Positions 1 to 64,000 of a stretch of DNA of 64,000 nucleotides are shown in pieces. The position numbers and the translations under genes were made by a program. This stretch comes from Rhodovibrionaceae bacterium GXU_MW_A322 (GTDB lineage: Bacteria > Pseudomonadota > Alphaproteobacteria > Kiloniellales > DSM-21159), in assembly GCA_052078155.1 (NCBI GenBank), contig JBQJBP010000006.1, positions 34,581 to 98,580 of the forward strand. Reading direction: 5' to 3'. The notes under the pieces were generated by a model. That model was not told where the DNA came from, did not search any database, and was given only the letters and a program-made list of their open reading frames with translations. Position 1 is the stretch's first letter. Every line of letters begins with the position of its first letter.

Positions 1-435
1 CAGATCAGATCGACCCACGGCGCCGCCACGCTGTCACAGCTGGACAATCTCATTGCCATCAATTCGGCGCTGGAGGTGGATCTCTTTGGGCAGATTAACG
101 CCGAGCAGGTGGGAAACCGCTATCTGGGCGCCATCGGCGGGCAGGTGGATTTCATGCATGCCGCCACCACCGCGTCTCAAGGGCTGTCCATCATTGCACT
201 GCCCGCCAGCCAGGGAAAAAGCGGTCGAAGCCGCATTGTTTCACAGTTGAGCGGTCCCTTTGTGACCACCTGCCGGGCAGATGTTGATCTGGTGGTAACT
301 GAACACGGTGTGGCGGATCTGCGCGGCAAAACCCTGGATGCGCGGGCCAGCAGCCTGATCAACATCGCCCCGCCGGATCAACGCGAGGCCTTGTTGCGGG
401 ACTACCACGACAAACTGGGGGGCGGAGCGATTTAA
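1..435 (+). CDS. acetyl-CoA hydrolase/transferase family protein, C-terminal part (5' end outside window)
   Basis: Open frame from window start; C-terminal motifs (GQVDFMHAA..., SIIALPASQGKSGRSRIV..., CRADVDLVVTEHGVADLRGKT) typical of the acetyl-CoA hydrolase/transferase C-terminal domain. Confidence 0.7.
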   Translation, partial: QIRSTHGAATLSQLDNLIAINSALEVDLFGQINAEQVGNRYLGAIGGQVDFMHAATTASQGLSIIALPASQGKSGRSRIVSQLSGPFVTTCRADVDLVVTEHGVADLRGKTLDARASSLINIAPPDQREALLRDYHDKLGGGAI

Positions 436-519
436 GGGGTTCGCCTCTGTCCGGCTGATCTGGAGAGGGCGGATCGGCCTTGTACAAAAAAACAACAAAA
501 GACCAACAGGAAACGGTTC

Positions 520-2460
520 ATGAGTGAGACAGGTTTATCCAAGCTGAAGCAGTTTTTATCTCCCCGATCGGTGGCGATCATCGGCGCATCTGATAATCCC
601 ACGCGCATTGGGGGACGGCCTGTCCACTACCTGAAGAACCACGGTTATGAAGGGGAGATCTATCCGGTCAATCCGCAGCGGGAAACGGTCCAGGGCCTGA
701 AAGCCTATACGGATGTCGACAGCATTGACGGACCGGTGGACGCCGCCATCGTTGCCGTGCCGGCTGCCCGTGTGATGGATGCCGTGCAGGCCTGTGCGGA
801 TAAGGGCGTAAAAGGCTGTATCGTTCTTTCCTCCGGCTTTGCAGAGCTCAGTGAGGCAGGCGGGAAAGCCCAGGACGACCTGACATCACTGGCAAGAGAA
901 AGCGGCATGCGGATTTTCGGACCCAACTGTCTGGGGTCGGTCAATGTGCATGAGCGCTTCTTTGCCACCTTCTCCGGCGTGATTGCCCGACAGGAGCCTC
1001 TTATGGGCGGCCTGTCTCTGGTGACGCAGTCCGGGGCCTTCGGCAGTCACCTCTATGGGCTGGCTCAGGACGCCGGTCTGGGGCTGCGCTACATGATGAC
1101 CACCGGCAATGAATGTGATGTGCAGGTGGCCGATGGCATTCAGGTCTGCGCTGAAGATCCGAAAACCAGCGTCATCATCGCATATGCAGAAGGGATCAAG
1201 GATGGCCCCCGTTTGATTGCGGCTCTGGAGGCCGCAGCGGCGGCTGAAAAACCGGTGATCTTCTTCAAGGTCGGGCGCTCAGCTGTTGGGGCAGAGGCCG
1301 CCAGGGCCCACACGGCTTCAGATACCGGTGACGATATGCTGGCGGACGCCATCTTGCGCCAGTACGGGGCTTACCGGGCAGAGACGACGGAAGAACTGAT
1401 GGACATTGCCTACGCTGCCACCCACGGCAGCCGCCCGAAAGGCAAGCGCCTGGGCTTGATCACCGTCTCTGGCGGGGTCGGGGTTCTGATGTCCGATGCC
1501 GCAGAAGCCAAAGGACTGGATGTGGCGCCCCTGGCCGAAGAGGCCCAGGCCGCGCTGGTGGATCTCATGCCCTTTGCTGCAGCCCGCAATCCAGTGGACG
1601 TGACCGCCCAGATCCTCAATCAGCTGGATGTCATGCCTCAGTTTTTTTCAACCCTGCTGGAAAAGGGCCAGTACGATGCCAGCATTGTGTTCTTCTCCAG
1701 CGCTGTTTCCACCAAGAACTTTGCCGACACCTGCCTGGCGGCCATGAAGGAACTGCGCCGGGAACATCCGGACGCCTACATCATCATGTCGATCCTGGCC
1801 GATGAAACTCAGCGGCGGGACTATGAAGCTCTGGGCTTTCCTGTCTTTGCCGATCCCAGCAGGGCGGTTTCTGCCATTGGGGCTCTGGCCCGATTCTCTG
1901 AAGCTTTTGAGCGCCAGAAAAGGCGGGGAGAACTGGAAGATGCGGTTGGGCAGTACCGGGCCGATATCAAGGCAGGGCTTACTCAAAAGACCCTGCTGAG
2001 CCACGCCGGGCTTGATCTGGGACCAGACCTCAGCCACGGCAGCAGCAAGGACGCTGCAGAGACGACTCTGGAAGTGCAGCTGGATCTGCAGGACGACCCG
2101 ACCTTCGGTCCGGTGATGACCGTGAAACCGGCGGGAAGCCTGGGCCGCGCTCTGAACAGCCGGGCCTGCCGCAGAGTTCCCTTTTCCAGCGATGAGGCGG
2201 AAGATCTTCTAGGTGAACTGAAACTAGGCCCTCTCTTTGAACAGCAGGGAGGGTATCCGGCAGCAGACAAAGCCGCGTTGGTGGCTGTCCTGTCCCGCCT
2301 TTCTTTGCTGGCGGCGGCGGGAGGTTTGACCCCCGGTGAAGCAGATCAGTTGCATCTAATTGTCCGCGAAAGCGGGAAAGGCGTGGCAGTCAAGCCTTGG
2401 CCTGTGGCAGGTAACGGGCGCGAAACTGCAGGAAGCACCGTTGCACAGCCTGCGCTTTAG
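520..2460 (+). CDS. acetate--CoA ligase (ADP-forming), fused alpha/beta (CoA-binding + ATP-grasp)
   Basis: N-terminal CoA-binding Rossmann (PRSVAIIGASDNPTRIGG...), succinyl-CoA-synthetase-like flavodoxin and ATP-grasp regions; 646 aa; good start context. Confidence 0.8.
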   Translation: MSETGLSKLKQFLSPRSVAIIGASDNPTRIGGRPVHYLKNHGYEGEIYPVNPQRETVQGLKAYTDVDSIDGPVDAAIVAVPAARVMDAVQACADKGVKGCIVLSSGFAELSEAGGKAQDDLTSLARESGMRIFGPNCLGSVNVHERFFATFSGVIARQEPLMGGLSLVTQSGAFGSHLYGLAQDAGLGLRYMMTTGNECDVQVADGIQVCAEDPKTSVIIAYAEGIKDGPRLIAALEAAAAAEKPVIFFKVGRSAVGAEAARAHTASDTGDDMLADAILRQYGAYRAETTEELMDIAYAATHGSRPKGKRLGLITVSGGVGVLMSDAAEAKGLDVAPLAEEAQAALVDLMPFAAARNPVDVTAQILNQLDVMPQFFSTLLEKGQYDASIVFFSSAVSTKNFADTCLAAMKELRREHPDAYIIMSILADETQRRDYEALGFPVFADPSRAVSAIGALARFSEAFERQKRRGELEDAVGQYRADIKAGLTQKTLLSHAGLDLGPDLSHGSSKDAAETTLEVQLDLQDDPTFGPVMTVKPAGSLGRALNSRACRRVPFSSDEAEDLLGELKLGPLFEQQGGYPAADKAALVAVLSRLSLLAAAGGLTPGEADQLHLIVRESGKGVAVKPWPVAGNGRETAGSTVAQPAL

Positions 2461-2474
2461 GACCGTTTGAACGT

Positions 2475-3878
2475 ATGCGCAGAGCGCCCTTCAAAAGCCG
2501 TTTGTCGTCGGCTGTGCTGGTGGTTGTTGTGGCCATGGCCGTGGCCATGGAGTTGGGAGTGTCCGGGGGCAGTACTTTGCTGGCTGGCGCGGGCATTCTG
2601 ACGTTCATGGCACTGGAATGGCGACGGATGGCCAGAGTCGCCCGGGTGACTTTCCTGGTTGGAATGGGCTTGCTGGCCTGGCTTTATCTGATGGATCAGA
2701 TGTCTGTCGACCTGCTGGTCAAAGCCGTCAATCGTTCCGCCTTTTTTGTCTTCTTTGTGGTCTCTCTGGATGTCTTGCGGGACGCTGCCACGCTGTCGCC
2801 GCTGATCAAACGCTGCGGCAAGATGATCATCGACCAGCCCCCGGGCCGCCGCTATGCCGTGCTGACCTTTGGCGGGCACCTGTTTGGCCTGCTACTGAAT
2901 GTGGGAACACTCAATCTGCTGGGGGCCATGGTTCGGCGCACGGTCGATACGGGCCAGCAGGGTGTGGAAGACCGCGTTCGGCAGGTCCGGTTAAAACGCA
3001 TGACCCTGGCCCTGTTGCGTGGATTCTGTGCCATTACCTTGTGGGCGCCGACCTCTGTGACTGTGGTGGTGGTGCTGTCCGCCATCCCGGATTTCGACTG
3101 GTACGCTTTCTTTCCGCTCGGTGTTCTGACCTCAGTGGTCTATGTGTTGCTGGGCTGGGCTCTGGATCGCCTCTGGTTCTCCAGAGGGCAGGTTCCAGAC
3201 CAGCCTGAAAGCCTGAGGCGGGTGATCCGCAGCCTCTTCCCGCTGTTCCTGCTGAACTGCTTTGTCCTGGGGACCACCATTGTGGTTTCGGAGCTTTTTG
3301 GCCTGCGTATGATCGGGGCTTTGTTGATCTGTGTGCCGGTCATCGGCGCGGGCTGGATTATCTTTGAGTACCGCCGGGCAGGGGGGCTGAAAACCCTGGG
3401 ACTGGCCCGGCGCCGTATCACCCATCATCTGGTGCCGGGGCTCTGTGACTTGAGGTCAGAAATTGGCATTCTGGCCGCGGCCGGATTTATGTCCGTACTG
3501 ATCCTCTCCATGGTGGACATCCAGTATCTGAGCCAGATGACAGCACAGCTGGGGCTGACCCAGGGCATGATCCTGGTGGCCGCCTTGTGGAGCATTCTGG
3601 CGCTGGGGGTGGTGGGTTTTAACCCGATCATCACCGTGGCGGTGGCCGTCGGTATCGTCGGCAGTCTGACCAGCCTGGACATGAATCCGCACCTGCTGGC
3701 GTTGACCGGCACCATGGGGTGGGCGCTGGTCACAGGATACTCCCCCTTTGCCGCTGCCAACCGTCTGGTCAGCCGCTGCGTTCGCCACAGTCCGGTAGAG
3801 GTGGGCATGCGCTGGAATGCGCCCTTTATCTTACTGGTTCTCCTTTTAACCTCTGCCGTGTTGCTGATCTTTTCCTGA
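2475..3878 (+). CDS. polytopic integral membrane protein of unknown function (putative permease)
   Basis: 467-aa ORF with more than 10 hydrophobic helices and no recognisable catalytic motifs; co-directional and adjacent to the acetate--CoA ligase gene. Confidence 0.6.
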   Translation: MRRAPFKSRLSSAVLVVVVAMAVAMELGVSGGSTLLAGAGILTFMALEWRRMARVARVTFLVGMGLLAWLYLMDQMSVDLLVKAVNRSAFFVFFVVSLDVLRDAATLSPLIKRCGKMIIDQPPGRRYAVLTFGGHLFGLLLNVGTLNLLGAMVRRTVDTGQQGVEDRVRQVRLKRMTLALLRGFCAITLWAPTSVTVVVVLSAIPDFDWYAFFPLGVLTSVVYVLLGWALDRLWFSRGQVPDQPESLRRVIRSLFPLFLLNCFVLGTTIVVSELFGLRMIGALLICVPVIGAGWIIFEYRRAGGLKTLGLARRRITHHLVPGLCDLRSEIGILAAAGFMSVLILSMVDIQYLSQMTAQLGLTQGMILVAALWSILALGVVGFNPIITVAVAVGIVGSLTSLDMNPHLLALTGTMGWALVTGYSPFAAANRLVSRCVRHSPVEVGMRWNAPFILLVLLLTSAVLLIFS

Positions 3879-3921
3879 TGGAAAACGGGACAGGGCAGGG
3901 CCTCTAGAGCAAAGAAACAGG

Positions 3922-4338
3922 ATGACGTCCATGAACAAACGTGAGGATTTTATCGGCTCCTGGCAGATGGTCAGCTGGCGCTCTCTGAAAGACGGGGAGC
4001 CCGATGGTTACCCCATGGGGGAAGACGCAAAGGGGCAGATTGTTTATGCCGCTGAGGGTCGCATGGCCGCCTTTTTGATGCGGGCGGACTTTGAAGAAAA
4101 CAGTCAGACAACTCTGCCCACAGCCCAAACCATGATTTCCTATGGCGGCACCTGGCGGGTTGAGGGCGAGGAGATTGTGCACGACGTGATCTTTGCCACC
4201 TTGCCTCACTGGATTGGCCGACCGCTGGTGCGCCGGGTGGAACGACAAGGCGAGCGCATCCTGCTGCGCACCGCCCCGGAATACAGTAAATCCGGCAAGC
4301 GCTATGAGCATGAATTGCTTTGGGAACGGGTTGCCTGA
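3922..4338 (+). CDS. lipocalin-like domain protein
   Basis: 138 aa; FIGSWQMVSW...GQIVYAAEGRMAAF...ISYGGTWRVEG pattern of the bacterial lipocalin-like (Lipocalin_5) family; start may be the MNKRED methionine at 3931. Confidence 0.6.
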   Translation: MTSMNKREDFIGSWQMVSWRSLKDGEPDGYPMGEDAKGQIVYAAEGRMAAFLMRADFEENSQTTLPTAQTMISYGGTWRVEGEEIVHDVIFATLPHWIGRPLVRRVERQGERILLRTAPEYSKSGKRYEHELLWERVA

Positions 4339-4396
4339 TAGACGCCAGTCCGGCCGCTTAATCCAGGGATTGGCTGCCGTCATGAACAAGGGAAGG

Positions 4397-4417
4397 GAGG
4401 GCTCTTGCCCCTCCCTG
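4397..4417 (+). terminator. GC-rich hairpin (GGGAGGG-N7-CCCTCCC) downstream of lipocalin-like gene
   Basis: Perfect 7-bp inverted repeat seen directly in the sequence, about 60 nt after the stop at 4338. Confidence 0.4.
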
Positions 4418-4438
4418 ATCAGGGAAATTTTCCTTTGC

Positions 4439-4480
4439 CGCTGATTTGGGCAGAAAAATCAGCTTTTGGCTCATTTTTTG
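4439..4480 (+). terminator. hairpin GCTGATTT-N8-AAATCAGC followed by T-rich tract (putative Rho-independent terminator)
   Basis: Perfect 8-bp inverted repeat followed by TTTTGGCTCATTTTTT. Confidence 0.45.
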
Positions 4481-4670
4481 TCAGCAAAATTTGGACAAAA
4501 GGGCCTCAGGCGCGTACATCAATAGCCGAAATTTCTCAGAGCAGCAGTCTGGTCGTCGATTCTGGTTCAGACCCTGCTGCGAATGATCATGTGTAGCTGA
4601 GCAATACGGACCGTGGTGGGGGCGCGAGCGCCTGTGCCCGCACCCGTTGAGACAAACTCTGGAGACCCTA

Positions 4671-5570
4671 ATGACCGGTACAGCAAGTAACCAAGAGCAG
4701 TGGAAAAAAGTATCTGAAGGAAAAGGCTTTATCGCCGCCTTGGATCAAAGCGGGGGCTCCACTCCCAAGGCTCTGGGCCTTTACGGCATTGAACCCAGTG
4801 CCTGGTCCAACGACGAAGAAATGTTCGACCTGATGCATCAGATGCGCGTGAGGATCATGACCTCCCGTGCGTTCCAGAAAGATCAGATCGTCGGCGCCAT
4901 CCTGTTCGAAAAGACCATGGACTCCCAGGCTGAAGGTCAGCCGGTTCCTGCCTTCCTCTGGGAAAAATGCGGCGTGGTTCCCTTTCTGAAAGTGGACAAG
5001 GGCCTGGAAGCTGAAGCTGACGGCGTCAGCCTGATGAAGCCCATGCCGGGCCTGGGCGAAACCCTGGACCGTGCTGCCAAGCTTGGCATCTTCGGTACCA
5101 AGATGCGTTCCGTCATCAAGTCGGCGTCTGAAAGCGGCATCAACGCCATCGTTGATCAGCAGTTTGAAGTGGGCAAAGAGATCCTCTCTCATGGCCTCGT
5201 TCCCATCATCGAGCCGGAAGTGGACATCAACAGCGCAGACAAAGGCGATTGCGAGAAGATCCTCTTCGCCGCCATTCTGAAGCACCTGGATGCACTGTCT
5301 GACGACCAGTCCGTGATGCTGAAGCTGACTCTGCCCAACGACGCCAATGCGTACAAAGCCCTGATCGATCACCCCCGTGTTCTGCGCGTGGTGGCTCTGT
5401 CCGGCGGTTACAGCACCGATGTGGCCTGCGAAAAGCTCAGTCAGAACGACGGCATGATCGCCAGCTTCTCCCGTGCGCTGACCGAAGGCCTCAACGTCTC
5501 CATGAGCGACGATGAATTCGAAGGCGCGCTGGAAGGCAAAGTCGAGAAAATCTACCAGGCATCTCTGTAA
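4671..5570 (+). CDS. fda: fructose-bisphosphate aldolase, class I (bacterial Fda type)
   Basis: GKGFIAALDQSGGSTPKAL, FLWEKCGVVPFLKVDKGL and IFGTKMRS motifs match the ~296-aa Gram-positive-type class I FBA; the ORF starts at 4647, but the MTGTASN methionine at 4671 gives the canonical length. Confidence 0.8.
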   Translation: MTGTASNQEQWKKVSEGKGFIAALDQSGGSTPKALGLYGIEPSAWSNDEEMFDLMHQMRVRIMTSRAFQKDQIVGAILFEKTMDSQAEGQPVPAFLWEKCGVVPFLKVDKGLEAEADGVSLMKPMPGLGETLDRAAKLGIFGTKMRSVIKSASESGINAIVDQQFEVGKEILSHGLVPIIEPEVDINSADKGDCEKILFAAILKHLDALSDDQSVMLKLTLPNDANAYKALIDHPRVLRVVALSGGYSTDVACEKLSQNDGMIASFSRALTEGLNVSMSDDEFEGALEGKVEKIYQASL

Positions 5571-5590
5571 CGCCGACAGGCGAGAGGTAA

Positions 5591-5646
5591 ATTCACGCTT
5601 AGAGGGGTGTCACCAAGTGAGGCCACTTAAAGCGATTTGACTCTAG
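5591..5646 (+). repeat. partial copy (module C) of modular MITE-like intergenic element
   Basis: ttcacgcttagaggggtgtcaccaagtgaggccacttaaagcgatttgactctag matches the 3' module of the copies at 6473 and 11672; its terminal CTCTAG overlaps the stop codon of the minus-strand hydratase gene. Confidence 0.7.
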
Positions 5647-6425
5647 AGACCTTTAAAGAGGGCGGGCCGCTTTTCCAGGAAAGCAGCCACGCCCTCTTTT
5701 GCATCGTGGCGGTGGCGCAGGTCACCGTTCATTTCCAGTTCGGCCCGAAACTGCGTCTCAAAGTCGTCCCCTTCCAGGCGATCCAGCAGGGCCCGGGTCT
5801 GAACCAGCGCATGGGTGGGGCCTTTGGCCAGCTGAGCGGCCAGTTCCCGGGCGCGGGGCAGCAGGGCATCATCTTCCAGAACTTCGCTGACCACGCCCAG
5901 ATCCAGGGCCTGTCCGGCAGAGAGGGCGTCGTTGGTCATCATCATTTTCAGGGCGTTGCTCCGGCCGATGGCTTTGGGCAGCAGATAGCTGGACCCCAGA
6001 TCCGGGGCCAGCCCGATGCGGCTGAAAACCTGAATGAACTTGGCGGAGGAAGCGGCCAGCAGAATGTCGCCTGTCAGGGCCAGGGAGAAGCCGCCGCCGG
6101 CGGCTGTGCCATTCACCGCAACGATCACCGGAACCTGACAGCGGCGGAAGGCCTGAAAGACCGGGAAGTAGGCCCGCATCAGTTCCTCTGCCAGGTCCTT
6201 TTCCGGCGGCACCCGGTCCCGTAGATCCTGTCCGGAACAAAAACCCCGCCCTGCGCCTGTCAGGATGAGGGCCCGCAGCTCCGGATCCTGTTCAGTCTGG
6301 CGCAAGGCATCCAGAGCTTCTGCCATCATGGCAAAGGTCAGCGCATTGAGAGCTTCCGGACGGTTGAGTGTAAGGGTTGCAACCGCCCCCTCCCGGGTAA
6401 ACTGAATGTACTGATAGTCCTGCAT
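5643..6425 (-). CDS. enoyl-CoA hydratase/isomerase (crotonase family)
   Basis: 260 aa; ALNAL...ILTGAGRGFCSGQDL...VAVNGTAAGGGFSLAL crotonase fold motifs. Confidence 0.85.
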   Translation of the reverse strand: MQDYQYIQFTREGAVATLTLNRPEALNALTFAMMAEALDALRQTEQDPELRALILTGAGRGFCSGQDLRDRVPPEKDLAEELMRAYFPVFQAFRRCQVPVIVAVNGTAAGGGFSLALTGDILLAASSAKFIQVFSRIGLAPDLGSSYLLPKAIGRSNALKMMMTNDALSAGQALDLGVVSEVLEDDALLPRARELAAQLAKGPTHALVQTRALLDRLEGDDFETQFRAELEMNGDLRHRHDAKEGVAAFLEKRPALFKGL

Positions 6426-6472
6426 GCTCAGTTCCCTTTGCGTCCAGACCTTTGGCTGGTTCGGGCCGTGTC

Positions 6473-6612
6473 TTAGAGCATGATCGGTTCAGTCAGAAGC
6501 GCTTTGCGCTAGTAACTAAACCGTTGATCATCCTCTAACGCGTTGAAAAGAGGCAATTTCACGCTTCAAGTGTTGTCACCTAGTGAGTCCACTTAAAGCG
6601 ATTTGACTCTAG
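6473..6612 (+). repeat. full-length modular MITE-like intergenic element (modules A-B-C)
   Basis: cttagagcatgatcgg...agaagcgctttgcgct...aaaccg...cctctaacgcgttgaaaagagg...cacctagtgagtccacttaaagcgatttgactctag; its terminus supplies the TAG stop of the CoA-transferase gene ending at 6609. Confidence 0.85.
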
Positions 6613-7883
6613 CCCTGATGTTGTCTGCTAGCCTTCTTTTCCAGCAGGCTGGCGATTTCCGCTTCAGAGTATCCGGCTTCAGCCAGCACTTCCGTCGAAT
6701 GCGCCCCCAGATGGGGAGGCAGGGTGCGAATGGTGGAAGGGGTCTTGGAAAAGCGCACGGGCGGTTCGGGCATGCGCAGAGTCCCTTCGGTGGGGTGCTC
6801 TTTGAAATGCCAGAAGCCGCTGGCTTCCAGTTGCTCGTCATTCAGCAGATCTTCTTTGGTGTTGACCCGCTGCACGGGAATGTTGGCGGCATCCAGATCC
6901 CGCTGCCATTCGGCAGTGGTCCGGGTCGCGACAATATCGGCCAGCAGACCGTAGATCTCCTGGGAGTTTGCAACCCGTGTGGCCAGGCTTTCGAAGCGCG
7001 GATCGCTGCACAGCTCTTCCCGCCCGGCCAGTTTCAGAAACTGCTGCCAGTTGTCGTCCGTATAGGGCAGAACCGCCAGGTAGCCGTCCTTGGTGGCGTA
7101 GGGCTTGCGCATGGTGTTCAGCAGGCGCTCGTAGCCCATCTGCGCAATGGGGGGCTCAAAGCAGGCACCGTAGAGGTGTTCCACCATGACAAAGTCCACG
7201 AGAGACTCAAACATGGGCACTTCAATGGCCTGACCACCGCCGCCGCGCTGGCGATGGAACAGAGCTGCCAGGACGGAAGAGACCACGTTAAAGGAGGTGG
7301 TCTTGTCAGCCATGATAGTGGGGACATAGCGGGGCTGGTCGGAGGTGATGGTCTGCAGATCTGCCAATCCTGAGGCGGCCTGAATGATGTCATCATAGGC
7401 TGGTTTGTTGGCCATGGGGCCGTCCCCGCGGAAACCGTAGGCCGCCACAAAGATCAGCTCGGGATAGGCGCTGGTGAACTTTTCTGCCTCCAGTCCCAGT
7501 TTCTTGGCCACAGCCGGGCGCATGTTGTGCACAAAGACATCGGCCGTCCCGACAATCTTGAACAGAGCCTCCCGGCCTTCCTCCTTGGTCAGATCCAGCA
7601 CCACGGAGCGCTTGTTGCGATTGGTGGCCATGAAAAGAGAGCCCATGGCCGGGTTCTTGCGGGGCCCGGAGTGCCGGGTGGTGTCGCCCACCGGGGTTTC
7701 AATCTTGATCACATCGGCGCCCATGTCGCCCAGCATCTGCGTGGCCCAGGGGCCAAGGATCACGGTGGTCAATTCTACAATGCGGATGCCGTCTAAAGTC
7801 CCGGTCATGTCTGCTAATCCAAAATCAAAAGATAGGGGTCTGTTGTCTGGGGTAGGGGCGGGATCAGCCGCCTGCGCTTTCAA
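6609..7883 (-). CDS. CoA-transferase family III (CaiB/BaiF-like)
   Basis: 424 aa; IRIVELTTVILGPWATQMLGDMGADVIKIE N-terminal signature of family III CoA-transferases. Confidence 0.85.
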   Translation of the reverse strand: MKAQAADPAPTPDNRPLSFDFGLADMTGTLDGIRIVELTTVILGPWATQMLGDMGADVIKIETPVGDTTRHSGPRKNPAMGSLFMATNRNKRSVVLDLTKEEGREALFKIVGTADVFVHNMRPAVAKKLGLEAEKFTSAYPELIFVAAYGFRGDGPMANKPAYDDIIQAASGLADLQTITSDQPRYVPTIMADKTTSFNVVSSVLAALFHRQRGGGGQAIEVPMFESLVDFVMVEHLYGACFEPPIAQMGYERLLNTMRKPYATKDGYLAVLPYTDDNWQQFLKLAGREELCSDPRFESLATRVANSQEIYGLLADIVATRTTAEWQRDLDAANIPVQRVNTKEDLLNDEQLEASGFWHFKEHPTEGTLRMPEPPVRFSKTPSTIRTLPPHLGAHSTEVLAEAGYSEAEIASLLEKKASRQHQG

Positions 7884-8763
7884 TCTGTTCGACCAGAGCC
7901 AGCAGATTGCGGGCCTGTTTCAGATGGGGCATGTCGATCATCTTGCCGTCCAGTCCGACCACGCCCAGCCCCGGGTTCTGTTCGAAGACTTCGACCACCC
8001 GCTTGGCATGGGCGATTTCTTCTTCGGAGGGGGTAAAGGCCCGGTTGATGACCTCGCACTGGGCAGGATGGATGGCAATCTTGCCAATGAAACCAGACTT
8101 CTGATCTCGCAGGCACTCGGCCTCCAGCTCTTCCATGTCCCGGAAGTTGACCACCACCACGCCAACGGGCTGAATTTCCAGCGCCCGGGCCGTTGTCAGA
8201 CAGAGGGTGCGGGCATGCTGGAAGGGGTAGTCATACTCCCCGGTAACGGGATGGCGGTTGTCACTGGCACCCAGCGCCGCTGCCAGGTCTTCCCCGCCCC
8301 AGGTCATGGCCACCAGTCGGTCCGTCACCCCTTCCAGATAGGTGTGGAAGGTCAGCAGGGATGCGGCAGTCTCGGTCGCAACACAGTGGATTTTGGTGCT
8401 GCCCAGCGGCAGGCCTTCGCGGGCTTCCAGGGCCGAGAGGTAGTCGGCCAGACGGTTCACTTCTTCGGCGGAATAGACCTTCGGCAAGACAATGCCATCG
8501 GGCGCCCCGCACATGACAGCGGCCAGATCCGGCAAGGCAAAGTCATGGTCCAGCGGGTTGATGCGCACCCAGAGCTGCTGGCGGGAACGATCGGTTTCCG
8601 CTTTCAGAAATCCCGCCACCATTTCCCGGGCGACCTGCTGGCGATCATCTGCCACTGAATCTTCCAGATCCAGGATCAGGGCGTCTGCCGGGTTCAGGCG
8701 TCCCTTTGTCAGTTTGCGGTCACTGTCACCAGGGACGAACAACCAGGAGCGGATGATTTTCAT
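7864..8763 (-). CDS. HpcH/HpaI-CitE family CoA-ester lyase (citryl/malyl/citramalyl-CoA lyase-like)
   Basis: 299 aa; RSWLFVPGDS...ILDLEDSV and a conserved D/E-rich TIM-barrel pattern of the citrate lyase beta subunit-like family. Confidence 0.75.
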   Translation of the reverse strand: MKIIRSWLFVPGDSDRKLTKGRLNPADALILDLEDSVADDRQQVAREMVAGFLKAETDRSRQQLWVRINPLDHDFALPDLAAVMCGAPDGIVLPKVYSAEEVNRLADYLSALEAREGLPLGSTKIHCVATETAASLLTFHTYLEGVTDRLVAMTWGGEDLAAALGASDNRHPVTGEYDYPFQHARTLCLTTARALEIQPVGVVVVNFRDMEELEAECLRDQKSGFIGKIAIHPAQCEVINRAFTPSEEEIAHAKRVVEVFEQNPGLGVVGLDGKMIDMPHLKQARNLLALVEQIESAGG

Positions 8764-8806
8764 AGATCTAACTTCTCATTCGTGACGTTTTCAGAGAGCG
8801 TGGAGG

Positions 8807-10027
8807 TCAGGCAGCCTTGCCTTTGTCTTTCGGCGTGGCGGTTGCACCACTGGCCAGCAGGGCCGTTATCTTGTCTTCGCTGTAGCCGATCTCCTGCAGG
8901 ATTTCGACGCTCTGCTCGCCCAACAGAGGGGCGTGGCGAGAGCCTTCAGGCTGGGTTTCAGACCAGCTGGCTGGCACGGCCATGTCGTTCAGGCGGCCCT
9001 CGCTGGGATGTTCAAAGCTGGAAAAGAAACCCACTTCTTCCAGGTGCGGATCATCGATCAGAGAATCCAGCGTGTGCAGCGGCATGGCCGGAATGTCGGC
9101 GTCGTCGAAAAAGGCCAGCCACTCCTGGGTCGTGCGGGTCAGCAGGAGGTCAGCCAGTTCGCCGTAGATGGAATCAATGTTTTCCGTTCGGGTGGTCATG
9201 GAGGCATAGCGCGGGTCCTGCTCCATCACTTCCGGTTTCCCCAGGGCGGAGAAAAAGGCCCGCCAGTGGATGTCCGTATAGACCAGAACACACACATACC
9301 CGTCCTTGGTGGGGTAGGGGCGACGGTCCGCAGACAGCAGTCGGGGATAGCCGGTCGGACCGATTGGAGGGTCAAAGGTTCTGCCGGAAAAATGGTCCGC
9401 CAAAACAAAGCTGGCCATCATCTCAAACATGGGCATGTCCAGGCGTTGTCCCTGGCCCGTACGGCACTGATGATATAGGGCTCCGTTGATCTGACCCACG
9501 GCCCACAGACCCACGCCCCGGTCGACAATGGCGCTGGGGGCGTATTTGGGGGCCGAGCCATCGGCTTGCTCAAAGAGGGATGGGATCGCCACCGCCCCCT
9601 GAATCAGGTCATCAAAGGCAGGCTTTTTGGCGTAAGGGCCATTTTGCCCGTAGCCGTACATTCCTGCATAGATAATGCGCGGATTGGCCTGGGATACGGT
9701 TTCATAGGACAGGCCCAGCCGTTCCATGACCTGGGGACGGCGGTTATAAAGCAGGATGTCAGCCTGCTTGATCAGGTCCATGACCGCGGCATGGCCGTCC
9801 GGATTTTTCAGATCCAGAACGATGGAGCGTTTGGAGCGATTGACGTTCAGGTAAATCGCGCCCATGCCCGGGTTGCGCAGCGGTCCGATACCTCTGACCG
9901 GATCCCCTTCCGGCGCTTCGACTTTGATCACATCTGCACCCATATCCCCCAGAATCTGGGTGGTGTAGGGCGCCATCAGCATGTTCGAGAGATCGACGAT
10001 TTTCACGCCGTCAAGGGGTCTGGCCAT
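8807..10027 (-). CDS. CoA-transferase family III (CaiB/BaiF-like), second paralogue
   Basis: 406 aa; VKIVDLSNMLMAPYTTQILGDMGADVIKVEAP signature; paralogous to the 6609-7883 product. Confidence 0.85.
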   Translation of the reverse strand: MARPLDGVKIVDLSNMLMAPYTTQILGDMGADVIKVEAPEGDPVRGIGPLRNPGMGAIYLNVNRSKRSIVLDLKNPDGHAAVMDLIKQADILLYNRRPQVMERLGLSYETVSQANPRIIYAGMYGYGQNGPYAKKPAFDDLIQGAVAIPSLFEQADGSAPKYAPSAIVDRGVGLWAVGQINGALYHQCRTGQGQRLDMPMFEMMASFVLADHFSGRTFDPPIGPTGYPRLLSADRRPYPTKDGYVCVLVYTDIHWRAFFSALGKPEVMEQDPRYASMTTRTENIDSIYGELADLLLTRTTQEWLAFFDDADIPAMPLHTLDSLIDDPHLEEVGFFSSFEHPSEGRLNDMAVPASWSETQPEGSRHAPLLGEQSVEILQEIGYSEDKITALLASGATATPKDKGKAA

Positions 10028-10039
10028 ATCGGTTACCTG

Positions 10040-10441
10040 TTAGGCTGCGGAACTGGGACGGAACATGGGCAGGGCTTGTCCGCCTTCTGTTTCCCGAAAG
10101 GTCACTTCCACCGCCTGATCAATACTCAGACCTTCAAAGTCACAATCGACAATGTTGGTCAGCATGGTTACGCCTTCCTCAAGAGTGACGTAGGCGATGA
10201 CATAGGGAATTTCGGCCCGGCGCATGACCGAGTAGGAGTAGATCTTTCCCTTGCCGCTGGCCTGGTACCATTGGGTGTTGTTGCTCAGACAATGGGGACA
10301 GACAGCCCGAGGGTAGAAGTGGGTGTCATTGCAGTCGCCGCATTTCTTGAGCAGCAGTTTCCCTTCCTTCGTGGCGTCCCAGTAGGCCTGGGATTCCATG
10401 GTGATGGTCGGATCTGCGTAGGTGCGTTCCGGATTGCTCAT
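10040..10441 (-). CDS. DUF35 Zn-ribbon/OB-fold protein (partner of SCP-x type thiolase)
   Basis: 133 aa; CGDCNDTHFYPRAVCPHCLS Cys4 zinc ribbon plus OB-fold; 4-nt overlap with the upstream thiolase-like gene. Confidence 0.75.
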   Translation of the reverse strand: MSNPERTYADPTITMESQAYWDATKEGKLLLKKCGDCNDTHFYPRAVCPHCLSNNTQWYQASGKGKIYSYSVMRRAEIPYVIAYVTLEEGVTMLTNIVDCDFEGLSIDQAVEVTFRETEGGQALPMFRPSSAA

Positions 10442-11610
10442 GCGTCGTTCCTCCCCAGAATGACGGTTGCACTGCCCATGCGCTGGGAGATCGAGCCTCC
10501 CGTGCCGTGGGCCAGGGCCAGGGTGCAGTCAGGCACCTGAACTTTTGGATGGGCTTCGCCGCGCAGCTGGCGCACGGCCTCGATGACTTTGGTCATGCTG
10601 CCCCGGTTGCTGGGGTGGTTGTTGCAGAGACCGCCGCCATCGGTGTTGAAGGGCAGTTTGCCGACCCCGGAGATGAGGTTGCCGTCTGAGACAAAAGCCC
10701 CGCCTTTGCCTTTTTCGCAGAACCCCAGGTCCTCGATCGTTTCCAGCACCGTGATGGTGAAGCTGTCGTAGATGGAGGCATAGTCCATGTCCGCCGGTGT
10801 CAGATTGGCTTCCTCAAAGGCAATGGGACCGGATTTGGCCGCGCCGGTGTAGGTCAGATCAAACCGACCGGAATTGAGGTGTTTGATGGCCGCTCCCTGG
10901 CCAAGAACCTTCACGCAGCGGTCACCAAGGGTTTTGGCAATTTCCGGGCTGACCAGGATCACCGCCCCGCCGCCGTCACTGATCACACAGCAGTCCAGCC
11001 GGTGCAGAGGATCGGCAATCATGGGGGAGTTCACCACGTCTTCCACCGTGACCACATCGCGCAGCATGGCGTGCTCGTTGTACTGGGCATGGTGGGAGGC
11101 TGCCACCTTGATCCAGGCCAGCTGTTCGCTGGTGGTGCCATACTCGTGCATGTGCCGTTTGGCGGCCATGCCGTACATGTTCGTAATGACGGGCTGATAG
11201 GGGATTTCAAAGCCACGTTCCGGCAGCAGGTCGCCATAGTCGCGGGCAGGCAGGGTTTTCAGGCCTTCTGCTCTCGGTCGCCCGGCCAGGGTAACCAGCG
11301 CCACTTTGCACTTGCCTGAGGCGATGGCCTCCATGGCATGGCCCACATGAACGATGTAGGACGACCCGCCGGTTTCCGTGCTGTCCATATAGGTGATGTC
11401 CATGCCCATGTACTCGGCCAGAGACATGGGGCCAAGGCCGGGCACTGTGGCGTCACAGAAAATGCCATCCACATCGTCTTTGGTCAGTCCGGCATCGGCC
11501 AGGGCACCCTGGGCGATTTCGGCATGCAGTTGCATGACCGTTTTGTCCGTGGCTTTGCGGGTCGGGTGCTCAAACGCCCCGGCAATGTAAGCTTTACAAC
11601 TTCGGCTCAT
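10438..11610 (-). CDS. thiolase-like protein, SCP-x/nonspecific lipid-transfer-protein type
   Basis: 390 aa with thiolase fold (GMDITYMDSTETGGSS..., CNNHPSNRGS...GGSISQ); its pairing with DUF35 is typical of this subfamily. Confidence 0.75.
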   Translation of the reverse strand: MSRSCKAYIAGAFEHPTRKATDKTVMQLHAEIAQGALADAGLTKDDVDGIFCDATVPGLGPMSLAEYMGMDITYMDSTETGGSSYIVHVGHAMEAIASGKCKVALVTLAGRPRAEGLKTLPARDYGDLLPERGFEIPYQPVITNMYGMAAKRHMHEYGTTSEQLAWIKVAASHHAQYNEHAMLRDVVTVEDVVNSPMIADPLHRLDCCVISDGGGAVILVSPEIAKTLGDRCVKVLGQGAAIKHLNSGRFDLTYTGAAKSGPIAFEEANLTPADMDYASIYDSFTITVLETIEDLGFCEKGKGGAFVSDGNLISGVGKLPFNTDGGGLCNNHPSNRGSMTKVIEAVRQLRGEAHPKVQVPDCTLALAHGTGGSISQRMGSATVILGRNDA

Positions 11611-11671
11611 ATCAATTCCCGTTTGGTTTTACGTGTCCCTAAGGACAGGTTCTTCAAAGTCTTGTCGGGTC

Positions 11672-11803
11672 TGGCGCATGATCGGTTTGGTCAGAAAGCG
11701 CTCGGAACCAAACCAACATAAGTCCTCTAATTTCTTGAAAAGAGACCTATCCCTGCTCCAGGGACCGTCACCAGGTGAGGCCACCTGAAGCCTGTGGCTC
11801 TAG
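11672..11803 (+). repeat. diverged full-length copy of modular MITE-like intergenic element
   Basis: gcatgatcggtttggtcagaaagcgctcgg...cctctaatttcttgaaaagagac...caccaggtgaggccacctgaagcctgtggctctag; its terminus supplies the TAG stop of the ACAD gene ending at 11800. Confidence 0.75.
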
Positions 11804-12966
11804 TAGGATTTCGGCAGGCCCAGGGCCCGTTCGGCCAGATAACAGAGGATCAGCTGCGGGCTGACCGGTGCGATGCGATGGATCAGGCATTCACGCAGAT
11901 AGCGCTCCACATGGAATTCCTTCGCATAGCCCATGCCGCCGTGGGTCATCACCGCGTTGGTGCAGGCCTCAAAGGTTGCTTCACCGGAAAGATACTTGGC
12001 GGCATTGGCTTCCTTGCCGCAATCCTCCCCGGCGTCGTAGAGGTTGGCGGCGCGGAAAGCCATCAGGTTGGCGGCTTCCAGCTCAGCCCAGGATTTGGCC
12101 AGGGGATGCTGAATGCCCTGGTTCTGACCGATGGCCCGGCCAAAGACCTCTCTGTCCTTGGCGTAGGTGACAGCTTTGTTGAGGGCGCAGCGACCAATGC
12201 CCACCAGAGAGGCGGCGATGAGAATGCGCTCTGCATTCAAACCGTGCAGCAGATAGCGGAAACCTTTGCCTTCCTCGCCGATCAGATCTTCTTTGGGGAT
12301 CTTCAGGCCATCAATGAAGACCTGGTTGGAGTCCACACATTTGCGGCCCATCTTGTCGATCTTGCGCACCTCCACGTGGGCACGGTCCAGATCGGTGTAG
12401 AAGAGGGAGAGGCCGTCCATGGGGCGCTCTGTTTCGCCGAGATCCTTGGTGCGGGCGATCAGCAGCATTTTGTTGGCCTGCTGGGCCGTGGAGGTCCAGG
12501 TTTTCTGGCCGTGCACCACATAGTGGTCGCCGTTCCAGACGGCCTTGGTTTTCAGCCGTGTGGTGTCCAGGCCGGTGTTGGGTTCGGTCACAGCAAAGCA
12601 GGCTGTGTCTTTGCGGCTGATGATGGGGGGCAGCCAGCGTTGCTTTTGCTCTTCAGTACCAAAAACCACCACCGGGTTCAGGCCGAAGATGTTGATGGCT
12701 ATGGCGGCAAAACCGGCGTTGCCGGTGCCGGATTCCGTGACAGCCTGGACCATGGTGGCGGCTTCGGTGATGCCCAGGCCACTGCCGCCGTATTTTTCCG
12801 GCATGGCAATGCCCAGCCAGCCTTCATCGGCAATGGCCTGGCAGAAGTCGTGCGGGAACTCGCCGTCATTATCCCGGTCCAGCCAGTACTGATCGTCAAA
12901 GCGCTCGCACAGTTTGGCGATGCTGTCGCGGATCATCTTTTGCTCTGGACTGTAATCAATGCTCAT
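11800..12966 (-). CDS. acyl-CoA dehydrogenase
   Basis: 388 aa; ACAD N-terminal, middle and C-terminal regions (YGGSGLGITEAATM..., WTSTAQQANKMLL..., GGMGYAKEFHVERYLRE). Confidence 0.85.
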   Translation of the reverse strand: MSIDYSPEQKMIRDSIAKLCERFDDQYWLDRDNDGEFPHDFCQAIADEGWLGIAMPEKYGGSGLGITEAATMVQAVTESGTGNAGFAAIAINIFGLNPVVVFGTEEQKQRWLPPIISRKDTACFAVTEPNTGLDTTRLKTKAVWNGDHYVVHGQKTWTSTAQQANKMLLIARTKDLGETERPMDGLSLFYTDLDRAHVEVRKIDKMGRKCVDSNQVFIDGLKIPKEDLIGEEGKGFRYLLHGLNAERILIAASLVGIGRCALNKAVTYAKDREVFGRAIGQNQGIQHPLAKSWAELEAANLMAFRAANLYDAGEDCGKEANAAKYLSGEATFEACTNAVMTHGGMGYAKEFHVERYLRECLIHRIAPVSPQLILCYLAERALGLPKSY

Positions 12967-13368
12967 CTGTCATCATCTTTCCGCTGACTGGCGCTTGCTA
13001 ACCAGTAATTTCGATTATTCGAACGATATGCGTATATTGGTCTTTATCGCAAGAAAGTTCGACCCTGTTGGCTGGATTTCTGATCCCTGGTGATGGGAAG
13101 GAAGGGGCGTGCCGCCTGGGAACTTGCGCAGAGGTGCGGTTTCTTCCTGGCCAGCAGCAAGGAACGGGCCGTTGAAGGTTCGGTCGGCCTGCACTGGACG
13201 CGTATAGCCAACCAGGCCACCTCTTGATCGCGTTCAATCTCCAACTGAAGAAAGCGCGCTGGATTTGCTGAGGTTCCTGCGTGTTTGGCTCGTTCTCGGC
13301 TTTTTTTGAAGAGGTCAACGCAGCAGAGCCGGGCAGGCGTCGAGGGACAACCTGCCCGTTCCGGTCTG

Positions 13369-14142
13369 TTAAACGCCGATGGTGTAGCCGCCGTTGACAG
13401 AGAGGTGCTGGCCGGTGATGTAGCTGGCTGCTTCTGACAGCAGGAAGCAGACCGGCTTGCAGACTTCTTCCGGATCGGAGAAGCGGCCCATGGGGACCTG
13501 CGCCATAACCTTGTCGCGGAACTTCTCACCGCGGATCACTTCTGTCATGGGGGTTTCCACCACGCCGAAACACACGGTGTTGACCCGCAGCCCCATTGCG
13601 GCCCACTCCCGGGCAGCGGACATGGTCAACCCCATGACACCGGATTTGGCGGCGCCGTAGTTGATCTGGCCAATGGTGCCGCGCCGTCCGGCGTCAGAGG
13701 AGATATTGACGATGGATGCCGGGCTTTTGTCCCCGGCTTCTGACCGCTCGTACATGTGACGACCAACGGATTGCAGGCAGTAGAAGACACCGGACAGGTT
13801 TACGTCGATGACCTGCTGCCAGGTATCCACCTCCATATTGATGGCCATGGCGGCCCGCACGATGCCGGCATTGTTCACCAGGCCATGAATGGCGCCGTGG
13901 GACGCGACAACGGAGTCGACCATGGATTGCACGAACTGAGGGTCGGAGACGGAGCCCACATGGACCGCTGCGTTTTCTGCGCCCAGTTCATCGGCCAGAG
14001 CCTCAACCTTTTCACCCTGCAGGTCCACCAGGATCACCTTGCCGCCCAAGGCAACGGACTGGCGTGCCACAGCTTCGCCGATTCCCTGACCCGCGCCGGT
14101 GACAATGATGTTGCGGCCCTCAAGGCTCATTGGATTGTTCAT
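13369..14142 (-). CDS. short-chain dehydrogenase/reductase (SDR)
   Basis: 257 aa; TGAGQGIGEAVAR glycine-rich NAD(P)-binding motif, NNAG and YGAAK catalytic motifs. Confidence 0.85.
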   Translation of the reverse strand: MNNPMSLEGRNIIVTGAGQGIGEAVARQSVALGGKVILVDLQGEKVEALADELGAENAAVHVGSVSDPQFVQSMVDSVVASHGAIHGLVNNAGIVRAAMAINMEVDTWQQVIDVNLSGVFYCLQSVGRHMYERSEAGDKSPASIVNISSDAGRRGTIGQINYGAAKSGVMGLTMSAAREWAAMGLRVNTVCFGVVETPMTEVIRGEKFRDKVMAQVPMGRFSDPEEVCKPVCFLLSEAASYITGQHLSVNGGYTIGV

Positions 14143-14587
14143 GAAGTCCTGTCCTCTGTTCAGTCTTTAGGGGCTTGCGACCCCCTTGTTGTGCGTCCAG
14201 CCCCTGTGGAGGAGCAATGAAAATTCGGATATACGTTTTCTGTTCGCTTATATATACATTTGCCGAATAACGAGATCAACAGAGGAAGTTCAGTTTGAAT
14301 GGGTGGGCGGGGAAAAGACTGTTGAATTTTCCGCCATAACCAGTCGGTGGGAAGGGTGGCTTGAGCGATGTCAGCGCTACAGATAGCGGGTGCTGGCAGA
14401 CAGATGCCAAAAGAGGACCCGCAGACGGACGATCTCTGCGGATTCCCATGGGGTGTATGAAGGAGGGGTAGAGGGAGCGGTCATCAACGCCTGCCCGGCA
14501 GGTGGGTGGGAATGGGTATGAGATAGCCCCGGGATCCCGTCTCCTGCAGGGGACCGGATGACGACAGCGTCCGGCTGAAAGCCGACA

Positions 14588-14627
14588 CTAGGCAATTTGG
14601 CAATTTGGCAGTTAGGCAACTAGGCCG
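14588..14627. repeat. five tandem 8-bp units (TWGGCARY) in intergenic region
   Basis: taggcaat-ttggcaat-ttggcagt-taggcaac-taggccga seen directly in the sequence; lies just 3' of the dipeptidase gene and about 450 bp upstream of the SDR gene. Confidence 0.5.
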
Positions 14628-14659
14628 ACCAGTCAGAAAGATTCGTTGCGGACCCCGGT

Positions 14660-16249
14660 TTACTGGACCCAGATGTCCTGCCATCGGGAGTTTACCCGCT
14701 GTGTTTCGCTGAAGGCACGGACGAACCAGGAGTAAGCGCGTCCCCGTTGCAGCGTGATGGTGGCTGACCGGTTCAGGCTGGGCCTGTAGGAGCGCAGAAA
14801 CTGGCGGCGACCGTTGCGAAGTTCATAAAGGTACACCCGGTAGGCGCCGGCCCGAGGCACCCCGACAGCTTCGGGTTCGGACCAGGTCAGCAGGCGGGCA
14901 CTTTGGCCTGCAGGCAGCGAGGGAATAACGGTGACCCGTGTTCGTGTGGTTGGCTTCTTCAAGCCGGGGAGGGCCTGCTCATACACCCGCAGGAAGTTGG
15001 CTCCCAGAATGCGCCGCAGTTGTTCTCTTGTGTAGCCGTGCCGGGTCAGCATCCTGTCGGCCAGATCGATCCAGCGGTCCAGGTCGTTAAAGCCCCGGAC
15101 ATAGTTCCAGGCCCGCTGATCCGGTGCGCCGTTGACGTAACTGTCCGAGGCGACACCGATGTGATTGACCATGGCGATGGCGGTGCCGTTGTCACGCAGG
15201 CATCTCAGGTCTCGCATGTGATTGATGTGCGCAATCAGCAAGTCCCGGTTCTGCCACTTGTTTTGCGTGCCAAGGGGACTGTTCGCCAGCATGAAGCGGA
15301 CCGGCGTGACGCCAATGACTCCACCCGTTCTGGCAACGGCACAAATCACGTCATCGTCCTGATTTCTGCTGACCTGGTCCGCATAGACAGCGGCAGCATT
15401 GGCGTGGTTCATGATGACGATCTTGTCACGCTCCAGCGCCATCTCGGCAATCTTCAGAGCCGCACTGCGTCCGATATGGGACAGGTCGATCAGGATGTCC
15501 TTGTCGAACAGAGCTTCGACAACTTTTTCCCCGAAAGGCGTGAAGGGCCGGCAGCTGTCACCGGCGCTGCTGTTGCAGGGGCTGTTTTCATTGCCGTTGT
15601 AGGGCAGGTCCAGGCCATCGTCTTCATTCGCTCCGGCCACATAGCGGCTGTCGATTGTGCCGCTAACCAGCAGATGGTTTTCATCTCTGCTGTAGGCCGG
15701 TTGCAGAATACGGATGCCGTCGTCGTACCAGAGATTGACCTGAGCTTGCGCTGTTTGCTCCAGTTCAGCTTCGGTCATGTCATCTGACAGAGGAAGCAGT
15801 GTGGCTTCTGGTTTTTGGATGTAGCGGATGACACCGACCCGGTTGTTCCAGCGCGCCGTATCCAGGTCATTGGACGTTCTTACACGCTGGCGGTTGGCCT
15901 GCGCTGATGTTGAATAGTTGCCGCTGGTTGACAGCAGGTCTATTCCGGTGCGCTGGCGCAAGGTGTTGAAGTTGGAGTATCTGGCGGTGTCCCAGCAGCC
16001 ATAGGCGGACCCCGACGTACAGCCATCGGTCTCCACCCAGTGGACCGGGGAGAGGTTGCCGTCGACCACAAAACCCTCCAGAACCAGCTGTTCAGCCTCT
16101 GCCCGTCGTTCCTGAGCCTGCATTGGCGGGGCAGCAATGACCAGAAAGGCCAGGCTAAGACAGCTGGCGAGAGCTGCAGAGCTGGTCGGGGGGAACAGCC
16201 AACGAGAGAATAGGGGGCTAAGCGTTTCTTTCCTGGCTTTGCTGAGCAT
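14660..16249 (-). CDS. membrane dipeptidase, peptidase family M19, with signal peptide/anchor and C-terminal beta-sandwich-like extension
   Basis: DILIDLSHIGR...VIMNHANA...GVIGVTPV renal-dipeptidase motifs. The likely start is the MLSKARKE methionine at 16249, followed by a hydrophobic segment. The longer ORF to 16432 runs into a MITE copy and is discounted. Confidence 0.75.
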   Translation of the reverse strand: MLSKARKETLSPLFSRWLFPPTSSAALASCLSLAFLVIAAPPMQAQERRAEAEQLVLEGFVVDGNLSPVHWVETDGCTSGSAYGCWDTARYSNFNTLRQRTGIDLLSTSGNYSTSAQANRQRVRTSNDLDTARWNNRVGVIRYIQKPEATLLPLSDDMTEAELEQTAQAQVNLWYDDGIRILQPAYSRDENHLLVSGTIDSRYVAGANEDDGLDLPYNGNENSPCNSSAGDSCRPFTPFGEKVVEALFDKDILIDLSHIGRSAALKIAEMALERDKIVIMNHANAAAVYADQVSRNQDDDVICAVARTGGVIGVTPVRFMLANSPLGTQNKWQNRDLLIAHINHMRDLRCLRDNGTAIAMVNHIGVASDSYVNGAPDQRAWNYVRGFNDLDRWIDLADRMLTRHGYTREQLRRILGANFLRVYEQALPGLKKPTTRTRVTVIPSLPAGQSARLLTWSEPEAVGVPRAGAYRVYLYELRNGRRQFLRSYRPSLNRSATITLQRGRAYSWFVRAFSETQRVNSRWQDIWVQ

Positions 16250-16423
16250 CTGGATCTGTCCTTTGGTCTGCTGATTTTTTTGAACCGGCCCGTTTTGATT
16301 GCGCCGGTTGCTTTGTGTCAGAACCTCTATGACTTCCTTGCTCGCCTTTATAGTAAATCTTCCGGCTCCTAACATATCCCAGATGGCAGAGTGGTTTTCG
16401 GCTGGCACTGTGGCCTCTTGCCA

Positions 16424-16562
16424 TAGAGTCAAATCGGTTTAAGTGGAATCACTACGTGATAGCACTTAAAGCGTGAATTTGCCTCTTTTCAACATCTTAG
16501 AGGATGATTCACGGTTTAGTTCCAAGCGCAAAGCGCTTCTACCTAAACCGATCATGCTCTAG
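16424..16562 (-). repeat. full-length modular MITE-like element, inverted orientation (C-B-A)
   Basis: tagagtcaaatcggtttaagtggaatcactacgtgatagcacttaaagcgtgaat...cctcttttcaacatcttagagg...agcgcaaagcgcttct...ccgatcatgctctag is the reverse complement of the 6473-6612 copy. Confidence 0.85.
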
Positions 16563-16600
16563 AAAAAAGGCGGATGACCCAGGTCACCCGCCTCTGTTTT
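16562..16600 (-). terminator. bidirectional Rho-independent terminator after glnT-like gene
   Basis: AAAAAAGGCGGATGACCCAGGTCACCCGCCTCTGTTTT: a GC stem (GGCGG-TGACC / GGTCA-CCGCC) flanked by an A-run and a T-run; on the minus strand the stem is followed by TTTTTT. Confidence 0.6.
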
Positions 16601-16622
16601 CAGTTTGCTGCTCGCTGTTTGA

Positions 16623-17930
16623 TCAGCAATCGAGCGTGTGGTCGCGTTCCCACTGGCTCAGGTGATTCTTGAAGCTCACCCATTCCTGATTCTTCAGCTT
16701 GACGTAGCTGTCGATCAGTTCGTCGCCCATGCCCTCGCGCAAGACAGAACTGCCGTTGGTCAGGCGGATGGCATCCAGCAGGTTGAGCGGCAGCTGCTTG
16801 GCGTCTTTGACCGTATGTCCATCGGTGTACATGTCGATGTCCAGACGGGTGCCGGGGTCGCGTTTGTTTGCCACACCATCCAGGCCAGCGGCCAGAATGC
16901 CGGCCTGACAGAGATAGGGGTTGGTGGCACCGTCCATCAGGCGCATTTCAAAACGGCCTTCGCCGGGAATGCGGATCATGTGGGTCCGGTTGTTGCCGCC
17001 GTACGTTACGGTGTTGGGCGCCCAGGTCGCCCCGGATGTGGTCCGGGGGGCGTTGATGCGCTTGTAGCTGTTTACCGTCGGATTGAAGATGGAGCAGAGT
17101 TCTTCAGCGGAGTGAATTACCCCACCCAGGAAGTTGTAGGCCATGTCGCTGAGGCCCAGTTCCCCCTGGCTGTCTTCAAAGAGGTTCACATCCCCGGCTT
17201 CGTTCCAGATGGACACGTGAGAGTGACAGCCGTTGCCCGTCAGGTTGGCGAAGGGCTTGGGCATGAATGTGGCCCGCAGGCCCTGTTCTTCGGCCAGGAT
17301 TTTGACCATGAACTTGAAGAAGACATGGCGATCGGCGGTTTTCATGCAGTCGTCAAATTCCCAGTTCATTTCGAACTGGCCGTTGGCGTCTTCATGATCG
17401 TTCTGATAGGGCAGCCAGCCCAGATCCAGCATGTTGTCACACAGGCTGCTGATCAGATCGTAGCGCCGCATCAGGGCACTCTGGTCGTAGCAGGGCTTGG
17501 CCTGGGTATCCAGCTGATCTGCAACGCTGTCGCCAGCAGGATCAATCAGGAAAAATTCGCACTCCACACCGGTTTTCATGCGCATGCCTTGTTCGGCGGC
17601 CTTGGCGATCTGACGCTTCAGGGCCACGCGCGGCGACGCTTCGATTTCTTTGCCGTTCAGCCAAAGATCAGAGGCCAGCCAGCCAACCTCCGGTTTCCAG
17701 GGCAGCTGGATCAGGGTGGAAGGATCCGGAACGGCCATCATGTCACCATCGGCGGGGGACATGTCCAGATGAGCGGCAAAACCGGCGAAGCCAGCCCCGT
17801 CCACCTGCATGCCGGCAATGGCCTGGGCGGGCACCAGCTTGGCCCGCAGCACACCAAAGAGATCAACGAAACTGATGAGGAAGTATTTGATTCCTCTGGC
17901 TTCTGCCTCTTGGGCTAAATCGATAGACAT
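16623..17930 (-). CDS. glnT: glutamine synthetase family protein, GlnT/type III-like (gamma-glutamyl-amine synthetase type)
   Basis: 435 aa (same length class as rhizobial GSIII/GlnT); GS catalytic-domain motifs (KPCYDQSALMRRYD, NGCHSHVSIW, MIRIPGEGRFEMR). Confidence 0.8.
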   Translation of the reverse strand: MSIDLAQEAEARGIKYFLISFVDLFGVLRAKLVPAQAIAGMQVDGAGFAGFAAHLDMSPADGDMMAVPDPSTLIQLPWKPEVGWLASDLWLNGKEIEASPRVALKRQIAKAAEQGMRMKTGVECEFFLIDPAGDSVADQLDTQAKPCYDQSALMRRYDLISSLCDNMLDLGWLPYQNDHEDANGQFEMNWEFDDCMKTADRHVFFKFMVKILAEEQGLRATFMPKPFANLTGNGCHSHVSIWNEAGDVNLFEDSQGELGLSDMAYNFLGGVIHSAEELCSIFNPTVNSYKRINAPRTTSGATWAPNTVTYGGNNRTHMIRIPGEGRFEMRLMDGATNPYLCQAGILAAGLDGVANKRDPGTRLDIDMYTDGHTVKDAKQLPLNLLDAIRLTNGSSVLREGMGDELIDSYVKLKNQEWVSFKNHLSQWERDHTLDC

Positions 17931-18061
17931 GAATTTCCCCTGTATCGTTTACTTGTTTTGCTTGGCCCCACAGTAGCAGAGCTTTCGATCAATACACACT
18001 GGCGTTGAAGGTCTGTCCCTTTTTTCTTTTTCAGACCTCAACGCCAGTTTTGTTGCCCGAT

Positions 18062-19384
18062 TTACAGGCCGCCCTGGCCTGGTACCCAATCGGTGCCGGC
18101 CAGCGGCACCTGAGCCATGGCTGCGGCTTCGATGGTCATGGCCGCCAGATCGCTGGTATCCAGGTTGAGCACGTCATTCTTACCGCAGGCCCGCGCCAGA
18201 GTCTGGAGTTCCAGAACCATGGTCTGCAGATAGTTCTTCATGTAGCGGGCACCCTTTTCAGGGGGCAGGCGTTTTTCCAGATCCGGATCCTGGGTGGCCA
18301 CACCCACAGGGCATTTGCCCGTGTGGCAGTGGTGGCAGAAGCCAGGCTCTGTGCCCATGGCCTGATAGTCTTCCACATAGACAGGCTTGTTGCAGCCCAG
18401 CGCCACCATGGCGGCGGAGCCGATGGAAACAGCGTCTGCGCCCATGGCCAGAGCCTTGGCCACATCGGCGCCGGAGCGGATGCCGCCGGAGACGATCAGC
18501 TGCACTTTGCGGTGCATGCCCAGTTGGGTCAGGGAATCTACAGCCTGGCGAATGGCGGGCAGGGTGGGGATGCCCACATGTTCGATAAAGACATCCTGGG
18601 TGGCGGCGGTCCCGCCTTGCATGCCGTCCAGCACAATCACGTCTGCACCGGCTTTCACAGCCAGGGCCACGTCGTACTTGGTGCGGGTAGCCCCGACCTT
18701 CACGTAGATGGGCACCTGCCAGTCGGTGATTTCCCGCAGTTCCCGGATTTTGATTTCCAGATCGTCCGGACCGGTCCAGTCCGGGTGGCGGCAGGCGCTG
18801 CGCTGGTCAATGCCTTCCGGCAGGGTCCGCATGCCGGCCACACGCTCGGTGATCTTCTGGCCCAGCAACATGCCGCCGCCGCCGGGTTTGGCGCCCTGGC
18901 CCACCACCACTTCAATGGCGTCGGCTTTGCGCAGGTGGTCCGGGTTCATGCCGTAGCGAGAGGGCAGGATCTGGTAGACCAGTGTTTTCGAAGAGCCACG
19001 CTCTTCATCGGTCATGCCACCGTCACCGGTGGTGGTGGTCGTGCCCATCATGCTGGCGGCCCGGCCGAGTGAATCCTTGGCATTGGCGCCCAGTGCGCCA
19101 AAGCTCATCCCGGCGATGGTGATGGGAATGTCCAGCTGGATGGGCTTTTTGGCGAAGCGCGTGCCCAAGGTGACCTTGGTGTTGCAGGCTTCGCGGTACC
19201 CTTCCAGCGGGTAGCGGGAGATGGAGGCCCCCAGCAGCACCAGATCATCAAAAGTAGGGACTTTGCGTTTCGCGCCGAAGCCGCGAATGTCGTAAACACC
19301 TTGGTTTGCAGCCCGATGAATTTCTGCCAGAACGTCCTGAGGAAAAGTTGCAGATTCGCGCAAGGAACGGGGGTCAACAGCCAT
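18062..19384 (-). CDS. glxD: glutamate-synthase-like FMN/Fe-S domain protein (GlxD/MgsC type)
   Basis: 440 aa; GltB FMN-binding-domain homologue (GGTAATQ, VSGGIRSGADVAKALAMGADAV); third gene of the glxBCD arrangement. Confidence 0.8.
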   Translation of the reverse strand: MAVDPRSLRESATFPQDVLAEIHRAANQGVYDIRGFGAKRKVPTFDDLVLLGASISRYPLEGYREACNTKVTLGTRFAKKPIQLDIPITIAGMSFGALGANAKDSLGRAASMMGTTTTTGDGGMTDEERGSSKTLVYQILPSRYGMNPDHLRKADAIEVVVGQGAKPGGGGMLLGQKITERVAGMRTLPEGIDQRSACRHPDWTGPDDLEIKIRELREITDWQVPIYVKVGATRTKYDVALAVKAGADVIVLDGMQGGTAATQDVFIEHVGIPTLPAIRQAVDSLTQLGMHRKVQLIVSGGIRSGADVAKALAMGADAVSIGSAAMVALGCNKPVYVEDYQAMGTEPGFCHHCHTGKCPVGVATQDPDLEKRLPPEKGARYMKNYLQTMVLELQTLARACGKNDVLNLDTSDLAAMTIEAAAMAQVPLAGTDWVPGQGGL

Positions 19385-19419
19385 GATTTTTATTCCTGAA
19401 TTTTCCTTGATTGCGGGCG

Positions 19420-20127
19420 TTACATCGCATCAACGTTGTCGATATTGAAATTGTAGAGGTTCCGGGCTGAACCATAGCGTTTGAAGTCTTTGGCGTCGGC
19501 CTCGACGCCTGCTTCCGCCAGCAGCCGGGTGATCGTTTCCAGATGCTCGGGGCGCATTTCCTTTTCCACGCAGTCAGCGCCCAGGCTGTCGACCTTACCT
19601 TTGACAAAAAGGTTGGCCTCATAAACGGAATCGCCCAGGTCGTGACCGGCATCTCCGCAGATCACCACATTGCCCTTTTGGCCCAGGAAGCCACACATGT
19701 GGCCAACAGAGCCTTTGACGACGATATCGACGCCTTTCATGGAAATGCCACAGCGGGCTGCGGCGTCGCCTTCGATCACCAGCAGGCCGCCGTGGGCAGT
19801 GGCCCCGGCAAATTGGGAGGCATTGCCGGTGACGCGCACAGAGCCGGACATCATGTTTTCAGCCACACCAGGCCCAGCGTGGCCCTTGATGACAATGTTG
19901 GCTTCCTTGTTCATTCCGCCGCAGTAGAAGCCCGCATGCCCTTCGACCGTTACGTTGATCGGCTCGGTCAAACCGACGGCAATGGAATGGGTGCCCAGAG
20001 GGTTCACCACATGCCAGTCGGTTTCAGCAGCTGATTCAGGGCCTTCCAGCCCCCGGATGGTCCGGTTAACTGTGGTCAGGTCGCTCGTTTTCAGGTCGAG
20101 TTCTGTTGACATTAGTTGTGGCTCCAA
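19420..20127 (-). CDS. glxC: GXGXG-motif protein, glutamate-synthase C-terminal-domain-like (GlxC/MgsB type)
   Basis: 235 aa; repeated beta-helix GXGXG motifs (VEGHAGFYCGGMNKEANIVIKGHAGPGVAENMMSGSVRVTGNA). Confidence 0.8.
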   Translation of the reverse strand: MEPQLMSTELDLKTSDLTTVNRTIRGLEGPESAAETDWHVVNPLGTHSIAVGLTEPINVTVEGHAGFYCGGMNKEANIVIKGHAGPGVAENMMSGSVRVTGNASQFAGATAHGGLLVIEGDAAARCGISMKGVDIVVKGSVGHMCGFLGQKGNVVICGDAGHDLGDSVYEANLFVKGKVDSLGADCVEKEMRPEHLETITRLLAEAGVEADAKDFKRYGSARNLYNFNIDNVDAM

Positions 20128-21014
20128 CTGTAGATCTTTGCTGGTTCCGGTTCCCAGATCTTTGCGTTCTCCGCACCTGGCAGAGTGGCGATGGCCCGGA
20201 ATTCCGTTGCCATGGCAACCCAGTCATCGGTCTCGGCCATGACGGCGTGTTTGCAGGAGATGGGATCGCGCACCACAGCAAACCCGTCGCGGGTTCCCAC
20301 AGCAAAGGTGAAGAAGCCGTCCAGGTGTTTCAGCGCGGACTCAAGCGCTTCATCCAGGCTGTCGCCCTGTTCCATCCGCCAGGTCAGATAGCCAGCGGCC
20401 ACTTCACTGTCGTTTTCGGTCCGGATTTCAATACCTTCGCGGCGCAGCTGGTCGCGCAGCCGGAAGTGGTTGGACAAAGATCCGTTGTGCACAAGGCAGA
20501 GATCTTCACCGGTGGAAAAGGGGTGGGACCCGTCGGTGGTCACGGCGGATTCCGTCGCCATACGGGTATGTCCCAGGGCGTGGGTGCCGTTCAGACCAAC
20601 CAGGCCAAAGCGGTCAATGACGTCTTTGGGGCGACCCGTTTCCTTGAAGATTTCAATGGCATCGCCGCCGCTGACAATCCGCAGGTCAGGATGGTTGTCT
20701 TTCAACCAGTTCCGGACGGTTTTGTAGTCATGGTCGCTGCGCAGAACTGCATGGGTTGCGCGTTCTTCTACCGTCATCTCACCGTTCAGACGCAGGGTGC
20801 CTTCAGCAGCCAGGGCTGCCCAGTCGTAGTCACCTGATTCTTCGGGTGTCAGGGTCAGTTTGGTGCCGCCCTGAGGTGCCGGGTTCCGATAAAAAGCGAC
20901 GCCGGCGGAATCGGGTCCGCGCTCGGTCATTTCTTCCAGCATCGGGGAAAGAAGTTTCCCCAGATTTGCCTCAACTTCAGGAGTCTTGGCAAAAAGTCCA
21001 ACAATTCCACACAT
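20112..21014 (-). CDS. glxB: class II glutamine amidotransferase-like protein (GlxB/MgsA type)
   Basis: 300 aa beginning MCGIVGL (N-terminal nucleophile Cys of class II GATases); overlaps glxC by 16 nt. Confidence 0.8.
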   Translation of the reverse strand: MCGIVGLFAKTPEVEANLGKLLSPMLEEMTERGPDSAGVAFYRNPAPQGGTKLTLTPEESGDYDWAALAAEGTLRLNGEMTVEERATHAVLRSDHDYKTVRNWLKDNHPDLRIVSGGDAIEIFKETGRPKDVIDRFGLVGLNGTHALGHTRMATESAVTTDGSHPFSTGEDLCLVHNGSLSNHFRLRDQLRREGIEIRTENDSEVAAGYLTWRMEQGDSLDEALESALKHLDGFFTFAVGTRDGFAVVRDPISCKHAVMAETDDWVAMATEFRAIATLPGAENAKIWEPEPAKIYSWSHN

Positions 21015-21148
21015 GGCTTGAAATTCCGCATGATTAACTTGCGCAGAGTATATCGATAGCCAAGTGAATATATCAACCCCTGTTAAAAGAAATTTCCTCT
21101 CAGGAAACTTTCTGATTTTTCAGAGGCAAAGGGTAATGCAGGGGAACT

Positions 21149-21817
21149 TCAGTCGTCTGAAATCCGGGTGTAGGAAATGATTGAAAGGTAGGAAATGGGC
21201 AGTTTGTTGAGCTTTTCAGGGCCGTGCAGAGCGTCGGCGTCAAACAAAAGCGAATCGCCGGGGTTGAGCACGTAGAGTTCATCGCCGTGGCGATAGGTCA
21301 CTTCACCCTCCAGCATGTAGATAAATTCCATGCCGCCGTGCTGGAAAACAGGGAATACGTCTGATTCCTCATTCAGGGAGATGAGGTAGGGCTCCACGGT
21401 AATGGCGTTGCCGACAGCATGTCCCAGCAGGTTGTACTGATGTCCGGCGCGGGTGCCGCGGCGCTCAATCTTCAGGCCCTGACCGGCGGGCACATAGCTG
21501 ACGTCCCGATGTTCTTCGTACTTCTGAAACAGGGCGGTAACCGGCACGTTCAGGGCTTCGGAAACAGCCTTGAGGGTTGATAATGACGGGGAAGTCGAGC
21601 CGTTTTCAATCTTTGACAGCATCCCGGCAGAGAGACCGGCCTGCTTTGCCATTTCTGAAACGGTCATGTTGAGTTTCTGCCGGAAATGGCGGACCTGCTG
21701 TCCGATGGCGGTTTCCAGAGAATTCTCTGAAACGCCGCCAACATCATGCGGGTTTTGGCTCGGAAGGCCGGTATCGCCTTTTTGGGTTTTGCTGGGCATT
21801 CGCAGAAATTCCGCCAT
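21149..21817 (-). CDS. XRE-family HTH + cupin-domain transcriptional regulator (PuuR-like architecture)
   Basis: HTH_3 motif (IGQQVRHFRQKLNMTVSEMAKQAGLSAGMLSKIENG) followed by a cupin barrel (YLISLNEESD...FQHGGMEFIYMLEGEV); the start may be the MPSKTQ methionine at 21799. Confidence 0.75.
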   Translation of the reverse strand: MAEFLRMPSKTQKGDTGLPSQNPHDVGGVSENSLETAIGQQVRHFRQKLNMTVSEMAKQAGLSAGMLSKIENGSTSPSLSTLKAVSEALNVPVTALFQKYEEHRDVSYVPAGQGLKIERRGTRAGHQYNLLGHAVGNAITVEPYLISLNEESDVFPVFQHGGMEFIYMLEGEVTYRHGDELYVLNPGDSLLFDADALHGPEKLNKLPISYLSIISYTRISDD

Positions 21818-22038
21818 ACATTCATTTTCTTTACTCTATTACCTCCTTGCTCCCGACTTGGCTACACCCGGTCTTGAGCCGTGCAGGGGCAGATTGTCAC
21901 GCACCAAAGGCGGGTAGGTGGAACCGGAAGGATGTGAGGAGGGGGAAGACGTCTGTCACGGGGTCCTTGCCTCCAGCCGGTCTTTACGGCCTGATGGGGA
22001 CAGGGCGTTTTGCCCTGTTGGATTTGGGGAACCCTTAC

Positions 22039-22755
22039 ATGAGCCTGCTGTTTGAAGAGCTGGATTACCGGCCAACGCCCATCGGTGATCTGTCACTGCG
22101 CCGTCGGCGGGACCTCAAGCTGGGAAAAGACGTCATTGAGATCAAGCTGGGGGAGGAGTTTTTGATGTCTTCCCACTTTACAGCTTCCGAGATCGCCCTG
22201 GCGGAACTGGGGCTCAAAGACCTGCTGCCCGGCACACCTCTGGATGTGATCGTTGGTGGACTGGGGCTGGGCTACACGGCACAGGCCGTGCTGGAGCAGG
22301 ATCAAGTTGCCTCTTTGCGGGTGATCGATGCCCTGCAGCCGGTTATCGACTGGCACGAAAGCGGGCTTTTGCCTCTGGGGCCAGGCTTGACCAGCGATCC
22401 CCGGTGCCACTTTCAGCTGGGTGATTTCTTTGCCCTGGCGCAGTCTGAAGAGGGGTTTCAGGCGGCTGAGCCGGGCCGGAAATACCACGCCATCCTGGTG
22501 GACATTGATCATTCGCCGGAGCAATGGCTTGATCCGAACAACGCGCCTTTTTACCAGCCTGAAGGCTTGGCAAAGGTGAAACAGCACCTCCACCCCGGGG
22601 GCGTCTTCGGGCTCTGGTCCAATGATAAACCGGAAGCTGATTTTACTGCCCGGTTAGAGGCGGTTTTTGGGCGTGCTTCTGCTGAGCCGGTGGTGTTCTA
22701 CAACCCCATCCAGGACTGCGATTTCACGCAGACTGTTTATCTGGCCTGGGTCTGA
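22039..22755 (+). CDS. spermidine-synthase-like (polyamine aminopropyltransferase fold) protein
   Basis: LDVIVGGLGLGYTAQAVL...YHAILVDIDHSPE...GGVFGLWSN pattern of spermine/spermidine-synthase-like class I methyltransferase-fold proteins. The start is placed at the MSLLFEEL methionine; the longer upstream ORF lacks coding character. Confidence 0.6.
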   Translation: MSLLFEELDYRPTPIGDLSLRRRRDLKLGKDVIEIKLGEEFLMSSHFTASEIALAELGLKDLLPGTPLDVIVGGLGLGYTAQAVLEQDQVASLRVIDALQPVIDWHESGLLPLGPGLTSDPRCHFQLGDFFALAQSEEGFQAAEPGRKYHAILVDIDHSPEQWLDPNNAPFYQPEGLAKVKQHLHPGGVFGLWSNDKPEADFTARLEAVFGRASAEPVVFYNPIQDCDFTQTVYLAWV

Positions 22756-23009
22756 TCCGGAGGCCCGCGGACACCGCCGGGCCTCCGGGATACTGTCCCG
22801 ATCACAATTTGGTGAAACCCTGCGGGCAGTGCTGGGGTCACCCTGCTGCAGACATCATGAAAACGTCGCTGATCTGGATAACCGCCAAAAATCAGCTGGC
22901 TGATATGATTTGCCATTTCCGGAAGGTTGTGGTCCAAGTCTGCCATCAGCTGCGCGCGTAGTGGACCCATAAGGTCAGGACGCGGCTGATTGTCGGCAAC
23001 GGCCCGGAG

Positions 23010-23075
23010 ACAATTCGGTTTAAGTGGCCTCTCTTCGTGAGAGTGGTCTTACCGTGAAACTTGTTCTGGTGAACG
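23010..23075. repeat. degenerate partial copy of MITE-like element
   Basis: tcggtttaagtggcctctcttcgtgagagtggtcttaccgtgaaac resembles the tcggtttaagtggaatcactacgtgatagcacttaaagcgtgaat module. Confidence 0.35.
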
Positions 23076-23206
23076 TTGCCCTGATTTATCGAGAGCCTGG
23101 CAGTGATCTGTCTCAGGCCTTGCTCCTGGCAGCTGAACTACGCTGGCTCCCCTTACATAAACGAATTCGTCGCGGTTTTTGCCGTTCTTTCGGCCTGCGA
23201 TGATCA

Positions 23207-24880
23207 TTGAAAGTACTTTCTTTGACGACTTTTGAGTCTCTCGGCCTTGCCGAGCCCCTCCTTCGTGCGCTCTCCGCCGAAGGCTACAGCAACCCAACCC
23301 CCATTCAGGCTGACGTGGTGCCGACCATGCTGGCTGGCGAAGATCTGGTGGGCATTGCCCAAACCGGTACAGGCAAAACTGCCGCCTTTACCCTGCCACT
23401 GCTGCACAAAATCGCTCAGCAACAACCCAAACGGCACCCCAAAAGCTGTGGTGCCCTGATCCTGGCGCCGACCCGTGAACTGGCCGCCCAGATCGCTGAA
23501 TCCATCGAAACCTATGGCCGCCACATCCGCCACTCCGTTGCCGTTGTGGTCGGCGGTGTCAAAGCCAACCCACAGATCCGGGCCATGTCCCGTGGGGTCG
23601 ACATCCTGGTGGCAACGCCTGGACGCCTGGAAGATCTGCAGGCCCAGGGGGCCATCTGCCTCGATCACACCGATACGGTCATCCTCGATGAAGCCGATCA
23701 GATGCTGGACCTGGGCTTTCTGCCTGCCATCCGGCGGGTGATGAAGCTGCTGCCGCGCCAGCGTCAGACGGTTTTGCTCTCCGCCACCATGCCCAAACAG
23801 ATCCGGCGCCTGGCCGACGACTTCCTGACCTCCCCGGCTGAAATTGCCGTGGCACCGGCGTCCCGACCCATTGACCGCATCGACCAGACGGTGATGCATC
23901 TGGACCGGCCCGGGAAAAGGGAGAAGCTGGTTGAGCTTCTCCGCCCGAGCGAGGTGGAGCGGGCCATTGTCTTTACCCGCACCAAACGCGGCGCCGACCG
24001 GGTCAGCCGGCAGTTGCAGGCAGCCGATCTGACTTCCGCAGCCATTCATGGCAACAAGAGCCAGGGGCAGCGGGAACGGGCGCTGGCCGCTTTCAAAGAC
24101 GGCAGCGTAAAGATCCTGGTGGCGACTGACATTGCCGCCCGGGGTATTGATGTGGAGGCTGTCTCCCACGTTGTGAACTTCGAGCTGCCCAATGTGCCGG
24201 AAGCCTATGTGCACCGGATCGGGCGCACGGCCCGCGCCGGAACCTCCGGCGTGGCGGTGTCTTTCTGTGATGATACGGAACAGGATCAGCTGAGAGACAT
24301 CGAGAAGCTGATCGGTACAAAGATCCCGGCCATTGGAACGCCCATTCAGGCGGATCCCGATGCGGAGAAGACCAAAGGCAAATCCTCTGGCCGGGGCGGT
24401 CGCGGGGTGCGTGCCGGAAACGGCAAGCAGACCGAAGGTCCGGCCCGCGCTGCCAAGGGCCGCCGTCGCCAGACTCCAGCGCAGGCGGAACGGGCGTCAG
24501 CTCAACGAGCAGAGCGTGACCGGGCCAGAGATGAGGCGCTGAAAAAGAACAAAGGTTCTGGCTCACAGGCGTCTCAGGGCAACAAACAGGCCCAAAGCAC
24601 GTCTCAGAAGACGACCCAGAAAACGCCACAGAAAACGCTGCTGCCTGACACCAAGCCCTCCCGGGATGGTCAGACGGTCAAGACCGCCGCGGGCAGGAAA
24701 AAAGGCAAAGGTAACTTTGCCAACAATGGAACGCGGCCATCAAAGGGCGCTGGGGCTTCCGGCCCGTCTGCTCAAAGCGGCCGGGGCAACCGGCAAGGCC
24801 AGGGGCAGGGGACCGGGCAGGCTCGAGGTCAGAAGAACAAAGGTTACCGCTCAGGCGGTGCCCGGAAGGCCGCAGCTTAG
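23207..24880 (+). CDS. rhlE: ATP-dependent DEAD-box RNA helicase (RhlE-like) with basic, low-complexity C-terminal tail
   Basis: Q-motif (YSNPTPIQ), motif I (AQTGTGKT), DEAD, SAT, HRIGRTAR(A)G; ~150-aa R/G/Q/K-rich tail with QKTTQKTPQKT repeats. TTG start at 23207, with no in-frame ATG upstream of the Q motif. Confidence 0.85.
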   Translation: MKVLSLTTFESLGLAEPLLRALSAEGYSNPTPIQADVVPTMLAGEDLVGIAQTGTGKTAAFTLPLLHKIAQQQPKRHPKSCGALILAPTRELAAQIAESIETYGRHIRHSVAVVVGGVKANPQIRAMSRGVDILVATPGRLEDLQAQGAICLDHTDTVILDEADQMLDLGFLPAIRRVMKLLPRQRQTVLLSATMPKQIRRLADDFLTSPAEIAVAPASRPIDRIDQTVMHLDRPGKREKLVELLRPSEVERAIVFTRTKRGADRVSRQLQAADLTSAAIHGNKSQGQRERALAAFKDGSVKILVATDIAARGIDVEAVSHVVNFELPNVPEAYVHRIGRTARAGTSGVAVSFCDDTEQDQLRDIEKLIGTKIPAIGTPIQADPDAEKTKGKSSGRGGRGVRAGNGKQTEGPARAAKGRRRQTPAQAERASAQRAERDRARDEALKKNKGSGSQASQGNKQAQSTSQKTTQKTPQKTLLPDTKPSRDGQTVKTAAGRKKGKGNFANNGTRPSKGAGASGPSAQSGRGNRQGQGQGTGQARGQKNKGYRSGGARKAAA

Positions 24881-25016
24881 AGTCAAATCGGTTTAAGTGG
24901 AATCGCTACGTGATAACGCTTAGAGCGTGAATCACCCTCTAGCAGGTTTAGAAGAGGCTTATTGACGTCTTATTTGAAATCACCTCGTGATTCCAAACAC
25001 GACGATAAGACTCTAG
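24877..25016. repeat. composite MITE-like element (inverted module C + forward modules B and C')
   Basis: agagtcaaatcggtttaagtggaatcgctacgtgataacgcttagagcgtgaat | caccctctagcaggtttagaagaggcttatt | gacgtcttatttgaaatcacctcgtgattccaaacacgacgataagactctag; its 5' terminus contains the helicase TAG stop. Confidence 0.8.
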
Positions 25017-25033
25017 CGACAGCTTTCTAAGAT

Positions 25034-25483
25034 TCAGCGCAGTTTTAACAGCAGGCGGGCAAAGTCCTTTGCCTCCTGCTGGCTGAGTTTTGCGGCAAAG
25101 TGGCGGGCAATGGCCTGCTGATAGGCTGGCCAGATGTCCTGTTTTGCCGCCTTCCCCTGTTCGGTGATCTGAACCAGAAACCCCCGACCATCATCTGCGC
25201 AGGGCAGGCGACGGATCAGGCCGGCCTTATCCATCCGATCGATCAGGCGCGACAGATTGTATTGCGACAGCAGCATTTCCTGCTGCAACTCGTAGGGGCG
25301 AAGTCCCTGGTCTTCATGGTGTTCCCGCCCCAGTTCCAGCAGCAGGTCGTACCAGACCAGCGGGGGGTGACCGGCGGCCTTCAGATCCTTTTCCACTTTC
25401 CCCAGAAGATCCTGAGAGGTCCGTACCAGACGGGCCCAGGCGGTGATCTGTTCTTCGGTGGGAAGGAGAGTGTCGTTAGTCAT
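25034..25483 (-). CDS. MarR-family transcriptional regulator
   Basis: 149 aa; winged-helix region (LSQYNLSRLIDRMDKAGLIRR...DGRGFLVQITEQG). Confidence 0.8.
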   Translation of the reverse strand: MTNDTLLPTEEQITAWARLVRTSQDLLGKVEKDLKAAGHPPLVWYDLLLELGREHHEDQGLRPYELQQEMLLSQYNLSRLIDRMDKAGLIRRLPCADDGRGFLVQITEQGKAAKQDIWPAYQQAIARHFAAKLSQQEAKDFARLLLKLR

Positions 25484-25502
25484 GCGCTGCTTGTACCAGT
25501 TA

Positions 25503-25561
25503 GATGCAAATGCATCAACCTTGACAAATTGTGAGTACGCGCCATTTTAATGCAACTGCAT
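25503..25561. promoter_or_regulatory. divergent MarR/GST intergenic region with two ATGCA-N2-TGCAT palindromes (putative MarR operators)
   Basis: gatgcaaatgcatc (25503-25516) and atgcaactgcat (25550-25561) seen directly in the sequence; they sit between divergently transcribed genes. Confidence 0.5.
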
Positions 25562-25680
25562 CTAAATGGAGTCTGCTTATGAATTCCACACCCGCCAGTT
25601 CTTCTCTGTCTCCCCTCCCTTCCCCCGGACAGACGGGAATGCCAACCCTCGACCGCTCGCGGGAAACGAGCCCCTTGGAG

Positions 25681-26376
25681 ATGGACCAGCAGTCACTCAC
25701 ATTGGTGAGCTATGACCTCTGTCCCTATGTTCAGCGCGCCGCCATTTCTCTTCTGGAAAAGAATGTGCCCTTTAACAGGGTGAGCGTTGATCTGGCGGAT
25801 AAACCCCAGTGGTTCCGGGACATCTCGCCGCTTGGCAAGGTGCCCCTGTTGCTGGTTCAGCAGCAGGAAAAGCAGGAGGCGATTTTTGAATCAGCCGTCA
25901 TTCTGGCCTACCTGGAAGAAACTCAACCCCAACCGCTTTTGGCTCCAGATCCCATTGCGCGGGCCCGGCAGCGGGGCTGGATTGAAGTGGGATCCACGAT
26001 CCTGAACGGCATAGGAGCTTTCTATTCAGCCGGATCAGAAGAAGCCCTTTTGACAAAGGCCTCAGATCTCAAGCAGATGTTCCGGCGGGTCGATGCGCAG
26101 CTGGCTCAGCGGCAGGTCACTGGCCCCTGGTTCCAGGGCTCAGACTTTTGCCTGGTTGATGCGGTTTACGGGCCGGTCTTTCGCTACTTTGATTGCTTTG
26201 ATCGCATCGCAGATTTCGGGATTCTGAAGGGGCTGAACCACCTGTCGGACTGGCGGAAAGCCCTGTCAGAACGCCCCTCTGTACGCCAGGCTGTATCTCC
26301 TGATTTCTCTGAAAAACTCTGGGCCTTCCTAAGAAAACGCGGATCGGCCTTAAGCCGGATGATGCCGGCAGAGTGA
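25681..26376 (+). CDS. glutathione S-transferase family protein
   Basis: LTLVSYDLCPYVQRAAISLLEKNVPFNRVSVDL...GKVPLL thioredoxin-like GST N-domain plus C-terminal helical domain. Start placed at the MDQQSL methionine; the ORF extends to 25531, so an N-terminal extension cannot be excluded. Confidence 0.7.
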   Translation: MDQQSLTLVSYDLCPYVQRAAISLLEKNVPFNRVSVDLADKPQWFRDISPLGKVPLLLVQQQEKQEAIFESAVILAYLEETQPQPLLAPDPIARARQRGWIEVGSTILNGIGAFYSAGSEEALLTKASDLKQMFRRVDAQLAQRQVTGPWFQGSDFCLVDAVYGPVFRYFDCFDRIADFGILKGLNHLSDWRKALSERPSVRQAVSPDFSEKLWAFLRKRGSALSRMMPAE

Positions 26377-26527
26377 TGAGAACTGAGGTCGATCTGTAAG
26401 GTCAGGGCCGTTAAACACTTGCGTCTGAGATCTGCCCCTTACAGGCATGCGCCCCTGCAAAACCTGCGCGTTTGAGGGGAGGGCGCTCAGAATTGAGGCT
26501 TTGGGAGGCTGTGGGATTTCTATATAG

Positions 26528-26552
26528 TTGACTTTGTCAATTAAATGATTGA
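26528..26552. promoter_or_regulatory. TTGAC-TTT-GTCAA perfect palindrome plus third TTGAC half-site upstream of MarR-GNAT gene (putative autoregulatory operator)
   Basis: ttgactttgtcaattaaatgattgac seen directly 13-37 nt upstream of the start codon. Confidence 0.45.
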
Positions 26553-26564
26553 CGTTATCCTTTA

Positions 26565-27524
26565 ATGGAGGATGACATGCCACAAAGTGCCAGCCACAGC
26601 CCTGAGGTTTCAGCCGAACAGATTGCCACGGTTCGGCAGTACAACCGCTTCTACACTCGCCAGATCGGTTTGCTGAATGAGGGCATACACAAAAGCAGCT
26701 ACTCCCTGGCCCAGGCCCGGATCATTTATGAACTGGCTCACTGTGCGAAGGCGACGGCCAGTGATCTGGCCCGGGACCTGGCCATGGACGCGGGCTACCT
26801 CAGCCGCCTCGTCAAAAAACTGCTCAATCTCGGTTTGCTGGAGCGGGAACAGTCAGCCAATGACGGTCGGCAGTTTCAGCTGTCGCTGAGTCCGGAAGGG
26901 CGGGCTGTTTTCGCTGAGCTGAACCAGAGCTCGAAGAATGAGATTAGGGAAACGCTGACTGACATTCCTGTGGGGGAACGCGACCAGCTGGTGCGGGCCA
27001 TGCAGAGCATTCAGGACATCCTGGGGCAGGGGCCGGAGCCAAAGGTCCCTTATATCCTGCGGGATCCGCAGCCGGGTGATTTCGGCTGGATCATTCATCG
27101 CCAGGCCCTGCTTTATCATCAGGAGTATGGTTGGGATGAGACCTTTGAAGGGTTGGTGTCGGAGATCATGGGCAGCTACATCCAGAATCACGATCCCAAA
27201 TGGGAGCGCTGTTGGGTGGCGGAGCGTCATGGGGAGGTCATTGGCTCGATCTTCTGTGTGAAGGAATCCGAAACCGTTGCCAAACTCCGGCTGCTTTATG
27301 TGGATTCCCGGGCCCGTGGCCTGGGGGTTGGCTCCCGCCTGGTGGATGAAGTGATCAGGTTTGCACGGGCCAAGGGGTACAAGAAGCTCACTTTCTGGAC
27401 CAATGATATTCTGGTGTCGGCCCGGCGGATTTATCAGGCGGCGGGCTTTGAACTGGTGGAGGAGTCCCCGCACCATTCCTTTGGCAAGGATCTGGTCGGA
27501 CAAATCTGGTCCATGGACCTCTAA
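26565..27524 (+). CDS. MarR-type HTH fused to GNAT N-acetyltransferase
   Basis: N-terminal winged helix (ASDLARDLAMDAGYLSRLVKKLLNLGLLER); C-terminal GNAT motifs (RLLYVDSRARGLGVGSRLVDEVIRFARAKGYKKLTFWTN). Confidence 0.75.
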   Translation: MEDDMPQSASHSPEVSAEQIATVRQYNRFYTRQIGLLNEGIHKSSYSLAQARIIYELAHCAKATASDLARDLAMDAGYLSRLVKKLLNLGLLEREQSANDGRQFQLSLSPEGRAVFAELNQSSKNEIRETLTDIPVGERDQLVRAMQSIQDILGQGPEPKVPYILRDPQPGDFGWIIHRQALLYHQEYGWDETFEGLVSEIMGSYIQNHDPKWERCWVAERHGEVIGSIFCVKESETVAKLRLLYVDSRARGLGVGSRLVDEVIRFARAKGYKKLTFWTNDILVSARRIYQAAGFELVEESPHHSFGKDLVGQIWSMDL

Positions 27525-27825
27525 TGTCACACCGCTTTCTGTTGCCCCGCTGTGTGAGCGTTTTCAACGCGTGACGCACTTGGCTGAGAATAAGAGGGGG
27601 ATACAGGGGGATGCAGGGGCAGGTTTGACGCGGACCACGATGCGCTCCGGCAGAGGGATCACGCTCTCGCCGCGGGCGCAGTGCCCCTCGTTTTCTCGGA
27701 GATCTTTTTGCCTGGTGGGGCGCCTTTAGGTGCCAAATCTGCAACCGACGCGGTGCAAGGTTCACCGTCCAACAGAGCCGGGAGGTTGTGCCCGACTGGT
27801 TCCTGATTAAAAAGCGGCTTTTTCG

Positions 27826-28842
27826 GTGGAGATGGGGTTGGTCCCCTTAGCGCAGGCCTTTGGATTGGTAACCATGATTGACAGCGAACGGACAAAGATC
27901 AGATGGGCGCTGATGGCCGCGGCGGCAACCGGTGTGCAGGTGGGGGCGGCCATGGTTGCCAGCCGCTATGTCATTGCTGAAATCCCACCAGCGTCGTTGG
28001 CTCTGCTGCGTTATGTCATCGCGCTGCTGTTCCTTTTGCCTTTTCTGCCCTATCGCGCCTGGCCCCGCATGCCGCTGAAGGATCTGGCCGTCGTTATGCT
28101 GTTGGGCATGCTGCAGTTTGGCTTGCTGATCTTTCTGCTGAATTTTGGCTTGCGGTTCATCGCGTCCGGTCAGGCAGCACTGCTCTTTGCCACCTTCCCC
28201 CTCATGACCATGGTGGTGGCCGCGGCCTTCGGGCGTGAAGCCTTGGGCTGGGCAAAGAGTTTGGGTGTCATGCTGTCTATTCTGGGGGTCGGGGCCGTGG
28301 TCCACAGCGATCTGCTGTCGGGAGTTAGTCTGACGGCCCATCCTCAGGGCTGGCTGGGTGTGCTGGCGGTCCTGGGGGCGGCTTTGACCGGGGCGGTGTG
28401 CTCCGTTTTCTACGGGCCCTATCTCAATCGCTACGCGACCCTGCCGCTGGCCTTTCTGGCCATGGCGGGCTCAATACTGGCCTTGGGCTTGGCAGCCTGG
28501 ACTGAAGGGTTTTTCGCACACCCCATAATGCTGTCGGCCCCGGGCTGGGGAGCTGTGCTGTTCATTGGCGCCTCCAGCGGCATCGGGTACCTGCTCTGGC
28601 TTTATGCGCTGGCCCATGCCTCTCCCACGAAGGTGACCATTTTCCTTTCGCTCAGCCCCCTGACCGCTGCGGTGCTCGGTGTCCTGCTGCTGGGTGAGTC
28701 ATTTACGGTGGCGCTGGCTTTCGGCCTGCTGGGTGTTGTCAGTGGCTTGTGGGTCGCAACCCGGGTCTCAGGAAACTCTGAACAAAAGGGCCAGAGCACC
28801 GGGGGCAAACCAGGACTGGAAAGACGAGCGGACAAAGGTTAA
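27826..28842 (+). CDS. DMT-superfamily (EamA-like) transporter
   Basis: 10-TM protein with two EamA-like repeats; hydrophilic C-terminus. Confidence 0.7.
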   Translation: MEMGLVPLAQAFGLVTMIDSERTKIRWALMAAAATGVQVGAAMVASRYVIAEIPPASLALLRYVIALLFLLPFLPYRAWPRMPLKDLAVVMLLGMLQFGLLIFLLNFGLRFIASGQAALLFATFPLMTMVVAAAFGREALGWAKSLGVMLSILGVGAVVHSDLLSGVSLTAHPQGWLGVLAVLGAALTGAVCSVFYGPYLNRYATLPLAFLAMAGSILALGLAAWTEGFFAHPIMLSAPGWGAVLFIGASSGIGYLLWLYALAHASPTKVTIFLSLSPLTAAVLGVLLLGESFTVALAFGLLGVVSGLWVATRVSGNSEQKGQSTGGKPGLERRADKG

Positions 28843-28883
28843 CTTCTGTTCTGGCTGATAAATCAGGGAGATAGGCAGGGCAG

Positions 28884-29999
28884 ATGGGAAAACTGAAGCA
28901 GGAAGTATCGACAATTGTCGGCTATTTGCTTTTTGGGGGTGTTGCTGTCTATGGCGACGCGCTCATACCCACGGCTTTGCCGGGTTATCTCGCTGCCCTG
29001 GTTTTTGTTCTGCTGTTCACAGTCATGCTCTGGCTGGCTTTTTCCGTGGTCCGTCATGCGGAGTGCCTGGCGGAGCTTCTCGGGGAGCCTTACGGAACGC
29101 TGATCCTGACCCTTTCAGTGATCGGTATTGAGGTGGCACTGATTTCCTCTGTCATGATCACCGGTGCAGACCGTCCCACCCTGGCGCGGGACACCATGTT
29201 TTCTGTGGTCATGATCGTTCTGAACGGTCTGGTGGGGCTCAGTCTTGTAACCGGCGGGCTGAAGCATCGCTTTCAGGACTACAATCTGAAAGGGGCCAAC
29301 GCCTATCTTGCTGTGTTGATCCCTTTGGCGGTCCTGACCCTGGTGCTGCCACGGTTCTCCCATTCGGCCCCGGGAGGGGAGATGTCTCTTTTGCAGGCAG
29401 GCTTCTTCATCGTGATGTCCCTGCTGCTTTACGGCGTTTTTCTGGCGATCCAGACCGTCACCCATACCGACATGTTCAAGTTTCCAACCCAGATCAACGC
29501 GGAGGGACAGGTCGAAGATGGCGGTCACCATAGCCTGGTTGTGCATTCCATCCCCTTCCACGCCTTCGCGCTGATCGCAGCCATGCTGCCCATCGTTTTG
29601 CTGTCCAAAAAGATGGCCATTTATGTGGAATTCGGCATCGAGTTCCTCGGTGCCCCCGTCGCGCTGGGCGGCTTCCTGATTGCCGCCCTTGTGCTGACGC
29701 CGGAAGGTCTGGGCGCCATCAAGGCAGCCCGCAGCAATCAGTTGCAGCGGGCGGTTAACATCTGCCTGGGCTCAGCTTTGGCGACCATTGGTCTGACGGT
29801 GCCTGCCGTGCTGATCATCGGCATGATCATGGGCAGCCCGGTGGAGCTTGGGCTTATTCCGGTTGATATCATTGTCCTGCTGCTGACCCTGGTGGTCTCT
29901 CTGGTCACCTTTGTTTCTGCCCGCACCAATTTTCTGCTGGGGGCAGTTCACCTTTCTCTCTTTGCCGCCTACGTGATGATGATCTTCGACGGAAAGTAG
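28884..29999 (+). CDS. chaA: Ca2+/H+ antiporter, CaCA family (ChaA-like)
   Basis: 371 aa with 11 TM helices and duplicated alpha-repeat regions (GNAYLAVLIP..., GLGAIKAARSNQLQRAVNICLGSAL) typical of ChaA-type antiporters. Confidence 0.7.
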   Translation: MGKLKQEVSTIVGYLLFGGVAVYGDALIPTALPGYLAALVFVLLFTVMLWLAFSVVRHAECLAELLGEPYGTLILTLSVIGIEVALISSVMITGADRPTLARDTMFSVVMIVLNGLVGLSLVTGGLKHRFQDYNLKGANAYLAVLIPLAVLTLVLPRFSHSAPGGEMSLLQAGFFIVMSLLLYGVFLAIQTVTHTDMFKFPTQINAEGQVEDGGHHSLVVHSIPFHAFALIAAMLPIVLLSKKMAIYVEFGIEFLGAPVALGGFLIAALVLTPEGLGAIKAARSNQLQRAVNICLGSALATIGLTVPAVLIIGMIMGSPVELGLIPVDIIVLLLTLVVSLVTFVSARTNFLLGAVHLSLFAAYVMMIFDGK

Positions 30000-30033
30000 G
30001 CGACGTTAGATCGCTTGATGCAGTTAGAGAGGT

Positions 30034-30663
30034 TTGCAGGTGCTGGACGGTGTTAAAGTTGTTGCCTGGGACTATGACGGGGTCTTGAACCGGAATATCC
30101 AGTCTGGCCGGTTCCTCTGGGCCGATAATTTTGAGCGGGACCTGGGTCAGTCCCTGTCCTTCTTCGAAAACTACATGTTCTGCCAGAACCTCGCAGATAT
30201 CCTGACCGGTAAGGAGGATCTACGGGATCGGGTGATGGCCTGGGGGCAGGAAGTTGGTTTTGCGCCCGGGCCAGATCAGCTGCTGGACTACTGGTTCTCC
30301 CGGGACAGCTTTCCTGATCCAGAGATCCCGGCAGTAATGAAGAAATTGTCAGACCGTGGCTTTGTTCAGGTGATCGCCACGAACAATGAGACGCGCCGGG
30401 TCCGTTACATTGAAGAGAATCTGGGGTGGGGACGAAAGGTGGACCGGGTCTTTGCCTCCGGCAGGCTGGGGATCGCAAAGCCAGACCTTCAGTTCTATGA
30501 CGCGGTGACAGCGGCTCTGGGTGTTGACCCTCATGAGATTCTGTTCTTCGACGATGGGGCAGAGAATGTTGGCTCAGCCCGCTCCTATGGCTGGTCAGCC
30601 CATCACTTTACCGAAGAAACACGCCCGACCCTGCTGGCTGACCTTGCCGCTTGTCTGAGATAG
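30034..30663 (+). CDS. HAD-superfamily hydrolase
   Basis: VVAWDYDGVL (motif I DxDG), ...ATNNE..., FFDDGAENV (motif IV); 209 aa. Confidence 0.7.
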   Translation: MQVLDGVKVVAWDYDGVLNRNIQSGRFLWADNFERDLGQSLSFFENYMFCQNLADILTGKEDLRDRVMAWGQEVGFAPGPDQLLDYWFSRDSFPDPEIPAVMKKLSDRGFVQVIATNNETRRVRYIEENLGWGRKVDRVFASGRLGIAKPDLQFYDAVTAALGVDPHEILFFDDGAENVGSARSYGWSAHHFTEETRPTLLADLAACLR

Positions 30664-30665
30664 AT

Positions 30666-30807
30666 CTCAGAGCATGATCGTTTTAGTCAGAAGCACTTTG
30701 CGCTTGTGCCTAAACCGTGAATCACCCTCTAACAGATTGAAAAGAGGCTTATTCACGTCTTGTTTGAAAACACCTCGTGATTCCAAATGAGACGATAAGG
30801 CTCTAAG
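30666..30807 (+). repeat. full-length modular MITE-like element (modules A-B-C')
   Basis: ctcagagcatgatcgttttagtcagaagcactttgcgcttgtgcctaaaccgtgaatcaccctctaacagattgaaaagaggcttattcacgtcttgtttgaaaacacctcgtgattccaaatgagacgataaggctctaag; its terminus supplies the stop of the gene ending at 30803. Confidence 0.85.
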
Positions 30808-31582
30808 GCAGAAATCCTTCACCGATTTGCGCTGCATCAATGGCGGTTTGCAGGTTGTTGATCTGCTCTGTCAGGGTGCGCAGACGGTTTTGCTCCCGTG
30901 GCAGTTCCACGCGACAGTCGCGTTTGTATTCCAGTTGTGCATGTTCGCGAACCTTGACCGCGCACTGTCTGAAATCGACAGAAAAGAGGCCTCTGCATTC
31001 GTCATAAACGTTGTGGGTGTCGTCATATCTGCTGGTACAGCCCTGGCAGGTGCCACATTGCTGTTGCCGGGTCAGCACCCACTTTCCAAGCATTCTCTGT
31101 TCTGCCGTCAGTTCCTCCAGCAGAGTGACCTGCTCTTCCAGCATCTGGGCCTTGGTTTCAGCCTTTTCAGCTGCCAGGGCCTCTTTTTCTTCTGCCTGCT
31201 GTTCAGCATCTCTTTGAACCAGCTGCTCTTCCCGGGACCAGACCACCAGATCAATGGCCTCTTCATAGTGCTCCCCGGTTCGACCCGTCTTGACCAGGTA
31301 ATCCAGCAGGACCTGCTCTGCTTCTGCAAATTCACCGCTCTCAAACAGCAGCTTGCCTTCGTAGAAAGTGATTGAAAAATCAACCGGCAGGTTGAGCGCA
31401 CGCATCTGCTTCAGCGCTTCGATGGCTTCTTCGTGCTGGTCTCTTTCCAGAAAGACTTCGACCTGGCGGGACAAGAGATCAAACTTCACTTCTGGCGGCA
31501 GCCCCTGAGCAGATGCCTGCTGAAAGGCTGGGCTGAAGATCAATGCCGCTAAGATCAGGCAGCCGGAAAGAAACTTGATCAT
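30803..31582 (-). CDS. secreted hypothetical protein with helical/coiled-coil region and Cys-rich C-terminal segment
   Basis: Signal peptide MIKFLSGCLILAALIFSPAFQQASA; TPR-like or coiled-coil middle (EAIEALKQMRALNL..., EEKEALAAEKAETKAQMLEEQVTLLEEL); C-terminal CGTCQGCTSRYDDTHNVYDECRG...C...C. Bracketed by two MITE copies. Confidence 0.6.
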   Translation of the reverse strand: MIKFLSGCLILAALIFSPAFQQASAQGLPPEVKFDLLSRQVEVFLERDQHEEAIEALKQMRALNLPVDFSITFYEGKLLFESGEFAEAEQVLLDYLVKTGRTGEHYEEAIDLVVWSREEQLVQRDAEQQAEEKEALAAEKAETKAQMLEEQVTLLEELTAEQRMLGKWVLTRQQQCGTCQGCTSRYDDTHNVYDECRGLFSVDFRQCAVKVREHAQLEYKRDCRVELPREQNRLRTLTEQINNLQTAIDAAQIGEGFLP

Positions 31583-31649
31583 CAAAGTGGGTCCTAACGC
31601 GGAAAAACAAAAATCACAGCTACCCGGGCGTTCATTCAAAGGGACATTC

Positions 31650-31775
31650 ATTAGAGCATGATCGCTCGCCTAGGAAGCCCTTTATGCTCTAACGTAAACC
31701 GTAAATCATCCTCTAACCTGTTGAAAAGAGGATAATTCATGCTTCGTGTTCGCTCACCTGGCGGTGTCCCTTAGA
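31650..31775 (+). repeat. truncated MITE-like element (modules A-B and partial C)
   Basis: ttagagcatgatcgctcgcc...aaaccgtaaatcatcctctaacctgttgaaaagaggataattcatgcttcgtgttcgctcacctgg. Confidence 0.75.
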
Positions 31776-31920
31776 TTGCTTGATGCGGTTGCATCGAGAA
31801 AACCGAACAGACTCTGAGAGCCGGGTAAAGCCCGTCAGCCGTTTGCGGCCATGGTAGAGCATTCTTAACAGTTAATCATCCTTTTGGCGAAGAGATCACA
31901 TCCGATCAGAAAGCCCCTGT

Positions 31921-34900
31921 TTACTGCAACAGAGTTTCGATGATCTGGGCCAGATGTCTGGCGTTGTTGCCCTGCACCAAACTGCCGTGGTTGCCTGGAA
32001 CCCAGTGCAGATGCACAGCGCCCTGTGCCAGCTGGTCCCAATGCAAAAGAGCGGGCCCGTCAGCCTCTTCTTTCGCCCGCACCAGATGCAGATCCCCGGA
32101 CCAGTGGTCGGGATGAAAGGCTGCCAACGCGTTGCTGTTCTTCCGGGTCACCGAGAGCATGCGTTGCAGACCGGGCAGATCCAGAGTGGGCGGCAGGTTG
32201 GGGTGTCCCCTGGCGAGATCCAGCAGCAGGGTCAGGCGCGCTTCTTCTGTTGCTTTGTGCCAGCTCGCGGGATCCAGAGGCAGGTCGGTGGACAAGAGCG
32301 CACGGAACAACTCTGAATCTCGGTGGGGTGCCGGAGAAGGGCTCTCGCTTGCTGTGTCTTTTGTCTGGGCCATTGCATCGATGATGATCAGCGAACCAAC
32401 CTGTCCCCGTGAGGCTTTCAGCTTTTGCCCCAGCGCGTAAGCCAGGTGACCGCCAAAGGACCAGCCTGCCAGAGCGATACGGTCGGACGGGCTGCCCAGT
32501 ATGCCCTTGTCCTGAAGTTGCTGCAGGCAACGTTCTGCCAGCTCTTCCAGGCTTTCCTCAGGATCCGGGCTGCCGGACAGCAGGCCATTGGATTGCAGCG
32601 ACAAAACAGGGCGGGCCTGGCTGAAGTGCCGACTGACACCATAGGCCCAAAGACCATAGCCGGTAGCGGGGGGCAGACAGATCAAAGGGGCACCGTCACC
32701 GCCGCTGTTGACCGTCAGCCAGGGATCGTTGCTCGGAGGGCTTTCCTGGGGCAGTTGATCCAAGGCCCGTGCCAGGTGCCTTGCGCTGGGATGTTCAAAC
32801 ACCAGAGACAGCGGCACAGGGCGCTGCAGCCAGGTTTCGAGACGTTCGGCCAGTTGCACTGCCATGAGAGAGTGGCCGCCGCATTCAAAGAAGTTGCTGG
32901 CGGAGGACAGCGCAGAATTGCCAGCCTGCGGAGGCAGGATGCTCTGCCAGATGTCGAGCAGCGAGGGCAACAGGGAAGAGTCGCCGGTCTCTGCCTCAGA
33001 ACCTTTGGACTCCGGCCCAGGGGAAACGCTCATGCCGGGCAGAACTGTTGAAGCGCTTTCTGATGCCGCTTCTGATCCCTTGTTCAGGGTCTCTGCCAGA
33101 AACAGAGGCAGGTCCGGACTGCTGACGATTTGTTGCACCAGGCTCTCATAGGTCCGGGCCATCTGGTTCAGGGTTTCAGCCTCAAAGAGGTCACTGTTGT
33201 ATTCAAACCCGCCAGAAAGCTCTCGCTGGCCCTGTTCGTTCTCCCGTTCCTCCAGGAACAGACTGAGATCTACCTTGGCAATGGGTGGGGCCAGTTCCAG
33301 CCGGGAAACGTCAAGATTGGGCAGGTCCAGACGCTGGCTGTCCAGCTGAGGGGTATGGTTGTCCAGCGTGAACATGACCTGGAACAGGGGATTGGCAGAG
33401 AGATTGCGGGGCGGAGAGAGCCGTTCGACCACCTGATCGAAGGGCACTTCGTCATGCTCGAAAGCCGCTAAAGCCCGGGTGCGCACGTCCGACAGAAACT
33501 CTGTGAAGCTCTGCCCTGCCTTGGGAGTCAGCCGCAAGACAACCGTGTTGACAAAAAGACCTACAAGAGAGGTCAGTGCGGGATCCTTCCGGCCCGCGAC
33601 CACGGTGCCGATGGGCAAGTCGCTGCCACCGCCCAGGTGATTGAGCAAGGCTGCAAAAGAGGCCGTCATGGTCATAAAGAGGCTGCAGTCATTTTCCGCA
33701 GACAGAGCATTCAGGGCTGCCAGTTGAGGACCAGAGAAGGTGAGTGGATGGATGGCTCCCCGATAGCTGGGCTGGCGGGGACGCGCGTGGTCCAGGGGTA
33801 GAGGCAGAAGCGTTGGGCTACCTGCCAGCTCCCGTTCCCAGAAGTCCAGTTCCCGGTCAAACACCCCGGCTTTCCGGCGGTTTCTTTGCCAGTGAATGTA
33901 ATCCACGTAGCTGATTGCGGCGGGTGACCGGGCGCTTTCACGACCTGACAACAGGGCTTTGTAGGCCTGGCTGATTTCTTCCGCGATTTCCCCTGAAGAC
34001 CAGCCATCGGCCACCAGATGGTGCAGGGTAATGATCAGTGCCCAACTGCTGTCTGACAGCTGAAACAGCTGTGCCCTTATGGGCCAGTCTTTTGTCAGAT
34101 CAAAGGGCCGCAATGCCGCTTTAGCCAGGTGTTTTTGCTGCAGAGGGCGAGGAACCTCTCTGAGGTCTCTTTCTGTCAGAAGACCGCTGACGGCGGGGCC
34201 AGAGCCATCTGCTGGCCTGCCCGAAGTCGTGTTGTCTTCCAGGGCATCTGTAACAAGGTAGGGATTGCCTTTTTGGCTTAGGAACCGGCTGCGCAGTTGC
34301 GGTTGATTGCGCACCAGATGATCAAGAGCCTTGCTCAGCGCTTCCCGATCCAGCTGGCCTGTCAGTTTCAGGGCCAGCGGTATGAGGTAGGCCTGCGCTG
34401 CATCTTCGCCCCCCAGTCGATCAAGAAACCACAGCCGTTCCTGCTGGAAGGAAAGGGGGGCAGGGCTTTGCTGTGCGACCGGTGTCAGGGCTGGGGAGGC
34501 AGGTTCCTGAACCCCACTGTCGCCGTTGTTGTCTGCCGCCAGACTTTCAGCCAGATCGCAGATCCGTGGCGTTTCAAAGAGCCGCCGGGGGGCAATCTCC
34601 CGTCCCAGATGGTCGCTGAGCCTGGCGGCCATTTGCAAGGCCAGAAGGGAGTGGCCGCCCAGTTCAAAGAAATGCGCCGTGCGGGTCAGCTGTTTCTGTT
34701 CCAGCAGTGTTTCGTAGAGCTCTGCCAGGACCTGTTCCAGTGGGTTCTGGGGTGCTTGACCGACAGATGCTGTGTCTTGTTGGGTTGGCGACGGCAGAGC
34801 CTTCCTGTCGATTTTGCCGGAGGGGGTTAAGGCAAAGGCGGGAAGGACAAGCAGGTGGCTGGGCTGCATGTAGTCTGGCAGCTGCTGTTTCAACTGCTGC

Positions 34901-37900
34901 TGCAGGTGTGGCACCAGGGCGTCACCGTCGTTGGTGCACCCGGACGTGGGCACCAGATAGGCAACCAGCTGTTCTTGCCGCAGCAGCACCAGTGCCTGCT
35001 CGATGTCTGGATGACTGGTCAGGCAGGCTTCGATTTCGCCCGGTTCAATCCTGAAGCCTCTGAGCTTAATCTGGTGATCCCGTCGACCCAGGAACTCGAT
35101 GGAGCCATCAGCCCGCCAACGGGCCTGGTCGCCCGTGCGGTAGAGACGGGCCCCCTTCACGTAGGGATCGCTGGGGAACGACTTTGCGCTCAGATCCGCA
35201 CGCTGATGGTATTCCCGCGCCAGACCTATGCCCCCCAGACAGAGCTCTCCAACCACGCCGACGGGAACCGGCTGCAAATTGTCGTCCAGCACGTAGCAGC
35301 GCCGTCCGGCAAGCGGTCTGCCAATGGAGGCACCAAAGGGGTGGCTGTGGCTGTTGTCGTCGGTGATTTCCCGGGCTGTGGCCGTGACAGTGGCTTCTGT
35401 CGGACCATAGGCATTGATCAGGCGCGGTCGGACGGCTGGTGCCAGCTGTTGCCAGTGGTCCAGATCCGTTGCCCGGATCGCTTCCCCGCCAAGTGAGATG
35501 AGTTTGCTGTCAGGGATCAGATGCGGCTGCTCCACCCAGCTGCTTACCAATCCGCGCCAGTAGGCCGTTGGCAGATCCAGCCAGGTGATCGAAAACTCGC
35601 GGCTCAGTCGCTTGAGTTCCCGGGCCGTCCAGGCCTGATCTTCCAGGAACACCAGCCCGGCTCCTGCCCGCAGGGGAAGCAGGATTTGATCCAGGGCCGT
35701 GTCAAACGCCAGAGAGGCCGTTTCCAGGGTGCGATCACCAGGCGCCAGGGCGATAACCTGTTCCAGCCCGGCCTGATGATCGGCCAGGGCACCCTGTTCA
35801 ATCGTCACCCCCTTGGGTTTGCCGGTCGATCCGGAGGTATAGAGCAGATAGGCCGCATTGTTTCGCCAGCCGTGCGGGGGCTCCTCGGGATCCGTTGGGA
35901 GCGGGGAGGTCTCGGCATCCGGCTCTGTCAGGGTCACGTCCAGGCAGGGGTAACCCTGGAAGAGCCCATCCTCACATGCCCCAGGCTCAGTCAGGTTCAG
36001 TTTCTCAGTCAGGATCAGTTTGGGGGCCGCATCTTCCAGGATCAAACGGCGGCGCTCCGCTGGCTGCTTGGGGTCCAGAGGCAGCAGGCAGGCTCCGGCC
36101 CGCCAGACCGCCAGGAGAGCGACGATGGCAAGAGGGCGACGGGGCAGGGCCAGAACCACTTTGTCTTCGCTTTCAACTCCGTGAGCTTTGATTTGCTTGG
36201 CGAGCTGTTCAACGGCTTGCCAGAGCCGGGCGTAAGACCAGCTTTCCTGCTCACTCAGCAACGCCAGTTCCTGGGGTTGATTTCGAGCGGCCCGGGCAAT
36301 GTCCAGAATAACCGGCCGGGGACTTGCGGGCAGGTCCGGCCCACTGGCCCAGTCCTCTGTCAGGCGCTGGTGTTGATCGGGGGACAGCAGGGGGAGGTCG
36401 GCAAGTGTCCGGTCCGGATTTTCCAGCACTTCGGCCAGCAGCTGACTGAAGAGTCTGCAAAAGCCTTCCACACTTTGCCGATCGAAGATCTGGCTGTTGT
36501 ATTCCATCATGCCCAGCAAGACTGCTGGTTCGTCTGGTGCTGTGACTTCACGCAGATGCAGGCTGAGGTCCATCTTGGCCGTCGGGCTCTCCAGATGCTC
36601 TTCCTGCAGGCTGAGGTCTGCTGTGAGCTGCCGGGGCCCGCTGTCTGCCTCATCCAGTGCAAACATCACCTGGAACAGAGGATTGTGCGACAGGCTGCGC
36701 TCGGGACGCAGTGCCTCAACCACCTGTTCGAATGGCACATCTCCCTGTCCGTAGGCCTCTAAGGCCGTGGTTTTGACCTGTTTCAGAAACTCTGAAAATG
36801 TCAGATGGCTTTGCGGCTGCAGGCGCAGGATCAGCGTATTGACAAAGAGCCCTACCAGTTCGTCCAGTTCGGAATGGTTTCGCCCGGCCAGGGCTGTACC
36901 CAGAGCCATGTCGTCCCCGCCGCCCAAGCGTTTCAGCAGCAGGGAAAAGGCCGCTGCCAGGGTCATAAACAGCGTCGTGCCTGCTTGCTTGCTGAGGGCT
37001 TTCAAGCCGACAAGCGTTTCTGTCTCAATGGTGAAAGGGCAGGCGCCCCCGTCGTAAGACTGAAGGGCGGCGCGTGGGCGATCCAACGGCAGGTCCAGCA
37101 GCTCTGGTAGGCCCGACAGCTTTTCTTTCCAATAAGTTAGCGAGGGCTCGAACAATCCTCGTGCCTGGGCCTGTCGCTGCCAGCGGGCATAGTCCAGATA
37201 GCTGACCGGGACAGCAGAGCTTCCGGGCTTTGACCCTGCTGAGGTCTGGGCGGGGGCCAGTGCGGCCTGATAGGCAGCAGGCAGGTTGTTGTGCAGCCAG
37301 CGCAGAGACCATCCATCGGCGGCCAGATGATGCAACGTAAGAAGCAGGGTCCAGTCCTGATCGCTGCGCTTCAGCAAGCAGGCTCTCAGGGGCCATTCCT
37401 GAGTCAGGTCGAATGGCTGAAAGGCCAGGCCCCTGATTGTGCGGGTCTCTTCATCCTCGCTCAATCCCGCAAGGGACAGCAGGGGGAGGGGCTGGTCCGC
37501 AGCCGGGTCAACTTTCTGGCAGATCTCGCCGTTGATCTGAACAATTAGGGTGCGCAGCACCGGTTGTCGCGCCACCAGCGCCGACAGAGCCGTTTGCAGA
37601 GCCGCAGCGTCTAGGGCGCCACGCAGACGGAGGCTAACCGGCATGAGATAGGCAAGTCTGGCTTTGTCACTGTCGGCCCTGTTTCTATCGTCCGGACCTT
37701 TTGGAGCCGGGGCGTCGCTGTCGCCGTTCATGTTGTCCAGGAACCAGAGGCGTTCCTGCTGGAACGTCAGCGGGCCTGTTGTTTTGTCAGGGTCCGCCTG
37801 GAGTACCGGTTTGTGCCGGGATGACGAGCCAAGTCCATCCAGCGCGATTTCCAGACCCCGGGCTGTGGGCGCTTCAAAGAGCAGGCGCAAGGGCACGTCC

Positions 37901-40900
37901 TGCTGAAGGGTTTTGGACAGGCGGGCAACCACCTGCGCCGCCAGCAGGGATTGGCCACCAAGGTCAAAGAAGGAGGCGTCGGGAGAAACAGCCGTTAGAC
38001 CCAGCACCTCTGCAAAGAGCGCACAAATGAGTTGCTGGCGACCGGAAGATGCAGGGGCGGCTGTGTCCTTATCCTCTGCTTGCTGCGGAATCTCAGCAGC
38101 AGGCAGGCGCTTTCGGTCGATCTTTCCGGCGGGGTTGAGGGGGAAGTCCTCCAGAAAGACCAAACTGTTGGGACGCATGTACTCCGGCAGGCGTCGGGCC
38201 AGGCGGTTTTTCAGATCCTGTCGCAACTGTGGCAAGCTGCCGCCTGCTGCGGCACTTGGGATCAGATAGGCGGCCAGACTGTCATCCTGTTTGACCACCA
38301 GAGCTTCTTTTACATCCGGGTGGGACAGCAGGTTTTCTTCGATTTCTCCCGGCTCAATGCGGAAGCCTCTCAGCTTGATCTGATGGTCTTTGCGCCCCAG
38401 GAAAGCCAGCTGGCCGTCTTGTTGCCAGGTTGCCAGATCTCCAGTGGCGTAGAGCCGAAGGTTTTGCTGGAAAGGCGCGGTGTCAAAAGCCGCTGCCGTC
38501 TTGTCGGGGGCATTGTGGTAGCCGCGCGCCAGCCCCGGTCCGGCAATGAAGAGTTCCCCGCTCACGCCTTCCGGCTGCGGGGCTTTTCTGTCGTCCAGAA
38601 CGAAGCAGGACCAGCCGGGCAGGGGGCGGCCAAGAGGCAATGGGGCATCTGTGCTCAGGTCCAGATTGGTGAAGTCGCAGTAACTGGACCAGATGGTGGC
38701 TTCCGTTGGTCCATAGAGATTGACGGCTTTGCTGCCCCAGGCTTGCAGCTGTCGGGCCAGATCCGGTTGCAGCGCTTCCCCACCGCAGTAGAGTGTCGGG
38801 CGGTGAGGGGCTGTCCATTCTGCGCTTTGCAGCAGTCGGTAGCTGCTGGGGGTGGCCTGCAGCAGGGTTGCAGCCTGATCATCCAGCAGGCGGGCCAGAG
38901 CCAGACCATCTTTGCTGATATCTTCTGGAACCAGCAGGAGGGCCGCCCCCTTGCGCAAGGGGGCAAAGAGCTCAAACAGCGAGATGTCAAATGTGACGAT
39001 GGTGATTGCAGCCAGCGTATCGTTCGGGGTCACCGCCCCCAGGGCCTGTTCCATGGCCTGATGGAAGGCGGTAAAAGAGGCCTGCTCGACCAGCACTCCC
39101 TTGGGTTTTCCGGTTGAACCGGAGGTGTAGAGCAGATAGGCAGCAGAACCGGCGTCTGGCCAGGGGGGCGCTGTTTGCCTCTGCGAAGCTGAGGGATCTG
39201 CTGTTTGCGCTAGCACCTCTGTCAGGGACAGCGTCAGGTGATTGTAACGCTGATGGAGCGGATCCTGCCCGGTGGTGTCGTCGCAAAGGATGAGCCGGGG
39301 CATGGCATCCTGCAGGATCAGGCGGCGACGCGCCTCCGGATGTCCCGGGTCCAGAGGAAGGAAGGCTGCTCCGCTGCGCCATACGGCCAGCATGGCAATC
39401 AGAACCAGTGGGCTGCGCGGCAGAGCCAGGGCGACGATATCTTCCGGCCCGATGCCCTGCCGTATCAGACTCTGGCTTAGTCGTTCTGCTGCGTTTTGCA
39501 GGTCCTGATAGCTGAGATTTTCGCCATGGGGCCACATGACGGCTGTTGCCGTTCCGGAAAGGTCAGCCTGGGCCCAGATCTCCTGCAGCACGCTTTGGCC
39601 ACTGGCCAGCAGAGGCGCCCCGACGGCAGTTTCTGTCAAGAGGCGCGCCTGCTCCGGCCCTGTCAGCAGGGAGTGGCTGTTGAGAGGTGCTTCAGGAGCC
39701 TGCAGAACCGAAGAAATCAGCTGCTTGAACTGGGAGATCAGCCGTTCGATCCCCTGGTGGCTGAAAAGGTCGCTGTTGTATTCAAAGGCGCCTGTCAGGA
39801 TCTTCTGACCGCTGTCGTTGCTGGCTTCTTCCAGATAGAGCGATAAATCCAGTTTGGCGCTCCTGCTTTTCAACAGGCGCTGGCTGCAGGACAGGCCAGG
39901 GAAGGTCAGGCTTTTTTCAAGGGCTCCCTGGCTGTGGCTGTCCAGAGTAAAGAGCACCTGGAAAAGCGGGGCATGGGCCAGACTGCGGTCCGGCTGCAGA
40001 GCTTCCACCACCTGTTCAAAGGGGCAGTCGGCATGCTGGTAGGCAGCCAGAGCGCTGTGGCGGGTTTGCTCCAGCAGATCCAGGAATGTCAGGTCATCGG
40101 TGGGACGCAGACGCAACACCAGAGAGTTCACAAAGAGGCCGATCAGCGGCTCCAGCGCCGTCATCCCGCGCCCGGCCGTCGGGGTACCCAGTGGAATGTC
40201 GTCGCCCGCCCCCAGACGTTGCAGCAGCAGGGAAAACAGCCCGGCCAGCGTCATGAAGAGCGTGCAGCCTCTTTGCCGTCCCAGCTGTTGCAGATCAACC
40301 AGTTCGTCAGGGCTGAAACTCAGGGTACAGAGCCCCCCTTCGTAGCTCTGGAGGGCTGGGCGGGCCTTGTCAAATGGCAGATTCAATGAGGCCGGCAGGT
40401 CGGCCAGCTGTTCAGTCCAGTAGGTCAGGTCCTTTTGAACCTGTTTGTCTGCCAGGGCATCCCGTTGCCAGCTGCAGTAATCCCGGTAGGTCAGCGAAAG
40501 AGCCGGAGCCGTTTCTGCCGTTTGCGTGACGATCCGCCTGTATTCGCGGCTCAGCCCCTCCGCCAGGACCCCAATAGACCAGCCATCGCAGGCAATGTGA
40601 TGCAGCAGGATAAGAAGGGACCAGTTTTCTTCAGACCGCTGGAACAAGGTCAGGCGAACCGGCCAGTCCTTTTGCAGGTCAAAGGGCTGGTGCGCGGCAG
40701 TTTCAATGACTTCTTCCTGATCCTGCTGGTTCAGATCAGACAGGTCTTTGTGGCTGAATGGCAGGTTACCAACCGGATCAACTACCTGCTGCGGTCCCTG
40801 ATCACTGTCCATGATCCGGCTGCGCAGAACCTCCTGCTGCTCAATCACCTGAGCCAGCGCCCCTTCAAGGGCGGCTTTGTCCAGAGGACCGGAGATGTCC

Positions 40901-43900
40901 AGAAGCAGAGGCACGAGATAGGCTTGCTGGATGCCCTTTCCGCCCAGCTGATCGAGGAACCAGAGACGCTCCTGTTGATGAGACAGCGGGAACAGACCAT
41001 CAGCAGAGGTGATCTGACTTGTTGTTGCTATGGGACGCGCAGTTCCGGACAGGGGGGTGCTTTGCCGGGTCGCCAGGACCAACGCCAGGCCCGCTGCAGT
41101 CGGGTTTTCGAAAATCAGCTGCAGGGGAAAATCTTCTCCCCAGAGTTCGCTCAGGCGATTGGCAGCCTGGGCCGCGAGCAGGGAATGTCCACCCAGGACG
41201 AAGAAATCGGCTTCGGGATCCAGCTTGTCCAGTCCCAGAACTTCCGCAAAAACGGCTGATACCAGTTCTTCTTCGCCGGAACGGGCTGCTCTGCCCGAGC
41301 CGCTGCTCACCCGTCTTTGCGGTGGCGGCAGGGCGTCTCGGTCGATCTTGCCGGACGGGGTAAGGGGAAAAGACTCCAGCAATGTGAAGTGGGCGGGCAC
41401 CATATAGGCTGGCAACACCTGTGCCGCTCGGGCTCTCAGCTCTTCGGTCAGGACCTGTTCTGAGGCCGCACTGTTTTCTGAAGTCACCAGATAGGCGAGC
41501 AGTGTCTGATCTTTGGCCAGAACGAGGGACTGTTCGATGGCCGGGTGGCTGTCCAGGCAGGCTTCGACTTCACCGGGTTCAATACGGAAACCGCGCAGTT
41601 TGATTTGCTGGTCCCGCCGTTCAATGAACTCCAGCACCCCATCATTGCGCCAGCGGGCCAGATCACCTGTTCTGTAGAGCCGCTCCCCGGGACGGAAGGG
41701 GTTCGGCTGAAAGGAGTCCCGGCTGCGTTCCGGCTGGTTGAGATATTCACGCGCAACGCCGACACCGCCCACACAGAGTTCCCCGATGACCCCTTCCGGC
41801 ATGGGGCTGAGATTGTCATCCAGAACATAGGTGTAGACATCCGGCATAGGCCGCCCAATGGGCAAAGTGGCGGCGGGGCGCTGTTCCGTGGTTGCGCCTG
41901 TTGTTGCCACTTCAAAGGTGGTGGCACAGACAGAAACTTCGGTGGGGCCATAGGCGTTTATGAAATGAAGGGCGGCCCCTTCCGGGCTGTCTTTCCAGCG
42001 TTGGGCAACCTGCGGCGGGCAGGGCTCTCCGGCTGATATGACCACCTTCAGGCTGCGATAGTCTTGCGGATCCATCAAAGCCAGGGCGCTGGGTGGCAGC
42101 GTGACGTGGGTAACGTCTTGCCGGGTGATCAGGGATTTCAGGGCGGCACCTGGCAACAGTTGTTCCGGTGCGGCCAGAACCAGTTGAGCCCCGGCGCCCA
42201 GTGTCACAAACACTTCCGATACAGCGGCATCAAAAGCCGGGGTGGCAAACTGCAACACCCGGGCATTGGCGGAGAGATGAAAGGCGGGAATCTGACCGGC
42301 GATCAGGTTCGCCAGTCCGGCCTGTTCAATCACCACACCTTTGGGCTGGCCGGTCGAGCCGGAGGTGAAGATGACATAAGCGGCCTGGGTTTCTTTGATG
42401 TCTGAAAGATCTTCCAGGCCCAGCGGGGGCAGGGCTTCAGCCTTTTGCTTTAGATCATCCAGCGTGAGAGCCCGCACCGTGTCGGGCAGGGGCAGGGCCT
42501 CTGCCTGATCCGACAGGTATCCGGCCAGTTCCCCCTGTTGAACAATGGTCAGGCGCCTTTGCCGGGGATGGCCGGGGTCCAGCGGGACAAAGGCTGCGCC
42601 TGTCATCAGCACCGCCAGTTGGGTGATCACCAGATCAAGTCCGCGCGGCAGCGCCACGGCGATCCTGTCTTCAGTCGCTAGGCCTTCCTGCTTGAGAGCT
42701 GCGGCCAGCTTTCCAGCACTTTTCGCCAGCTCACCATAGCTGACCAGATGATCTTCCCAGACCAGAGCCGGGGTTCCCGGTTTTTCTGCTGCCAGTTTCA
42801 GAATGCGCTGGGCGGCAAGCGGGGGGCGCTGGCTGTGGCTGCTTTCTCTTGGCCAGTGTTCCGTCAGCTGACGGTAGACCTGGGGCGGCAGCAGGGTGCG
42901 GCTCTGTCCCGAAACCTCCGGATTGGCAGCGATGTCCTTCAGCAGAAAGGTCAGATCGCGGGCGATGATCCGGATCTGATCTTCTTCGAAGATGTCCCGG
43001 CGATAGGCGAATTCCAGCGTGATGTCCTGCTCATCGTGATATTCCCGCACAAAGAGCGAAAGGGGGGTCTGCTGGTCCTGATTTGTTATGGCCACGGCCT
43101 CTGCCGGGGCTGAATCAAATGACAGGGGGTAATCCTGAAGTTCAAAAGACAGGGCGATGTCAAACAGCCGGTTGCGTCCCTGGGCCAGAGCCCCGCTTTG
43201 GCGAATGACCTCGGCCAGAGAAACGGGCAGATGGCGATAGCTTTGTTTTACTTCTCGCGCCACCTGGCCCATCAGGTCACTGGTGGGTTGAGCCAGGTCG
43301 AGCGACAGGGGCAGGGCGGCAACGGTGGTAAATAGCCCGACCGTTTCCTTTTCCTTCTTACCCGTTCGATTGCGCAGGGGCAGACCGACGACCAGGGCTT
43401 CAAGGTTCTGGGTTCTGACAAAATAGAGATAGAGGGCCGTCAGGAAAAAGTGCAGCGGGCTGGCGCTGTTCTGTCCGGCGACCTGGGTGATGCGGTCGAA
43501 ATCCTCGCGAGCCAGAGCCGTCTGCAAACTGGCTGACAGAGGCTTTTCAGCGGCTTTGACTGGCTGAAACAACGGAGGGGGCGGGTCCGAAAAGCGATCT
43601 TTCCAGTAGGCCTGTTTGGCGGACTGCCGGGCTGCCTGTCGGCTGTCCTCCACCGATTGCTTTTCGTCCTGGTCCAGCAGATAGCTGAAGAAGGAGGGGT
43701 GCGGGTCGGAGAGGGCGGGGGCATTGGGACTGCCGGATGCCGGGCCAAGGAAGCCCAGGGGGTTCTGGCTTTCCTGGCGTTGCCGGACACTCAGAGCCTG
43801 ATAGAGCTCACTCAGACGACGCAAGACGAGCCCGGTGCCCCAGCCGTCACAGATGAGGTGATGATAGACGTTGATCCAGCGGTAGTGCTGGTCGCTCAAT

Positions 43901-44301
43901 TTCAGAAGCTGGGAGCGGAACAGGGAACCCCCATCCAACTGGAAGGGGCGATCAAGCGCTTGCTGACAGAGTTGATCGGCTCTTCTGTCCGGCCTGTCTT
44001 CGCTGCTGATGTCTGTAAAGCTGAAGGCTGGTGCCTTGTCTTTTGTATCAGACAGCCGCCAGCGCGGGACAGGGCCGTCCTTTTCCAGGCGCAGACGCAG
44101 GGCGTCATTTTCCTCAATCAGCAGAGAAAGCGCCTGGGAAAAGCGGGCACGGTTCAGCGGCCCTTTGATCTCCAGATAGCCACCAATGTTGTAACTGGCG
44201 GTTTCAGCCAGCCTTTGCTGGTCAAACCAGATGTCTCTTTGAGCCGCAGACAGGATAGGCGAAGGCTGAGGCCTGTTGGCACTGTTCCTTTCCTTTCCCA
44301 T
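31921..44301 (-). CDS. non-ribosomal peptide synthetase, 4 modules: Cstarter-A1-T1-C2-A2-T2-C3-A3-T3-C4-T4-TE (last module lacks an A domain)
   Basis: - Four C domains with HHxxxDG (HHLICDGWG ~43.85 kb, HHIACDGWS ~40.58 kb, HHLAADGWS ~37.3 kb, HHLVADGWS ~34.0 kb).
- Three A domains (SGSTGxPKG cores at ~42.35, ~39.1, ~35.8 kb).
- Four T domains (FFVLGGHS ~41.2 kb, FFDLGGQS ~37.96 kb, FFELGGHS ~34.65 kb, FFECGGHS ~32.88 kb).
- C-terminal thioesterase (GWSFGGHLA).
- Single 4126-aa frame. Confidence 0.95.
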   Translation of the reverse strand: MGKERNSANRPQPSPILSAAQRDIWFDQQRLAETASYNIGGYLEIKGPLNRARFSQALSLLIEENDALRLRLEKDGPVPRWRLSDTKDKAPAFSFTDISSEDRPDRRADQLCQQALDRPFQLDGGSLFRSQLLKLSDQHYRWINVYHHLICDGWGTGLVLRRLSELYQALSVRQRQESQNPLGFLGPASGSPNAPALSDPHPSFFSYLLDQDEKQSVEDSRQAARQSAKQAYWKDRFSDPPPPLFQPVKAAEKPLSASLQTALAREDFDRITQVAGQNSASPLHFFLTALYLYFVRTQNLEALVVGLPLRNRTGKKEKETVGLFTTVAALPLSLDLAQPTSDLMGQVAREVKQSYRHLPVSLAEVIRQSGALAQGRNRLFDIALSFELQDYPLSFDSAPAEAVAITNQDQQTPLSLFVREYHDEQDITLEFAYRRDIFEEDQIRIIARDLTFLLKDIAANPEVSGQSRTLLPPQVYRQLTEHWPRESSHSQRPPLAAQRILKLAAEKPGTPALVWEDHLVSYGELAKSAGKLAAALKQEGLATEDRIAVALPRGLDLVITQLAVLMTGAAFVPLDPGHPRQRRLTIVQQGELAGYLSDQAEALPLPDTVRALTLDDLKQKAEALPPLGLEDLSDIKETQAAYVIFTSGSTGQPKGVVIEQAGLANLIAGQIPAFHLSANARVLQFATPAFDAAVSEVFVTLGAGAQLVLAAPEQLLPGAALKSLITRQDVTHVTLPPSALALMDPQDYRSLKVVISAGEPCPPQVAQRWKDSPEGAALHFINAYGPTEVSVCATTFEVATTGATTEQRPAATLPIGRPMPDVYTYVLDDNLSPMPEGVIGELCVGGVGVAREYLNQPERSRDSFQPNPFRPGERLYRTGDLARWRNDGVLEFIERRDQQIKLRGFRIEPGEVEACLDSHPAIEQSLVLAKDQTLLAYLVTSENSAASEQVLTEELRARAAQVLPAYMVPAHFTLLESFPLTPSGKIDRDALPPPQRRVSSGSGRAARSGEEELVSAVFAEVLGLDKLDPEADFFVLGGHSLLAAQAANRLSELWGEDFPLQLIFENPTAAGLALVLATRQSTPLSGTARPIATTSQITSADGLFPLSHQQERLWFLDQLGGKGIQQAYLVPLLLDISGPLDKAALEGALAQVIEQQEVLRSRIMDSDQGPQQVVDPVGNLPFSHKDLSDLNQQDQEEVIETAAHQPFDLQKDWPVRLTLFQRSEENWSLLILLHHIACDGWSIGVLAEGLSREYRRIVTQTAETAPALSLTYRDYCSWQRDALADKQVQKDLTYWTEQLADLPASLNLPFDKARPALQSYEGGLCTLSFSPDELVDLQQLGRQRGCTLFMTLAGLFSLLLQRLGAGDDIPLGTPTAGRGMTALEPLIGLFVNSLVLRLRPTDDLTFLDLLEQTRHSALAAYQHADCPFEQVVEALQPDRSLAHAPLFQVLFTLDSHSQGALEKSLTFPGLSCSQRLLKSRSAKLDLSLYLEEASNDSGQKILTGAFEYNSDLFSHQGIERLISQFKQLISSVLQAPEAPLNSHSLLTGPEQARLLTETAVGAPLLASGQSVLQEIWAQADLSGTATAVMWPHGENLSYQDLQNAAERLSQSLIRQGIGPEDIVALALPRSPLVLIAMLAVWRSGAAFLPLDPGHPEARRRLILQDAMPRLILCDDTTGQDPLHQRYNHLTLSLTEVLAQTADPSASQRQTAPPWPDAGSAAYLLYTSGSTGKPKGVLVEQASFTAFHQAMEQALGAVTPNDTLAAITIVTFDISLFELFAPLRKGAALLLVPEDISKDGLALARLLDDQAATLLQATPSSYRLLQSAEWTAPHRPTLYCGGEALQPDLARQLQAWGSKAVNLYGPTEATIWSSYCDFTNLDLSTDAPLPLGRPLPGWSCFVLDDRKAPQPEGVSGELFIAGPGLARGYHNAPDKTAAAFDTAPFQQNLRLYATGDLATWQQDGQLAFLGRKDHQIKLRGFRIEPGEIEENLLSHPDVKEALVVKQDDSLAAYLIPSAAAGGSLPQLRQDLKNRLARRLPEYMRPNSLVFLEDFPLNPAGKIDRKRLPAAEIPQQAEDKDTAAPASSGRQQLICALFAEVLGLTAVSPDASFFDLGGQSLLAAQVVARLSKTLQQDVPLRLLFEAPTARGLEIALDGLGSSSRHKPVLQADPDKTTGPLTFQQERLWFLDNMNGDSDAPAPKGPDDRNRADSDKARLAYLMPVSLRLRGALDAAALQTALSALVARQPVLRTLIVQINGEICQKVDPAADQPLPLLSLAGLSEDEETRTIRGLAFQPFDLTQEWPLRACLLKRSDQDWTLLLTLHHLAADGWSLRWLHNNLPAAYQAALAPAQTSAGSKPGSSAVPVSYLDYARWQRQAQARGLFEPSLTYWKEKLSGLPELLDLPLDRPRAALQSYDGGACPFTIETETLVGLKALSKQAGTTLFMTLAAAFSLLLKRLGGGDDMALGTALAGRNHSELDELVGLFVNTLILRLQPQSHLTFSEFLKQVKTTALEAYGQGDVPFEQVVEALRPERSLSHNPLFQVMFALDEADSGPRQLTADLSLQEEHLESPTAKMDLSLHLREVTAPDEPAVLLGMMEYNSQIFDRQSVEGFCRLFSQLLAEVLENPDRTLADLPLLSPDQHQRLTEDWASGPDLPASPRPVILDIARAARNQPQELALLSEQESWSYARLWQAVEQLAKQIKAHGVESEDKVVLALPRRPLAIVALLAVWRAGACLLPLDPKQPAERRRLILEDAAPKLILTEKLNLTEPGACEDGLFQGYPCLDVTLTEPDAETSPLPTDPEEPPHGWRNNAAYLLYTSGSTGKPKGVTIEQGALADHQAGLEQVIALAPGDRTLETASLAFDTALDQILLPLRAGAGLVFLEDQAWTARELKRLSREFSITWLDLPTAYWRGLVSSWVEQPHLIPDSKLISLGGEAIRATDLDHWQQLAPAVRPRLINAYGPTEATVTATAREITDDNSHSHPFGASIGRPLAGRRCYVLDDNLQPVPVGVVGELCLGGIGLAREYHQRADLSAKSFPSDPYVKGARLYRTGDQARWRADGSIEFLGRRDHQIKLRGFRIEPGEIEACLTSHPDIEQALVLLRQEQLVAYLVPTSGCTNDGDALVPHLQQQLKQQLPDYMQPSHLLVLPAFALTPSGKIDRKALPSPTQQDTASVGQAPQNPLEQVLAELYETLLEQKQLTRTAHFFELGGHSLLALQMAARLSDHLGREIAPRRLFETPRICDLAESLAADNNGDSGVQEPASPALTPVAQQSPAPLSFQQERLWFLDRLGGEDAAQAYLIPLALKLTGQLDREALSKALDHLVRNQPQLRSRFLSQKGNPYLVTDALEDNTTSGRPADGSGPAVSGLLTERDLREVPRPLQQKHLAKAALRPFDLTKDWPIRAQLFQLSDSSWALIITLHHLVADGWSSGEIAEEISQAYKALLSGRESARSPAAISYVDYIHWQRNRRKAGVFDRELDFWERELAGSPTLLPLPLDHARPRQPSYRGAIHPLTFSGPQLAALNALSAENDCSLFMTMTASFAALLNHLGGGSDLPIGTVVAGRKDPALTSLVGLFVNTVVLRLTPKAGQSFTEFLSDVRTRALAAFEHDEVPFDQVVERLSPPRNLSANPLFQVMFTLDNHTPQLDSQRLDLPNLDVSRLELAPPIAKVDLSLFLEERENEQGQRELSGGFEYNSDLFEAETLNQMARTYESLVQQIVSSPDLPLFLAETLNKGSEAASESASTVLPGMSVSPGPESKGSEAETGDSSLLPSLLDIWQSILPPQAGNSALSSASNFFECGGHSLMAVQLAERLETWLQRPVPLSLVFEHPSARHLARALDQLPQESPPSNDPWLTVNSGGDGAPLICLPPATGYGLWAYGVSRHFSQARPVLSLQSNGLLSGSPDPEESLEELAERCLQQLQDKGILGSPSDRIALAGWSFGGHLAYALGQKLKASRGQVGSLIIIDAMAQTKDTASESPSPAPHRDSELFRALLSTDLPLDPASWHKATEEARLTLLLDLARGHPNLPPTLDLPGLQRMLSVTRKNSNALAAFHPDHWSGDLHLVRAKEEADGPALLHWDQLAQGAVHLHWVPGNHGSLVQGNNARHLAQIIETLLQ

Positions 44302-44358
44302 TTTTGTCTCCTCGTCTGGTGGCTCGCAACATCAAACAGACAGCATCAGAGGGCCGGT

Positions 44359-45660
44359 CTATTGCGGGATGACCCCCTGGACTTGGCTGGGTCGGGAATC
44401 AGAGGAGACCGGTGGCTGCGGAGGAACATCTTCAGCTGTTGATGTACTTTCTGCTGGAGAAGCCCCTTCTGCAGGTGTGGCAGGCTGCGACGCTGCTGCC
44501 GCTGCTGCGGCCGCTTCTGTTCCCTTTGCCACCACTGGGTTACCAGTCAGAGGATCGATGATGTAAGTTATAGAAGAGTCATTATCGTTTTTTAATCTGG
44601 CGGGACCCCGGCCGGGCACAGCTGGCCCCACCACCTTGTTCATTTCCTCCGAAACTTTTTGCAGAGCGGTATTGACCGCATCAACAATGTCTTCCGGGTT
44701 CTGTGGTTTCACAGCCGCCTGTGATTTCTTGTCGACAGCGGTCTGGCTGGCGCTGCCTTCCACCGGTGCCGAGCTGTCCCAGTTGCCCAGGATCAGGGGC
44801 ATGCCCTGCTCACCGGCGCCGATCACGACCATCTTGGCGTTATTGGACTCAGCCAGCCGCAGGGTGGCGTCGATGCCTTTCCAGCGCAGGTAATTCTCGT
44901 TGATGCCGGAGGTAACCGTTTCCTGGAAGACCCGGATCCCCGCCGCCTCAATGGCCTTGCGGTGGCTTTCCATGCGTTCGCGCTCCAGGATGAACTTGTA
45001 CTGCTCTGCCCTTTGGCGCTGGACGTTCTTCTGCGCAATGGCCATGCGGACCGTTTCCGGCAAGGTGACCGAGCGGATCAGCGTGTCTTCCACAAAGATG
45101 TAGTTGGGCGTGTTGGAATCCTGGTCAGACACCAGTTCCATGTTGCGGTGGGCCGCATCAGCGATGGCCAGCTGCAGATCTTCACGCTTGCCGGAATAGA
45201 GGGCTTCCGGCGTGTAGCGGGAAATCTCATGGCGCACCCGCGCCCCGATTTCCGGGGCAATCAGCGAGGTGATGAAGTCCGGGCCGACGTTCTTGTGCAG
45301 GAAGCCGATGGTTTCGGGATTGAGGCGATAGCGGGTTGAGACTTCGACCTGGACCAGCAGGCCATCCTGGGTCAGGGCATCCACGTTCACGACCATCTGC
45401 TGCAGCCGCATATCGTATACCTGGATTTTATCCCAGGGCAGGATGATCTTGGTGCCGGAATCGTAGTGCCAGGAGGTGATTGTGCCACCTAAGAACCGCA
45501 GCCACAGGGCCCCGGCATGACCGGCAGGCACAGTGATGAAGATGTAGGGGGCGAAAACCAACACCACGAAGACCACGATCAGGCTGGAAACTGACAGGCC
45601 CACATAGTTGCGTTTTACCCAGGCATTGAAGCCACGTTCGATCTTAGAGGACATGCGCAT
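44359..45660 (-). CDS. SPFH/band-7 (prohibitin/flotillin-like) membrane protein with Ala/Pro-rich C-terminal tail
   Basis: N-terminal TM (LIVVFVVLVFAPYIFI), SPFH domain (VNVDALTQDGLLVQVEVSTRYRL...), low-complexity tail (EAAAAAAAASQPATPAEG...PPQPP). Its start overlaps the last 17 nt of the upstream exporter gene. Confidence 0.8.
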   Translation of the reverse strand: MRMSSKIERGFNAWVKRNYVGLSVSSLIVVFVVLVFAPYIFITVPAGHAGALWLRFLGGTITSWHYDSGTKIILPWDKIQVYDMRLQQMVVNVDALTQDGLLVQVEVSTRYRLNPETIGFLHKNVGPDFITSLIAPEIGARVRHEISRYTPEALYSGKREDLQLAIADAAHRNMELVSDQDSNTPNYIFVEDTLIRSVTLPETVRMAIAQKNVQRQRAEQYKFILERERMESHRKAIEAAGIRVFQETVTSGINENYLRWKGIDATLRLAESNNAKMVVIGAGEQGMPLILGNWDSSAPVEGSASQTAVDKKSQAAVKPQNPEDIVDAVNTALQKVSEEMNKVVGPAVPGRGPARLKNDNDSSITYIIDPLTGNPVVAKGTEAAAAAAAASQPATPAEGASPAESTSTAEDVPPQPPVSSDSRPSQVQGVIPQ

Positions 45661-47278
45661 CTCCTCTCATTCTGGCTATGCGCCCTTCTTCCATCACGAT
45701 GCGCCCGTCACAATCATCAAAGTAGCGGTCGTCGTGGGTGACCGCGAGAATGGTTTTTCCTGAAGCTTTCAGGTCCGGCAGCATGACTTCATAGAATTTA
45801 CGCCGGAATTCCGGATCCTGATCGGCTGCCCATTCATCAAAGACGTAAATGGGGCGATCTTCAAGCAGTGCGATCACCATAGCCAGACGTTTCCGCTGTC
45901 CGCTGGACAGGGCTTTGGTGTCAAACTGGCCGTCGATCAGTTCCACCTTCTTTTCCAGTTCCATCAGTTTCAGCAATTCATCCAGCCGGTCCTGATCGAC
46001 TTCCCCCAGACCGTAAAGGCGCGGGAAAAGGTGAAAGTTGAAGAAGACGGTGGAGAAGAGACTTTGCAGCAGCTCCAGGTTCTTATGATCGATAAGCTTG
46101 TCGTCCACATAGATGGCCCCTTCTTTGGGGTGATAGAGGCCGGTGGCCATCATCAATAGCGTCGACTTGCCGGAGCCGTTGCCCCCGGAAATGAACAGGA
46201 TCTGGCCTTTGTGTACTTCGAAACTGCAGGGGCCGCAGCGGAAGCTCACGCCGTTTTCCCGGTCATGGTGTTCGTAGACGATGCCTTCAAAGCGGATGGT
46301 TTCAAAGTCCAGCAGTTCTTCGCCGGTGGCTTTGGGGGAGGTGGCGGCTTCCTTCAGCGTCTCTTCCATCCGAATCATCGACTCACAGGCGGCATTGGCC
46401 GTTGCCATGTTGGACATGACACCAACGACCGAGGTCACGGGCCCGATGATGAAGAGCACGATGGTGGTGGTTTTCAACAGCTCTTCGGAAAAGGTTTCGC
46501 CAAAAGCCGGCAGCAGAAAGACCAGTGCGGCAGCCAGCATGTAGAAGGTGGCCTGGGCCATGATGAAAAGCACAGACAGCTGCACGTCCACCTGGACCTT
46601 GTAGCGGGTCACCGTGTGGGAGACGATGTCGATGTAGGACGTCAGATCCCGGGAGCGCTTGTTGTGCAGCCGGTTTTCCTTAAAGCCGTCGATGGCGTCT
46701 GTCAGACCGTCGAACAGCTTGTTTTCTTCAACGATGGTTTTGTGGATGGTGGCGTTGGTTTCGCCCCATTTGCGCAGGTAGATGAAGATGGCCAGCGCCA
46801 TGATGGCAATGGCGAGATAGAAGGCCCAGAGCGACAGGATGGCCAGATAGATCATCGTAAAGAAGATCAGAATGGCCGATTGGACCGCCAGCACCATGGA
46901 ACCGGCCGTTTGGGAGATGACCTGGGGCTGACGGGTGATGTTGGTGAAAATGTTGGCTTTGCCGATGCGCTCAATGGAATCCAGATCGCACTGGCGGATG
47001 TAGTTGACCTGCCGGACCCGGTACTCGTGGATGATCCGTTCCACTTCCCCGGTGGTTGCCACGAAGATGTGCTTTTGGGTGATGGTGTAGATTGCCAGCA
47101 CCACCAGGAACATGGCCAGATACCAGAAATTGGATCCGTTGCCGTCGCTGACGTGGGCTGCCGCCGTGTTGACAACCCCCAGAATCAAGGCGTTGCTCAG
47201 TCCCGCAATCCCGGCGTAAAGGAGGATCTTACGCAGCGGAATGGACGAGTACTGCTGGAAATACCTCAGCAGAACCAT
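45644..47278 (-). CDS. ABC transporter, fused permease/ATPase, cyclic-peptide exporter type (SyrD/PvdE/YojI-like)
   Basis: 544 aa; 6-TM N-terminal half; Walker A (SGGNGSGKST), ABC signature (LSSGQRKRL), Walker B (IYVFDE); size and architecture of the SyrD-family cyclic peptide transporters. Confidence 0.85.
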   Translation of the reverse strand: MVLLRYFQQYSSIPLRKILLYAGIAGLSNALILGVVNTAAAHVSDGNGSNFWYLAMFLVVLAIYTITQKHIFVATTGEVERIIHEYRVRQVNYIRQCDLDSIERIGKANIFTNITRQPQVISQTAGSMVLAVQSAILIFFTMIYLAILSLWAFYLAIAIMALAIFIYLRKWGETNATIHKTIVEENKLFDGLTDAIDGFKENRLHNKRSRDLTSYIDIVSHTVTRYKVQVDVQLSVLFIMAQATFYMLAAALVFLLPAFGETFSEELLKTTTIVLFIIGPVTSVVGVMSNMATANAACESMIRMEETLKEAATSPKATGEELLDFETIRFEGIVYEHHDRENGVSFRCGPCSFEVHKGQILFISGGNGSGKSTLLMMATGLYHPKEGAIYVDDKLIDHKNLELLQSLFSTVFFNFHLFPRLYGLGEVDQDRLDELLKLMELEKKVELIDGQFDTKALSSGQRKRLAMVIALLEDRPIYVFDEWAADQDPEFRRKFYEVMLPDLKASGKTILAVTHDDRYFDDCDGRIVMEEGRIARMRGDAHVL

Positions 47279-47509
47279 GTTCTATCCCGCTCTCGTTTTG
47301 TCCTGTCGGCACCTGCGCCAGGCTCTGGCCAACTTACCATGATCCCCCCAAACAGATCGTCTTTACCCACTGACGATGTATCTCTGATCTCTGCCGCTTT
47401 CCGGCTGCCGGATACATCCTGTCTTTCTACATCAACTCAACAGCTCTTTTCCTTGGTGACAGGGCAGGCGTAACCCCACCCGCATCTCCCTTCTCAAAAG
47501 AGGCTGTGT

Positions 47510-47686
47510 TTAGCTCTTTGCTCTTGTGGAGGAACCGCGTTCTGCCCCCATCAAAAGTATGGCAAAGGTGACGACCGGTGTGACAACGATGGACAAGAGG
47601 AAATAGCCAACAAACCCAATGGTTTTGTGCCGGCCCATCCAGCCAACCGCGATCGACAGTAAGAGATAGATGAAAAAGTAAATCAT
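47510..47686 (-). CDS. small (58 aa) two-helix membrane protein, hypothetical
   Basis: Reverse-strand ORF MIYFFIYLLLSIAVGWMGRHKTIGFVGYFLLSIVVTPVVTFAILLMGAERGSSTRAKS read manually (below the 60-aa cutoff of the ORF track); two hydrophobic helices; 230 nt upstream of the exporter gene. Confidence 0.35.
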   Translation of the reverse strand: MIYFFIYLLLSIAVGWMGRHKTIGFVGYFLLSIVVTPVVTFAILLMGAERGSSTRAKS

Positions 47687-48127
47687 GCCAGTCGTGTCCC
47701 TTACCTAACGTCCCTGCCTTTTTGTTCTTTGTACTTCTGCCGCCGTTTTGATTGCGGCAAAAATCTCTGCTCAGTCGGCGCCTGTTCCGTTCCCGGAAGC
47801 AAAACTCTCACCGGAACCCTTTGCTTTAAGACTGCTTTTCACAGCCTGGCACTTTTGAGTGCTAAGGAGAGTTCTCTGCGTGGCGCGCCCTGGAAACATC
47901 CAGAGAAGCTCCCGACTGCGAAGACGTCACCCTGCAGCATTATCCTCAGCAGTTGCCAAGTCCCTGGCCGTAATCTCGCTTTTGGCTGAACCAAGAACCC
48001 TCAAAGGAATCGGCACCCGGCTTAGCTCCGCTGGTTGTCGCTGCAAACAGCTTGAGAAAAGCGCGGGTGCCGATGAGAAGAAACTCCAAGAACCTGGCCT
48101 GTACCAAAAGAAGAAGGGCCGGGCCTG

Positions 48128-48697
48128 TTAAGCCGCTTTAGCGCCACCCTTCTTGCCGCTGGCTTTGTTCCGCTCCATTTCCTTTTCGAATTCAGCGCGG
48201 AAGTGGGCTTTCATTTCTTCAGGATTGAAGTCCAGCAGCGTACCACCGGCTTCCAGGTGCTGAATGTAAACCCGGCCGATGGCGTAGGTGGCCGCAGCAG
48301 AGAAGCTGGGCATGGTCAGCAGCGCCAGCGGTGCACCAATCACCGGAATGGCTTTGATGGCAGAACCAACGGAGCCCCAGGTCAGCACGTTCGGCACGAT
48401 GCTGCCCAGCAGGGCAGTGATGATGTTCTTGGCGGTGTGCTCGCTGAAGGAGTGACCGTAGAGCTTGGACAGCTTGTTGATCATGTTCAGCTGAACGCCG
48501 GTTACCGTGGCCATGTCCAGGACAGGCACGGGAATGCAGCCCGCGCCAAAGGACCAGGCGCTCAGACGGCGAACCATGGATTGCGCTTCGGCAAGGCGAT
48601 GGGCTTCAGCGTCCACCAGGCTTTCGGGGGCATCAGCTTGATCAGCGGTATTTTCAACAGTGCTCATGTTCTTCTCCCTGCGGGACTTGTTTGTCAA
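48128..48697 (-). CDS. hypothetical protein, DUF697-like membrane-associated domain
   Basis: 189 aa; acidic N-terminus then amphipathic/hydrophobic core (AIKAIPVIGAPLALLTMPSFSAAATYAIGRVY) resembling DUF697 (YcjF C-terminal type); Lys-rich tail. Family assignment is tentative. Confidence 0.5.
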   Translation of the reverse strand: MTNKSRREKNMSTVENTADQADAPESLVDAEAHRLAEAQSMVRRLSAWSFGAGCIPVPVLDMATVTGVQLNMINKLSKLYGHSFSEHTAKNIITALLGSIVPNVLTWGSVGSAIKAIPVIGAPLALLTMPSFSAAATYAIGRVYIQHLEAGGTLLDFNPEEMKAHFRAEFEKEMERNKASGKKGGAKAA

Positions 48698-49221
48698 AGC
48701 CAGCGGCTGCTGGAGACCAGGGTCAGAAGAATGCCCTTATTCTATCGGAAGGTGTTGCAGCTGCAGCTCAACACTCAACTCCGGATTTCAGGGTGCCTTC
48801 TGACTTTACCCTCATTCAAATTCAACCACTCTCAGGCCTTACAGAACTTCCTTAGCCAGCAAGCAGATCCGGAAAACCCGGGCCTTCCATTTCATCTGCC
48901 TGTGCGTGACCAGATGTCGTCTGTTCAGCCTTTTGCCCAACGGTTCCAGCGGTTTGTTCCTATCCTGAAGGAAAAGAGACCGCGGGGTCCTGGATCAAAT
49001 CTATGACCAACCTGTGTGACTTGCCTGTCTTTTCAACGGACCAATCCACCGAGATCACAAATCGCATTTTTCTGCTCCGCGAGAGGCGTAGCACTCTCCA
49101 CTCTATTCTAACTGGATTATTAATGCTAGATGGGGAGACCCCTTTTTTGGCAAATTGTTCAAGTGCTAGAAGGGTTTGACATTACCTTTTTGCAAGAATT
49201 CTGGCGGGGAAGGACTTTCGG

Positions 49222-50586
49222 GTGGGCAGGCAGCAGACAGGCAGTTCAAGCAGGGCAAAGGCCCCCGGTCCCAAAGGTCTGGCGGGCATGGGGCTGATCA
49301 AGGCCTTTAACAAGAACGCCGCCGACGCGCTGCTGGATTTGAACCGTCATTACGGGGATCTGGTGCAGTTTACCTTTGCCGGTAACTTTAACAGTCTGGT
49401 GGCCCATCCTGATCAGATTCAGGAGGTCTTGATTGACAAAGCCTCTCTCTTTCAAAAGGGCCTGGTCTACAAAGCTTACGAGCCGCTGATCGGGCAGGGG
49501 TTGCTGACCAGCGACGGCGCTGTCTGGGAAAAGACGCGCCGAATCGCCGGGCCTTCCTTTAAGGGCCCTCGGCTCAAAAGCTTTGCAGCCACGGCCGCCC
49601 GCCTCAGTCAGAAACGAGCGGATGACTGGCTTAAGCAGGCCAAAGGCAACTGGCTGGATCTGGCCGTGGTGCCGGAAATGAACCGCCTGACGTTTGAGAT
49701 CATCTCGGAAGCGCTCTTTTCAGAAAATCTCTCCCTGGAAACCGATCGCCTGTTTGAAGCGCTCGATAAGGCCAACAAGGAAGGCACAGCGCGCATCCGC
49801 AGCCCTTTGAAATGGCCTTACCATTGGCCCACACCAGCCAACAAACGCTACCAGCGGGCCGTGGCCATTCTGGACGAGGTGGTGGAATTGATGGTGGAGC
49901 GGCGCCTGGGTATGGAGACGCCGCCTGACGACTATTTCACCACCCTGGTGGCGGCCATGACGGCCGGTGACATTGACCGCAAGATGGTGCGCGATCAGGT
50001 GCTGACTTTTCTCTTTGCCGGGCATGAAACCACCAGCAATGGACTGAGTTGGTCGCTGTACCTGCTGGCCGGACATCCGGCGGTCATGGAAGAGGCAGCC
50101 CAGGAAGTGGCGACCGTACTGGGCGACCGTCAGCCGGAGCAGGAGGATCTGGCAAAGTTGCCGTTCCTGAGGGCGGTTTTTGAAGAATCCATGCGGTTGT
50201 ATCCGCCCATCTACGCCCTGCAGCGCCGCTCTCTGGAGGATCTGGAGATTGGGGGCTATGCCATTCCGGCCAGCACAGGTGTGACCATTTCTCCTTATGT
50301 CACTCACCGCCATCCGGCTTTCTGGGACGATCCCGACGCCTTCAATCCGGAACGTTTTGTCGGGGAGGCTGTGCGCAGTCGACCCCGTCTGGCTTACCTG
50401 CCCTTTGGGGCGGGACCGCGGACCTGCATCGGCGCGAACTTTGCCATGGCGGAAGCTCTGGTGCTCTTGGTGGCCATCCTGCAGCGCTTTAAGCTGGTCT
50501 TGTGGGAGGATCAGCCGGTAGCCACCCGCCCGCTCATTTCCCTGGGCCCCGCTTCAGCTCTGCCGGTGAGGTTACTGCCGAAGTGA
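49222..50586 (+). CDS. cytochrome P450 monooxygenase
   Basis: I-helix AGHETTS, EESMRLYPP (ExxR-region), heme loop FGAGPRTCIGANFA; the start could be the MGLIKAF methionine at 49288 instead. Confidence 0.85.
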   Translation: MGRQQTGSSSRAKAPGPKGLAGMGLIKAFNKNAADALLDLNRHYGDLVQFTFAGNFNSLVAHPDQIQEVLIDKASLFQKGLVYKAYEPLIGQGLLTSDGAVWEKTRRIAGPSFKGPRLKSFAATAARLSQKRADDWLKQAKGNWLDLAVVPEMNRLTFEIISEALFSENLSLETDRLFEALDKANKEGTARIRSPLKWPYHWPTPANKRYQRAVAILDEVVELMVERRLGMETPPDDYFTTLVAAMTAGDIDRKMVRDQVLTFLFAGHETTSNGLSWSLYLLAGHPAVMEEAAQEVATVLGDRQPEQEDLAKLPFLRAVFEESMRLYPPIYALQRRSLEDLEIGGYAIPASTGVTISPYVTHRHPAFWDDPDAFNPERFVGEAVRSRPRLAYLPFGAGPRTCIGANFAMAEALVLLVAILQRFKLVLWEDQPVATRPLISLGPASALPVRLLPK

Positions 50587-50616
50587 AGGCAGACCCTTGT
50601 CTCGGAACGAGAGTGC

Positions 50617-51309
50617 CTAGAAAAAACTTGGGCCACCGCAGGGACCGTTGATTAGCTGTTCCCCCACTGTCGTTCTGAAACTCAATGACTTTTGATCTGC
50701 AATTGTAGCGATAATCACTTTGCAGTTGCTCGGGTTGTTTTCCTTAGGGCCAAAGGCAAGTGTCATAGAGGGGAAAACAATGGTGGCAGCCAGAGCTTCG
50801 TGGGTTCCCAATGAGATAGCTCTAGCCCGATTGTGGATTAGGGCTCGGAGCAAATAGGCTTCTTCATTCAAGGTAAGGGGGTGTTGGCCAGGGGCAATAT
50901 CAACCACACAGTTGCGATTGTAGTTGTCCCAGGTTTTTGACTCTTGTTCGATGATCGCGAAACGCGCGCCATTTTTGCCTAACACCCGCCAACGGTCGCT
51001 TTGAGTGCCGTATTTGTACTTCCACTGGTAGGCCTCCTCATCTGAGAGGGCTATCTCTGAAAGGCCGTCCTTATCGATTGCGATGCCATTTTCCACAGCA
51101 TTGCGACAACGGGTAAGCAGATTCTCCCATTGTCTGGCCAGTGTTTTCAGATGGAATTCATCTATCGTGCTGTTGACCGAATTTGCGGTCGATCTGTTGC
51201 CGTTCTGCACTATGGCTGTGGAAACGCCCACGGCTAAAACGGAAAAGAAAATTGTAACAGCGATAATGTAGCGCAACTTTCGGCGTGCGTTGACTTTGGG
51301 TGTCGACAT
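50617..51309 (-). CDS. hypothetical N-terminally membrane-anchored protein encoded in a low-GC patch
   Basis: 230 aa, N-terminal TM (YIIAVTIFFSVLAVGVSTAIV), no recognisable motifs; local GC (~50%) clearly below the flanking ~62%. Confidence 0.55.
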   Translation of the reverse strand: MSTPKVNARRKLRYIIAVTIFFSVLAVGVSTAIVQNGNRSTANSVNSTIDEFHLKTLARQWENLLTRCRNAVENGIAIDKDGLSEIALSDEEAYQWKYKYGTQSDRWRVLGKNGARFAIIEQESKTWDNYNRNCVVDIAPGQHPLTLNEEAYLLRALIHNRARAISLGTHEALAATIVFPSMTLAFGPKENNPSNCKVIIATIADQKSLSFRTTVGEQLINGPCGGPSFF

Positions 51310-51321
51310 TTTGCGTGCGTC

Positions 51322-52383
51322 TCAGTTTTTCAATAGATCTTTGATTTCAGCTTCTTCCGCCGCGTCGCACCAGCGGGCCAGAGCCAGAGAAAAGCGCTCA
51401 AAAGCGGGGCCACTGTCAAAACCCAGCTTGGCGCCGGAAATGACAGTGCGGGCCCAAAGAAAGGCAATGCCCTTGCGATAGTCCTGGGTCACAGTCTCCA
51501 GGCTGTAGTTGTCGACCCCGGCGGCAGTCAGGCTGTCGTGGTAGGCCGCCAGCAACCCGGTAAGGGCTTCTGGCCGGTGGTGGAGGAAGTTTCCGGCAGA
51601 GAGGTAAGCCAGGTCAAAGCCGCCACGACCTTTGATGACCGTCTGCCAGTCCAGCAGGGCCCAGCCGCCATCAGCAAAAAACAGCAGATTGTCCAGCCGC
51701 AGATCACCGTGCAGCACTGTGGCCGGTTCCTGGCTCAGATCTGATCTCAGCTTTGTCAGGGCTGTTCCGGCTGTCGGGGCCAGGTGGTGCAACCAGTCGG
51801 GCAGCTGTTCGCCAAAGGTCTTTTCAAAGGCTGGCCAGCAAGCCTGATAGAAGGCTGCAATGTCCGGGCCCTGATCCAGTCGGGGCAGCCAGTCCGGCAG
51901 TGCTTTGCCATCAGGCCTTTGCCAGAAGTGGGCGTGGAACGCTGCAAGATCTTTGACGATAAAGCTGGCCTTCTTTGGTGCCATGCCGCGCAACTGGTCG
52001 CCGGGGCAGCCGTCCTTCAGGTCTTCCAGCAGCAGGATCGGGGCTGCGTCGTCTCCGCCGCTGGCCAGCAGTTGTGGAATGGTCAGTGGGGAACCATCGG
52101 CCAATTGCTCCAGAAAGAGCTTTTCGCGCTGATAGAAGCCCATCTGGCTCATCATCTGCCGGATTTGAGGGTCCTGTGACGGCAGCTTAACCACCAGACT
52201 GTCGGTGGGGCCTGATGTAAGCGACACCCGCGCCAGTTCGCCGGAAAAGCCGCTGTCTTCCCCCAGCGCTGTCACGGTGATGGGACCGGGAGGCTGGTTC
52301 AGAATCCCGGCAATCCACTCAGCTGTTATGTCGTTGCGCCCAAATGCCTTTTCGGCCGAAGCCTGCTCCCCCTGCTGTGTCAT
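51322..52383 (-). CDS. phosphotransferase-family kinase (APH / CHK / ecdysteroid-kinase-like)
   Basis: 353 aa; catalytic HGDLRLDN and DWQ motifs with an N-terminal nucleotide-binding lobe; start overlaps the stop of the upstream FAAL gene. Confidence 0.75.
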   Translation of the reverse strand: MTQQGEQASAEKAFGRNDITAEWIAGILNQPPGPITVTALGEDSGFSGELARVSLTSGPTDSLVVKLPSQDPQIRQMMSQMGFYQREKLFLEQLADGSPLTIPQLLASGGDDAAPILLLEDLKDGCPGDQLRGMAPKKASFIVKDLAAFHAHFWQRPDGKALPDWLPRLDQGPDIAAFYQACWPAFEKTFGEQLPDWLHHLAPTAGTALTKLRSDLSQEPATVLHGDLRLDNLLFFADGGWALLDWQTVIKGRGGFDLAYLSAGNFLHHRPEALTGLLAAYHDSLTAAGVDNYSLETVTQDYRKGIAFLWARTVISGAKLGFDSGPAFERFSLALARWCDAAEEAEIKDLLKN

Positions 52384-55300
52384 TACAGGTCTTCGACCTC
52401 CTTCAATAGGGCGTCCAGTTCTTCTTCCAGGCCGACCTCAGCAGCAGGCTGGATCTGTTTGGCTTTTGCTTCTGTGGGCGTTGGGGCGGGGGCCTGTCTG
52501 CTCCTTGTCTTGCTTCCCGTTTTCGGGGCTTTCCCTTTGGTCAGGCCCGTGCGGTCCCGGGCCAGAAAGGCCGCCAGCTTGGCAATGGAGGGGTAGTCCC
52601 AGATCAAGGTGGCATCCACAGGCCGTTCCAGGTGGCTTTCCAGGTCCATGGCCAGATTGGTCGCTGAAACGGAATCCATGCCCAGGGTGGCAAAGGGACG
52701 GCTCCGGTCGATGCTGCCCATGGGCAGTGACAGAGCCTGAGCCAGCCAGTCGATCATCCAGTTTTCCAGGCCCAGAGCCGAGGATGTTCCGGAAGTCTGC
52801 TCCGCTTTGTTTGCTGCGGATTTAGGTTTGGGCGTTGCCTCAGTTGCTCGTGCGGGAGGAGGGGGAGTGGAGGTTACTCCTCGATTCTCTGAGAGTTTTG
52901 CGTCGTCTGAAGTCTGGTTGACCGCTTGCTTGGGTGAGGCGGGCAAGTCGTTGGCAGCGGCTGTTTCTGTCGGGGAAACCCGGATGGCATCGGAAGGAGA
53001 CATCCCCTCGTTGAGGCTGCTGTTGAGACTGCTGTCGAGGCTTGTGTCCAGGGCTTGTTCGAGTCCTGGACGCTCGCGACCGGCAGCTCCGATGGCCGCG
53101 CTGTATCCGGCAACGAGAGACTGGAATTCCTCCCCGTCCGGCAAGTCCAGCTGCCGGTCCGTCAGGGCGGTCAACTCCGCCAGTGCAGCATCCAGTTTCC
53201 CTCTTGCCCAGGTCAGGGCCCGGGTTGTGGCAGGGGGCAGGGCCGTGCCGCTGCTTTGGCCTTCCAGAGCTGCAAGGCAAATGGCCCAGGCTGCCGCTTC
53301 ACCACTGTGCTGATTGCGCAGCAGGCGGTCATCCATCTGGTTGGCGGCAGTGTTGGCGGTTGTGGTGTCACTGGCTGGTTCTGACGGGGTTGGTTGTGAT
53401 TGGGCTGGCAACCCTGCTTCCAGCTGCCGGGCAGTTTCCTGCCCGCCCAGATCGGCCCGCAGCAGGGCGTCGATGGCCTGAGGTTGGGCGGACAGCCGGG
53501 CCCCCAGGTGATGGCGCACCACTTCGGTGGGTCCTTCAAAGACCCGGATGGCGCGGGCATCGCGCAGCACCTGGGCCACGCGGTTGTTTTCCATGTATCC
53601 CCGACCGCCCAACTGCTGCAGGGTTTCGTCGGTGATCTGCCAAAGCAGTTCCGGTGCCAGAATTTTCAGTGCGCTGTAGAGATCTTCCGGCGCTCCCTCC
53701 GCGGAGTCCGCCAGATGGGCGGTGGCCTGAACCAGTGCCTCCAGGGCGGTGATGGCGCTGCTGGCCTCCAGCAGACCCTGGCGTACCAGCGGGTGATCCA
53801 GCAAACGTCCGGTGATGACCTGACGCTGGCTGACGAAGTGATGACGCAGCCGCAGCATCTCTTTCATCGCGCCCAGACAGAGCGCTGCCAGGCAAAGCCG
53901 GGTAAAGCGCATGGCGTCCTGCGCCACATCCAGTCCTTGCCCTGCGCCGCCAATGCGGTCTGCGTCACTCAGGCGAACCTCACGGAAATGCACGCGGTTC
54001 TGGACCGTGGCGCGCAGGCCCATGGTGTCGGCTTCCGGCCCGGTGCTGAAGCCGGTCATGCCCCGGCGCAAGAGGAAGGCGGATATGCCCAAGGGGCTGC
54101 CGTCTGCGGCCTTTTCCCGGGCAAAACTATGCAGATACTGCGCCCAGGCGGAAGATCCGCTCCAGATTTTTTCCCCGTTCAGTTCCAGCCCCTGATTGTC
54201 GGGCAGGCCCTGGGCGATGGCTTCGATGCCGCGCACGTTGGAACCCGCAGCAGGTTCAGTATAGGCAAAGGCGATGAGGCGGCGGCCGCTGGCAAGTTCC
54301 GGCAGCAACTCCTGTTTCTGGTCCTCCCGCCCGAAAGCCAGCAGTGGGCGCAAACCCAGGCCGTTCTGTAAAACGGTCATCACGCCCAGACTGAGGTCCA
54401 GCGCGCCGACCTGTTCCAGAACCCGCATGCTGTCCGTTGTCAGCAGGCCTTGCCCGCCATGAATTTCTGGCACCTGCAGCCCCAGCAGGCCAATGTTGCC
54501 AAACTCCAGCAGCAGATGAGGCGCTGGCGTGCGCCGGTCATCCATCTGGCGACTGTCGAGCCTGTCCCGTGCCAGATCCCGCAGGGCGGCCAGCATCAGA
54601 TCAGCCTTGCGGCGGCTGCTGTCCGCATCGCCTTCCACCAGGCAGGATTTCACCCGTGGCAGATGGGTGGTAAAGAGGCCTTTCAGCTTTTCCAGGCGGT
54701 TGTCCAGGAAGGCCTGTCGGCAGGCCCGGCGCTGGATCTTGCCGCTGGAGGTTTTGGCCAGCCCCCCGCGTCCGATGAATGCCAGTTGCTGCAAGGCGAT
54801 GTCATGGGCTTCCGCCACCGCGACCTGGGCTTTTTCGAAGAGATTCGGCAGCGCGTCTTCTTTCAGGCTGCGCGGAACTTCCACCACCAGGCCCAGGGCT
54901 TCGGTGCTGTTGTCCTGGGGATCGGGAAAGGAGAAGGCCGCGGCCTCGCAGCCCTGCAGATCCGGATGACAGGCGGTCAGGGTGGCTTCTATGTCCTGGG
55001 GGAAATGATTGCTGCCGCGGATCACGATCAGGTCTTTCAGCCGGCCGGTGACATAGAGCTCTCCTTCCAGAAAGGCCCCCAGATCGCCGGTGCGCAGATA
55101 GCCCTTTTGCTCTGCTGCCTTACTGTTGGCACGGAGCTCTGCGCCAAAAGCCTCCAGGCTTTCTTCCGGTCTCTGCCAGTAGCCTTTGGCGATCCCGGCA
55201 CCTCTAGCCCAGATTTCACCAATGGTCCCATCCGGGCAGACAGCACCGCTTTCCGGATCAACGACTTTCAGGTCTGTGCTGGGTCCCGGCGCACCACAGC

Positions 55301-56528
55301 CCACCAGTTCAAAGGCGCGGCTGCCGTTTTTGGGTGGCGGCAGCGCTTCCAGCCGGCCCTGTTCCAGGGCTTCGGCATCCGCCAGAATCCGGGTGGGCGG
55401 GCCGTCGCCCTGTTTGGCCGTCAGCAGCAATGTGGCTTCGGCCAGGCCGTAAGACGGATAAAAGGCCTTGTCTGAAAAACCGCAGGCCGAAAAGGTCTCG
55501 AAAAATCGGTCCAGGGTTTTCGGGCGCACAACTTCAGCCCCGTTGCTGGCCACGCGCCAGGAGCTGAGGTCCAGGCCTTTGTGGTCGGCGGCGCGGGTGC
55601 GTTCCACACAATAGAGGTAGCCGAAGTCGGGCGAGGCGCTGTGGGTGGCTTTGAAGCTGGAAATGGCTTTAAGCCAGCGTAAGGGAGAGCGCAAAAAGGC
55701 CACGGTCGGCATGATGTAGCCGGGAATGCCGGAGTAGAGCGGCTGCAGCAGCCCCTCCACCAATCCGTAGTCGTGGAAATAGGGCATCCAGTGGACGGCC
55801 ACTGAATCCGGGTCGTAGCGCCAGAGCTCCCGGTTGTAGGCCAGATTGGCCATCAGGCTGTCCTGGCTGACCATGGCGCCTTTTGGGGTGCCGATGGAGC
55901 CGGAGGTATATTGCAAATAAGCAATGTTCTGGTCGTTGGACCGGGGGGGGTAGGCGCTAGTGCTGGCTGGCAGAGCGCTGCTGTCGATGCGCGGCAGGCT
56001 GGCCAGTCCCTCCAGGCGGCTGCCCAGCTGTTCGAGCAGAGACAGGGTCGGGGGGTCGGCCAGGATCATGCTGGCCCCGGAATCCTCCACAATAGACAGC
56101 AGCCGGGGCAGGGTGCGTTTCAGGCGGCTGGCTTCCGGTGGCGGGGCGGGAATGGCGATGACCCCCAGGTCCAGGCAGGCCAGAAAGGCGGTCACAAACT
56201 CCAGGGGGGAAGCATAAAGCAGTAAGGCCCGATCCCCCGGAGCCAGCCGTTCTTCCAGGCTTTTGGAGAGGCCCCAGACCCGTGCCTGCAGGTCTTTGTA
56301 GCTGAGCTGATGGGTCAGGGTTTCTCCCTGTTGCAGCAGACCCAGAGCCAGTTGCTCGCCTTTTGTGTCTGCCCAGTGAGCCAAACGCAGGGCCAGACTG
56401 GTCTGTGGCCTGTGTCCTGACGACTCCAGACCTTTCTTCGCCTTGCCGTCTTGTTCTATCGCTGCGGGTTCTGGCGTCGATTTGGCAGCCATACTTTCAA
56501 AGTCCCTGTTTACTTGCTTGTGCCTCAC
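52383..56528 (-). CDS. fatty acyl-AMP ligase - acyl-CoA dehydrogenase-like domain - acyl carrier protein (FAAL-ACAD-ACP tridomain lipoinitiation protein)
   Basis: FAAL region ([60 protein letters not shown]); central ACAD fold ([15 protein letters not shown], ...[30 protein letters not shown]); Thr/Pro/Ala/Ser-rich linker; C-terminal carrier domain ([18 protein letters not shown]). Confidence 0.85.
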   Translation of the reverse strand: [1381 protein letters not shown]

Positions 56529-56819
56529 CTCTTGTCATGTCTGGCAGAGGTGTTTTTTCGCTGCGGAATGGGACCCGGTGGACTGTCACCGATTTGTCTC
56601 ATTTCGCTCAGGCCAAGTGCAGTTTTTTGACATCTTTGTGCATTTTTGCACCGAAAGCCAGAGGAAAGCCTGGGCTCAGATTAGCCCGTTTTGGGGGGTA
56701 ACTACATTAAAAGTCAGCCATCTTTTCAATTTGTTGGGTGAAGAATCTGACATGACGCTTATACTACTGTCAGATGATCCGTTGAGGCCGACCTGGCCCG
56801 ACGCAGACATCTTCTGGCG

Positions 56820-59800
56820 ATGACTCCGAAAAATAAGCGGCAGCAGAAAATGAACGATCGCCCGAACAAGGGACAGGACCAGCGTCTGTCAGCGGCCGTT
56901 GAGGCCATCAAGAAGCTCAAGGCGCGGGTGGCGGAACTGGAGGCGGAACGCTCTGAGGCCATTGCGGTTGTGGGGCTGGGCTGTCGTTTTCCCGGCGCCG
57001 CCGATTCGCCTGCTGCTCTTTGGGATCTGCTGAGCCAGGGCCGCGACGGCATTACCGCTGTCCCGGCAGACCGCTGGGATGCGGAGGCCTGGTATGACCC
57101 GGACCCTCAGGCCCCGGGAAAAACCCACAGCCGCTGGGGCGGTTTCCTGGATCAGGTGTCAGAATTCGACAGTGGTTTTTTCGGTCTCAGCCCAAAAGAG
57201 GCAGACAATCTGGACCCCCAGCAGCGGATCTTTCTGGAAAGCTGCTGGTCGGCTTTGGAAGATGGCGGTCAGGCCGGGGATCTGGAAGCGCTCGGTTCCG
57301 TTGGGGTCTTCGCAGGCATCTCTACGGCCGACTACTCCCGTTTGGGCCTCTGGTCGGGCGATCTGACGGACATCTCCGCTTACAGCTATACCGGTTCTTC
57401 TGCCAACGCCCTGGCGGGGCGCGTTTCCTATCTTCTGGGGCTGGAAGGCCCGGCGCTGGCTGTGGATACGGCCTGTTCCTCATCGCTGGTGACGGTGCAT
57501 CTGGCCTGTCAGGCGCTGCGCAACAAAGAGTGCGACCTGGCGCTGGCCGGCGGGTCCAACGTCATGCTCAGTCCCGAGATGTCGGTTTTCTTCTCCAAGG
57601 TCGGGGCGGTCACAGGCGAGGACCGTTGCCGGGTTTTCGACGCCAGGGCTCAGGGCTACCTGCGCGGTGAAGGGGCAGGTGTTGTTCTTCTCAAGCGCTT
57701 GAGTCAGGCGCTGGCTGATGGGGACCCCATCCGGGCGGTGATCGCCGGTTCTGCGGTCAACCAGGACGGCGCCTCCAACGGCTTTACAGCCCCCAACGGG
57801 CCGTCCCAGCAACGGGTGGTCCAGCAGGCGCTGGCGGCTGCCCATCTGCCCGCTTCATCCGTTGATTACGTTGAGTGTCACGGGACTGGGACCCCTTTGG
57901 GCGACCCGATTGAGGTTGGTGCTTTGGGGTCGGTTTTTGGGGATCGTGACGGATCTTTGCTGTTGGGATCGGTAAAGACGAATCTGGGTCATCTGGAGGC
58001 GGCGGCTGGCATTGCGGGACTGATCAAGACTGTTTTGAGTCTTGAGGCGGGTGCTTTGCCAGCGTCGTTGCATTTTGAGGAGCCCAATCCTGCGATTGCC
58101 TGGGGGTCTTTGCCTGTTGAGGTTGTGACGGGCTTGCGTGCCTGGCCAGAGAAGGCTGCGGGCGAGGCGCGTGTTGCGGGCGTGAGTTCTTTTGGCATGA
58201 GCGGAACGAACGCGCATGTTGTTCTGACGTCAGCGCCGGAGCGTGAGGAGGTGTCTCGTGCCGCGCCGGCCCGTCCGGTGATTTTGCCTCTCTCTGGAGC
58301 CAGTGTCGGTGGTCTGGAGGGCCAGATAGCCGCGCAGGTATCCCACCTGTCCGCCGCAGCAACCCGCGGGCTTGATGCCCTTGAGCCTGATGCCCTTGAG
58401 CCTGATGCCCTTAAGCCTGGGGCTCTGTTTGACCGGAGCTGGTCTTTGGCCACTGGCCGGGCGGCCTTGCGGCAGCGGGCGGCGAGCGTTGGGTCTGATG
58501 GTGCATCGTTGAGCGACTTTTCCATCCGGGGGTCCGCCGGGTCTGGCCGTGAGGGCTGTGTTTTTCTTTATCCCGGTCAGGGGTCTCAGTGGGCGGGCAT
58601 GGGCCTTGAGCTGGCTGAGAGCGAGCCGGTGTTTCAGGCCGGGCTGGAGGCTTGCGCGGATGTTGTGGGCTCAGAGCTGCTGGAGGTCTTGAAGGACGCC
58701 GGACGTCTGACGGACACGCGCTGGACGCAGCCGGCGGTTTTTGCGGTGAGCTGGGCGCTGGACCGCTTGCTGGCGAGCTGGGGCGTAGAGCCTGTGGCGG
58801 TGCTGGGCCATTCGGTGGGTGACTATGTGGCGGCGGTTCGCTCCGGGGCGCTGGACTTTGAGAGGGGGTTGGGCCTGCTGGACAAGCGGGCGCAGCTGAT
58901 GGGCAGCCTGCCGGCTGGCGGTGCTATGGCGAGCCTGCGCTGTTCGGCAGAACAGGCGCCAGAGCTGCTGGCTGAGGGGATCGTGATTTCGGCGATCAAT
59001 GGGCCGAGCGCGATAACGGTCTCTGGCCCGGAGGCAGGGATTGCGGCAACGCTGGTGGCCGCTGAGCAGAAGAACATTCATGGCAGGCGGCTGCCTGTAA
59101 GCCATGCCTTTCATTCTCCTGCCATGGCCCCGGCAGCAGCGGAGCTGCGGTCCTTTGCGGCGGCCAGTCCCTTTGGAGAGGCTGAGCTGGGCTGGATCAG
59201 CAATGTGACCGGCAGCTGGCACCGGGGTGAGAGCGCAGCGGACTACTGGGCCGAGCAGCTGACCAGCCCGGTGGCGTTCTGGGCGGGCCTGGAGACCCTT
59301 TACGGGGCCGGTCATCGCCGCTTTCTGGAGGTGGGCCCGGGCACCGGTCTGGCCGGTCTGGTGGCGCAGCTCAAGCCGAAGGGCTCGACGAGCAACGGCA
59401 CAACAAATGGCACGACAGGCCTCACGCTGCTGAAAGAGGATCAGCCTGAGGCTCTGTCACTTGCCAGAGGTCTGGCGGGCTACTGGTGCTCGGGCGGAGA
59501 GCTGGACTGGGAGGCCTATTGCAATGAGCCGGGCCAGGCGGGTCCGCGCCGGAAAATCAGCCTGCCGGGCTATGCCTTTGACCGTCAGCGGCACTGGCTG
59601 GAGACAGCGGCGAGCCGGGCGCTGCAGGCCGGAGGCGACCTGAGCAAGGCCCTCTATACAGAAGAACTTTCTCCCTTGCCCCGGTCTGGTGAGGCAGCAT
59701 CTGAGGTTGGACCTTTACGGTTGCTGGGGCCCGGGGCGAAAGCTCTCAAGCTGCCGAGCGATGAGGCAGGCCAGCCTGTCTATGTCCTGCCCACAGAGTT

Positions 59801-62800
59801 GAGTGCGGCACAGACCGAGAAGGCTCTGGTGGAACTGGCGGGCCTGCTGGGCGCAGAAGAAAGCGTGACGGTGCTCACCCGGGGCGGGCTGCTGGCCCGG
59901 ACCTTTGAGAGCTTCTGCCGCACGGCGCAGTTAGAGCAGCCTGAGGCTGTGAGGTATCTGGATTGGGACGGGCAGGCAGCAGATCAGCTTGCTGAGGTGT
60001 TGAGTGCCGCGCGGCCGGATCTGGCGGTTCTGCGGGACGGCCAGCTCTATGGGCCGGAGCTGAGCCCGGCCAGGCTGGACCTGCCGGGCCAGGACCTCAA
60101 ACTGTCAGAGACCGGAAAGTATCTGGTGACCGGCGGGGCCGGAGCCTTGGGCCAGGGCCTGGCCGGACGGCTGCTGGCCGCGGGAGCCGGTGAGGTGATC
60201 CTGACGGGCCGCCGGGCCGTCAAAGAGATTTCTCTCTCCGAGACACTGAAAGACGCGCGCGTCTCCTATCGACAGCTGGACCTGAGCAAAGCCAAAGCGG
60301 TTGAGGCGGCTCTGGCAGAACTGGGTCCCCTTGCTGGGGTGGCGCATCTGGCCGGGTCCGGGAACTTTGCGCCAGCGGCTGAGACAACGGCAGCCCGGGT
60401 GAAAGCCACCTTTGGCGGCAAGCTGGGCGGGGCCCGGGTGTTGGCTGAGGCCTTGCTCAAACAGGCAGACAAGCCGGACTGGGTTTTACTCTATGGCTCA
60501 ATCTCAGCGGTCTGGGGCTCGAAAGGTCAGGCGGTTTACGGGGCGGCCAACGGCGGGCTCAAGGGCCTGGCGGAAGAATTGAAGGCCCAAGGTTTGCCAG
60601 CTCTTTGCATTAACTGGGGGCCCTGGTCGCTGGAGGATCCAGCAAAGAACCCGGCTGGGGGCGGCATGACCGACGAAGGGGCTCTCCAGTTGCTCAGGGG
60701 CATCGGGGTGTCGGGCCTGAGACCTGCAGCGGTGGGTCTGTTGGAAAACCGTCTGCTCCAGGCCCTGCAGTCCGGTAAGGAGTTACCCGCCAGCCTGACG
60801 GTGGCGGAGGTGGACTGGGATCAGTTCGCGCCGGTCTATGAGGTGCAGGGACAGCGGGCCTTTCTGAACAGAGTTCGTCCCACAGCGCCGCTGGCCGCTG
60901 TTGCCGCTGGCGGTGGTTCAGCGTTCCAGAAGACGTTGGAAAGCCTGCCGGGCGCTGCCAGACGCAGCAAGGTTCTGGCCCTGCTGCAGGAACAGGCGCA
61001 GGCCGTGATGGGCTTTGATACCGCCAGTGGTGACAGCCTGCCGGAGGACCGGGGCCTGTTTGAGCTGGGCCTGGATTCTTTGATGGCGGTGTCTTTGGCC
61101 AGGTCTTTGAGCCAGACCCTGGGCCAGGAAGTTCCGGCCACGCTGATCTTTGACAAGCCGCAGCTGGGGTCGCTGGCGACCGGGCTGCTGGAGCTACTGG
61201 GGCTGTCCGGCGACAGTGAGGGGCCTGTTGAAACCTCCTCGGTGGCAAGCAGCGCCGGGACCCAAACAGAAAACCAGCCTGCGGCTGTGGCGATTGTGTC
61301 TGTTGCCTGTCGTCTGCCGGGCAGCGTCGAGACGCCCGAGGCGTTGCAGGCGGCTTTGCTGGCCGGGCTGGATGGCATCCGGGAGGTGGAGGCGGATCGC
61401 TGGTCGGCGGAGCGCTTTACCTCTGAGGGCGGGAGCGAGCCGGGCACCATGGCGACCAGCCGGGGCGGCTATCTGGATCTGCAAAAGGGTCTGGATGCGG
61501 GTCTTTTTGGCCTGTCGCCGCGTGAGGCCAGCCGTCTGGAGCCGCAGCAGAGATTGCTGCTGGAGGTATCCTGGGAGGCTTTGGAGCGGGCGGGCATTGC
61601 CGCAGACAGCCTGTGGGGCACAAAGGGCTCGGTTTTTGTTGGCCTGTCGAACAATGACTTTGGTCCGCTGCTGCAGGCAGAGGATGGTCTGGAGGGACTG
61701 GACCTGCACCATGCCACGGGCAATGCCCTGTCGGCGGCGGCGGGTCGGCTCAATCATTTTTACGGGTTAAGAGGTCCGGCTTTGGCCCTGGACACGGCCT
61801 GCTCGTCCAGTTTGAGCGCCATACATCTGGCCTGCCGCTCGCTGCTCTCGGGGGAAAGTGATCTGGCCCTGGCGGGTGGGGTGAACGTGATCTTGTCACC
61901 GGCGGTCTCGGTTGCGGCGGCCAGGGCGGGCATGCTCTCGCCCGAGGGGCGCTGCAAGACCTTTGACGGCACGGCGGACGGTTATGTGCGCGGTGAGGGC
62001 TGTGGTCTGGTGGTGCTGAAGCGGCTGGAGGATGCGCAAAGAGACGGGGATCCCATTGAGGCGGTGATTTTGGGCACGGCGCTCAATCACAACGGCACCA
62101 GCGGGGGGCTGACGGTGCCCTCGGGCCCGGCCCAGGAGGCGCTGATCGGCGAGGCCCTGAGCGCCGCCAACATCCAGGCCAGCGACATTCAAGTGTTGGA
62201 GGCCCATGGCACGGGCACGGCTTTGGGCGATCCCATTGAGCTGACAGCGGCGGCCAGAGCGCTGTCCCAGGGGCGCCCGGAGGAGCGTCCGCTCAAGCTG
62301 GGGTCCGTGAAGACCAATCTGGGTCATCTGGAGTCTGCGGCGGGCATGGCGGGTCTGACCAAGCTGGTGGCGGCTTTGCAGGATGAGGTTCTGCCCGGGC
62401 AACTGCCTTTGCCGACCGAGCCCAACAGCAAGATCCCCTGGGCGGATCTCAATGTTGAGGTTCTGCAGACGCCTCTGGCCTGGCCCCAACAAGCAGGCAA
62501 AGTCCGTCTGGCAGGCCTGTCGTCATTTGGCTTTACCGGCACCAATGGTCATCTGATCCTCGCCGGCCCCGAAGTGGCCACCTCCGTGGCTGTTCAGTCC
62601 GGCACTGCCGGTGAGGACGGGACTGACCTGAGCTCTACGGGACCCTGGCCCATTCTGCTCTCTGCCAAGTCCAAAGAGGCGCTGAGCGCCCTGGCCAGGG
62701 CCTATGCGGACTGGCTGACAGGGGACGAGGATCTGGCGCAGTTGAGCTGGACGACGCTGACCGGGCGCGCGCGGCTGAGCCAGCGGCTGGCGCTCCAGGC

Positions 62801-64000
62801 AGCGGATTTAGCTGATGCGAAGGCCAAACTGGCAGGCATCTCGCAAGGTCAGCACCCCGTCGGCACGGTAACGGGAGAGGGGCAGGCGACAGGCTCTGTC
62901 TGGCTCTTTACCGGCCAGGGCAGTCAGGCCGTGGGTCTGGGTCTGCTGGACGCGCCGGTCTATCAGGCCGTTCTCGAACGCTGTGATGGAGCTTTGGCTC
63001 AACTGGACAAAGAGCTGGGAGAGGCCAGTCCCTGGCAGGGTCAGTCTTTGCTGGAAGTCCTGAAGACCGGCACGGAAGAAACACTGGCAGAGACCCATTG
63101 GACGCAGCCGGCGCTTTATGCGGTGGGCTGTGGCCTGGCGGCGCTCTGGCGCAGCTGGGGTCTGGCCCCGCAAGCGGTTGCCGGTCATTCTCTGGGGGAA
63201 TATGCCGCAGCCCAGGTGGCCGGTGTTTTTGATCTGGAAGCGGGTCTGCGTCTGGTGGCCCAGCGCGGTCGGCTGATGGCGGGCCTGCCGACCCAGGGGA
63301 CCATGGCGGCGGTGGCCGCCCCGCTGGAGACTGTCGAAGAGGTCCTGGCCAGCTTAAAAGAGGCTGAGCGTCCTGAGATTGGCGGGGTCAATGGCCCGCA
63401 GGCGGTAACGATTTCCGGCACGAAGGAGGCTGTTGCTGCGGCGACGGCTGCCCTGGAAGAGGCTGGCCTGCGGGTCCGGCCCCTGGCGGTCAGTCAGGCC
63501 TTTCATTCCCGTCTGCTGGAGCCTATGGCGGAAGACTTCCGTCAGGAGCTGGACGCCATTGACTTTAAAGCGCCCAACCTGGCCTGGGCCCGGGGTCTGG
63601 ACGGCCAGTGGCAGGCCGGTGCGCCGGATCCGGAGGTCTGGCTGGCCTCTTTGCGCCAGCCCGTGCGCTTTGATCTGATCTGCGGGCGACTGGCGGAGCT
63701 GGGCGACAAGGTCTGGCTGGAACTGGGGGCCAAACCCCAGCTGCTGGGCCTGGCTGCGGAAAGCGAAACAGCCCCGACACCCGCCATCGCCTCCCTGCGC
63801 CTGCCGCGCGGAGACACAGCCTACACCGCCCAAAGTCTCAGCCAGGCCCTCACCACCGCTGCCCTCAGTCTCACGGCACAATCAAAAGACCCGCAGCCAG
63901 ACTGGACACAAATCCGACCAAAACCAAAAAACAACAAACCAAAATCAATCCCAACATACCAATACCAAAAATCAACCTACTGGCCCCTCAAAGGTAAAGC
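56820..64000 (+). CDS. type I polyketide synthase, 5' partial within window: KS1-AT1-KR1-ACP1-KS2-AT2-... (continues beyond window end)
   Basis: - Frame open from ATG 56820 (alternative start at 56850) to the window end, so the ORF is absent from the complete-ORF track.
- KS1: AVVGLGCRFPGA, DTACSSSL, HGTGT.
- AT1: GHSVGD, HAFHS.
- KR1: YLVTGGAGALG, YGAANG.
- ACP1: LGLDSLMAV.
- KS2: VSVACRLPG, DTACSSSL.
- AT2: GHSLGE, QAFHS. Confidence 0.9.
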   Translation, partial: MTPKNKRQQKMNDRPNKGQDQRLSAAVEAIKKLKARVAELEAERSEAIAVVGLGCRFPGAADSPAALWDLLSQGRDGITAVPADRWDAEAWYDPDPQAPGKTHSRWGGFLDQVSEFDSGFFGLSPKEADNLDPQQRIFLESCWSALEDGGQAGDLEALGSVGVFAGISTADYSRLGLWSGDLTDISAYSYTGSSANALAGRVSYLLGLEGPALAVDTACSSSLVTVHLACQALRNKECDLALAGGSNVMLSPEMSVFFSKVGAVTGEDRCRVFDARAQGYLRGEGAGVVLLKRLSQALADGDPIRAVIAGSAVNQDGASNGFTAPNGPSQQRVVQQALAAAHLPASSVDYVECHGTGTPLGDPIEVGALGSVFGDRDGSLLLGSVKTNLGHLEAAAGIAGLIKTVLSLEAGALPASLHFEEPNPAIAWGSLPVEVVTGLRAWPEKAAGEARVAGVSSFGMSGTNAHVVLTSAPEREEVSRAAPARPVILPLSGASVGGLEGQIAAQVSHLSAAATRGLDALEPDALEPDALKPGALFDRSWSLATGRAALRQRAASVGSDGASLSDFSIRGSAGSGREGCVFLYPGQGSQWAGMGLELAESEPVFQAGLEACADVVGSELLEVLKDAGRLTDTRWTQPAVFAVSWALDRLLASWGVEPVAVLGHSVGDYVAAVRSGALDFERGLGLLDKRAQLMGSLPAGGAMASLRCSAEQAPELLAEGIVISAINGPSAITVSGPEAGIAATLVAAEQKNIHGRRLPVSHAFHSPAMAPAAAELRSFAAASPFGEAELGWISNVTGSWHRGESAADYWAEQLTSPVAFWAGLETLYGAGHRRFLEVGPGTGLAGLVAQLKPKGSTSNGTTNGTTGLTLLKEDQPEALSLARGLAGYWCSGGELDWEAYCNEPGQAGPRRKISLPGYAFDRQRHWLETAASRALQAGGDLSKALYTEELSPLPRSGEAASEVGPLRLLGPGAKALKLPSDEAGQPVYVLPTELSAAQTEKALVELAGLLGAEESVTVLTRGGLLARTFESFCRTAQLEQPEAVRYLDWDGQAADQLAEVLSAARPDLAVLRDGQLYGPELSPARLDLPGQDLKLSETGKYLVTGGAGALGQGLAGRLLAAGAGEVILTGRRAVKEISLSETLKDARVSYRQLDLSKAKAVEAALAELGPLAGVAHLAGSGNFAPAAETTAARVKATFGGKLGGARVLAEALLKQADKPDWVLLYGSISAVWGSKGQAVYGAANGGLKGLAEELKAQGLPALCINWGPWSLEDPAKNPAGGGMTDEGALQLLRGIGVSGLRPAAVGLLENRLLQALQSGKELPASLTVAEVDWDQFAPVYEVQGQRAFLNRVRPTAPLAAVAAGGGSAFQKTLESLPGAARRSKVLALLQEQAQAVMGFDTASGDSLPEDRGLFELGLDSLMAVSLARSLSQTLGQEVPATLIFDKPQLGSLATGLLELLGLSGDSEGPVETSSVASSAGTQTENQPAAVAIVSVACRLPGSVETPEALQAALLAGLDGIREVEADRWSAERFTSEGGSEPGTMATSRGGYLDLQKGLDAGLFGLSPREASRLEPQQRLLLEVSWEALERAGIAADSLWGTKGSVFVGLSNNDFGPLLQAEDGLEGLDLHHATGNALSAAAGRLNHFYGLRGPALALDTACSSSLSAIHLACRSLLSGESDLALAGGVNVILSPAVSVAAARAGMLSPEGRCKTFDGTADGYVRGEGCGLVVLKRLEDAQRDGDPIEAVILGTALNHNGTSGGLTVPSGPAQEALIGEALSAANIQASDIQVLEAHGTGTALGDPIELTAAARALSQGRPEERPLKLGSVKTNLGHLESAAGMAGLTKLVAALQDEVLPGQLPLPTEPNSKIPWADLNVEVLQTPLAWPQQAGKVRLAGLSSFGFTGTNGHLILAGPEVATSVAVQSGTAGEDGTDLSSTGPWPILLSAKSKEALSALARAYADWLTGDEDLAQLSWTTLTGRARLSQRLALQAADLADAKAKLAGISQGQHPVGTVTGEGQATGSVWLFTGQGSQAVGLGLLDAPVYQAVLERCDGALAQLDKELGEASPWQGQSLLEVLKTGTEETLAETHWTQPALYAVGCGLAALWRSWGLAPQAVAGHSLGEYAAAQVAGVFDLEAGLRLVAQRGRLMAGLPTQGTMAAVAAPLETVEEVLASLKEAERPEIGGVNGPQAVTISGTKEAVAAATAALEEAGLRVRPLAVSQAFHSRLLEPMAEDFRQELDAIDFKAPNLAWARGLDGQWQAGAPDPEVWLASLRQPVRFDLICGRLAELGDKVWLELGAKPQLLGLAAESETAPTPAIASLRLPRGDTAYTAQSLSQALTTAALSLTAQSKDPQPDWTQIRPKPKNNKPKSIPTYQYQKSTYWPLKGK
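58366..58410 (+). repeat. 3 x 15-bp in-frame tandem repeat (DALEP x3) in PKS KS-AT linker
   Basis: gatgcccttgagcct gatgcccttgagcct gatgcccttaagcct seen directly in the sequence. Confidence 0.8.

Follow-up and report, generated by a model that had tools for sequence, protein, structure and literature searches.

The NRPS encoded in a 64-kb stretch of DNA from Rhodovibrionaceae bacterium A322 (64,000 nucleotides, hereafter the window) ends in a module of condensation (C), carrier (T), and thioesterase (TE) domains that lacks an adenylation (A) domain, and the carrier domain of this module, T4, must therefore be charged from outside the module. Judged by its sequence, the module is best explained as working in both chain elongation and chain termination, within an orphan assembly line of the lipid/polyketide-peptide kind. 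We favor, at a probability of roughly 45%, a route in which one of the line's own A domains charges T4, with A3 as the default candidate, over a shuttle of the SyrB1/SyrC kind. Such an A-less terminal module is a known type of exception, found here in an otherwise uncharacterized cluster.

Domain organization of the terminal module

The NRPS gene and the domains relevant to its terminal module are as follows.

31921..44301, minus strand: NRPS gene, 4126 aa, with the order C (starter-like)-A1-T1-C2-A2-T2-C3-A3-T3-C4-T4-TE (ORF list, translation, Pfam, motif map, and our own HMMs)
42892..44259, minus strand: C1, a starter-like condensation domain with the motif HHLICDG, 26-29% identical to C2-C4
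34753..36276, minus strand: A3 adenylation domain, residues 2676-3183 (A-domain HMM match)
34537..34734, minus strand: T3 carrier domain, FFELGGHS with Ser3218, the donor carrier for C4 (motif; one of four PP-binding matches)
33085..34470, minus strand: C4 condensation domain, residues 3278-3739 (Pfam Condensation, E=7.6e-83, profile positions 2-447 of 456)
32962..33084, minus strand: C4-T4 linker of about 41-43 residues, S/E/A/G/P-rich and of low complexity (no Pfam match)
32761..32961, minus strand: T4 carrier domain, residues 3781-3847 (Pfam PP-binding, E=5.8e-12)
31933..32688, minus strand: single C-terminal type I thioesterase, residues 3872-4123 (Pfam Thioesterase, E=4.8e-17)

Across the whole protein, Pfam returned three AMP-binding, four PP-binding, and one Thioesterase match in addition to the Condensation matches, and independent HMMs gave the domain string C-A-T-C-A-T-C-A-T-C-T-TE. 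Within the tail of the protein (residues 3231-4126), the Condensation, PP-binding, and Thioesterase matches of C4, T4, and TE were found with nothing in between. The Pfam scan thus bears out the domain map and the length of 4126 residues given in the initial annotation of this DNA, and the motifs quoted there, FFELGGHS in T3, HHLVADG in C4, and a GxSxG thioesterase motif (GWSFG), are all present.

An A domain requires ~500 residues, and the C4-T4 gap of about 41-43 residues therefore leaves no room for one. An A-domain HMM was built from A1-A3 and the two A domains of a related NRPS fragment, L001 (see below), and was run with filters off against all six frames of the whole 64 kb. It matched only A1, A2, A3, and the FAAL described below, with all other whole-sequence E-values greater than 7. 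Pfam together with this six-frame search excluded a cryptic or frameshifted A domain in the C4-T4 gap and in the rest of the window. Pfam, our own HMMs, and the six-frame search consequently agree with the original reading of the terminal module as C-T-TE with no hidden A domain, from which the loading of T4 from outside the module follows.

The catalytic motif of C4, HHLVADG, spans residues 3427-3433 (window 34003-34023). Among structures in the PDB, C4 was closer to TycC PCP-C (2jgp, 1.2e-50) than to SrfA-C (2vsq, 1e-22) or TycB1 (9bfd_B, 3.6e-23), and C4 is 43% identical to C2 and likewise to C3. The assignment of C4 as an epimerization, X-type, or degenerate domain was ruled out by this identity and by the intact HHxxxDG, and a non-elongation type was ruled out also by the best PDB matches, which are ordinary elongation C domains. 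The best PDB matches of C1 were 7c1k, 7c1h, and 7c1p, which we take to represent a lipoinitiation starter C domain.

The conserved carrier serine, on which the earlier reading of an intact module depended, is present in T4 as Ser3811, the phosphopantetheine attachment residue in the GGHS of FFECGGHS (window 32869-32892, with the Ser codon at 32869-32871). The NRPS terminates at residue 4126 with a single TE, whose Ser-Asp-His triad comprises Ser3948 in GWSFG (3946-3950), the Asp of IIDA, and the His of PGNHGS. The catalytic residues of C4, T4, and TE are thus all intact.

Conservation of module 4

Only two relatives of the cluster, both partial, were found across the genome, metagenome, and read-assembly collections searched. 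One of these, L001, is an independently assembled Rhodovibrionaceae MAG contig whose NRPS fragment comprises two A, three C, and three T domains and one TE; it also ends in A-T-C-T-TE, and the architecture is therefore not an assembly artefact. The other, L153, is a syntenic contig of 13.9 kb having the same gene order as the window from the PKS to the start of the NRPS. The scan of genome contigs revealed no close NRPS homologue other than L001, and the metagenome scan revealed no NRPS relative above 41% identity, that value itself applying to a short fragment.

Between the window and L001, C4 and T4 are each 61% identical and TE is 64% identical, as compared to 56% for C3, 54% for T3, and about 57% overall. 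The C4-T4 linker is only 19.5% identical and differs in length. L001 retains HHLVADG in C4, GGHS in T4, and GWSFG in TE, and all three positions of the TE triad are invariant. Since C4, T4, and TE are as well conserved in L001 as the complete modules, module 4 appears to be under the same constraint as those modules and not vestigial, as judged from comparison with this one relative.

Within the NRPS, T4 is 42% identical to T2, 34% to T3, and 33% to T1. A recent duplication of T3-C4 or C3-T3 is unsupported, the pairwise identities being flat, and these identities gave no sign of an acceptor specificity shared by T4 and T3.

The NRPS tail was also used for a whole-library HMMER search, whose results were dominated by giant NRPSs and are informative only for recurrent A-T-C-T. 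A-less C-T modules were found in 9 of the 150 best representative NRPSs, almost all directly following a complete module (A-T-C-T), and two of the nine had two A-less modules in a row (A-T-C-T-C-T). The consecutive A-less modules fit the re-use of an upstream A domain, a correlation only.

Cluster context and the search for a loading partner

The genes surrounding the NRPS that bear on the loading of T4 are listed here.

30803..31651, minus strand: signal-peptide TPR/Cys-rich protein, directly downstream of the NRPS (60% identity to the L001 counterpart)
44359..45660, minus strand: SPFH/Band 7 protein, immediately upstream of the NRPS (Pfam Band_7)
45644..47278, minus strand: ABC exporter of the cyclic-peptide-export family, SyrD/PvdE type (NCBIfam TIGR01194)
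52383..56528, minus strand: FAAL-acyl-CoA-dehydrogenase-ACP (FAAL-ACAD-ACP) tridomain protein (Pfam; NCBIfam fatty-acid--AMP ligase models)
56778..63998, plus strand: divergent cis-AT type I PKS, KS-AT-KR-ACP-KS-AT... (Pfam; frame open to the window end)

The FAAL-ACAD-ACP gene is the first of the minus-strand operon and encodes the only AMP-binding domain of the window besides A1-A3; it scored only 95 bits with the A-domain HMM. The PKS reading frame runs off the window, and the cluster thus continues on the PKS side. The cassette formed by FAAL-ACAD-ACP and a KS-first PKS was also found in other taxa, with no NRPS within the fetched flanks. The SPFH/Band 7 protein is conserved in the cluster, being 48% identical to the L153 homologue at the same position. 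At the other end, the TPR/Cys-rich gene is conserved with the cluster, its counterpart being the ORF downstream of the L001 NRPS, and marks the cluster edge. The protein it encodes matches a hypothetical protein of Rhodovibrionaceae bacterium A322 at 100% identity. RNA folding of the NRPS 3' end revealed no terminator-like structure (z=0.12), a result that is uninformative beyond permitting read-through into this conserved downstream gene.

The initial annotation noted that no stand-alone A-T protein, halogenase, or SyrC-like transferase was visible on the NRPS side of the window, and none was found in the whole 64 kb either. An ORF scan of all sizeable ORFs in the 64 kb revealed no stand-alone A or A-T (SyrB1-like) protein. 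The search of the 64 kb for a SyrC/CmaE-like alpha/beta-hydrolase transferase was likewise negative, the only alpha/beta-hydrolase-fold matches being to the NRPS TE with its Ser nucleophile in GWSFG, and no Fe/2OG halogenase was found in the 64 kb, with no PhyH/TauD-type match among the scanned ORFs. The syntenic L153 also lacked a stand-alone A-T, SyrC-like transferase, and halogenase. The A-less T4 shares its assembly line with complete modules and has no dedicated A gene in the visible 64 kb or L153. Since the cluster runs past the window at the PKS end, a stand-alone A or A-T gene could lie beyond this end or elsewhere in the genome.

The cluster P450 had as best matches the terpene-oxygenase models for albaflavenone monooxygenase and pentalenene oxygenase, well below their cutoffs, and did not match a carrier-protein amino-acid hydroxylase in NCBIfam. 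The exporter, proposed initially to be of SyrD type and to strengthen an analogy with syringomycin, is indeed a TIGR01194 member (314.2 bits, above the curated cutoff of 286.2 bits, with the match extending over residues 20-535 of 544) and is 60% identical to the L153 homologue. TIGR01194 exporters nonetheless accompany many NRPS clusters, PvdE being an example, and membership in so generic a family does not strengthen the analogy.

Candidate routes for the charging of T4

In the proposed route, an A domain outside module 4 would aminoacylate T4 at Ser3811, C4 would couple the residue thus loaded to the acyl-tripeptidyl chain carried by T3, and TE would then set free an acyl-tetrapeptide. The nearest A domain upstream of T4 is A3, immediately preceding it in the order A3-T3-C4-T4, and A3 would load both T3 and T4. 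The absence of a dedicated loading partner from the 64 kb and from L153 was counted in favor of such in-line sharing, which the initial annotation had already named as an alternative in the form of iterative loading by a neighboring A domain. The NRPS sequence itself revealed no feature pointing to which A domain charges T4. The 10-residue code of A3 is DTDDSGAVTK (DTDDSGAIT- in the L001 counterpart), and its two acidic pocket positions suggest a possibly basic substrate; a literature text search for the A3 code returned nothing useful for assigning the substrate. The predicted product would then be acyl-Tyr-Gly-X-X, with X the A3 substrate.

The principle proposed, the sharing of an A domain, is that described for AmbB with AmbE-T2 and for the Ttm line; HMWP2 belongs to this type as well. 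AmbE of the Pseudomonas aeruginosa AMB pathway ends in ...A-T1-C-T2-TE, thus closing, like the window NRPS, with a T-C-T-TE in which the last T lacks a preceding A domain, and the A domain of AmbB loads T2 directly, with no shuttle enzyme, while also serving its own module (PMC4357302). In Amb, the donor A domain and the recipient T2 belong to different proteins, whereas the window NRPS has all three A domains on one polypeptide, and the Amb product is a tripeptide precursor made with atypical C*/MT domains in AmbE, whereas the window line starts with a lipid or polyketide. The Ttm thalassospiramide line of Tistrella (marine Rhodospirillaceae, according to the preprint) has two A-less modules but needs no stand-alone A domain: no gene for one lies near it, it functions when expressed in a heterologous host, and its T5 is loaded by A3 of the same line (bioRxiv 10.1101/560987). 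It resembles the window line as a hybrid NRPS-PKS lipopeptide system with A-less NRPS modules in a marine alphaproteobacterium, but is a trans-AT system whose A-less modules are not terminal and has no close sequence relationship to the window NRPS. Module 2 of the pandorachelin NRPS (Pandoraea) also lacks an A domain; it comes right after a complete module and is retained in different strains, and its authors propose that the neighboring A domain serves the two carriers alike, so that one residue appears twice (PMC13592322). This module, however, lies inside the NRPS of a siderophore pathway rather than at its end, and has no TE after it. MgpD of the megapolipeptin cluster, a hybrid PKS-NRPS cluster from a proteobacterium, has the order C-A-T-E-C-T-TE and hence likewise finishes in C-T-TE with no A domain, but it differs in the E domain before the last C, and this C clades with DCL domains (PMC11411415).

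It is possible, although less likely, that T4 relies instead on dedicated trans-loading, in which a free-standing A or A-T protein encoded beyond the window would activate a fourth, possibly modified, amino acid and reach T4 directly or via a SyrC/CmaE-type aminoacyl transferase, as do SyrB1/SyrB2/SyrC with SyrE module 9. The C-terminus of SyrE is a tandem TE-TE, and in the syr cluster the partner genes adjoin syrE. Module 9 of SyrE is likewise an A-less C-T-TE that ends the NRPS of a lipopeptide pathway (PMC8949500), and this part of the syringomycin analogy drawn in the initial annotation stands, as do the presence of a cyclic-peptide-export transporter and, by prediction, a lipopeptide-type product. 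In the ramoplanin and enduracidin lines, in-line A domains that are inactive are complemented by stand-alone A-T modules acting in trans, a related case (PMC8949500), and the truncation of the cluster at the PKS means that unseen genes exist. The remainder of the analogy fares less well. Neither the 64 kb nor the L153 operon, which is conserved, contains a gene for an A-T protein, an alpha/beta-hydrolase transferase, or an Fe/2OG halogenase, and the window NRPS has one TE rather than two. Its line comprises four modules, as against the nine of syringomycin, and is part of a hybrid FAAL/PKS setting in an alphaproteobacterium. Exporters of this family are not confined to syringomycin-type clusters, and the P450 has terpene-oxygenase models as its best matches, well below their cutoffs, and does not match a carrier-protein amino-acid hydroxylase. 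The directly A-loaded precedents (AmbE, Ttm, and pandorachelin) are at least as close to the window NRPS as syringomycin.

We consider it unlikely that T4 carries a unit not activated by any A domain, such as an amine- or hydroxyl-bearing (poly)ketide passed on by the divergent PKS line or from a CoA thioester, with C4 joining two chains made separately and TE then releasing the product. The cluster does have two potential chain-starting systems, the FAAL-ACAD-ACP with the KS-first PKS and the starter-like C1, and in metagenome contigs A-less C-C-T-TE proteins follow PKS-aminotransferase megasynthases. No transferase able to move an acyl group onto T4 is found in the window, however, C4 resembles an ordinary elongation domain, and it would be simpler for FAAL-ACAD-ACP to prime the KS-first PKS, which then hands off to C1. 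The more specific scheme, in which T4 would receive its unit from the divergent FAAL/PKS line and C4 would join the lipo-tripeptide begun at C1 to this polyketide-derived acceptor, is as a whole quite improbable; if true, it would mean a novel role for an A-less C-T-TE module. We similarly give little credence to module 4 being a relic whose A domain was deleted, with C4-T4 skipped or acting as a passive relay and TE releasing an acyl-tripeptide. The myxochromide S line is known to skip a module. The Ttc thalassospiramide line likewise passes over its module 1b (bioRxiv 10.1101/560987), and conservation was judged here from two sequences only. Against a relic, the two sequences have diverged by about 40%, yet C4 and T4 are conserved to the same degree as the active modules; the carrier Ser and the His motif needed for catalysis were kept while the linker drifted freely, and both lineages have retained the A-less architecture.

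The A-less module 4 reveals no new principle. Mining based on colinearity would predict a lipo-tripeptide from this cluster, whereas an active fourth module would yield a tetrapeptide whose last residue is not readable from the gene, and product prediction and dereplication therefore depend on the T4 loading route. The cluster is rare, and its host family is marine and little studied; with three A domains and one orphan T domain on one polypeptide, the NRPS offers a small, self-contained setting in which to study how A domains are shared.

Domain organization of the NRPS and its terminal module

The residues that define the end of the NRPS were located as follows.

31921..44301, minus strand: NRPS, a single very long open reading frame (4126 aa)
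Ser3218: T3 motif FFELGGHS
Residues 3427-3433: C4 motif HHLVADG
Ser3811: T4 motif FFECGGHS
Residues 3946-3950: TE motif GWSFG

A Pfam scan of the whole protein returned three AMP-binding, four PP-binding, and one Thioesterase domain, plus Condensation matches. The last 896 residues, scanned alone, contained Condensation (3278-3739), PP-binding (3781-3847), and Thioesterase (3872-4123) domains, with a low-complexity gap of approximately 41 residues between C4 and T4. To detect a hidden or frameshifted A domain, an HMM was built from A1-A3 and the two A domains of L001, a contig of an uncultured Rhodovibrionaceae metagenome-assembled genome encoding a close NRPS homologue, and searched with all filters off against every stop-to-stop peptide in the six frames of the window. 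A1, A2, and A3 were matched, as was, weakly, the fatty-acid--AMP ligase (FAAL) domain of a FAAL-acyl-CoA dehydrogenase (ACAD)-ACP protein; this search found no further A domain in the window, the remaining matches having whole-sequence E-values >7. Independent HMMs gave the string C-A-T-C-A-T-C-A-T-C-T-TE. Module 4 is thereby confirmed to have no A domain of its own. The initial annotation had read the same map and motifs from the sequence, and the HMM scan it proposed agrees: neither the Pfam tail scan nor the six-frame search revealed a cryptic A domain between C4 and T4, and T4 retains its serine.

Conservation of the terminal module

Among approximately 186,000 species-representative genomes, L001 (9.5 kb) was the sole close relative of the NRPS, at 57% identity, and none was found in the metagenome collection. 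The L001 NRPS, incomplete at one end, has two A, three C, three T, and one TE domain, and likewise ends A-T-C-T-TE. This separately assembled contig rules out an assembly artefact as the source of the ending. The domains of module 4 (C4, 61% identity; T4, 61%; TE, 64%) are comparable to those of the complete modules (C3, 56%; T3, 54%; T2, 61%; A domains, 66-70%), and HHLVADG, GGHS, and the Ser, Asp, and His of the TE are invariant. The C4-T4 linker, unequal in length, is only 20% identical. A linker that drifts while the catalytic domains are kept is what a working module, not a relic, would be expected to show. Of some 15 retrieved loci whose match reached into the TE, L001 alone spanned approximately 2.7 kb; the others spanned approximately 3.7-4.0 kb, corresponding to C-A-T-TE, and the A-less ending is thus exceptional among the nearest relatives.

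The gene cluster and its predicted product

Two further genes were located as follows.

30803-31651: secreted TPR/Cys-rich protein (signal peptide, Cys-rich C-terminus), encoded immediately downstream of the NRPS
50617-51309, minus strand: 230-aa open reading frame with an N-terminal transmembrane segment

Upstream of the NRPS, a minus-strand operon encodes FAAL-ACAD-ACP, an APH/EcKL-type kinase, the 230-aa protein (no Pfam or NCBIfam match), DUF697, a 58-aa membrane peptide, a TIGR01194 cyclic-peptide-export ABC transporter, and an SPFH protein; a plus-strand P450 gene lies inside this stretch. Divergent from the operon is a cis-AT PKS (KS-AT-KR-ACP-KS-AT...) that continues past the window end. 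L153, a syntenic 13.9-kb Logan contig, keeps the gene order from PKS start to NRPS start at 40-72% identity, except that it lacks the 230-aa frame and has the P450 gene immediately after the kinase gene. The TPR/Cys-rich protein is 60% identical to the product of the frame that follows the NRPS gene in L001. A set of membrane or secreted proteins (44359-48697, 30803-31651) is conserved alongside the NRPS in L153 and L001 and may have a role in export or self-protection: DUF697, the 58-aa peptide, the exporter, SPFH/Band 7, and the TPR/Cys-rich protein.

The leftmost 30 kb carry genes of CoA-ester and N-methylglutamate-type metabolism. Positions 1-21014 encode two family III CoA-transferases, an HpcH-like lyase, an enoyl-CoA hydratase, a thiolase-like protein with a ChsH2-type OB protein, an ACAD, and an SDR; next come GS-like, GXGXG, glutamate-synthase-like, and GATase genes that recall an N-methylglutamate pathway. 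The NRPS cluster, with its edge near 30.8 kb, has no relation to these genes.

FAAL-ACAD-ACP, the kinase, the P450, and the KS-first PKS (49222-56528, 56778-63998) form a recurring cassette, found with no NRPS in the approximately 10-kb fetched flanks of a Roseovarius aestuarii contig (L155) and an ENA contig (L154), the latter flanks also lacking the P450. The tridomain protein has >6000 homologues, many cyanobacterial. The kinase has a weak match in LxmK, a class V lanthionine kinase (E = 6e-9), which hints at phosphorylation then elimination, not resistance.

C1 shares only 26-29% identity with C2-C4, and its best solved-structure matches (7c1k, 7c1h, 7c1p) are presumably a lipoinitiation starter C domain. 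Since the KS-first PKS lies beside FAAL-ACAD-ACP and the cassette also occurs without an NRPS, the likeliest flow would run from FAAL-ACAD-ACP to the PKS and on to C1. Stachelhaus positions were read against a PheA ruler, which returned the correct DAWTIAAICK. The A1 code, DASTIAAVCK, we take to specify Tyr, and that of A2, DIFQYGLIWK, to be close to the Gly code DILQLGLIWK. The A3 code (34753-36276, minus strand), DTDDSGAVTK (DTDDSGAIT- in L001), was matched to no code, and a literature search found none; the acidic side chains at two pocket positions, 239 and 278, point to a basic substrate. L001 and L153 keep these codes. C4 is far nearer TycC PCP-C (2jgp, 1e-50), which we take to be an LCL domain, than SrfA-C or TycB1 (1e-22 to 1e-23), presumably DCL domains, and is thus an ordinary elongation C domain.

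Charging of T4

T4 has to be loaded by something outside module 4. The initial annotation likened the module to SyrE module 9, and the C-T-TE ending is indeed common to both. The C-terminus of SyrE is, however, a tandem TE, which the window lacks, as it does three other defining features of the syringomycin system that could be compared: no SyrB1-like A-T, SyrC-like alpha/beta-hydrolase transferase, or SyrB2-like Fe/2OG halogenase was found in the 64-kb window or in L153. The initial annotation had noted their absence from the NRPS side of the window. The shared exporter family, TIGR01194, was thought to strengthen the analogy, but is generic.

Nonlinear NRPSs with A-less modules are a known class, to which this protein belongs. 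In one solution, a dedicated A-T and a shuttle enzyme load the module, as SyrB1/SyrC do SyrE (PMC8949500). In another, an A domain that also serves its own T loads directly, as AmbB does T2 of AmbE; the latter protein ends precisely in T1-C-T2-TE (PMC4357302) and is the closest architectural precedent. In a third, in-line A domains are shared with no stand-alone A gene, as heterologous expression showed for the thalassospiramide (Ttm) line of marine Rhodospirillaceae (bioRxiv 10.1101/560987), the closest ecological precedent, and as proposed for pandorachelin (PMC13592322).

We lean toward the latter two solutions, with a probability of roughly 45% for in-line sharing, in which A3 would be the default donor in an A3-T3-C4-T4 arrangement. 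This is because the operon, conserved in two lineages, contains no partner gene, because the orphan T directly follows a complete module, and because other megasynthetases have A-less C-T modules too (9 of the 150 best-scoring representatives, in which these almost invariably come right behind a complete module; two of the nine carry A-T-C-T-C-T). Within the NRPS, identity comparison showed neither T4 to be specifically like T3 nor C4 like C3. A dedicated trans-acting A or A-T protein, for which syringomycin provides the precedent, is somewhat less likely, the window and L153 showing no such gene. It is improbable that T4 accepts a group not derived from an A domain, and slightly more so that module 4 is a skipped relic, against which the kept catalytic domains and drifted linker argue.

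Giant NRPSs with two consecutive A-less modules (A-T-C-T-C-T), such as P0315 and P0285, recall fungal ferrichrome-type synthetases. A-less terminal modules of a further, uncharacterised kind occur in the soil-metagenome C-C-T-TE proteins P0035 and P0029 (L156 8758-12645; L157 10001-13888), which directly follow a PKS-aminotransferase megasynthase.

An A-less module 4 will not surprise a specialist. The cluster is an orphan and rare; the module merits note when products are predicted, and could serve as a small system for tests.

Follow-up and report, generated by a model that had tools for sequence, protein, structure and literature searches.

The window analyzed here, a stretch of 64,000 nucleotides from Rhodovibrionaceae bacterium GXU_MW_A322, carries on its minus strand a gene for an SPFH/Band_7 membrane protein of the prohibitin family (44359..45660; 433 aa from the first ATG in the ORF list) between the genes for an ABC exporter (45644..47278) and an NRPS (31921..44301). 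The ORF coordinates agree with the earlier note: within a biosynthetic cluster, the SPFH gene is embedded between the genes for exporter and NRPS, with overlapping reading frames. The sequence also bears out the 57-nt gap described there, which separates the SPFH stop from the NRPS start (44302..44358, minus strand) and carries the NRPS Shine–Dalgarno motif GAGGAG. The overlap between exporter and SPFH gene stands as well, but its length, put at 17 nt in that note, is more probably 11 nt. At this translational-coupling junction (45644..45664, minus strand, read from the sequence), a Shine–Dalgarno motif GGAG (45661..45664) and the SPFH ATG (45654 or 45660) sit within the last codons of the exporter gene, whose TAA stop ends at 45644. 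The start region reads GGAG-ATGCGC-ATG, and the second ATG, 6 nt past the Shine–Dalgarno motif, is favored as the start because this spacing and the start in the NCBI record agree; a start at 45654 yields a protein of 431 aa and hence the shorter overlap. A terminator scan found no terminator-like hairpins between the ABC, SPFH, and NRPS genes on the coding strand, a sigma-70 promoter scan, uninformative for an alphaproteobacterium, returned 0 sites, and an Rfam scan of 44000..49400 gave no match.

Further parts of the cluster lie on both sides of these genes. The NRPS directly downstream of the SPFH gene (minus strand, 4126 aa) contains five Condensation, three AMP-binding, and four PP-binding domains and a Thioesterase (TE) domain by Pfam. 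A cytochrome P450 gene in the context of the cluster is found at 49222..50586 on the plus strand (Pfam p450, E 6e-88), and Pfam matches on the minus strand identify an APH-type kinase (51322..52383) and an AMP-binding (FAAL-like)/acyl-CoA-dehydrogenase/ACP fusion protein (52383..56528), a region (51322..56528) that is probably the acyl-starter unit of the cluster. A modular type I PKS (KS, AT, KR, ACP, KS, AT ...; Pfam) occupies 56820..63998 on the plus strand and runs off the window; its presence makes the cluster a hybrid PKS–NRPS. Lipopeptide-like products are plausible because fatty-acyl loading enzymes are present both in the window cluster and in the Puniceibacterium cluster.

The exporter is an ABC half-transporter (TMD-NBD) of 544 aa in the cyclic-peptide exporter family. 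It scored 314.2 bits against the NCBIfam model TIGR01194, "cyclic peptide export ABC transporter" (cutoff 286.2), with its residues 20–535 aligned to profile positions 25–548 of 554, and it also matched Pfam ABC_tran; its relatives in the PDB were limited to generic ABCB1/MsbA-type exporters. Judged from its sequence, it is a member of the subfamily that includes SyrD, PvdE, and YojI, and at that subfamily level the earlier description of it as a SyrD-like exporter holds. NRPS genes adjoin it, as they do SyrD and PvdE. The classical Pseudomonas exporters of the SyrD/PvdE type are not known to have SPFH, DUF697, or small-TM partners, whereas the window exporter has all three.

Upstream of the exporter we detected two genes for small membrane proteins, both absent from the operon as the earlier note described it. 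The nearer (47510..47686, minus strand) encodes a two-TM protein of 58 aa with the sequence MIYFFIYLLLSIAVGWMGRHKTIGFVGYFLLSIVVTPVV... and was found by tblastn, using as queries the small ORFs that lie between DUF697 and ABC/SPFH genes elsewhere (E down to 1e-13). Its homologs have been called independently as genes of 80 aa in Tistrella and 54 aa in Puniceibacterium, and a homolog from another surveyed locus (L025, cluster c30) had no match in Pfam. The second gene (48128..48697, minus strand) encodes a DUF697/YcjF-family protein of 189 aa, or 179 aa from the probable NCBI start at 48667. This protein belongs to Pfam PF05128 (E 2.3e-9; 37.6 bits, cutoff 27.7), as do all of its listed homologs, and its AF2 model is all-helical (pLDDT 82.5). 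The entry P0256 bears the name "YcjF family protein."

The SPFH protein matched Pfam Band_7 (PF01145) with an E-value of 4.5e-22 and 79.4 bits (cutoff 23.6), its residues 43–224 covering profile positions 2–171 of 176, which places it in the superfamily. A TM helix at about residues 26–44 is followed by the SPFH domain (41–199) and long helices (202–252 and 255–271), and the core closes with a conserved ...VVIGxGxxGxPLILG motif. Beyond the core, the window protein has a disordered tail of ~140 aa rich in Ala, Pro, Val, and Ser; tails across homologs range from 34 to 283 aa and are likewise disordered and P/A/G/S/T-rich, a tail comparison found no conserved motif past the closest relative, and Limisalsivibrio-type proteins lack the tail and end at PLILG. 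In PDB profile searches, the best matches were prohibitin 1/2 (E 7e-21 to 1e-17), followed by HflC (2e-8) and erlin (3e-5). A single-chain AF2 model (pLDDT 77.5) displays features typical of SPFH proteins that form cages, namely a TM helix, the SPFH domain, a pair of long helices, and a conserved motif at the C-terminus; its best Foldseek match was the human prohibitin complex 8rrh (E 1.5e-17), and the top four were all PHB complexes. By its architecture and its nearest sequence and fold relatives, the protein thus groups with the prohibitin subfamily, in line with its NCBI name, "prohibitin family protein." Of the label "flotillin/prohibitin-family" given to it previously, the SPFH and prohibitin parts are supported by these matches and the flotillin part is not: flotillin structures were weak fold matches (E 3.6e-9, TM 0.29–0.30), and the predicted orientation is periplasmic. 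An identity as HflK or HflC was also rejected, as the cassette holds a single SPFH gene and the protein matched 0 NCBIfam families at E<=0.01, the HflK and HflC models included.

We surveyed the surroundings of homologous genes from two directions. The first sample, the 80 closest SPFH loci in species-representative genomes, is the top-ranked subset of a larger match set; within it a homologous exporter was present at 66 loci, the small two-TM protein at 66, and the DUF697/YcjF protein at 61, counts that are not phylogenetically independent because many congeneric species were sampled (14 Azospirillum-type and 7 Thalassospira-type loci). Each of the 80 loci has at least one of these three partners. 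The exporter lies immediately upstream of the SPFH gene on the same strand in 45 of the 80, and at 36 of 43 loci the exporter stop overlaps the SPFH start or is separated from it by no more than 2 nt, an arrangement with which independent gene calls agree at five loci (L161, L162, L164, L165, and L166). The second sample, again a top-ranked subset of a larger match set, was anchored on the exporter in metagenome contigs: among the 67 with downstream room, the SPFH gene follows immediately in 37, lies elsewhere in the locus in 9, and is missing in 21. Identity matrices of exporter and SPFH protein co-vary (Pearson 0.90, Spearman 0.59, Mantel p 0.001), and their top-3 nearest neighbors overlap in 63 of 73 cases. 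The counts rest on tblastn with defined queries because the gene calls, made by codon-position score, kept some antisense ORFs in GC-rich loci (clusters c5, c17, and c19). The adjacency spans Alpha-, Beta-, and Gammaproteobacteria, Acidobacteriota, Actinomycetota, and Deferribacterota; as the same arrangement recurs in dozens of species-level genomes and in metagenome contigs, it is far beyond chance. Cultured carriers of the cassette include Tistrella, Azospirillum, Thalassospira, and Puniceibacterium.

Association with biosynthetic genes is frequent among these loci. NRPS/PKS core genes lie within 10 kb in 29 of the 53 loci with full flanks, and any NRPS/PKS, PPTase, TEII, or MbtH gene in 37 of 53. 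Independent annotation places the SPFH/exporter pairing beside NRPS/PKS genes in Tistrella mobilis, Puniceibacterium, Limisalsivibrio (Deferribacterota), and two metagenome contigs. NRPS-related genes are missing within 10 kb at about 30% of the loci with full flanks, and these loci are mainly of the Azospirillum type, which carry an IcmF-related_N protein and MscS instead. The cassette is also present where no NRPS lies within 6–10 kb, and the SPFH gene goes with the exporter cassette (the DUF697, small TM, ABC, and SPFH genes) rather than with the NRPS. Its partnership with the exporter is not obligatory, since the cassette is modular: 14 of the 80 SPFH loci lack an exporter within 10 kb, as 21 of the 67 exporter contigs lack SPFH, and five loci (L082, L103, L104, L124, and L134) have DUF697 and ABC genes without SPFH.

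Across 43 homologs, the SPFH family has one N-terminal TM helix with a mean of 3.3 Lys and Arg residues on its N-side and 0.7 on its C-side; the N-side flank is the richer in 40 of the 43 and the reverse is seen in none. The positive-inside rule therefore predicts that the body of the protein is in the periplasm, with all but ~20 residues outside the cytoplasm.

The best explanation as a whole, and one toward which we lean with modest confidence, is that the SPFH protein works on the exporter as an oligomeric scaffold that faces the periplasm, within a four-gene export cassette. The conserved cassette comprises the DUF697/YcjF-like protein, the small two-TM protein, the cyclic-peptide-type ABC exporter, and the prohibitin-like SPFH protein, and travels with NRPS/PKS clusters. 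Overlapping stop and start codons keep SPFH synthesis in step with that of the exporter. Anchored by its single N-terminal helix, the SPFH body would extend into the periplasm and, by analogy with prohibitin and HflK/C, most likely assemble as a ring or dome against the periplasmic side of the inner membrane, although the homology to solved cages that suggests oligomerization amounts to only ~17–20% identity. Such a ring may enclose or organize the exporter, and probably both small membrane proteins too, and could stabilize the exporter and confine the membrane patch that receives an amphiphilic acyl-polyketide-peptide product. How the product would exit a closed periplasmic dome is a difficulty for the dome view. 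Of this picture, the sequence data establish the order of the genes, their coupling and conservation, the fold class, and the link to NRPS/PKS genes; the topology, the cage, contact with the exporter, and any effect on export or self-protection are inferences.

The best sequence and fold match, PHB1/PHB2 of the mitochondrial inner membrane (8rrh, 9o9z, 9unl, and 9urz), shares the N-terminal membrane anchor, SPFH domain, long coiled-coil helices, and conserved C-terminal cap segment, as well as a body on the non-cytoplasmic side, which for the window protein is predicted. The window protein differs in its ~17% identity, its variable disordered tail, and its conserved genomic partners, not an AAA protease but an ABC exporter with two small membrane proteins; being encoded by a single gene, it would form a homo-oligomer, if it forms a ring, in place of the PHB1/PHB2-type heterodimer. 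HflK/HflC-FtsH of Escherichia coli (7vhp, 7vhq, 7wi3, and 9cz2), in which an SPFH cage of the inner membrane, its domains in the periplasm, surrounds a membrane machine, is mechanistically the nearest analog among bacteria; in contrast, the window has one SPFH paralog and not two, the proposed client is a transporter, and no protease family was found among the neighbor proteins of the cassette that were scanned. Stomatin/NfeD operons (E. coli QmcA-YbbJ, 8z5g) likewise join an SPFH gene to small membrane partners, and stomatin-AQP1 (9zd2), which is among the fold matches of the window protein, sets a precedent in that its SPFH ring binds a transport protein. The domains of stomatin and QmcA face the cytoplasm, whereas those of the window SPFH family are predicted to be periplasmic, and Pfam scans of the ABC, NRPS, and DUF697 neighbors found no NfeD match of the kind that marks a stomatin-NfeD operon.

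A bolder form of the scaffold reading, which we hold as a tentative possibility, is that the four genes encode an unrecognized organelle for exporting non-ribosomal peptides and polyketides: a homo-oligomeric prohibitin-like dome, on the periplasmic face of the inner membrane, enclosing dedicated ABC exporters together with DUF697 and two-TM subunits. If so, the ABC transporter would be a new class of SPFH client, and a corralled membrane patch and periplasmic chamber would shield the producer or channel the amphiphilic product onward.

The SPFH, DUF697, and small TM proteins might instead buffer the inner membrane against the amphiphilic product of the cluster in the manner of flotillin or PspA, protecting the cell without any specific complex with the exporter; membrane protection by the SPFH protein was also raised in the earlier note. 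The trio occurs without an exporter within 10 kb at 11 of the 80 loci, TEII and PPTase genes adjoin it in the Hyphomicrobium-type loci among these, and short DUF697 proteins adjoin NRPS genes at a locus that lacks SPFH and ABC genes (Prolixibacteraceae, L163); the plausible lipopeptide-like products of the window and of Puniceibacterium would fit such a role. We nevertheless consider it rather unlikely, as the frequent overlap with the exporter gene (36 of 43) and the co-divergence of the two proteins are more typical of subunits of one complex.

Since prohibitin and HflK/C, the closest characterized relatives, act with AAA proteases, and the HflC match reaches an E-value of 2e-8, the SPFH ring could also recruit or gate FtsH or another membrane protease and thereby set how fast the exporter or its small partners turn over. 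This quality-control role appears improbable: Pfam scans, which covered a minority of neighbor ORFs, found no protease family among the window neighbors or recurrent neighbor clusters scanned, nor is there one in the precomputed Pfam labels of five independently annotated loci, the NCBIfam HflK/HflC models are unmatched, and conservation links the SPFH gene to an ABC exporter and a pair of small membrane proteins. The protease scans cover the loci, and a gene for FtsH could lie at another place in the genome. We give slightly less credence to a periplasmic adaptor, in which the SPFH protein, together with its long Pro/Ala-rich tail, would connect the exporter with a channel in the outer membrane and so take the place that the membrane-fusion protein has in tripartite ABC efflux systems. 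An outer-membrane efflux gene (Pfam OEP) directly follows SPFH at two loci (L004 and L006), there is no HlyD/MFP gene within the cassette, and the tail is long and disordered; however, OEP genes occur in only 3 of the 80 loci, the tail is unconserved and absent from Limisalsivibrio-type proteins, and Tistrella has separate RND/MFP genes nearby.

The suggestion that the SPFH protein docks the cytoplasmic NRPS megasynthetase to the exporter draws on the position of its gene between the two, an order of SPFH then NRPS on the same strand that recurs at five other loci (L003, L017, L034, L039, and L047). Such a tether, raised in the earlier note, fares poorly and seems very improbable, because the SPFH domain is predicted to be periplasmic and the NRPS is cytoplasmic, the N-in topology leaving ~20 residues on the cytoplasmic side; many loci, moreover, have the cassette without an adjacent NRPS, or an NRPS on either strand or side. 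That the SPFH gene is a chance or housekeeping neighbor unrelated to the cluster, a view with nothing behind it beyond the general abundance of bacterial SPFH genes, is ruled out, to near certainty, by adjacency in six groups (three proteobacterial classes and three other phyla) and by conserved overlapping frames, so that the co-occurrence check proposed alongside the tether came out in favor of a conserved SPFH partnership with SyrD/PvdE-family exporters.

Our literature search found just one anecdotal mention of SPFH genes with nonribosomal peptide gene clusters, in Thalassobaculum sp. OXR-137, whose NRPS/PKS island shows the same arrangement as the window; that report concerns one genome, includes no survey or topology, and mentions neither the DUF697 nor the small-TM genes (PMC12016528). 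Searches on DUF697, and on band 7 proteins with NRPS and ABC transporters, gave nothing relevant, none of the papers listed linked HflC with NRPS, lipopeptides, or exporters, and the terms "ABC transporter," "NRPS," "non-ribosomal," and "pyoverdine" are all absent from a survey of Pseudomonas aeruginosa SPFH proteins. The SPFH/exporter/small-protein cassette seems to be a hitherto undescribed accessory of the export machinery, because the pairing and the two small proteins recur beside clusters in several phyla. It is poorly understood how Gram-negative producers secrete peptides and polyketides that are large, and often active on membranes, without harm to themselves, and heterologous production is limited by poor export. 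If the cassette is a conserved accessory, bacterial SPFH biology would gain a defined, genetically linked client besides FtsH, genome mining would gain a marker for export and self-protection in NRPS/PKS clusters, and there would be a concrete gene set for co-expression on transfer of a cluster into another host.

The SPFH gene (44359..45660, minus strand; 433 aa from its first ATG; Pfam Band_7/SPFH, E 4.5e-22) lies between an ABC exporter gene (45644..47278, minus strand; 544 aa) and an NRPS gene (31921..44301, minus strand; 4126 aa) whose product contains a TE in addition to five C, three A and four T domains, so that the gene order described in the earlier note was confirmed by the ORF list and by Pfam and NCBIfam matches. 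In an NCBIfam scan the exporter scored 314.2 bits for TIGR01194, 'cyclic peptide export ABC transporter', above the curated cutoff of 286.2. The exporter/SPFH junction reads ...GAGAGGAG ATG CGC ATG TCC TCT AAG..., with the exporter TAA ending at 45644. A start at the first ATG (45660) gives the 17-nt overlap originally proposed; the second ATG (45654) lies 6 nt past a GGAG motif and is the start used in the NCBI record of the protein (P0001, 431 aa, 'prohibitin family protein [Rhodovibrionaceae bacterium A322]'), so the genes do overlap, but more likely by 11 nt. Between the end of the SPFH stop (44359) and the NRPS ATG (44301) lies the 57-nt spacer described in the earlier note, which carries a GAGGAG Shine-Dalgarno motif, and a hairpin scan of the three-gene stretch detected no terminator-like hairpin on the coding strand. 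The exporter is preceded on its strand by two genes not listed previously: one for a DUF697/YcjF-family protein (48128..48697; Pfam E 2.3e-9; 'YcjF family protein', 179 aa, at NCBI) and one for a 58-aa protein with two TM segments (MIYFFIYLLLSIAVGWMGRHKTIGFVGYFLLSIVVTPVV...; 47510..47686), located via homologous small ORFs in the same position elsewhere (tblastn, E down to 1e-13). This small protein belongs to a family for which no assignment was found, and its homologue at one surveyed locus (L025) matched no Pfam family.

A profile of 43 SPFH homologs, run against one genome per GTDB species, detected relatives at no fewer than 554 loci, and we surveyed the closest 80 with 10-kb flanks by tblastn with the window proteins and neighbour clustering. 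An exporter homolog was present at 66/80 loci, a small TM homolog between DUF697 and ABC/SPFH genes also at 66/80, and DUF697 at 61/80; all three partners were found at 42 loci and at least one at all 80. The exporter was directly upstream of SPFH on the same strand at 45 loci, and chance adjacency was rejected because the same cassette recurs across the surveyed loci. Most exporter/SPFH junctions (36/43, with ATG starts assigned heuristically) overlapped by 17 to 1 nt or had a gap of at most 2 nt, though these are not independent because 13 come from Azospirillum-type loci. PPTase, type II thioesterase (TEII), MbtH and NRPS-like proteins were recurrent neighbours, as judged by Pfam matches of cluster representatives. 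Where the full flanks were available, NRPS/PKS core genes were found at 29/53 loci and at least one NRPS/PKS-related gene at 37/53, probably a strong enrichment given that such clusters make up only a few per cent of a typical proteobacterial genome.

The partnership was also assessed from the exporter side, by running an exporter alignment against JGI metagenome contigs and taking the 80 closest sequences (31-44% identity to the window exporter). Among the 67 contigs with at least 900 nt downstream, SPFH directly followed the exporter, in the same orientation, in 37, lay elsewhere in the locus in 9 and was absent in 21. Some of these 21 had NRPS genes in the same locus (9; L082, L103, L119, L130, L139, L140, L145, L151, L155) or kept DUF697 (5; L082, L103, L104, L124, L134), so the partnership is frequent and not obligatory. 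Across 73 adjacent pairs the exporter and SPFH identity matrices were correlated (Pearson 0.90, Spearman 0.59, Mantel p 0.001) and the top-3 nearest neighbours overlapped in 63, which fits inheritance or transfer of the two genes as a unit, with shared species phylogeny adding to the signal. The family is modest in size (569 proteins at E<=1e-30 and 3141 at E<=1e-3 among 1.84 billion representatives), and its genomes span Alphaproteobacteria (Rhodospirillales, Hyphomicrobiales, Rhodobacterales), Betaproteobacteria (Janthinobacterium, Noviherbaspirillum, Rhodocyclaceae), Gammaproteobacteria (Marinomonas, Arenicella), Acidobacteriota (Thermoanaerobaculia) and one Acidimicrobiia MAG.

Pre-annotated genomes have the same arrangement. 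On the Tistrella mobilis chromosome, codirectional genes for DUF697 (191 aa), an independently called 80-aa small TM homolog, ABC (560 aa) and Band_7 (483 aa) proteins follow an oppositely oriented NRPS gene and an RND pump, and precede oppositely oriented TEII and, further on, PPTase genes; ABC and Band_7 overlap by 4 nt. In Puniceibacterium sp. IMCC21224, PPTase, DUF697, small TM (54 aa, likewise called independently), ABC, Band_7 and TEII genes all run in one direction, with a Band_7 overlap of 17 nt, and adjoin an NRPS and a megasynthase (with AMP-binding, KS, AT, ACP, aminotransferase and C among its listed domains) that we take to have a mycosubtilin/iturin-like lipo-initiation architecture. 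Short DUF697/YcjF proteins (about 160-200 aa) also accompany NRPS clusters in their own right in more than one phylum. Four distant homologs were sampled, a Prolixibacteraceae MAG and a Deferribacterota genome being among their sources, and each adjoins NRPS-cluster genes (L163, L164, L165, L166), with NRPS genes at three loci, TEII and PPTase at L165, and ABC and SPFH as well at three of the four.

Other loci departed from this arrangement. At the Azospirillum-type loci (L044, L048, L051, L053, L054, L056, L065-L067, L070, L071, L076, L078), SPFH is flanked by two different ABC half-transporter genes, accompanied by genes for an MscS-like channel, a roughly 1100-aa IcmF-related_N protein (T6SS TssM-like N terminus) and a 250-aa partner; no NRPS was detected within 10 kb, and the SPFH/DUF697 module is here put to another use. 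Among Reyranella-like loci, an outer-membrane efflux protein gene lies directly 3' of SPFH in L004 and L006 and L004 and L010 have a gene for a YcaO cyclodehydratase in the vicinity, which hints that the cassette may also serve tripartite efflux or RiPP-type contexts; L011 shares other neighbour clusters with L010.

The SPFH protein was previously proposed as a flotillin/prohibitin-family scaffold, and the prohibitin half of that assignment held. In a PDB profile search the best matches were to prohibitin 1/2 (E 7e-21 to 1e-17), ahead of HflC (2e-8), with erlins next, and Foldseek placed the human prohibitin complex 8rrh on top (E 1.5e-17), followed by HflK/C, erlin and stomatin cages, but flotillin matched much more weakly. 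The AlphaFold2 model (mean pLDDT 77.5; at or above about 90 for the majority of residues 11-250, 77-84 around 171-190) comprises an N-terminal helix, an SPFH alpha/beta domain (41-199), a 50-residue helix (202-252), another helix (255-271) and a disordered tail. The only hydrophobic segment spans residues 26-44, and across 43 homologs the 15 residues on its N-side average 3.3 K+R versus 0.7 on its C-side, a bias that is never reversed; under the positive-inside rule this predicts a cytoplasmic N terminus and a periplasmic body, the orientation of HflK/C and prohibitin. After a conserved PLILG motif the tail varies from 34 to 283 aa (median 89), has a high P/A/G/S/T content and shows conservation only between the closest relatives; in the window protein it comprises residues about 293-433 (44359..44781), with a predicted helix at 322-343 (pLDDT 81-89) common only to its closest relative, P0002. 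The SPFH protein of Limisalsivibrio acetivorans (Deferribacterota) is 33% identical to that of the window over residues 9-293 and ends exactly at PLILG. Its gene belongs to a codirectional series of DUF697, ABC, Band_7 (292 aa), periplasmic binding protein and NRPS genes with 4-nt overlaps, and two metagenome contigs carry codirectional DUF697, ABC, Band_7 (281 aa), Peripla_BP_6 and TEII genes together with PPTase. The Peripla_BP_6/ANF_receptor gene directly after the tail-less SPFH (L164 9041..10216, L165 9325..11109, L166 9328..11115) further supports a periplasmic site of action.

Several features point to the cassette products forming one multi-subunit inner-membrane machine: SPFH and the exporter have conserved overlapping frames and co-diverge, the SPFH fold belongs to a cage-forming class, its predicted orientation is periplasmic, and the cassette contributes two small membrane proteins. 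A prohibitin-like ring would, we infer, contact the exporter and organise or enclose it, and would stabilise it and confine the patch of membrane into which an amphiphilic product passes. The data show directly the gene order, the coupling of SPFH to the exporter, the conservation, the family and fold, and the tie to biosynthetic clusters, whereas topology, oligomeric state, contact and physiological role are deduced. Less likely alternatives are that the SPFH protein acts as a membrane-protection module independently of the exporter, that it gates a protease as in HflK/C, or that it is a periplasmic adaptor linking to an outer-membrane channel, as the efflux protein genes directly 3' of SPFH in L004 and L006 would suggest. 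The earlier idea that it tethers the megasynthetase is unlikely given its predicted periplasmic body. The earlier interpretation is partly supported: the SPFH gene is a genuine component linked to the cluster, but its product probably works with the exporter from the periplasmic side and not as an NRPS tether.

By its predicted domains, the window cluster is a hybrid PKS-NRPS, and it exceeds the window because a modular type I PKS gene (56820..63998, plus strand; KS, AT, KR, ACP, KS, AT ...) runs past the edge. Divergent to this gene is an acyl-starter gene for a 1381-aa AMP-binding (FAAL-like)/acyl-CoA dehydrogenase/ACP fusion (52383..56528, minus strand) in which the dehydrogenase is complete; with the PKS and NRPS-TE domains, it suggests that the product is probably an acylated polyketide-peptide. 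At a GTG start (52383) the fusion gene shares a base with the start-proximal end of the downstream ORF for an APH/EcKL-type kinase (51322..52383, minus strand), an unusual tailoring gene for such a cluster. The cluster also includes a P450 gene (49222..50586, plus strand) and a 230-aa ORF (50617..51309, minus strand) with no Pfam match and no homolog among the 80 related genome loci. G+C is 0.547-0.571 over 44001..52000 (cassette, P450 and kinase) versus 0.60-0.66 in the flanking megasynthase genes (32001..44000 and 52001..64000), and this accessory block may have a history different from that of the synthetase genes.

Known SPFH rings that serve a defined membrane client include HflK/C-FtsH, PHB with the m-AAA protease, stomatin with channels and AQP1, and QmcA-YbbJ, and TIGR01194 exporters are already known beside NRPS genes. 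The apparently new element is that SPFH and exporter are conserved as a genetic fusion in a cluster-associated cassette with DUF697 and a small TM protein. Full-text literature, in which subscription journals are mostly outside coverage, yielded no systematic description of the cassette, the sole mention being in a 2025 genome paper on OXR-137 (PMC12016528). A survey of P. aeruginosa SPFH proteins (PMC13086221) mentions neither ABC transporters nor NRPS nor pyoverdine. A conserved SPFH-ABC-exporter cassette would be unexpected to specialists in natural-product export or SPFH biology.

What the first reader, a model, noticed from the sequence alone, without database searches (positions are those of the whole stretch)
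52383..56528. FAAL-ACAD-ACP tridomain: lipoinitiation with built-in acyl-ACP dehydrogenase
One polypeptide fuses a fatty acyl-AMP ligase (FAAL insertion-type motifs present, not a CoA ligase), an acyl-CoA-dehydrogenase-fold domain and a C-terminal carrier domain.

Inference: the fatty acid is adenylated, tethered to the ACP and desaturated (alpha,beta or other) on the carrier before hand-off to the divergent PKS, which then feeds the Cstarter NRPS. Separate FAAL, ACP and desaturase proteins are known (e.g. jamaicamide JamABC). A covalent FAAL-ACAD-ACP arrangement positioned divergently from the PKS is uncommon and predicts an unsaturated or branched-functionalised lipid tail.
Basis: partly seen in the sequence, partly recalled or inferred. 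Interest (0 to 1): 0.7.

Follow-up and report, generated by a model that had tools for sequence, protein, structure and literature searches.

The report
Fatty-acid loading enzyme with built-in desaturase
This gene encodes a real three-part enzyme that activates a fatty acid, holds it on its own carrier and probably desaturates it before passing it to a lipopeptide assembly line; the design is common and already described, but in this small group of bacteria it is always followed by an unexplained kinase gene.

Summary
Window 52383..56528 (- strand) is one ORF (1381 aa from GTG; NCBI starts it at M13, 1369 aa). Its domain order is FAAL, acyl-CoA-dehydrogenase (ACAD), helical extension, linker, ACP.

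- **FAAL:** it carries the FAAL-specific insertion, and its best solved relatives are all FAALs.
- **ACAD:** the catalytic Glu (E998) and FAD-associated motifs are conserved in all 121 aligned relatives. The predicted fold is the long VLCAD/ACAD9 type.
- **ACP:** it has the DS serine (S1286).

The claim that the architecture is uncommon is not supported. 118 of the 120 best database clusters share it, mostly in cyanobacteria as PKS loading modules. NvlI (nostovalerolactone) has been published as FAAL-ACAD-ACP. Enduracidin Orf45 is a FAAL-ACAD fusion. NocC and NocI are ACAD-type acyl-ACP dehydrogenases shown to work in vitro.

In the window and its closest relatives (window, six other complete loci and two contig-end fragments), an APH/EcKL kinase gene follows the tridomain gene, usually overlapping it by 4-8 nt. 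A convergent CYP4/BM3-like P450 follows in seven. Ten other tridomain loci lack the kinase.

Most likely this is a lipoinitiation module that makes an enoyl-ACP starter for a KR-only, DH-less PKS and then an NRPS. The kinase's role is unknown.

The parts
52383..56528 (-). Whole FAAL-ACAD-ACP gene. 1381 aa from GTG 56528; NCBI start is ATG 56492, giving 1369 aa.
54687..56372 (-). FAAL domain. N-terminal AMP-binding lobe aa 53-451 and DIP2-like C-terminal lobe aa 499-614. Core motifs: [11 protein letters not shown] (207-217), YGLAE (360-364), GEIWARG (437-443), KTSSGKIQR (592-600).
55302..55415 (-). FAAL-specific insertion region (aa 372-409). It is absent from E. coli FadD and from the window's NRPS A domains, and aligns contiguously with the olefin-synthase FAAL 7R7E.
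53493..54599 (-). ACAD core (aa 644-1012). Motifs: YTEPAAGSN (756-764), KIWSGSS (787-793), conserved helix-G Arg in RFTRLC (874-879), LQQLGGRGY (970-978).
53535..53537 (-). Codon of the predicted catalytic base Glu998 (in RVFEGPTE). It aligns with the catalytic Glu of VLCAD/ACAD9 (FEGTN) and is invariant in the alignments.
53091..53486 (-). Helical C-terminal extension of the ACAD (aa 1015-1146). It is predicted with high confidence and superposes on the extra C-terminal domain of VLCAD/ACAD9.
52764..53090 (-). Low-complexity Pro/Ala/Ser/Thr-rich linker (aa 1147-1255). It is poorly conserved, and pLDDT is below 50 over the part of it that was modelled (about aa 1154-1190).
52563..52751 (-). 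ACP (PP-binding, aa 1260-1322). Phosphopantetheine-attachment Ser1286 lies in LGMDSV (codon 52671..52673).
52386..52436 (-). Acidic helical C-terminal tail ([17 protein letters not shown]), a putative docking element for the basic coiled-coil N-terminus of the PKS. This is inference.
   Evidence: conserved L..LS..E...LLA.E consensus at the family C-terminus
51322..52383 (-). APH/EcKL-family small-molecule kinase, 353 aa. Its start overlaps the tridomain stop (ATGA). Motifs: K66, HGDLRLDN (225-232), D245-W-Q.
49222..50586 (+). Cytochrome P450, convergent with the kinase. Closest solved relatives include CYP97, CYP4B1 and CYP102 (BM3). It is found next to the kinase in 7 of the 9 kinase-bearing loci; the two exceptions are L002 and the truncated plasmid-like contig L168.
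56529..56819 (.). Divergent intergenic region between the tridomain gene and the PKS gene.
56820..64000 (+). Type I PKS, KS-AT-KR-ACP-KS-AT..., which runs off the window. The orthologue in L002 is KS-AT-KR-ACP-KS-AT-cMT-KR-(ACP) with no DH domain.
31921..44301 (-). NRPS, 4126 aa. It starts with a C domain and has 3 A domains, 4 T domains and a TE. It is the presumed downstream acceptor of the lipid-polyketide chain.
44359..48697 (-). SPFH/Band7 protein, cyclic-peptide ABC exporter and DUF697 protein, syntenic with L003 and L169.

Best explanation
The gene encodes a self-contained lipoinitiation (loading) module of a hybrid PKS-NRPS lipopeptide pathway.

1. The FAAL domain adenylates a free fatty acid and transfers it, without CoA, to the phosphopantetheine arm of the C-terminal ACP of the same polypeptide. 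(Inferred from family membership.)
2. The central FAD-dependent ACAD domain is of the long VLCAD/ACAD9 type. That type is dimeric, thanks to its extra C-terminal helical domain (my own knowledge). The domain oxidises the tethered acyl chain in cis, most likely to a 2-enoyl-ACP. (Inferred from conserved catalytic residues and from biochemical precedent for stand-alone ACAD-type acyl-ACP dehydrogenases. The regiochemistry is not shown.)
3. The acidic C-terminal tail docks the ACP onto the basic N-terminus of the divergently encoded PKS. The two KR-containing, DH-less PKS modules would extend the unsaturated starter into a hydroxylated chain. That chain passes to the C-domain-first NRPS and is released by its TE. 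(Inferred from domain order and synteny.)

This architecture is a widespread and already described kind of loading module. What distinguishes the clade containing this window is an APH/EcKL-family kinase translationally coupled to the tridomain gene, usually with a fatty-acid-hydroxylase-like P450 beside it. These two most likely hydroxylate and phosphorylate the lipid or polyketide chain, but their step and purpose are unknown.
For: **Domains.** Pfam domains are in the stated order, all above cut-off.

**FAAL identity.**
- The best NCBIfam matches are FAAL models.
- The 15 best solved relatives are all FAALs: Ols FAAL 7R7E at 401 bits, Legionella 3KXW, FadD32, FadD23, FadD28, EcFAAL. CoA ligases such as FadD13 score about 60 bits over fragments.
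- There is a 21-29-residue excess between motifs A5 and A6 relative to E. coli FadD and the local A domains.

**ACAD integrity.**
- E998 aligns with the catalytic Glu of VLCAD/ACAD9. It is invariant in a 12-sequence alignment and at least 95% conserved among 121 tridomain proteins, as are TEPxAGSN, KxWSG and QxLGGRGY.
- The AlphaFold model has pLDDT 88 and pTM 0.89.
- Foldseek aligns 530-575 columns, core plus extension, with ACAD9 and VLCAD at TM about 0.73.

**Carrier.** The ACP Ser in G.DSV is conserved.

**Link to the PKS.** A PKS lies adjacent or nearby in the window, L001, L002, L089 and the P0005 contig, and directly downstream in cyanobacteria.

**Precedent.**
- NvlI FAAL-ACAD-ACP is proposed to oxidise octanoyl before PKS extension (PMC9324945).
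- NocC/NocI desaturate C6-C12 acyl-ACPs in vitro (PMC9486936).
- ACAD genes sit between the FAAL and ACP genes in lipopeptide clusters with unsaturated tails, and Orf45 is a FAAL-ACAD fusion (PMC9113097).
Against: - No biochemical data exist for any fused FAAL-ACAD-ACP protein. NvlI's role is a proposal only.
- The position and geometry of the double bond cannot be read from sequence. On my own knowledge, LipB and TamT are ACAD-family enzymes reported to give delta-3 bonds.
- The electron acceptor (ETF, O2 or other) is unknown, and no ETF genes were seen near the gene.
- NCBIfam FAAL scores are below the curated cut-offs of the individual subfamily models.
- The strict coupling to a kinase in this clade is not required by the simple desaturation model, and the model does not explain it. 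The clade also has its own substitutions in the ACAD: L858R, Q893R, N912H, M1006H, F1007H.
Confidence: 0.72

Rival explanations
1. Kinase-assisted chemistry on the carrier, analogous to ACAD10/ACAD11 and LvaA/LvaC. The P450 hydroxylates the ACP-bound acyl chain (for example at C4). The coupled kinase phosphorylates that hydroxyl. The ACAD domain's alpha-proton abstraction and oxidation then drives loss of phosphate. This would give a 2,4-dienoyl-ACP, or a shifted enoyl-ACP, rather than a simple 2-enoyl starter.
For: - The kinase gene follows the tridomain gene, usually overlapping it by 4-8 nt, in the window, six other complete loci and two contig-end fragments. It is absent from ten other tridomain loci.
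- A profile of 53 kinase homologues finds as its best solved relatives 3DXP (a stand-alone ACAD10/11-type APH domain, E 1e-11) and mouse ACAD11 (E 1.4e-8).
- The nearest kinase outside the clade (P0138) sits in a kinase-ACAD-MaoC hydratase operon.
- The P450 is related to fatty-acid hydroxylases such as CYP102 and CYP4B1.
- The clade has its own Arg/His gains in the ACAD domain.
- ACAD10/11 chemistry is established (bioRxiv 10.1101/2024.01.09.574893).
Against: - The ACAD domain has Glu, not the Asp base of ACAD10/11/LvaC.
- It lacks the HCMR motif and upstream Arg on helix G. Helix G here reads [15 protein letters not shown].
- ACAD11 is not among its 60 best solved sequence relatives.
- The same ACAD domain, with the same catalytic motifs, works without a kinase in the large cyanobacterial clade.
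- The Foldseek search of the kinase model is non-discriminating: generic APH, choline and homoserine kinases at TM 0.45-0.6.
- Only 5 of 66 metagenomic loci of the wider kinase family with enough flank have an ACAD within 3 kb.
- The clade-specific Arg/His residues could not be placed relative to the active site.
Confidence: 0.13
2. The kinase and P450 are late tailoring or self-protection enzymes. They would act on the PKS-derived hydroxyls or on the finished lipopeptide: a phosphorylated pro-drug, a resistance mechanism, or a phosphorylation-elimination surrogate for the missing DH domains. On this view they have no direct link to the ACAD step. The tridomain then works exactly as in cyanobacteria.
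For: - The PKS has two KR domains and no DH, so free hydroxyls are available.
- The APH family is best known for phosphorylating finished antibiotics. Viomycin, capreomycin and macrolide kinases are among the profile and fold hits.
- The weak NCBIfam top hit is the lanthipeptide kinase LxmK, which phosphorylates for elimination.
- Tridomains function without a kinase elsewhere.
Against: - Overlapping stop and start codons with the loading-module gene, rather than with the PKS, NRPS or exporter genes, are kept in the six kinase-bearing loci where both gene ends are on the contig and an overlap exists. This points to co-translation and stoichiometric partnership.
- L168 keeps only the tridomain-kinase pair on a plasmid-like contig.
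Confidence: 0.3
3. The ACAD region is a catalytically silent scaffold or dimerisation domain, and the module simply loads a saturated fatty acid.
For: - On my own knowledge, ACAD9 shows that a VLCAD-type fold can serve a mainly structural role, as a complex I assembly factor.
- The long-type ACAD fold is dimeric, which suits a dimeric PKS (inference).
Against: The catalytic Glu, the thioester/FAD loop FEGPTE, TEPxAGSN, WSG and QxLGGRGY are conserved at 95% or more across 121 proteins at only about 36-55% overall identity. This is hard to explain without catalysis.
Confidence: 0.05

Closest known systems
NvlI, loading module of nostovalerolactone biosynthesis in Nostoc punctiforme (PMC9324945)
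   Same: The authors describe it as FAAL, ACAD and ACP domains that activate a fatty acid (octanoate), oxidise it, and pass it to type I PKS modules. This is the same domain order and the same role in front of a PKS.
   Different: - NvlI's function is a proposal, not shown biochemically.
- Its sequence was not compared here.
- The paper mentions no kinase.
- In cyanobacterial homologues the PKS gene follows co-directionally, with no kinase or P450.
- The products differ: a tetronate-like lactone versus a predicted lipopeptide.
Enduracidin Orf45 (fused FAAL-ACAD), and the FAAL / ACAD / ACP gene sets of friulimicin, laspartomycin, taromycin and malacidin (PMC9113097)
   Same: A FAAL plus ACAD-family dehydrogenase(s) plus an ACP make unsaturated lipid starters for lipopeptide NRPSs. 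Orf45 already fuses the FAAL and the ACAD.
   Different: - In those systems the ACP is free-standing.
- The chain goes straight to a starter C domain with no PKS in between.
- They are actinomycete systems.
- No kinase is reported.
NocC and NocI, stand-alone acyl-ACP dehydrogenases of the noc/cly locus (PMC9486936)
   Same: These ACAD-family enzymes have been shown in vitro to desaturate C6-C12 acyl chains carried on an ACP that is loaded by a FAAL.
   Different: They are separate proteins acting in trans. No sequence comparison with this domain was made here.
Olefin synthase FAAL-ACP loading didomain (PDB 7R7E/F/G), and other FAAL-ACP loading modules
   Same: It is the best solved relative of the FAAL domain (401 bits, aligned end to end including the insertion). 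It is also a loading module of a type I PKS.
   Different: It has no ACAD domain between the FAAL and the ACP.
VLCAD and ACAD9 (long, dimeric acyl-CoA dehydrogenases)
   Same: They are the best sequence and fold matches of the ACAD region, including the extra C-terminal helical domain, and the catalytic Glu is at the same position.
   Different: They act on free acyl-CoA in beta-oxidation or complex I assembly and are not fused to a ligase or carrier. Identity is only about 22-23%.
ACAD10/ACAD11 and LvaA/LvaC (kinase plus ACAD removal of a 4-hydroxyl via a phosphate ester)
   Same: An APH-family kinase is genetically tied to an ACAD-fold enzyme acting on a thioester-bound acyl chain. The kinase profile's best solved relatives are of this type.
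   Different: - The ACAD here keeps Glu instead of Asp.
- It lacks the HCMR/Arg phosphate-site markers.
- The substrate would be ACP-bound, not CoA-bound.
- The context is biosynthetic, not catabolic.
JamA/JamB/JamC of jamaicamide
   Same: A FAAL and an ACP load a fatty acid that is desaturated on the carrier before PKS extension.
   Different: On my own knowledge, JamB is a membrane-bound di-iron desaturase that makes a terminal alkyne. It is not a flavin ACAD, and the three are separate proteins.

Membership tests
Fatty acyl-AMP ligase (FAAL) | ANL-superfamily adenylation fold with the core motifs (A3 SGxxGxPKG, A5 YGxxE, A8 GRxxD, A10 Lys) | tested here: met
   Pfam AMP-binding E 3e-56. The motifs [27 protein letters not shown] and KTSSGKIQR were located.
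Fatty acyl-AMP ligase (FAAL) | FAAL-specific insertion in the N-terminal lobe, absent from acyl-CoA ligases | tested here: met
   There are 77 residues between A5 and A6, against 48 in E. coli FadD and 52-56 in three NRPS A domains. The insert aligns with tridomain homologues and aligns contiguously with FAAL 7R7E.
Fatty acyl-AMP ligase (FAAL) | Closer to FAALs than to CoA ligases in sequence | tested here: met
   The 15 best PDB hits are FAALs at 214-401 bits, while FadD13 and other FACLs score 60 bits or less over fragments. The top NCBIfam models are FAAL families, although all fall below their subfamily-specific cut-offs.
Fatty acyl-AMP ligase (FAAL) | Transfers acyl-AMP to holo-ACP and rejects CoA | not testable with these tools
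   This needs an enzyme assay.
Acyl-CoA dehydrogenase superfamily (active flavin dehydrogenase) | Three-domain ACAD fold (N helical, middle beta, C helical) | tested here: met
   Pfam N, M and C domains are all above cut-off. The model has pLDDT 88. Foldseek gives TM 0.86-0.92 on the target side to many ACADs.
Acyl-CoA dehydrogenase superfamily (active flavin dehydrogenase) | Catalytic base Glu on the loop before the last core helix (MCAD E376 / VLCAD position) | tested here: met
   E998 in RVFEGPTE aligns with FEGTN of VLCAD and ACAD9. It is invariant in A1 and at least 95% conserved in 121 sequences.
Acyl-CoA dehydrogenase superfamily (active flavin dehydrogenase) | FAD-binding residues | tested here: inconclusive
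   The motifs that carry the FAD contacts in known ACADs (TEPxAGS, WxxG[ST], QxxGGxGY) are present and conserved. No cofactor was modelled, and the assignment of contacts rests on my knowledge of MCAD and VLCAD.
Acyl-CoA dehydrogenase superfamily (active flavin dehydrogenase) | Oxidises an ACP-tethered rather than a CoA-bound substrate | not testable with these tools
   This is inferred from fusion between a FAAL and an ACP, and from the NocC/NocI precedent.
VLCAD/ACAD9-type long ACAD | Additional C-terminal helical domain after the ACAD core | tested here: met
   Helices at model residues 387-517 (aa 1015-1146) have high pLDDT. ACAD9 and VLCAD align over 530-575 columns, against about 375 columns for short ACADs. 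Sequence similarity in the extension itself is undetectable.
ACAD10/ACAD11/LvaC-type phospho-eliminating ACAD | Catalytic Asp in place of Glu | tested here: not met
   Glu998 is conserved. The marker is defined in bioRxiv 10.1101/2024.01.09.574893.
ACAD10/ACAD11/LvaC-type phospho-eliminating ACAD | HCMR motif and upstream Arg on the active-site helix | tested here: not met
   The corresponding helix reads [18 protein letters not shown]. Only the Arg common to all ACADs is present. The positional correspondence was derived by offset from the catalytic residue, not from a structural superposition.
ACAD10/ACAD11/LvaC-type phospho-eliminating ACAD | Fused to or encoded next to an APH-type kinase | tested here: met
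   The kinase gene is immediately downstream with an ATGA overlap, and this is conserved across the clade.
Carrier protein (ACP, PP-binding) | PP-binding domain with the conserved Ser for phosphopantetheine attachment | tested here: met
   PF00550 E 2e-10. S1286 lies in LGMDSV, and G.DSV is conserved across the family.
FAAL-ACAD-ACP loading module (NvlI type) | The three domains in this order on one polypeptide | tested here: met
   The same Pfam set is found in 118 of the 120 top database clusters.
FAAL-ACAD-ACP loading module (NvlI type) | Encoded next to, and feeding, a type I PKS | tested here: inconclusive
   A PKS starts 292 bp away, divergently, and a PKS is adjacent in relatives. Complementary acidic C-terminal and basic N-terminal tails were seen. 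Actual transfer was not shown.
FAAL-ACAD-ACP loading module (NvlI type) | Direct sequence relationship to NvlI | not tested
The comparison rests on the paper's domain description.
APH/EcKL small-molecule kinase (the neighbour gene) | Kinase fold with beta3 Lys, HxDxxxxN catalytic loop and metal-binding Asp | tested here: met
   Pfam APH scores 53.7 bits against a cut-off of 23.2, and EcKL 44.8 against 22. K66, H225, D227, N232 and D245 are invariant in 53 homologues. The model has pLDDT 93 and matches APH, choline and homoserine kinases.

The most novel reading that the evidence does not exclude
In this mainly alphaproteobacterial clade, the loading module, the coupled APH-type kinase and the P450 would form one unit that performs hydroxylation, phosphorylation and flavin-assisted elimination on an ACP-tethered fatty acyl chain. 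That would be a biosynthetic, carrier-bound counterpart of the ACAD10/ACAD11 and LvaA/LvaC catabolic logic. A single ACAD domain would then install a conjugated diene or a shifted double bond, or an allylic phosphate would be created for later cyclisation. No such phosphate-dependent editing of a lipid starter on a carrier protein has been described.
Probability: 0.13. Interest if true: 0.75.

Novelty: new variant of a known kind. Interest (0 to 1): 0.4.

Why it matters
The tridomain itself is a routine, if biochemically untested, way of giving a lipopeptide or polyketide an unsaturated lipid starter. Confirming it mainly helps predict the product of an orphan cluster in a marine alphaproteobacterium.

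Two points have wider use:

- **No member has been studied.** The FAAL-ACAD-ACP family is large, with at least 118 clusters at 90% identity among the top hits alone. A single in vitro study would annotate hundreds of cyanobacterial and proteobacterial clusters. The family also offers a compact, portable 'load and desaturate' part for pathway engineering.
- **The kinase is unaccounted for.** Its strict translational coupling to the module in one clade, with a fatty-acid-hydroxylase-like P450 alongside, fits no published lipoinitiation scheme. If the kinase acts on the carrier-bound chain, it would extend the recently discovered ACAD10/11 phosphorylation-elimination chemistry from catabolism into natural-product biosynthesis.

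Tried and rejected
1. **Counting the family with the ACAD extension.** I ran the search of protein representatives with the ACAD C-terminal extension alone (aa 1013-1185). It returned only 6 low-complexity, Ala-rich multi-stretch hits and none of the known homologues.

2. **Genome scan for species distribution.** I scanned genome contigs with a junction-spanning alignment (A1). Only five junction-spanning (fused) loci were recovered: Limnoraphis, Noviherbaspirillum, Halomicronema, Trinickia and Cyanothece. The rest were ordinary ACADs. No species count can be given.

3. **Is the ACAD an ACAD10/11-type enzyme?** Rejected. It has a Glu base, lacks the HCMR motif, and ACAD11 is not among the 60 best solved relatives.

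4. **Is the kinase family generally ACAD-linked?** Only 5 of 66 metagenomic loci with enough flank have an ACAD within 3 kb. The link is not general.

5. **Fold search of the kinase model.** It returns generic small-molecule kinases and does not single out ACAD11.

6. **Literature.** No open-access paper holds the combination of FAAL, ACAD, phosphotransferase, P450 and PKS. The 2025 FAAL review lists nostovalerolactone but does not discuss ACAD fusions.

7. **Pseudo-domain and CoA-ligase readings.** Both were tested and rejected.

8. **Placing the clade-specific Arg/His substitutions.** This could not be done, because model coordinates are not returned by the tools.

Full report

Yes. Window 52383..56528 on the - strand is one uninterrupted ORF of 1381 codons starting at GTG. 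NCBI annotates the same frame from the ATG at 56492 as MGO1121115.1, 1369 aa, 'AMP-binding protein', Rhodovibrionaceae bacterium A322, on a 98.6 kb contig. The choice of start does not affect any domain. I number from the GTG.

Pfam finds six domains, all far above the gathering scores:

| Domain | Residues |
|---|---|
| AMP-binding | 53-451 |
| AMP-dom_DIP2-like | 499-614 |
| Acyl-CoA_dh_N | 644-748 |
| Acyl-CoA_dh_M | 753-851 |
| Acyl-CoA_dh_1 | 863-1012 |
| PP-binding | 1260-1322 |

A type I PKS gene begins divergently at 56820 (+) and runs off the window: KS-AT-KR-ACP-KS-AT....

**2. The FAAL domain**

- The best NCBIfam models are FAAL families, although all are below their subfamily cut-offs.
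- The 15 best solved relatives are all bona fide FAALs: olefin-synthase FAAL 7R7E at 401 bits, Legionella 3KXW, FadD32, FadD23, FadD28 and EcFAAL. Acyl-CoA ligases such as FadD13 match only fragments at about 60 bits.
- I aligned the domain with E. coli FadD (fetched as L007), with the three A domains of the window's own NRPS, and with three tridomain homologues. The window protein has 77 residues between motifs A5 (YGLAE) and A6 (GEIW). FadD has 48 and the A domains 52-56. The extra block (aa 372-409) is shared with the homologues and aligns without a break with 7R7E. This is the FAAL-specific insertion.

**3. The ACAD domain**

The second refutation test, a pseudo-domain, also fails to refute.

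- phmmer against the PDB puts ACAD9 (E 6e-50) and VLCAD (E 2e-46) on top. It aligns E998 of RVFEGPTE with the catalytic Glu of their FEGTN loop.
- In an alignment of the window protein with the 120 best database hits, several motifs are at least 95% or at least 80% conserved, at only about 36-55% overall identity. These are the Glu, the FEGPTE loop, TEPxAGSN, KxWSG, the helix-G Arg and QxLGGRGY. In the 12-sequence alignment A1 they are invariant.
- An AlphaFold2 model of aa 630-1190 built on 107 sequences is confident: pLDDT 88, pTM 0.89.
- Foldseek aligns 530-575 columns with ACAD9 and VLCAD at TM about 0.73. Short ACADs align over only about 375 columns.

The roughly 130 residues after the Pfam-defined core (aa 1015-1146) are therefore the extra C-terminal helical domain of the long ACADs. 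On my own knowledge, these long ACADs are dimers rather than tetramers, which would suit a dimeric PKS partner. That last point is inference.

A poorly conserved Pro/Ala/Ser/Thr-rich linker (aa 1147-1255) follows. Over the part of it that was modelled (about aa 1154-1190), pLDDT is below 50. Then comes the ACP, with S1286 in LGMDSV.

**4. How common is the architecture?**

It is not uncommon.

- All 120 best hits in the 5.8-billion-sequence collection carry AMP-binding plus the three ACAD Pfam domains. 118 of them also carry PP-binding.
- Some add a thioesterase, an aminotransferase or a reductase.
- Named sources include Moorena, Nostoc, Nodularia, Calothrix, Lyngbya, Crocosphaera ATCC 51142 and Roseovarius aestuarii.
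- Junction-spanning matches also occur in Noviherbaspirillum and Trinickia.
- In Crocosphaera and Moorena the gene sits directly upstream of, and co-directional with, type I PKS genes. In one metagenomic genome a +TE variant sits among glycosyltransferase and polysaccharide-export genes.

**5. What is already published?**

- NvlI of nostovalerolactone biosynthesis is drawn as FAAL, ACAD and ACP. It is proposed to activate octanoate and oxidise it before four PKS modules (PMC9324945).
- Enduracidin Orf45 is a fused FAAL-ACAD. ACAD genes lie between the FAAL and ACP genes in clusters for lipopeptides with unsaturated tails. That review states that no mechanistic studies had been reported for these enzymes (PMC9113097).
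- NocC and NocI, which are ACAD-family proteins, desaturate C6-C12 acyl-ACPs in vitro (PMC9486936).

So the concept is established and the fused architecture is described. No fused member has been characterised biochemically.

**6.

The tridomain stop codon overlaps the start (ATGA at 52383) of a 353-aa APH/EcKL-family kinase gene at 51322..52383.

*Kinase-bearing loci*

| Locus | Protein / relation to the window | Junction between tridomain and kinase | P450 beside the kinase |
|---|---|---|---|
| window | reference | ATGA overlap (4 nt) | yes |
| L003 | P0001, among the five closest tridomain relatives | 7-nt gap | yes |
| L001 | P0002, Roseovarius aestuarii | 8-nt overlap | yes |
| L002 | P0003 | 8-nt overlap | no |
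| L168 | P0004 | 8-nt overlap | no (plasmid-like contig) |
| JGI contig | P0005 | 8-nt overlap | yes |
| L089 | metagenomic, full cassette | about 250 nt between the aligned ends (tblastn only) | yes |
| L088 | fragment: ACP end, then kinase | about 150 nt between the aligned ends (tblastn only) | contig ends |
| L169 | fragment: kinase 65% identical | 4-nt overlap with an upstream gene end | yes, then DUF697 |

The five closest tridomain relatives (P0001-P0005) are 43-55% identical to the window protein.

*Loci without the kinase.* tblastn finds no such kinase in the ten other fused (tridomain-type) loci in hand: L004-L006 and L008-L012.

*Is the kinase likely to be active?* Yes. K66, H225, D227, N232 and D245 are invariant in 53 homologues. 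The model has pLDDT 93.

*What the kinase resembles.*
- A profile of the 53 homologues finds 3DXP first (E 1e-11). This is a stand-alone APH domain misnamed 'acyl-CoA dehydrogenase'. On my own knowledge it is of the ACAD10/11 N-terminal type.
- Mouse ACAD11 comes next (E 1.4e-8), ahead of antibiotic kinases.
- Foldseek, however, returns generic APH, choline and homoserine kinases and is not discriminating.
- The nearest kinase outside the clade (P0138, 33% identical) lies in a kinase, ACAD, MaoC-hydratase operon.
- Across 66 metagenomic loci of the wider kinase family with enough flank, only 5 have an ACAD within 3 kb.

*The P450.* Among solved structures it is closest to an uncharacterised bacterial P450, then CYP97, CYP4B1 and CYP102/BM3. 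That is compatible with hydroxylation of a fatty chain, which is a weak inference.

**7. Does the kinase change the reading of the ACAD?**

Probably not fundamentally. ACAD10/11 and LvaC remove a kinase-installed 4-phosphate. They are marked by a catalytic Asp, an HCMR motif and an upstream Arg on the active-site helix (bioRxiv 10.1101/2024.01.09.574893).

Here the base is Glu and the corresponding helix reads [16 protein letters not shown]. ACAD11 is not among the 60 best solved relatives. The kinase-free cyanobacterial proteins carry the same catalytic motifs.

Even so, the kinase-bearing clade has its own substitutions in the ACAD domain. Several introduce Arg or His: Q804R, L858R, Q893R, N912H, M1006H, F1007H. 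The last two lie 8-9 residues after the catalytic Glu. I could not place these residues relative to the active site, so they remain unexplained.

**8. The pathway around it**

- The orthologous PKS in L002 reads KS-AT-KR-ACP-KS-AT-cMT-KR-(ACP) with no DH. The window's PKS begins identically.
- A 2-enoyl starter would therefore become a chain carrying two hydroxyls, the first of them allylic to the ACAD-derived double bond (inference).
- The tridomain protein ends in an acidic helix ([17 protein letters not shown]). The PKS begins with a basic coiled-coil-like segment. This looks like a docking pair (inference).
- A 4126-aa NRPS lies at 31921..44301 (-). It starts with a C domain and has three A domains, four T domains and a TE.
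- A cyclic-peptide ABC exporter, an SPFH/Band7 protein and a DUF697 protein lie between. They are syntenic with L003 and L169.
- Genes left of about 31.9 kb look like housekeeping genes.

**9. Verdict**

The finding is real, and its mechanistic core is the best-supported reading: load a fatty acid without CoA, desaturate it on the built-in carrier, and hand it to the PKS. I put that at about 0.7 for an active acyl-ACP dehydrogenase. I am less sure that the bond is specifically alpha,beta.

It is a member of a large, already described, but biochemically untested family. The claim of rarity fails. The only unusual feature is the clade-specific, translationally coupled kinase with its P450. No published lipoinitiation scheme explains it. 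It leaves open, at roughly 0.13, a carrier-bound analogue of ACAD10/11 phosphorylation-elimination chemistry.

Noticed in passing
window 31921..44301 (-): The NRPS has three A domains but four T domains. Read by eye, its last module is C-T-TE with no A domain, so the fourth residue would have to be loaded in trans or the module used in some other way.
   Followed up: no
window 44359..48697 (-); L003 7722..11559; L169 3136..3687: DUF697, a cyclic-peptide ABC exporter and an SPFH/Band7 protein are kept in the same order next to the P450 in related clusters. This suggests they are conserved cluster members of unknown role.
   Followed up: partly
window 50617..51309 (-): A 230-aa hypothetical protein with an N-terminal hydrophobic segment lies between the kinase and the P450. 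It has no Pfam or NCBIfam match and no counterpart in L001-L003.
   Followed up: partly
window 53502..53516, and other ACAD codons (aa 804, 858, 893, 912, 1006, 1007): The kinase-associated clade has its own substitutions in the ACAD domain, several to Arg or His (Q804R, L858R, Q893R, N912H, M1006H, F1007H), plus three Met-to-Leu/Thr changes. Their position relative to the active site could not be determined.
   Followed up: partly
L170 8001..10842: The nearest kinase homologue outside the tridomain clade sits in an APH-kinase, stand-alone ACAD, MaoC-hydratase operon among arginine-biosynthesis genes. This layout resembles LvaA/LvaC or a split ACAD10/11.
   Followed up: partly
L168 849..6911: In one relative, the tridomain-kinase pair lies on a short contig next to Rep3 replication and ParA-like partition genes. 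This suggests a plasmid location, with no PKS visible on the 9.3 kb contig.
   Followed up: no
L006 10001..14566: A FAAL-ACAD-ACP-TE variant (P0006) lies among glycosyltransferase, Wzz and ABC-2 polysaccharide-export genes rather than next to a PKS or NRPS. This hints at a role in making an unsaturated lipid anchor or glycolipid.
   Followed up: no
window 44001..52000 versus 52001..64000: G+C is 0.55-0.57 across the exporter, kinase and P450 stretch, but 0.61-0.66 across the tridomain and PKS genes, and 0.60-0.615 across the NRPS.
   Followed up: no
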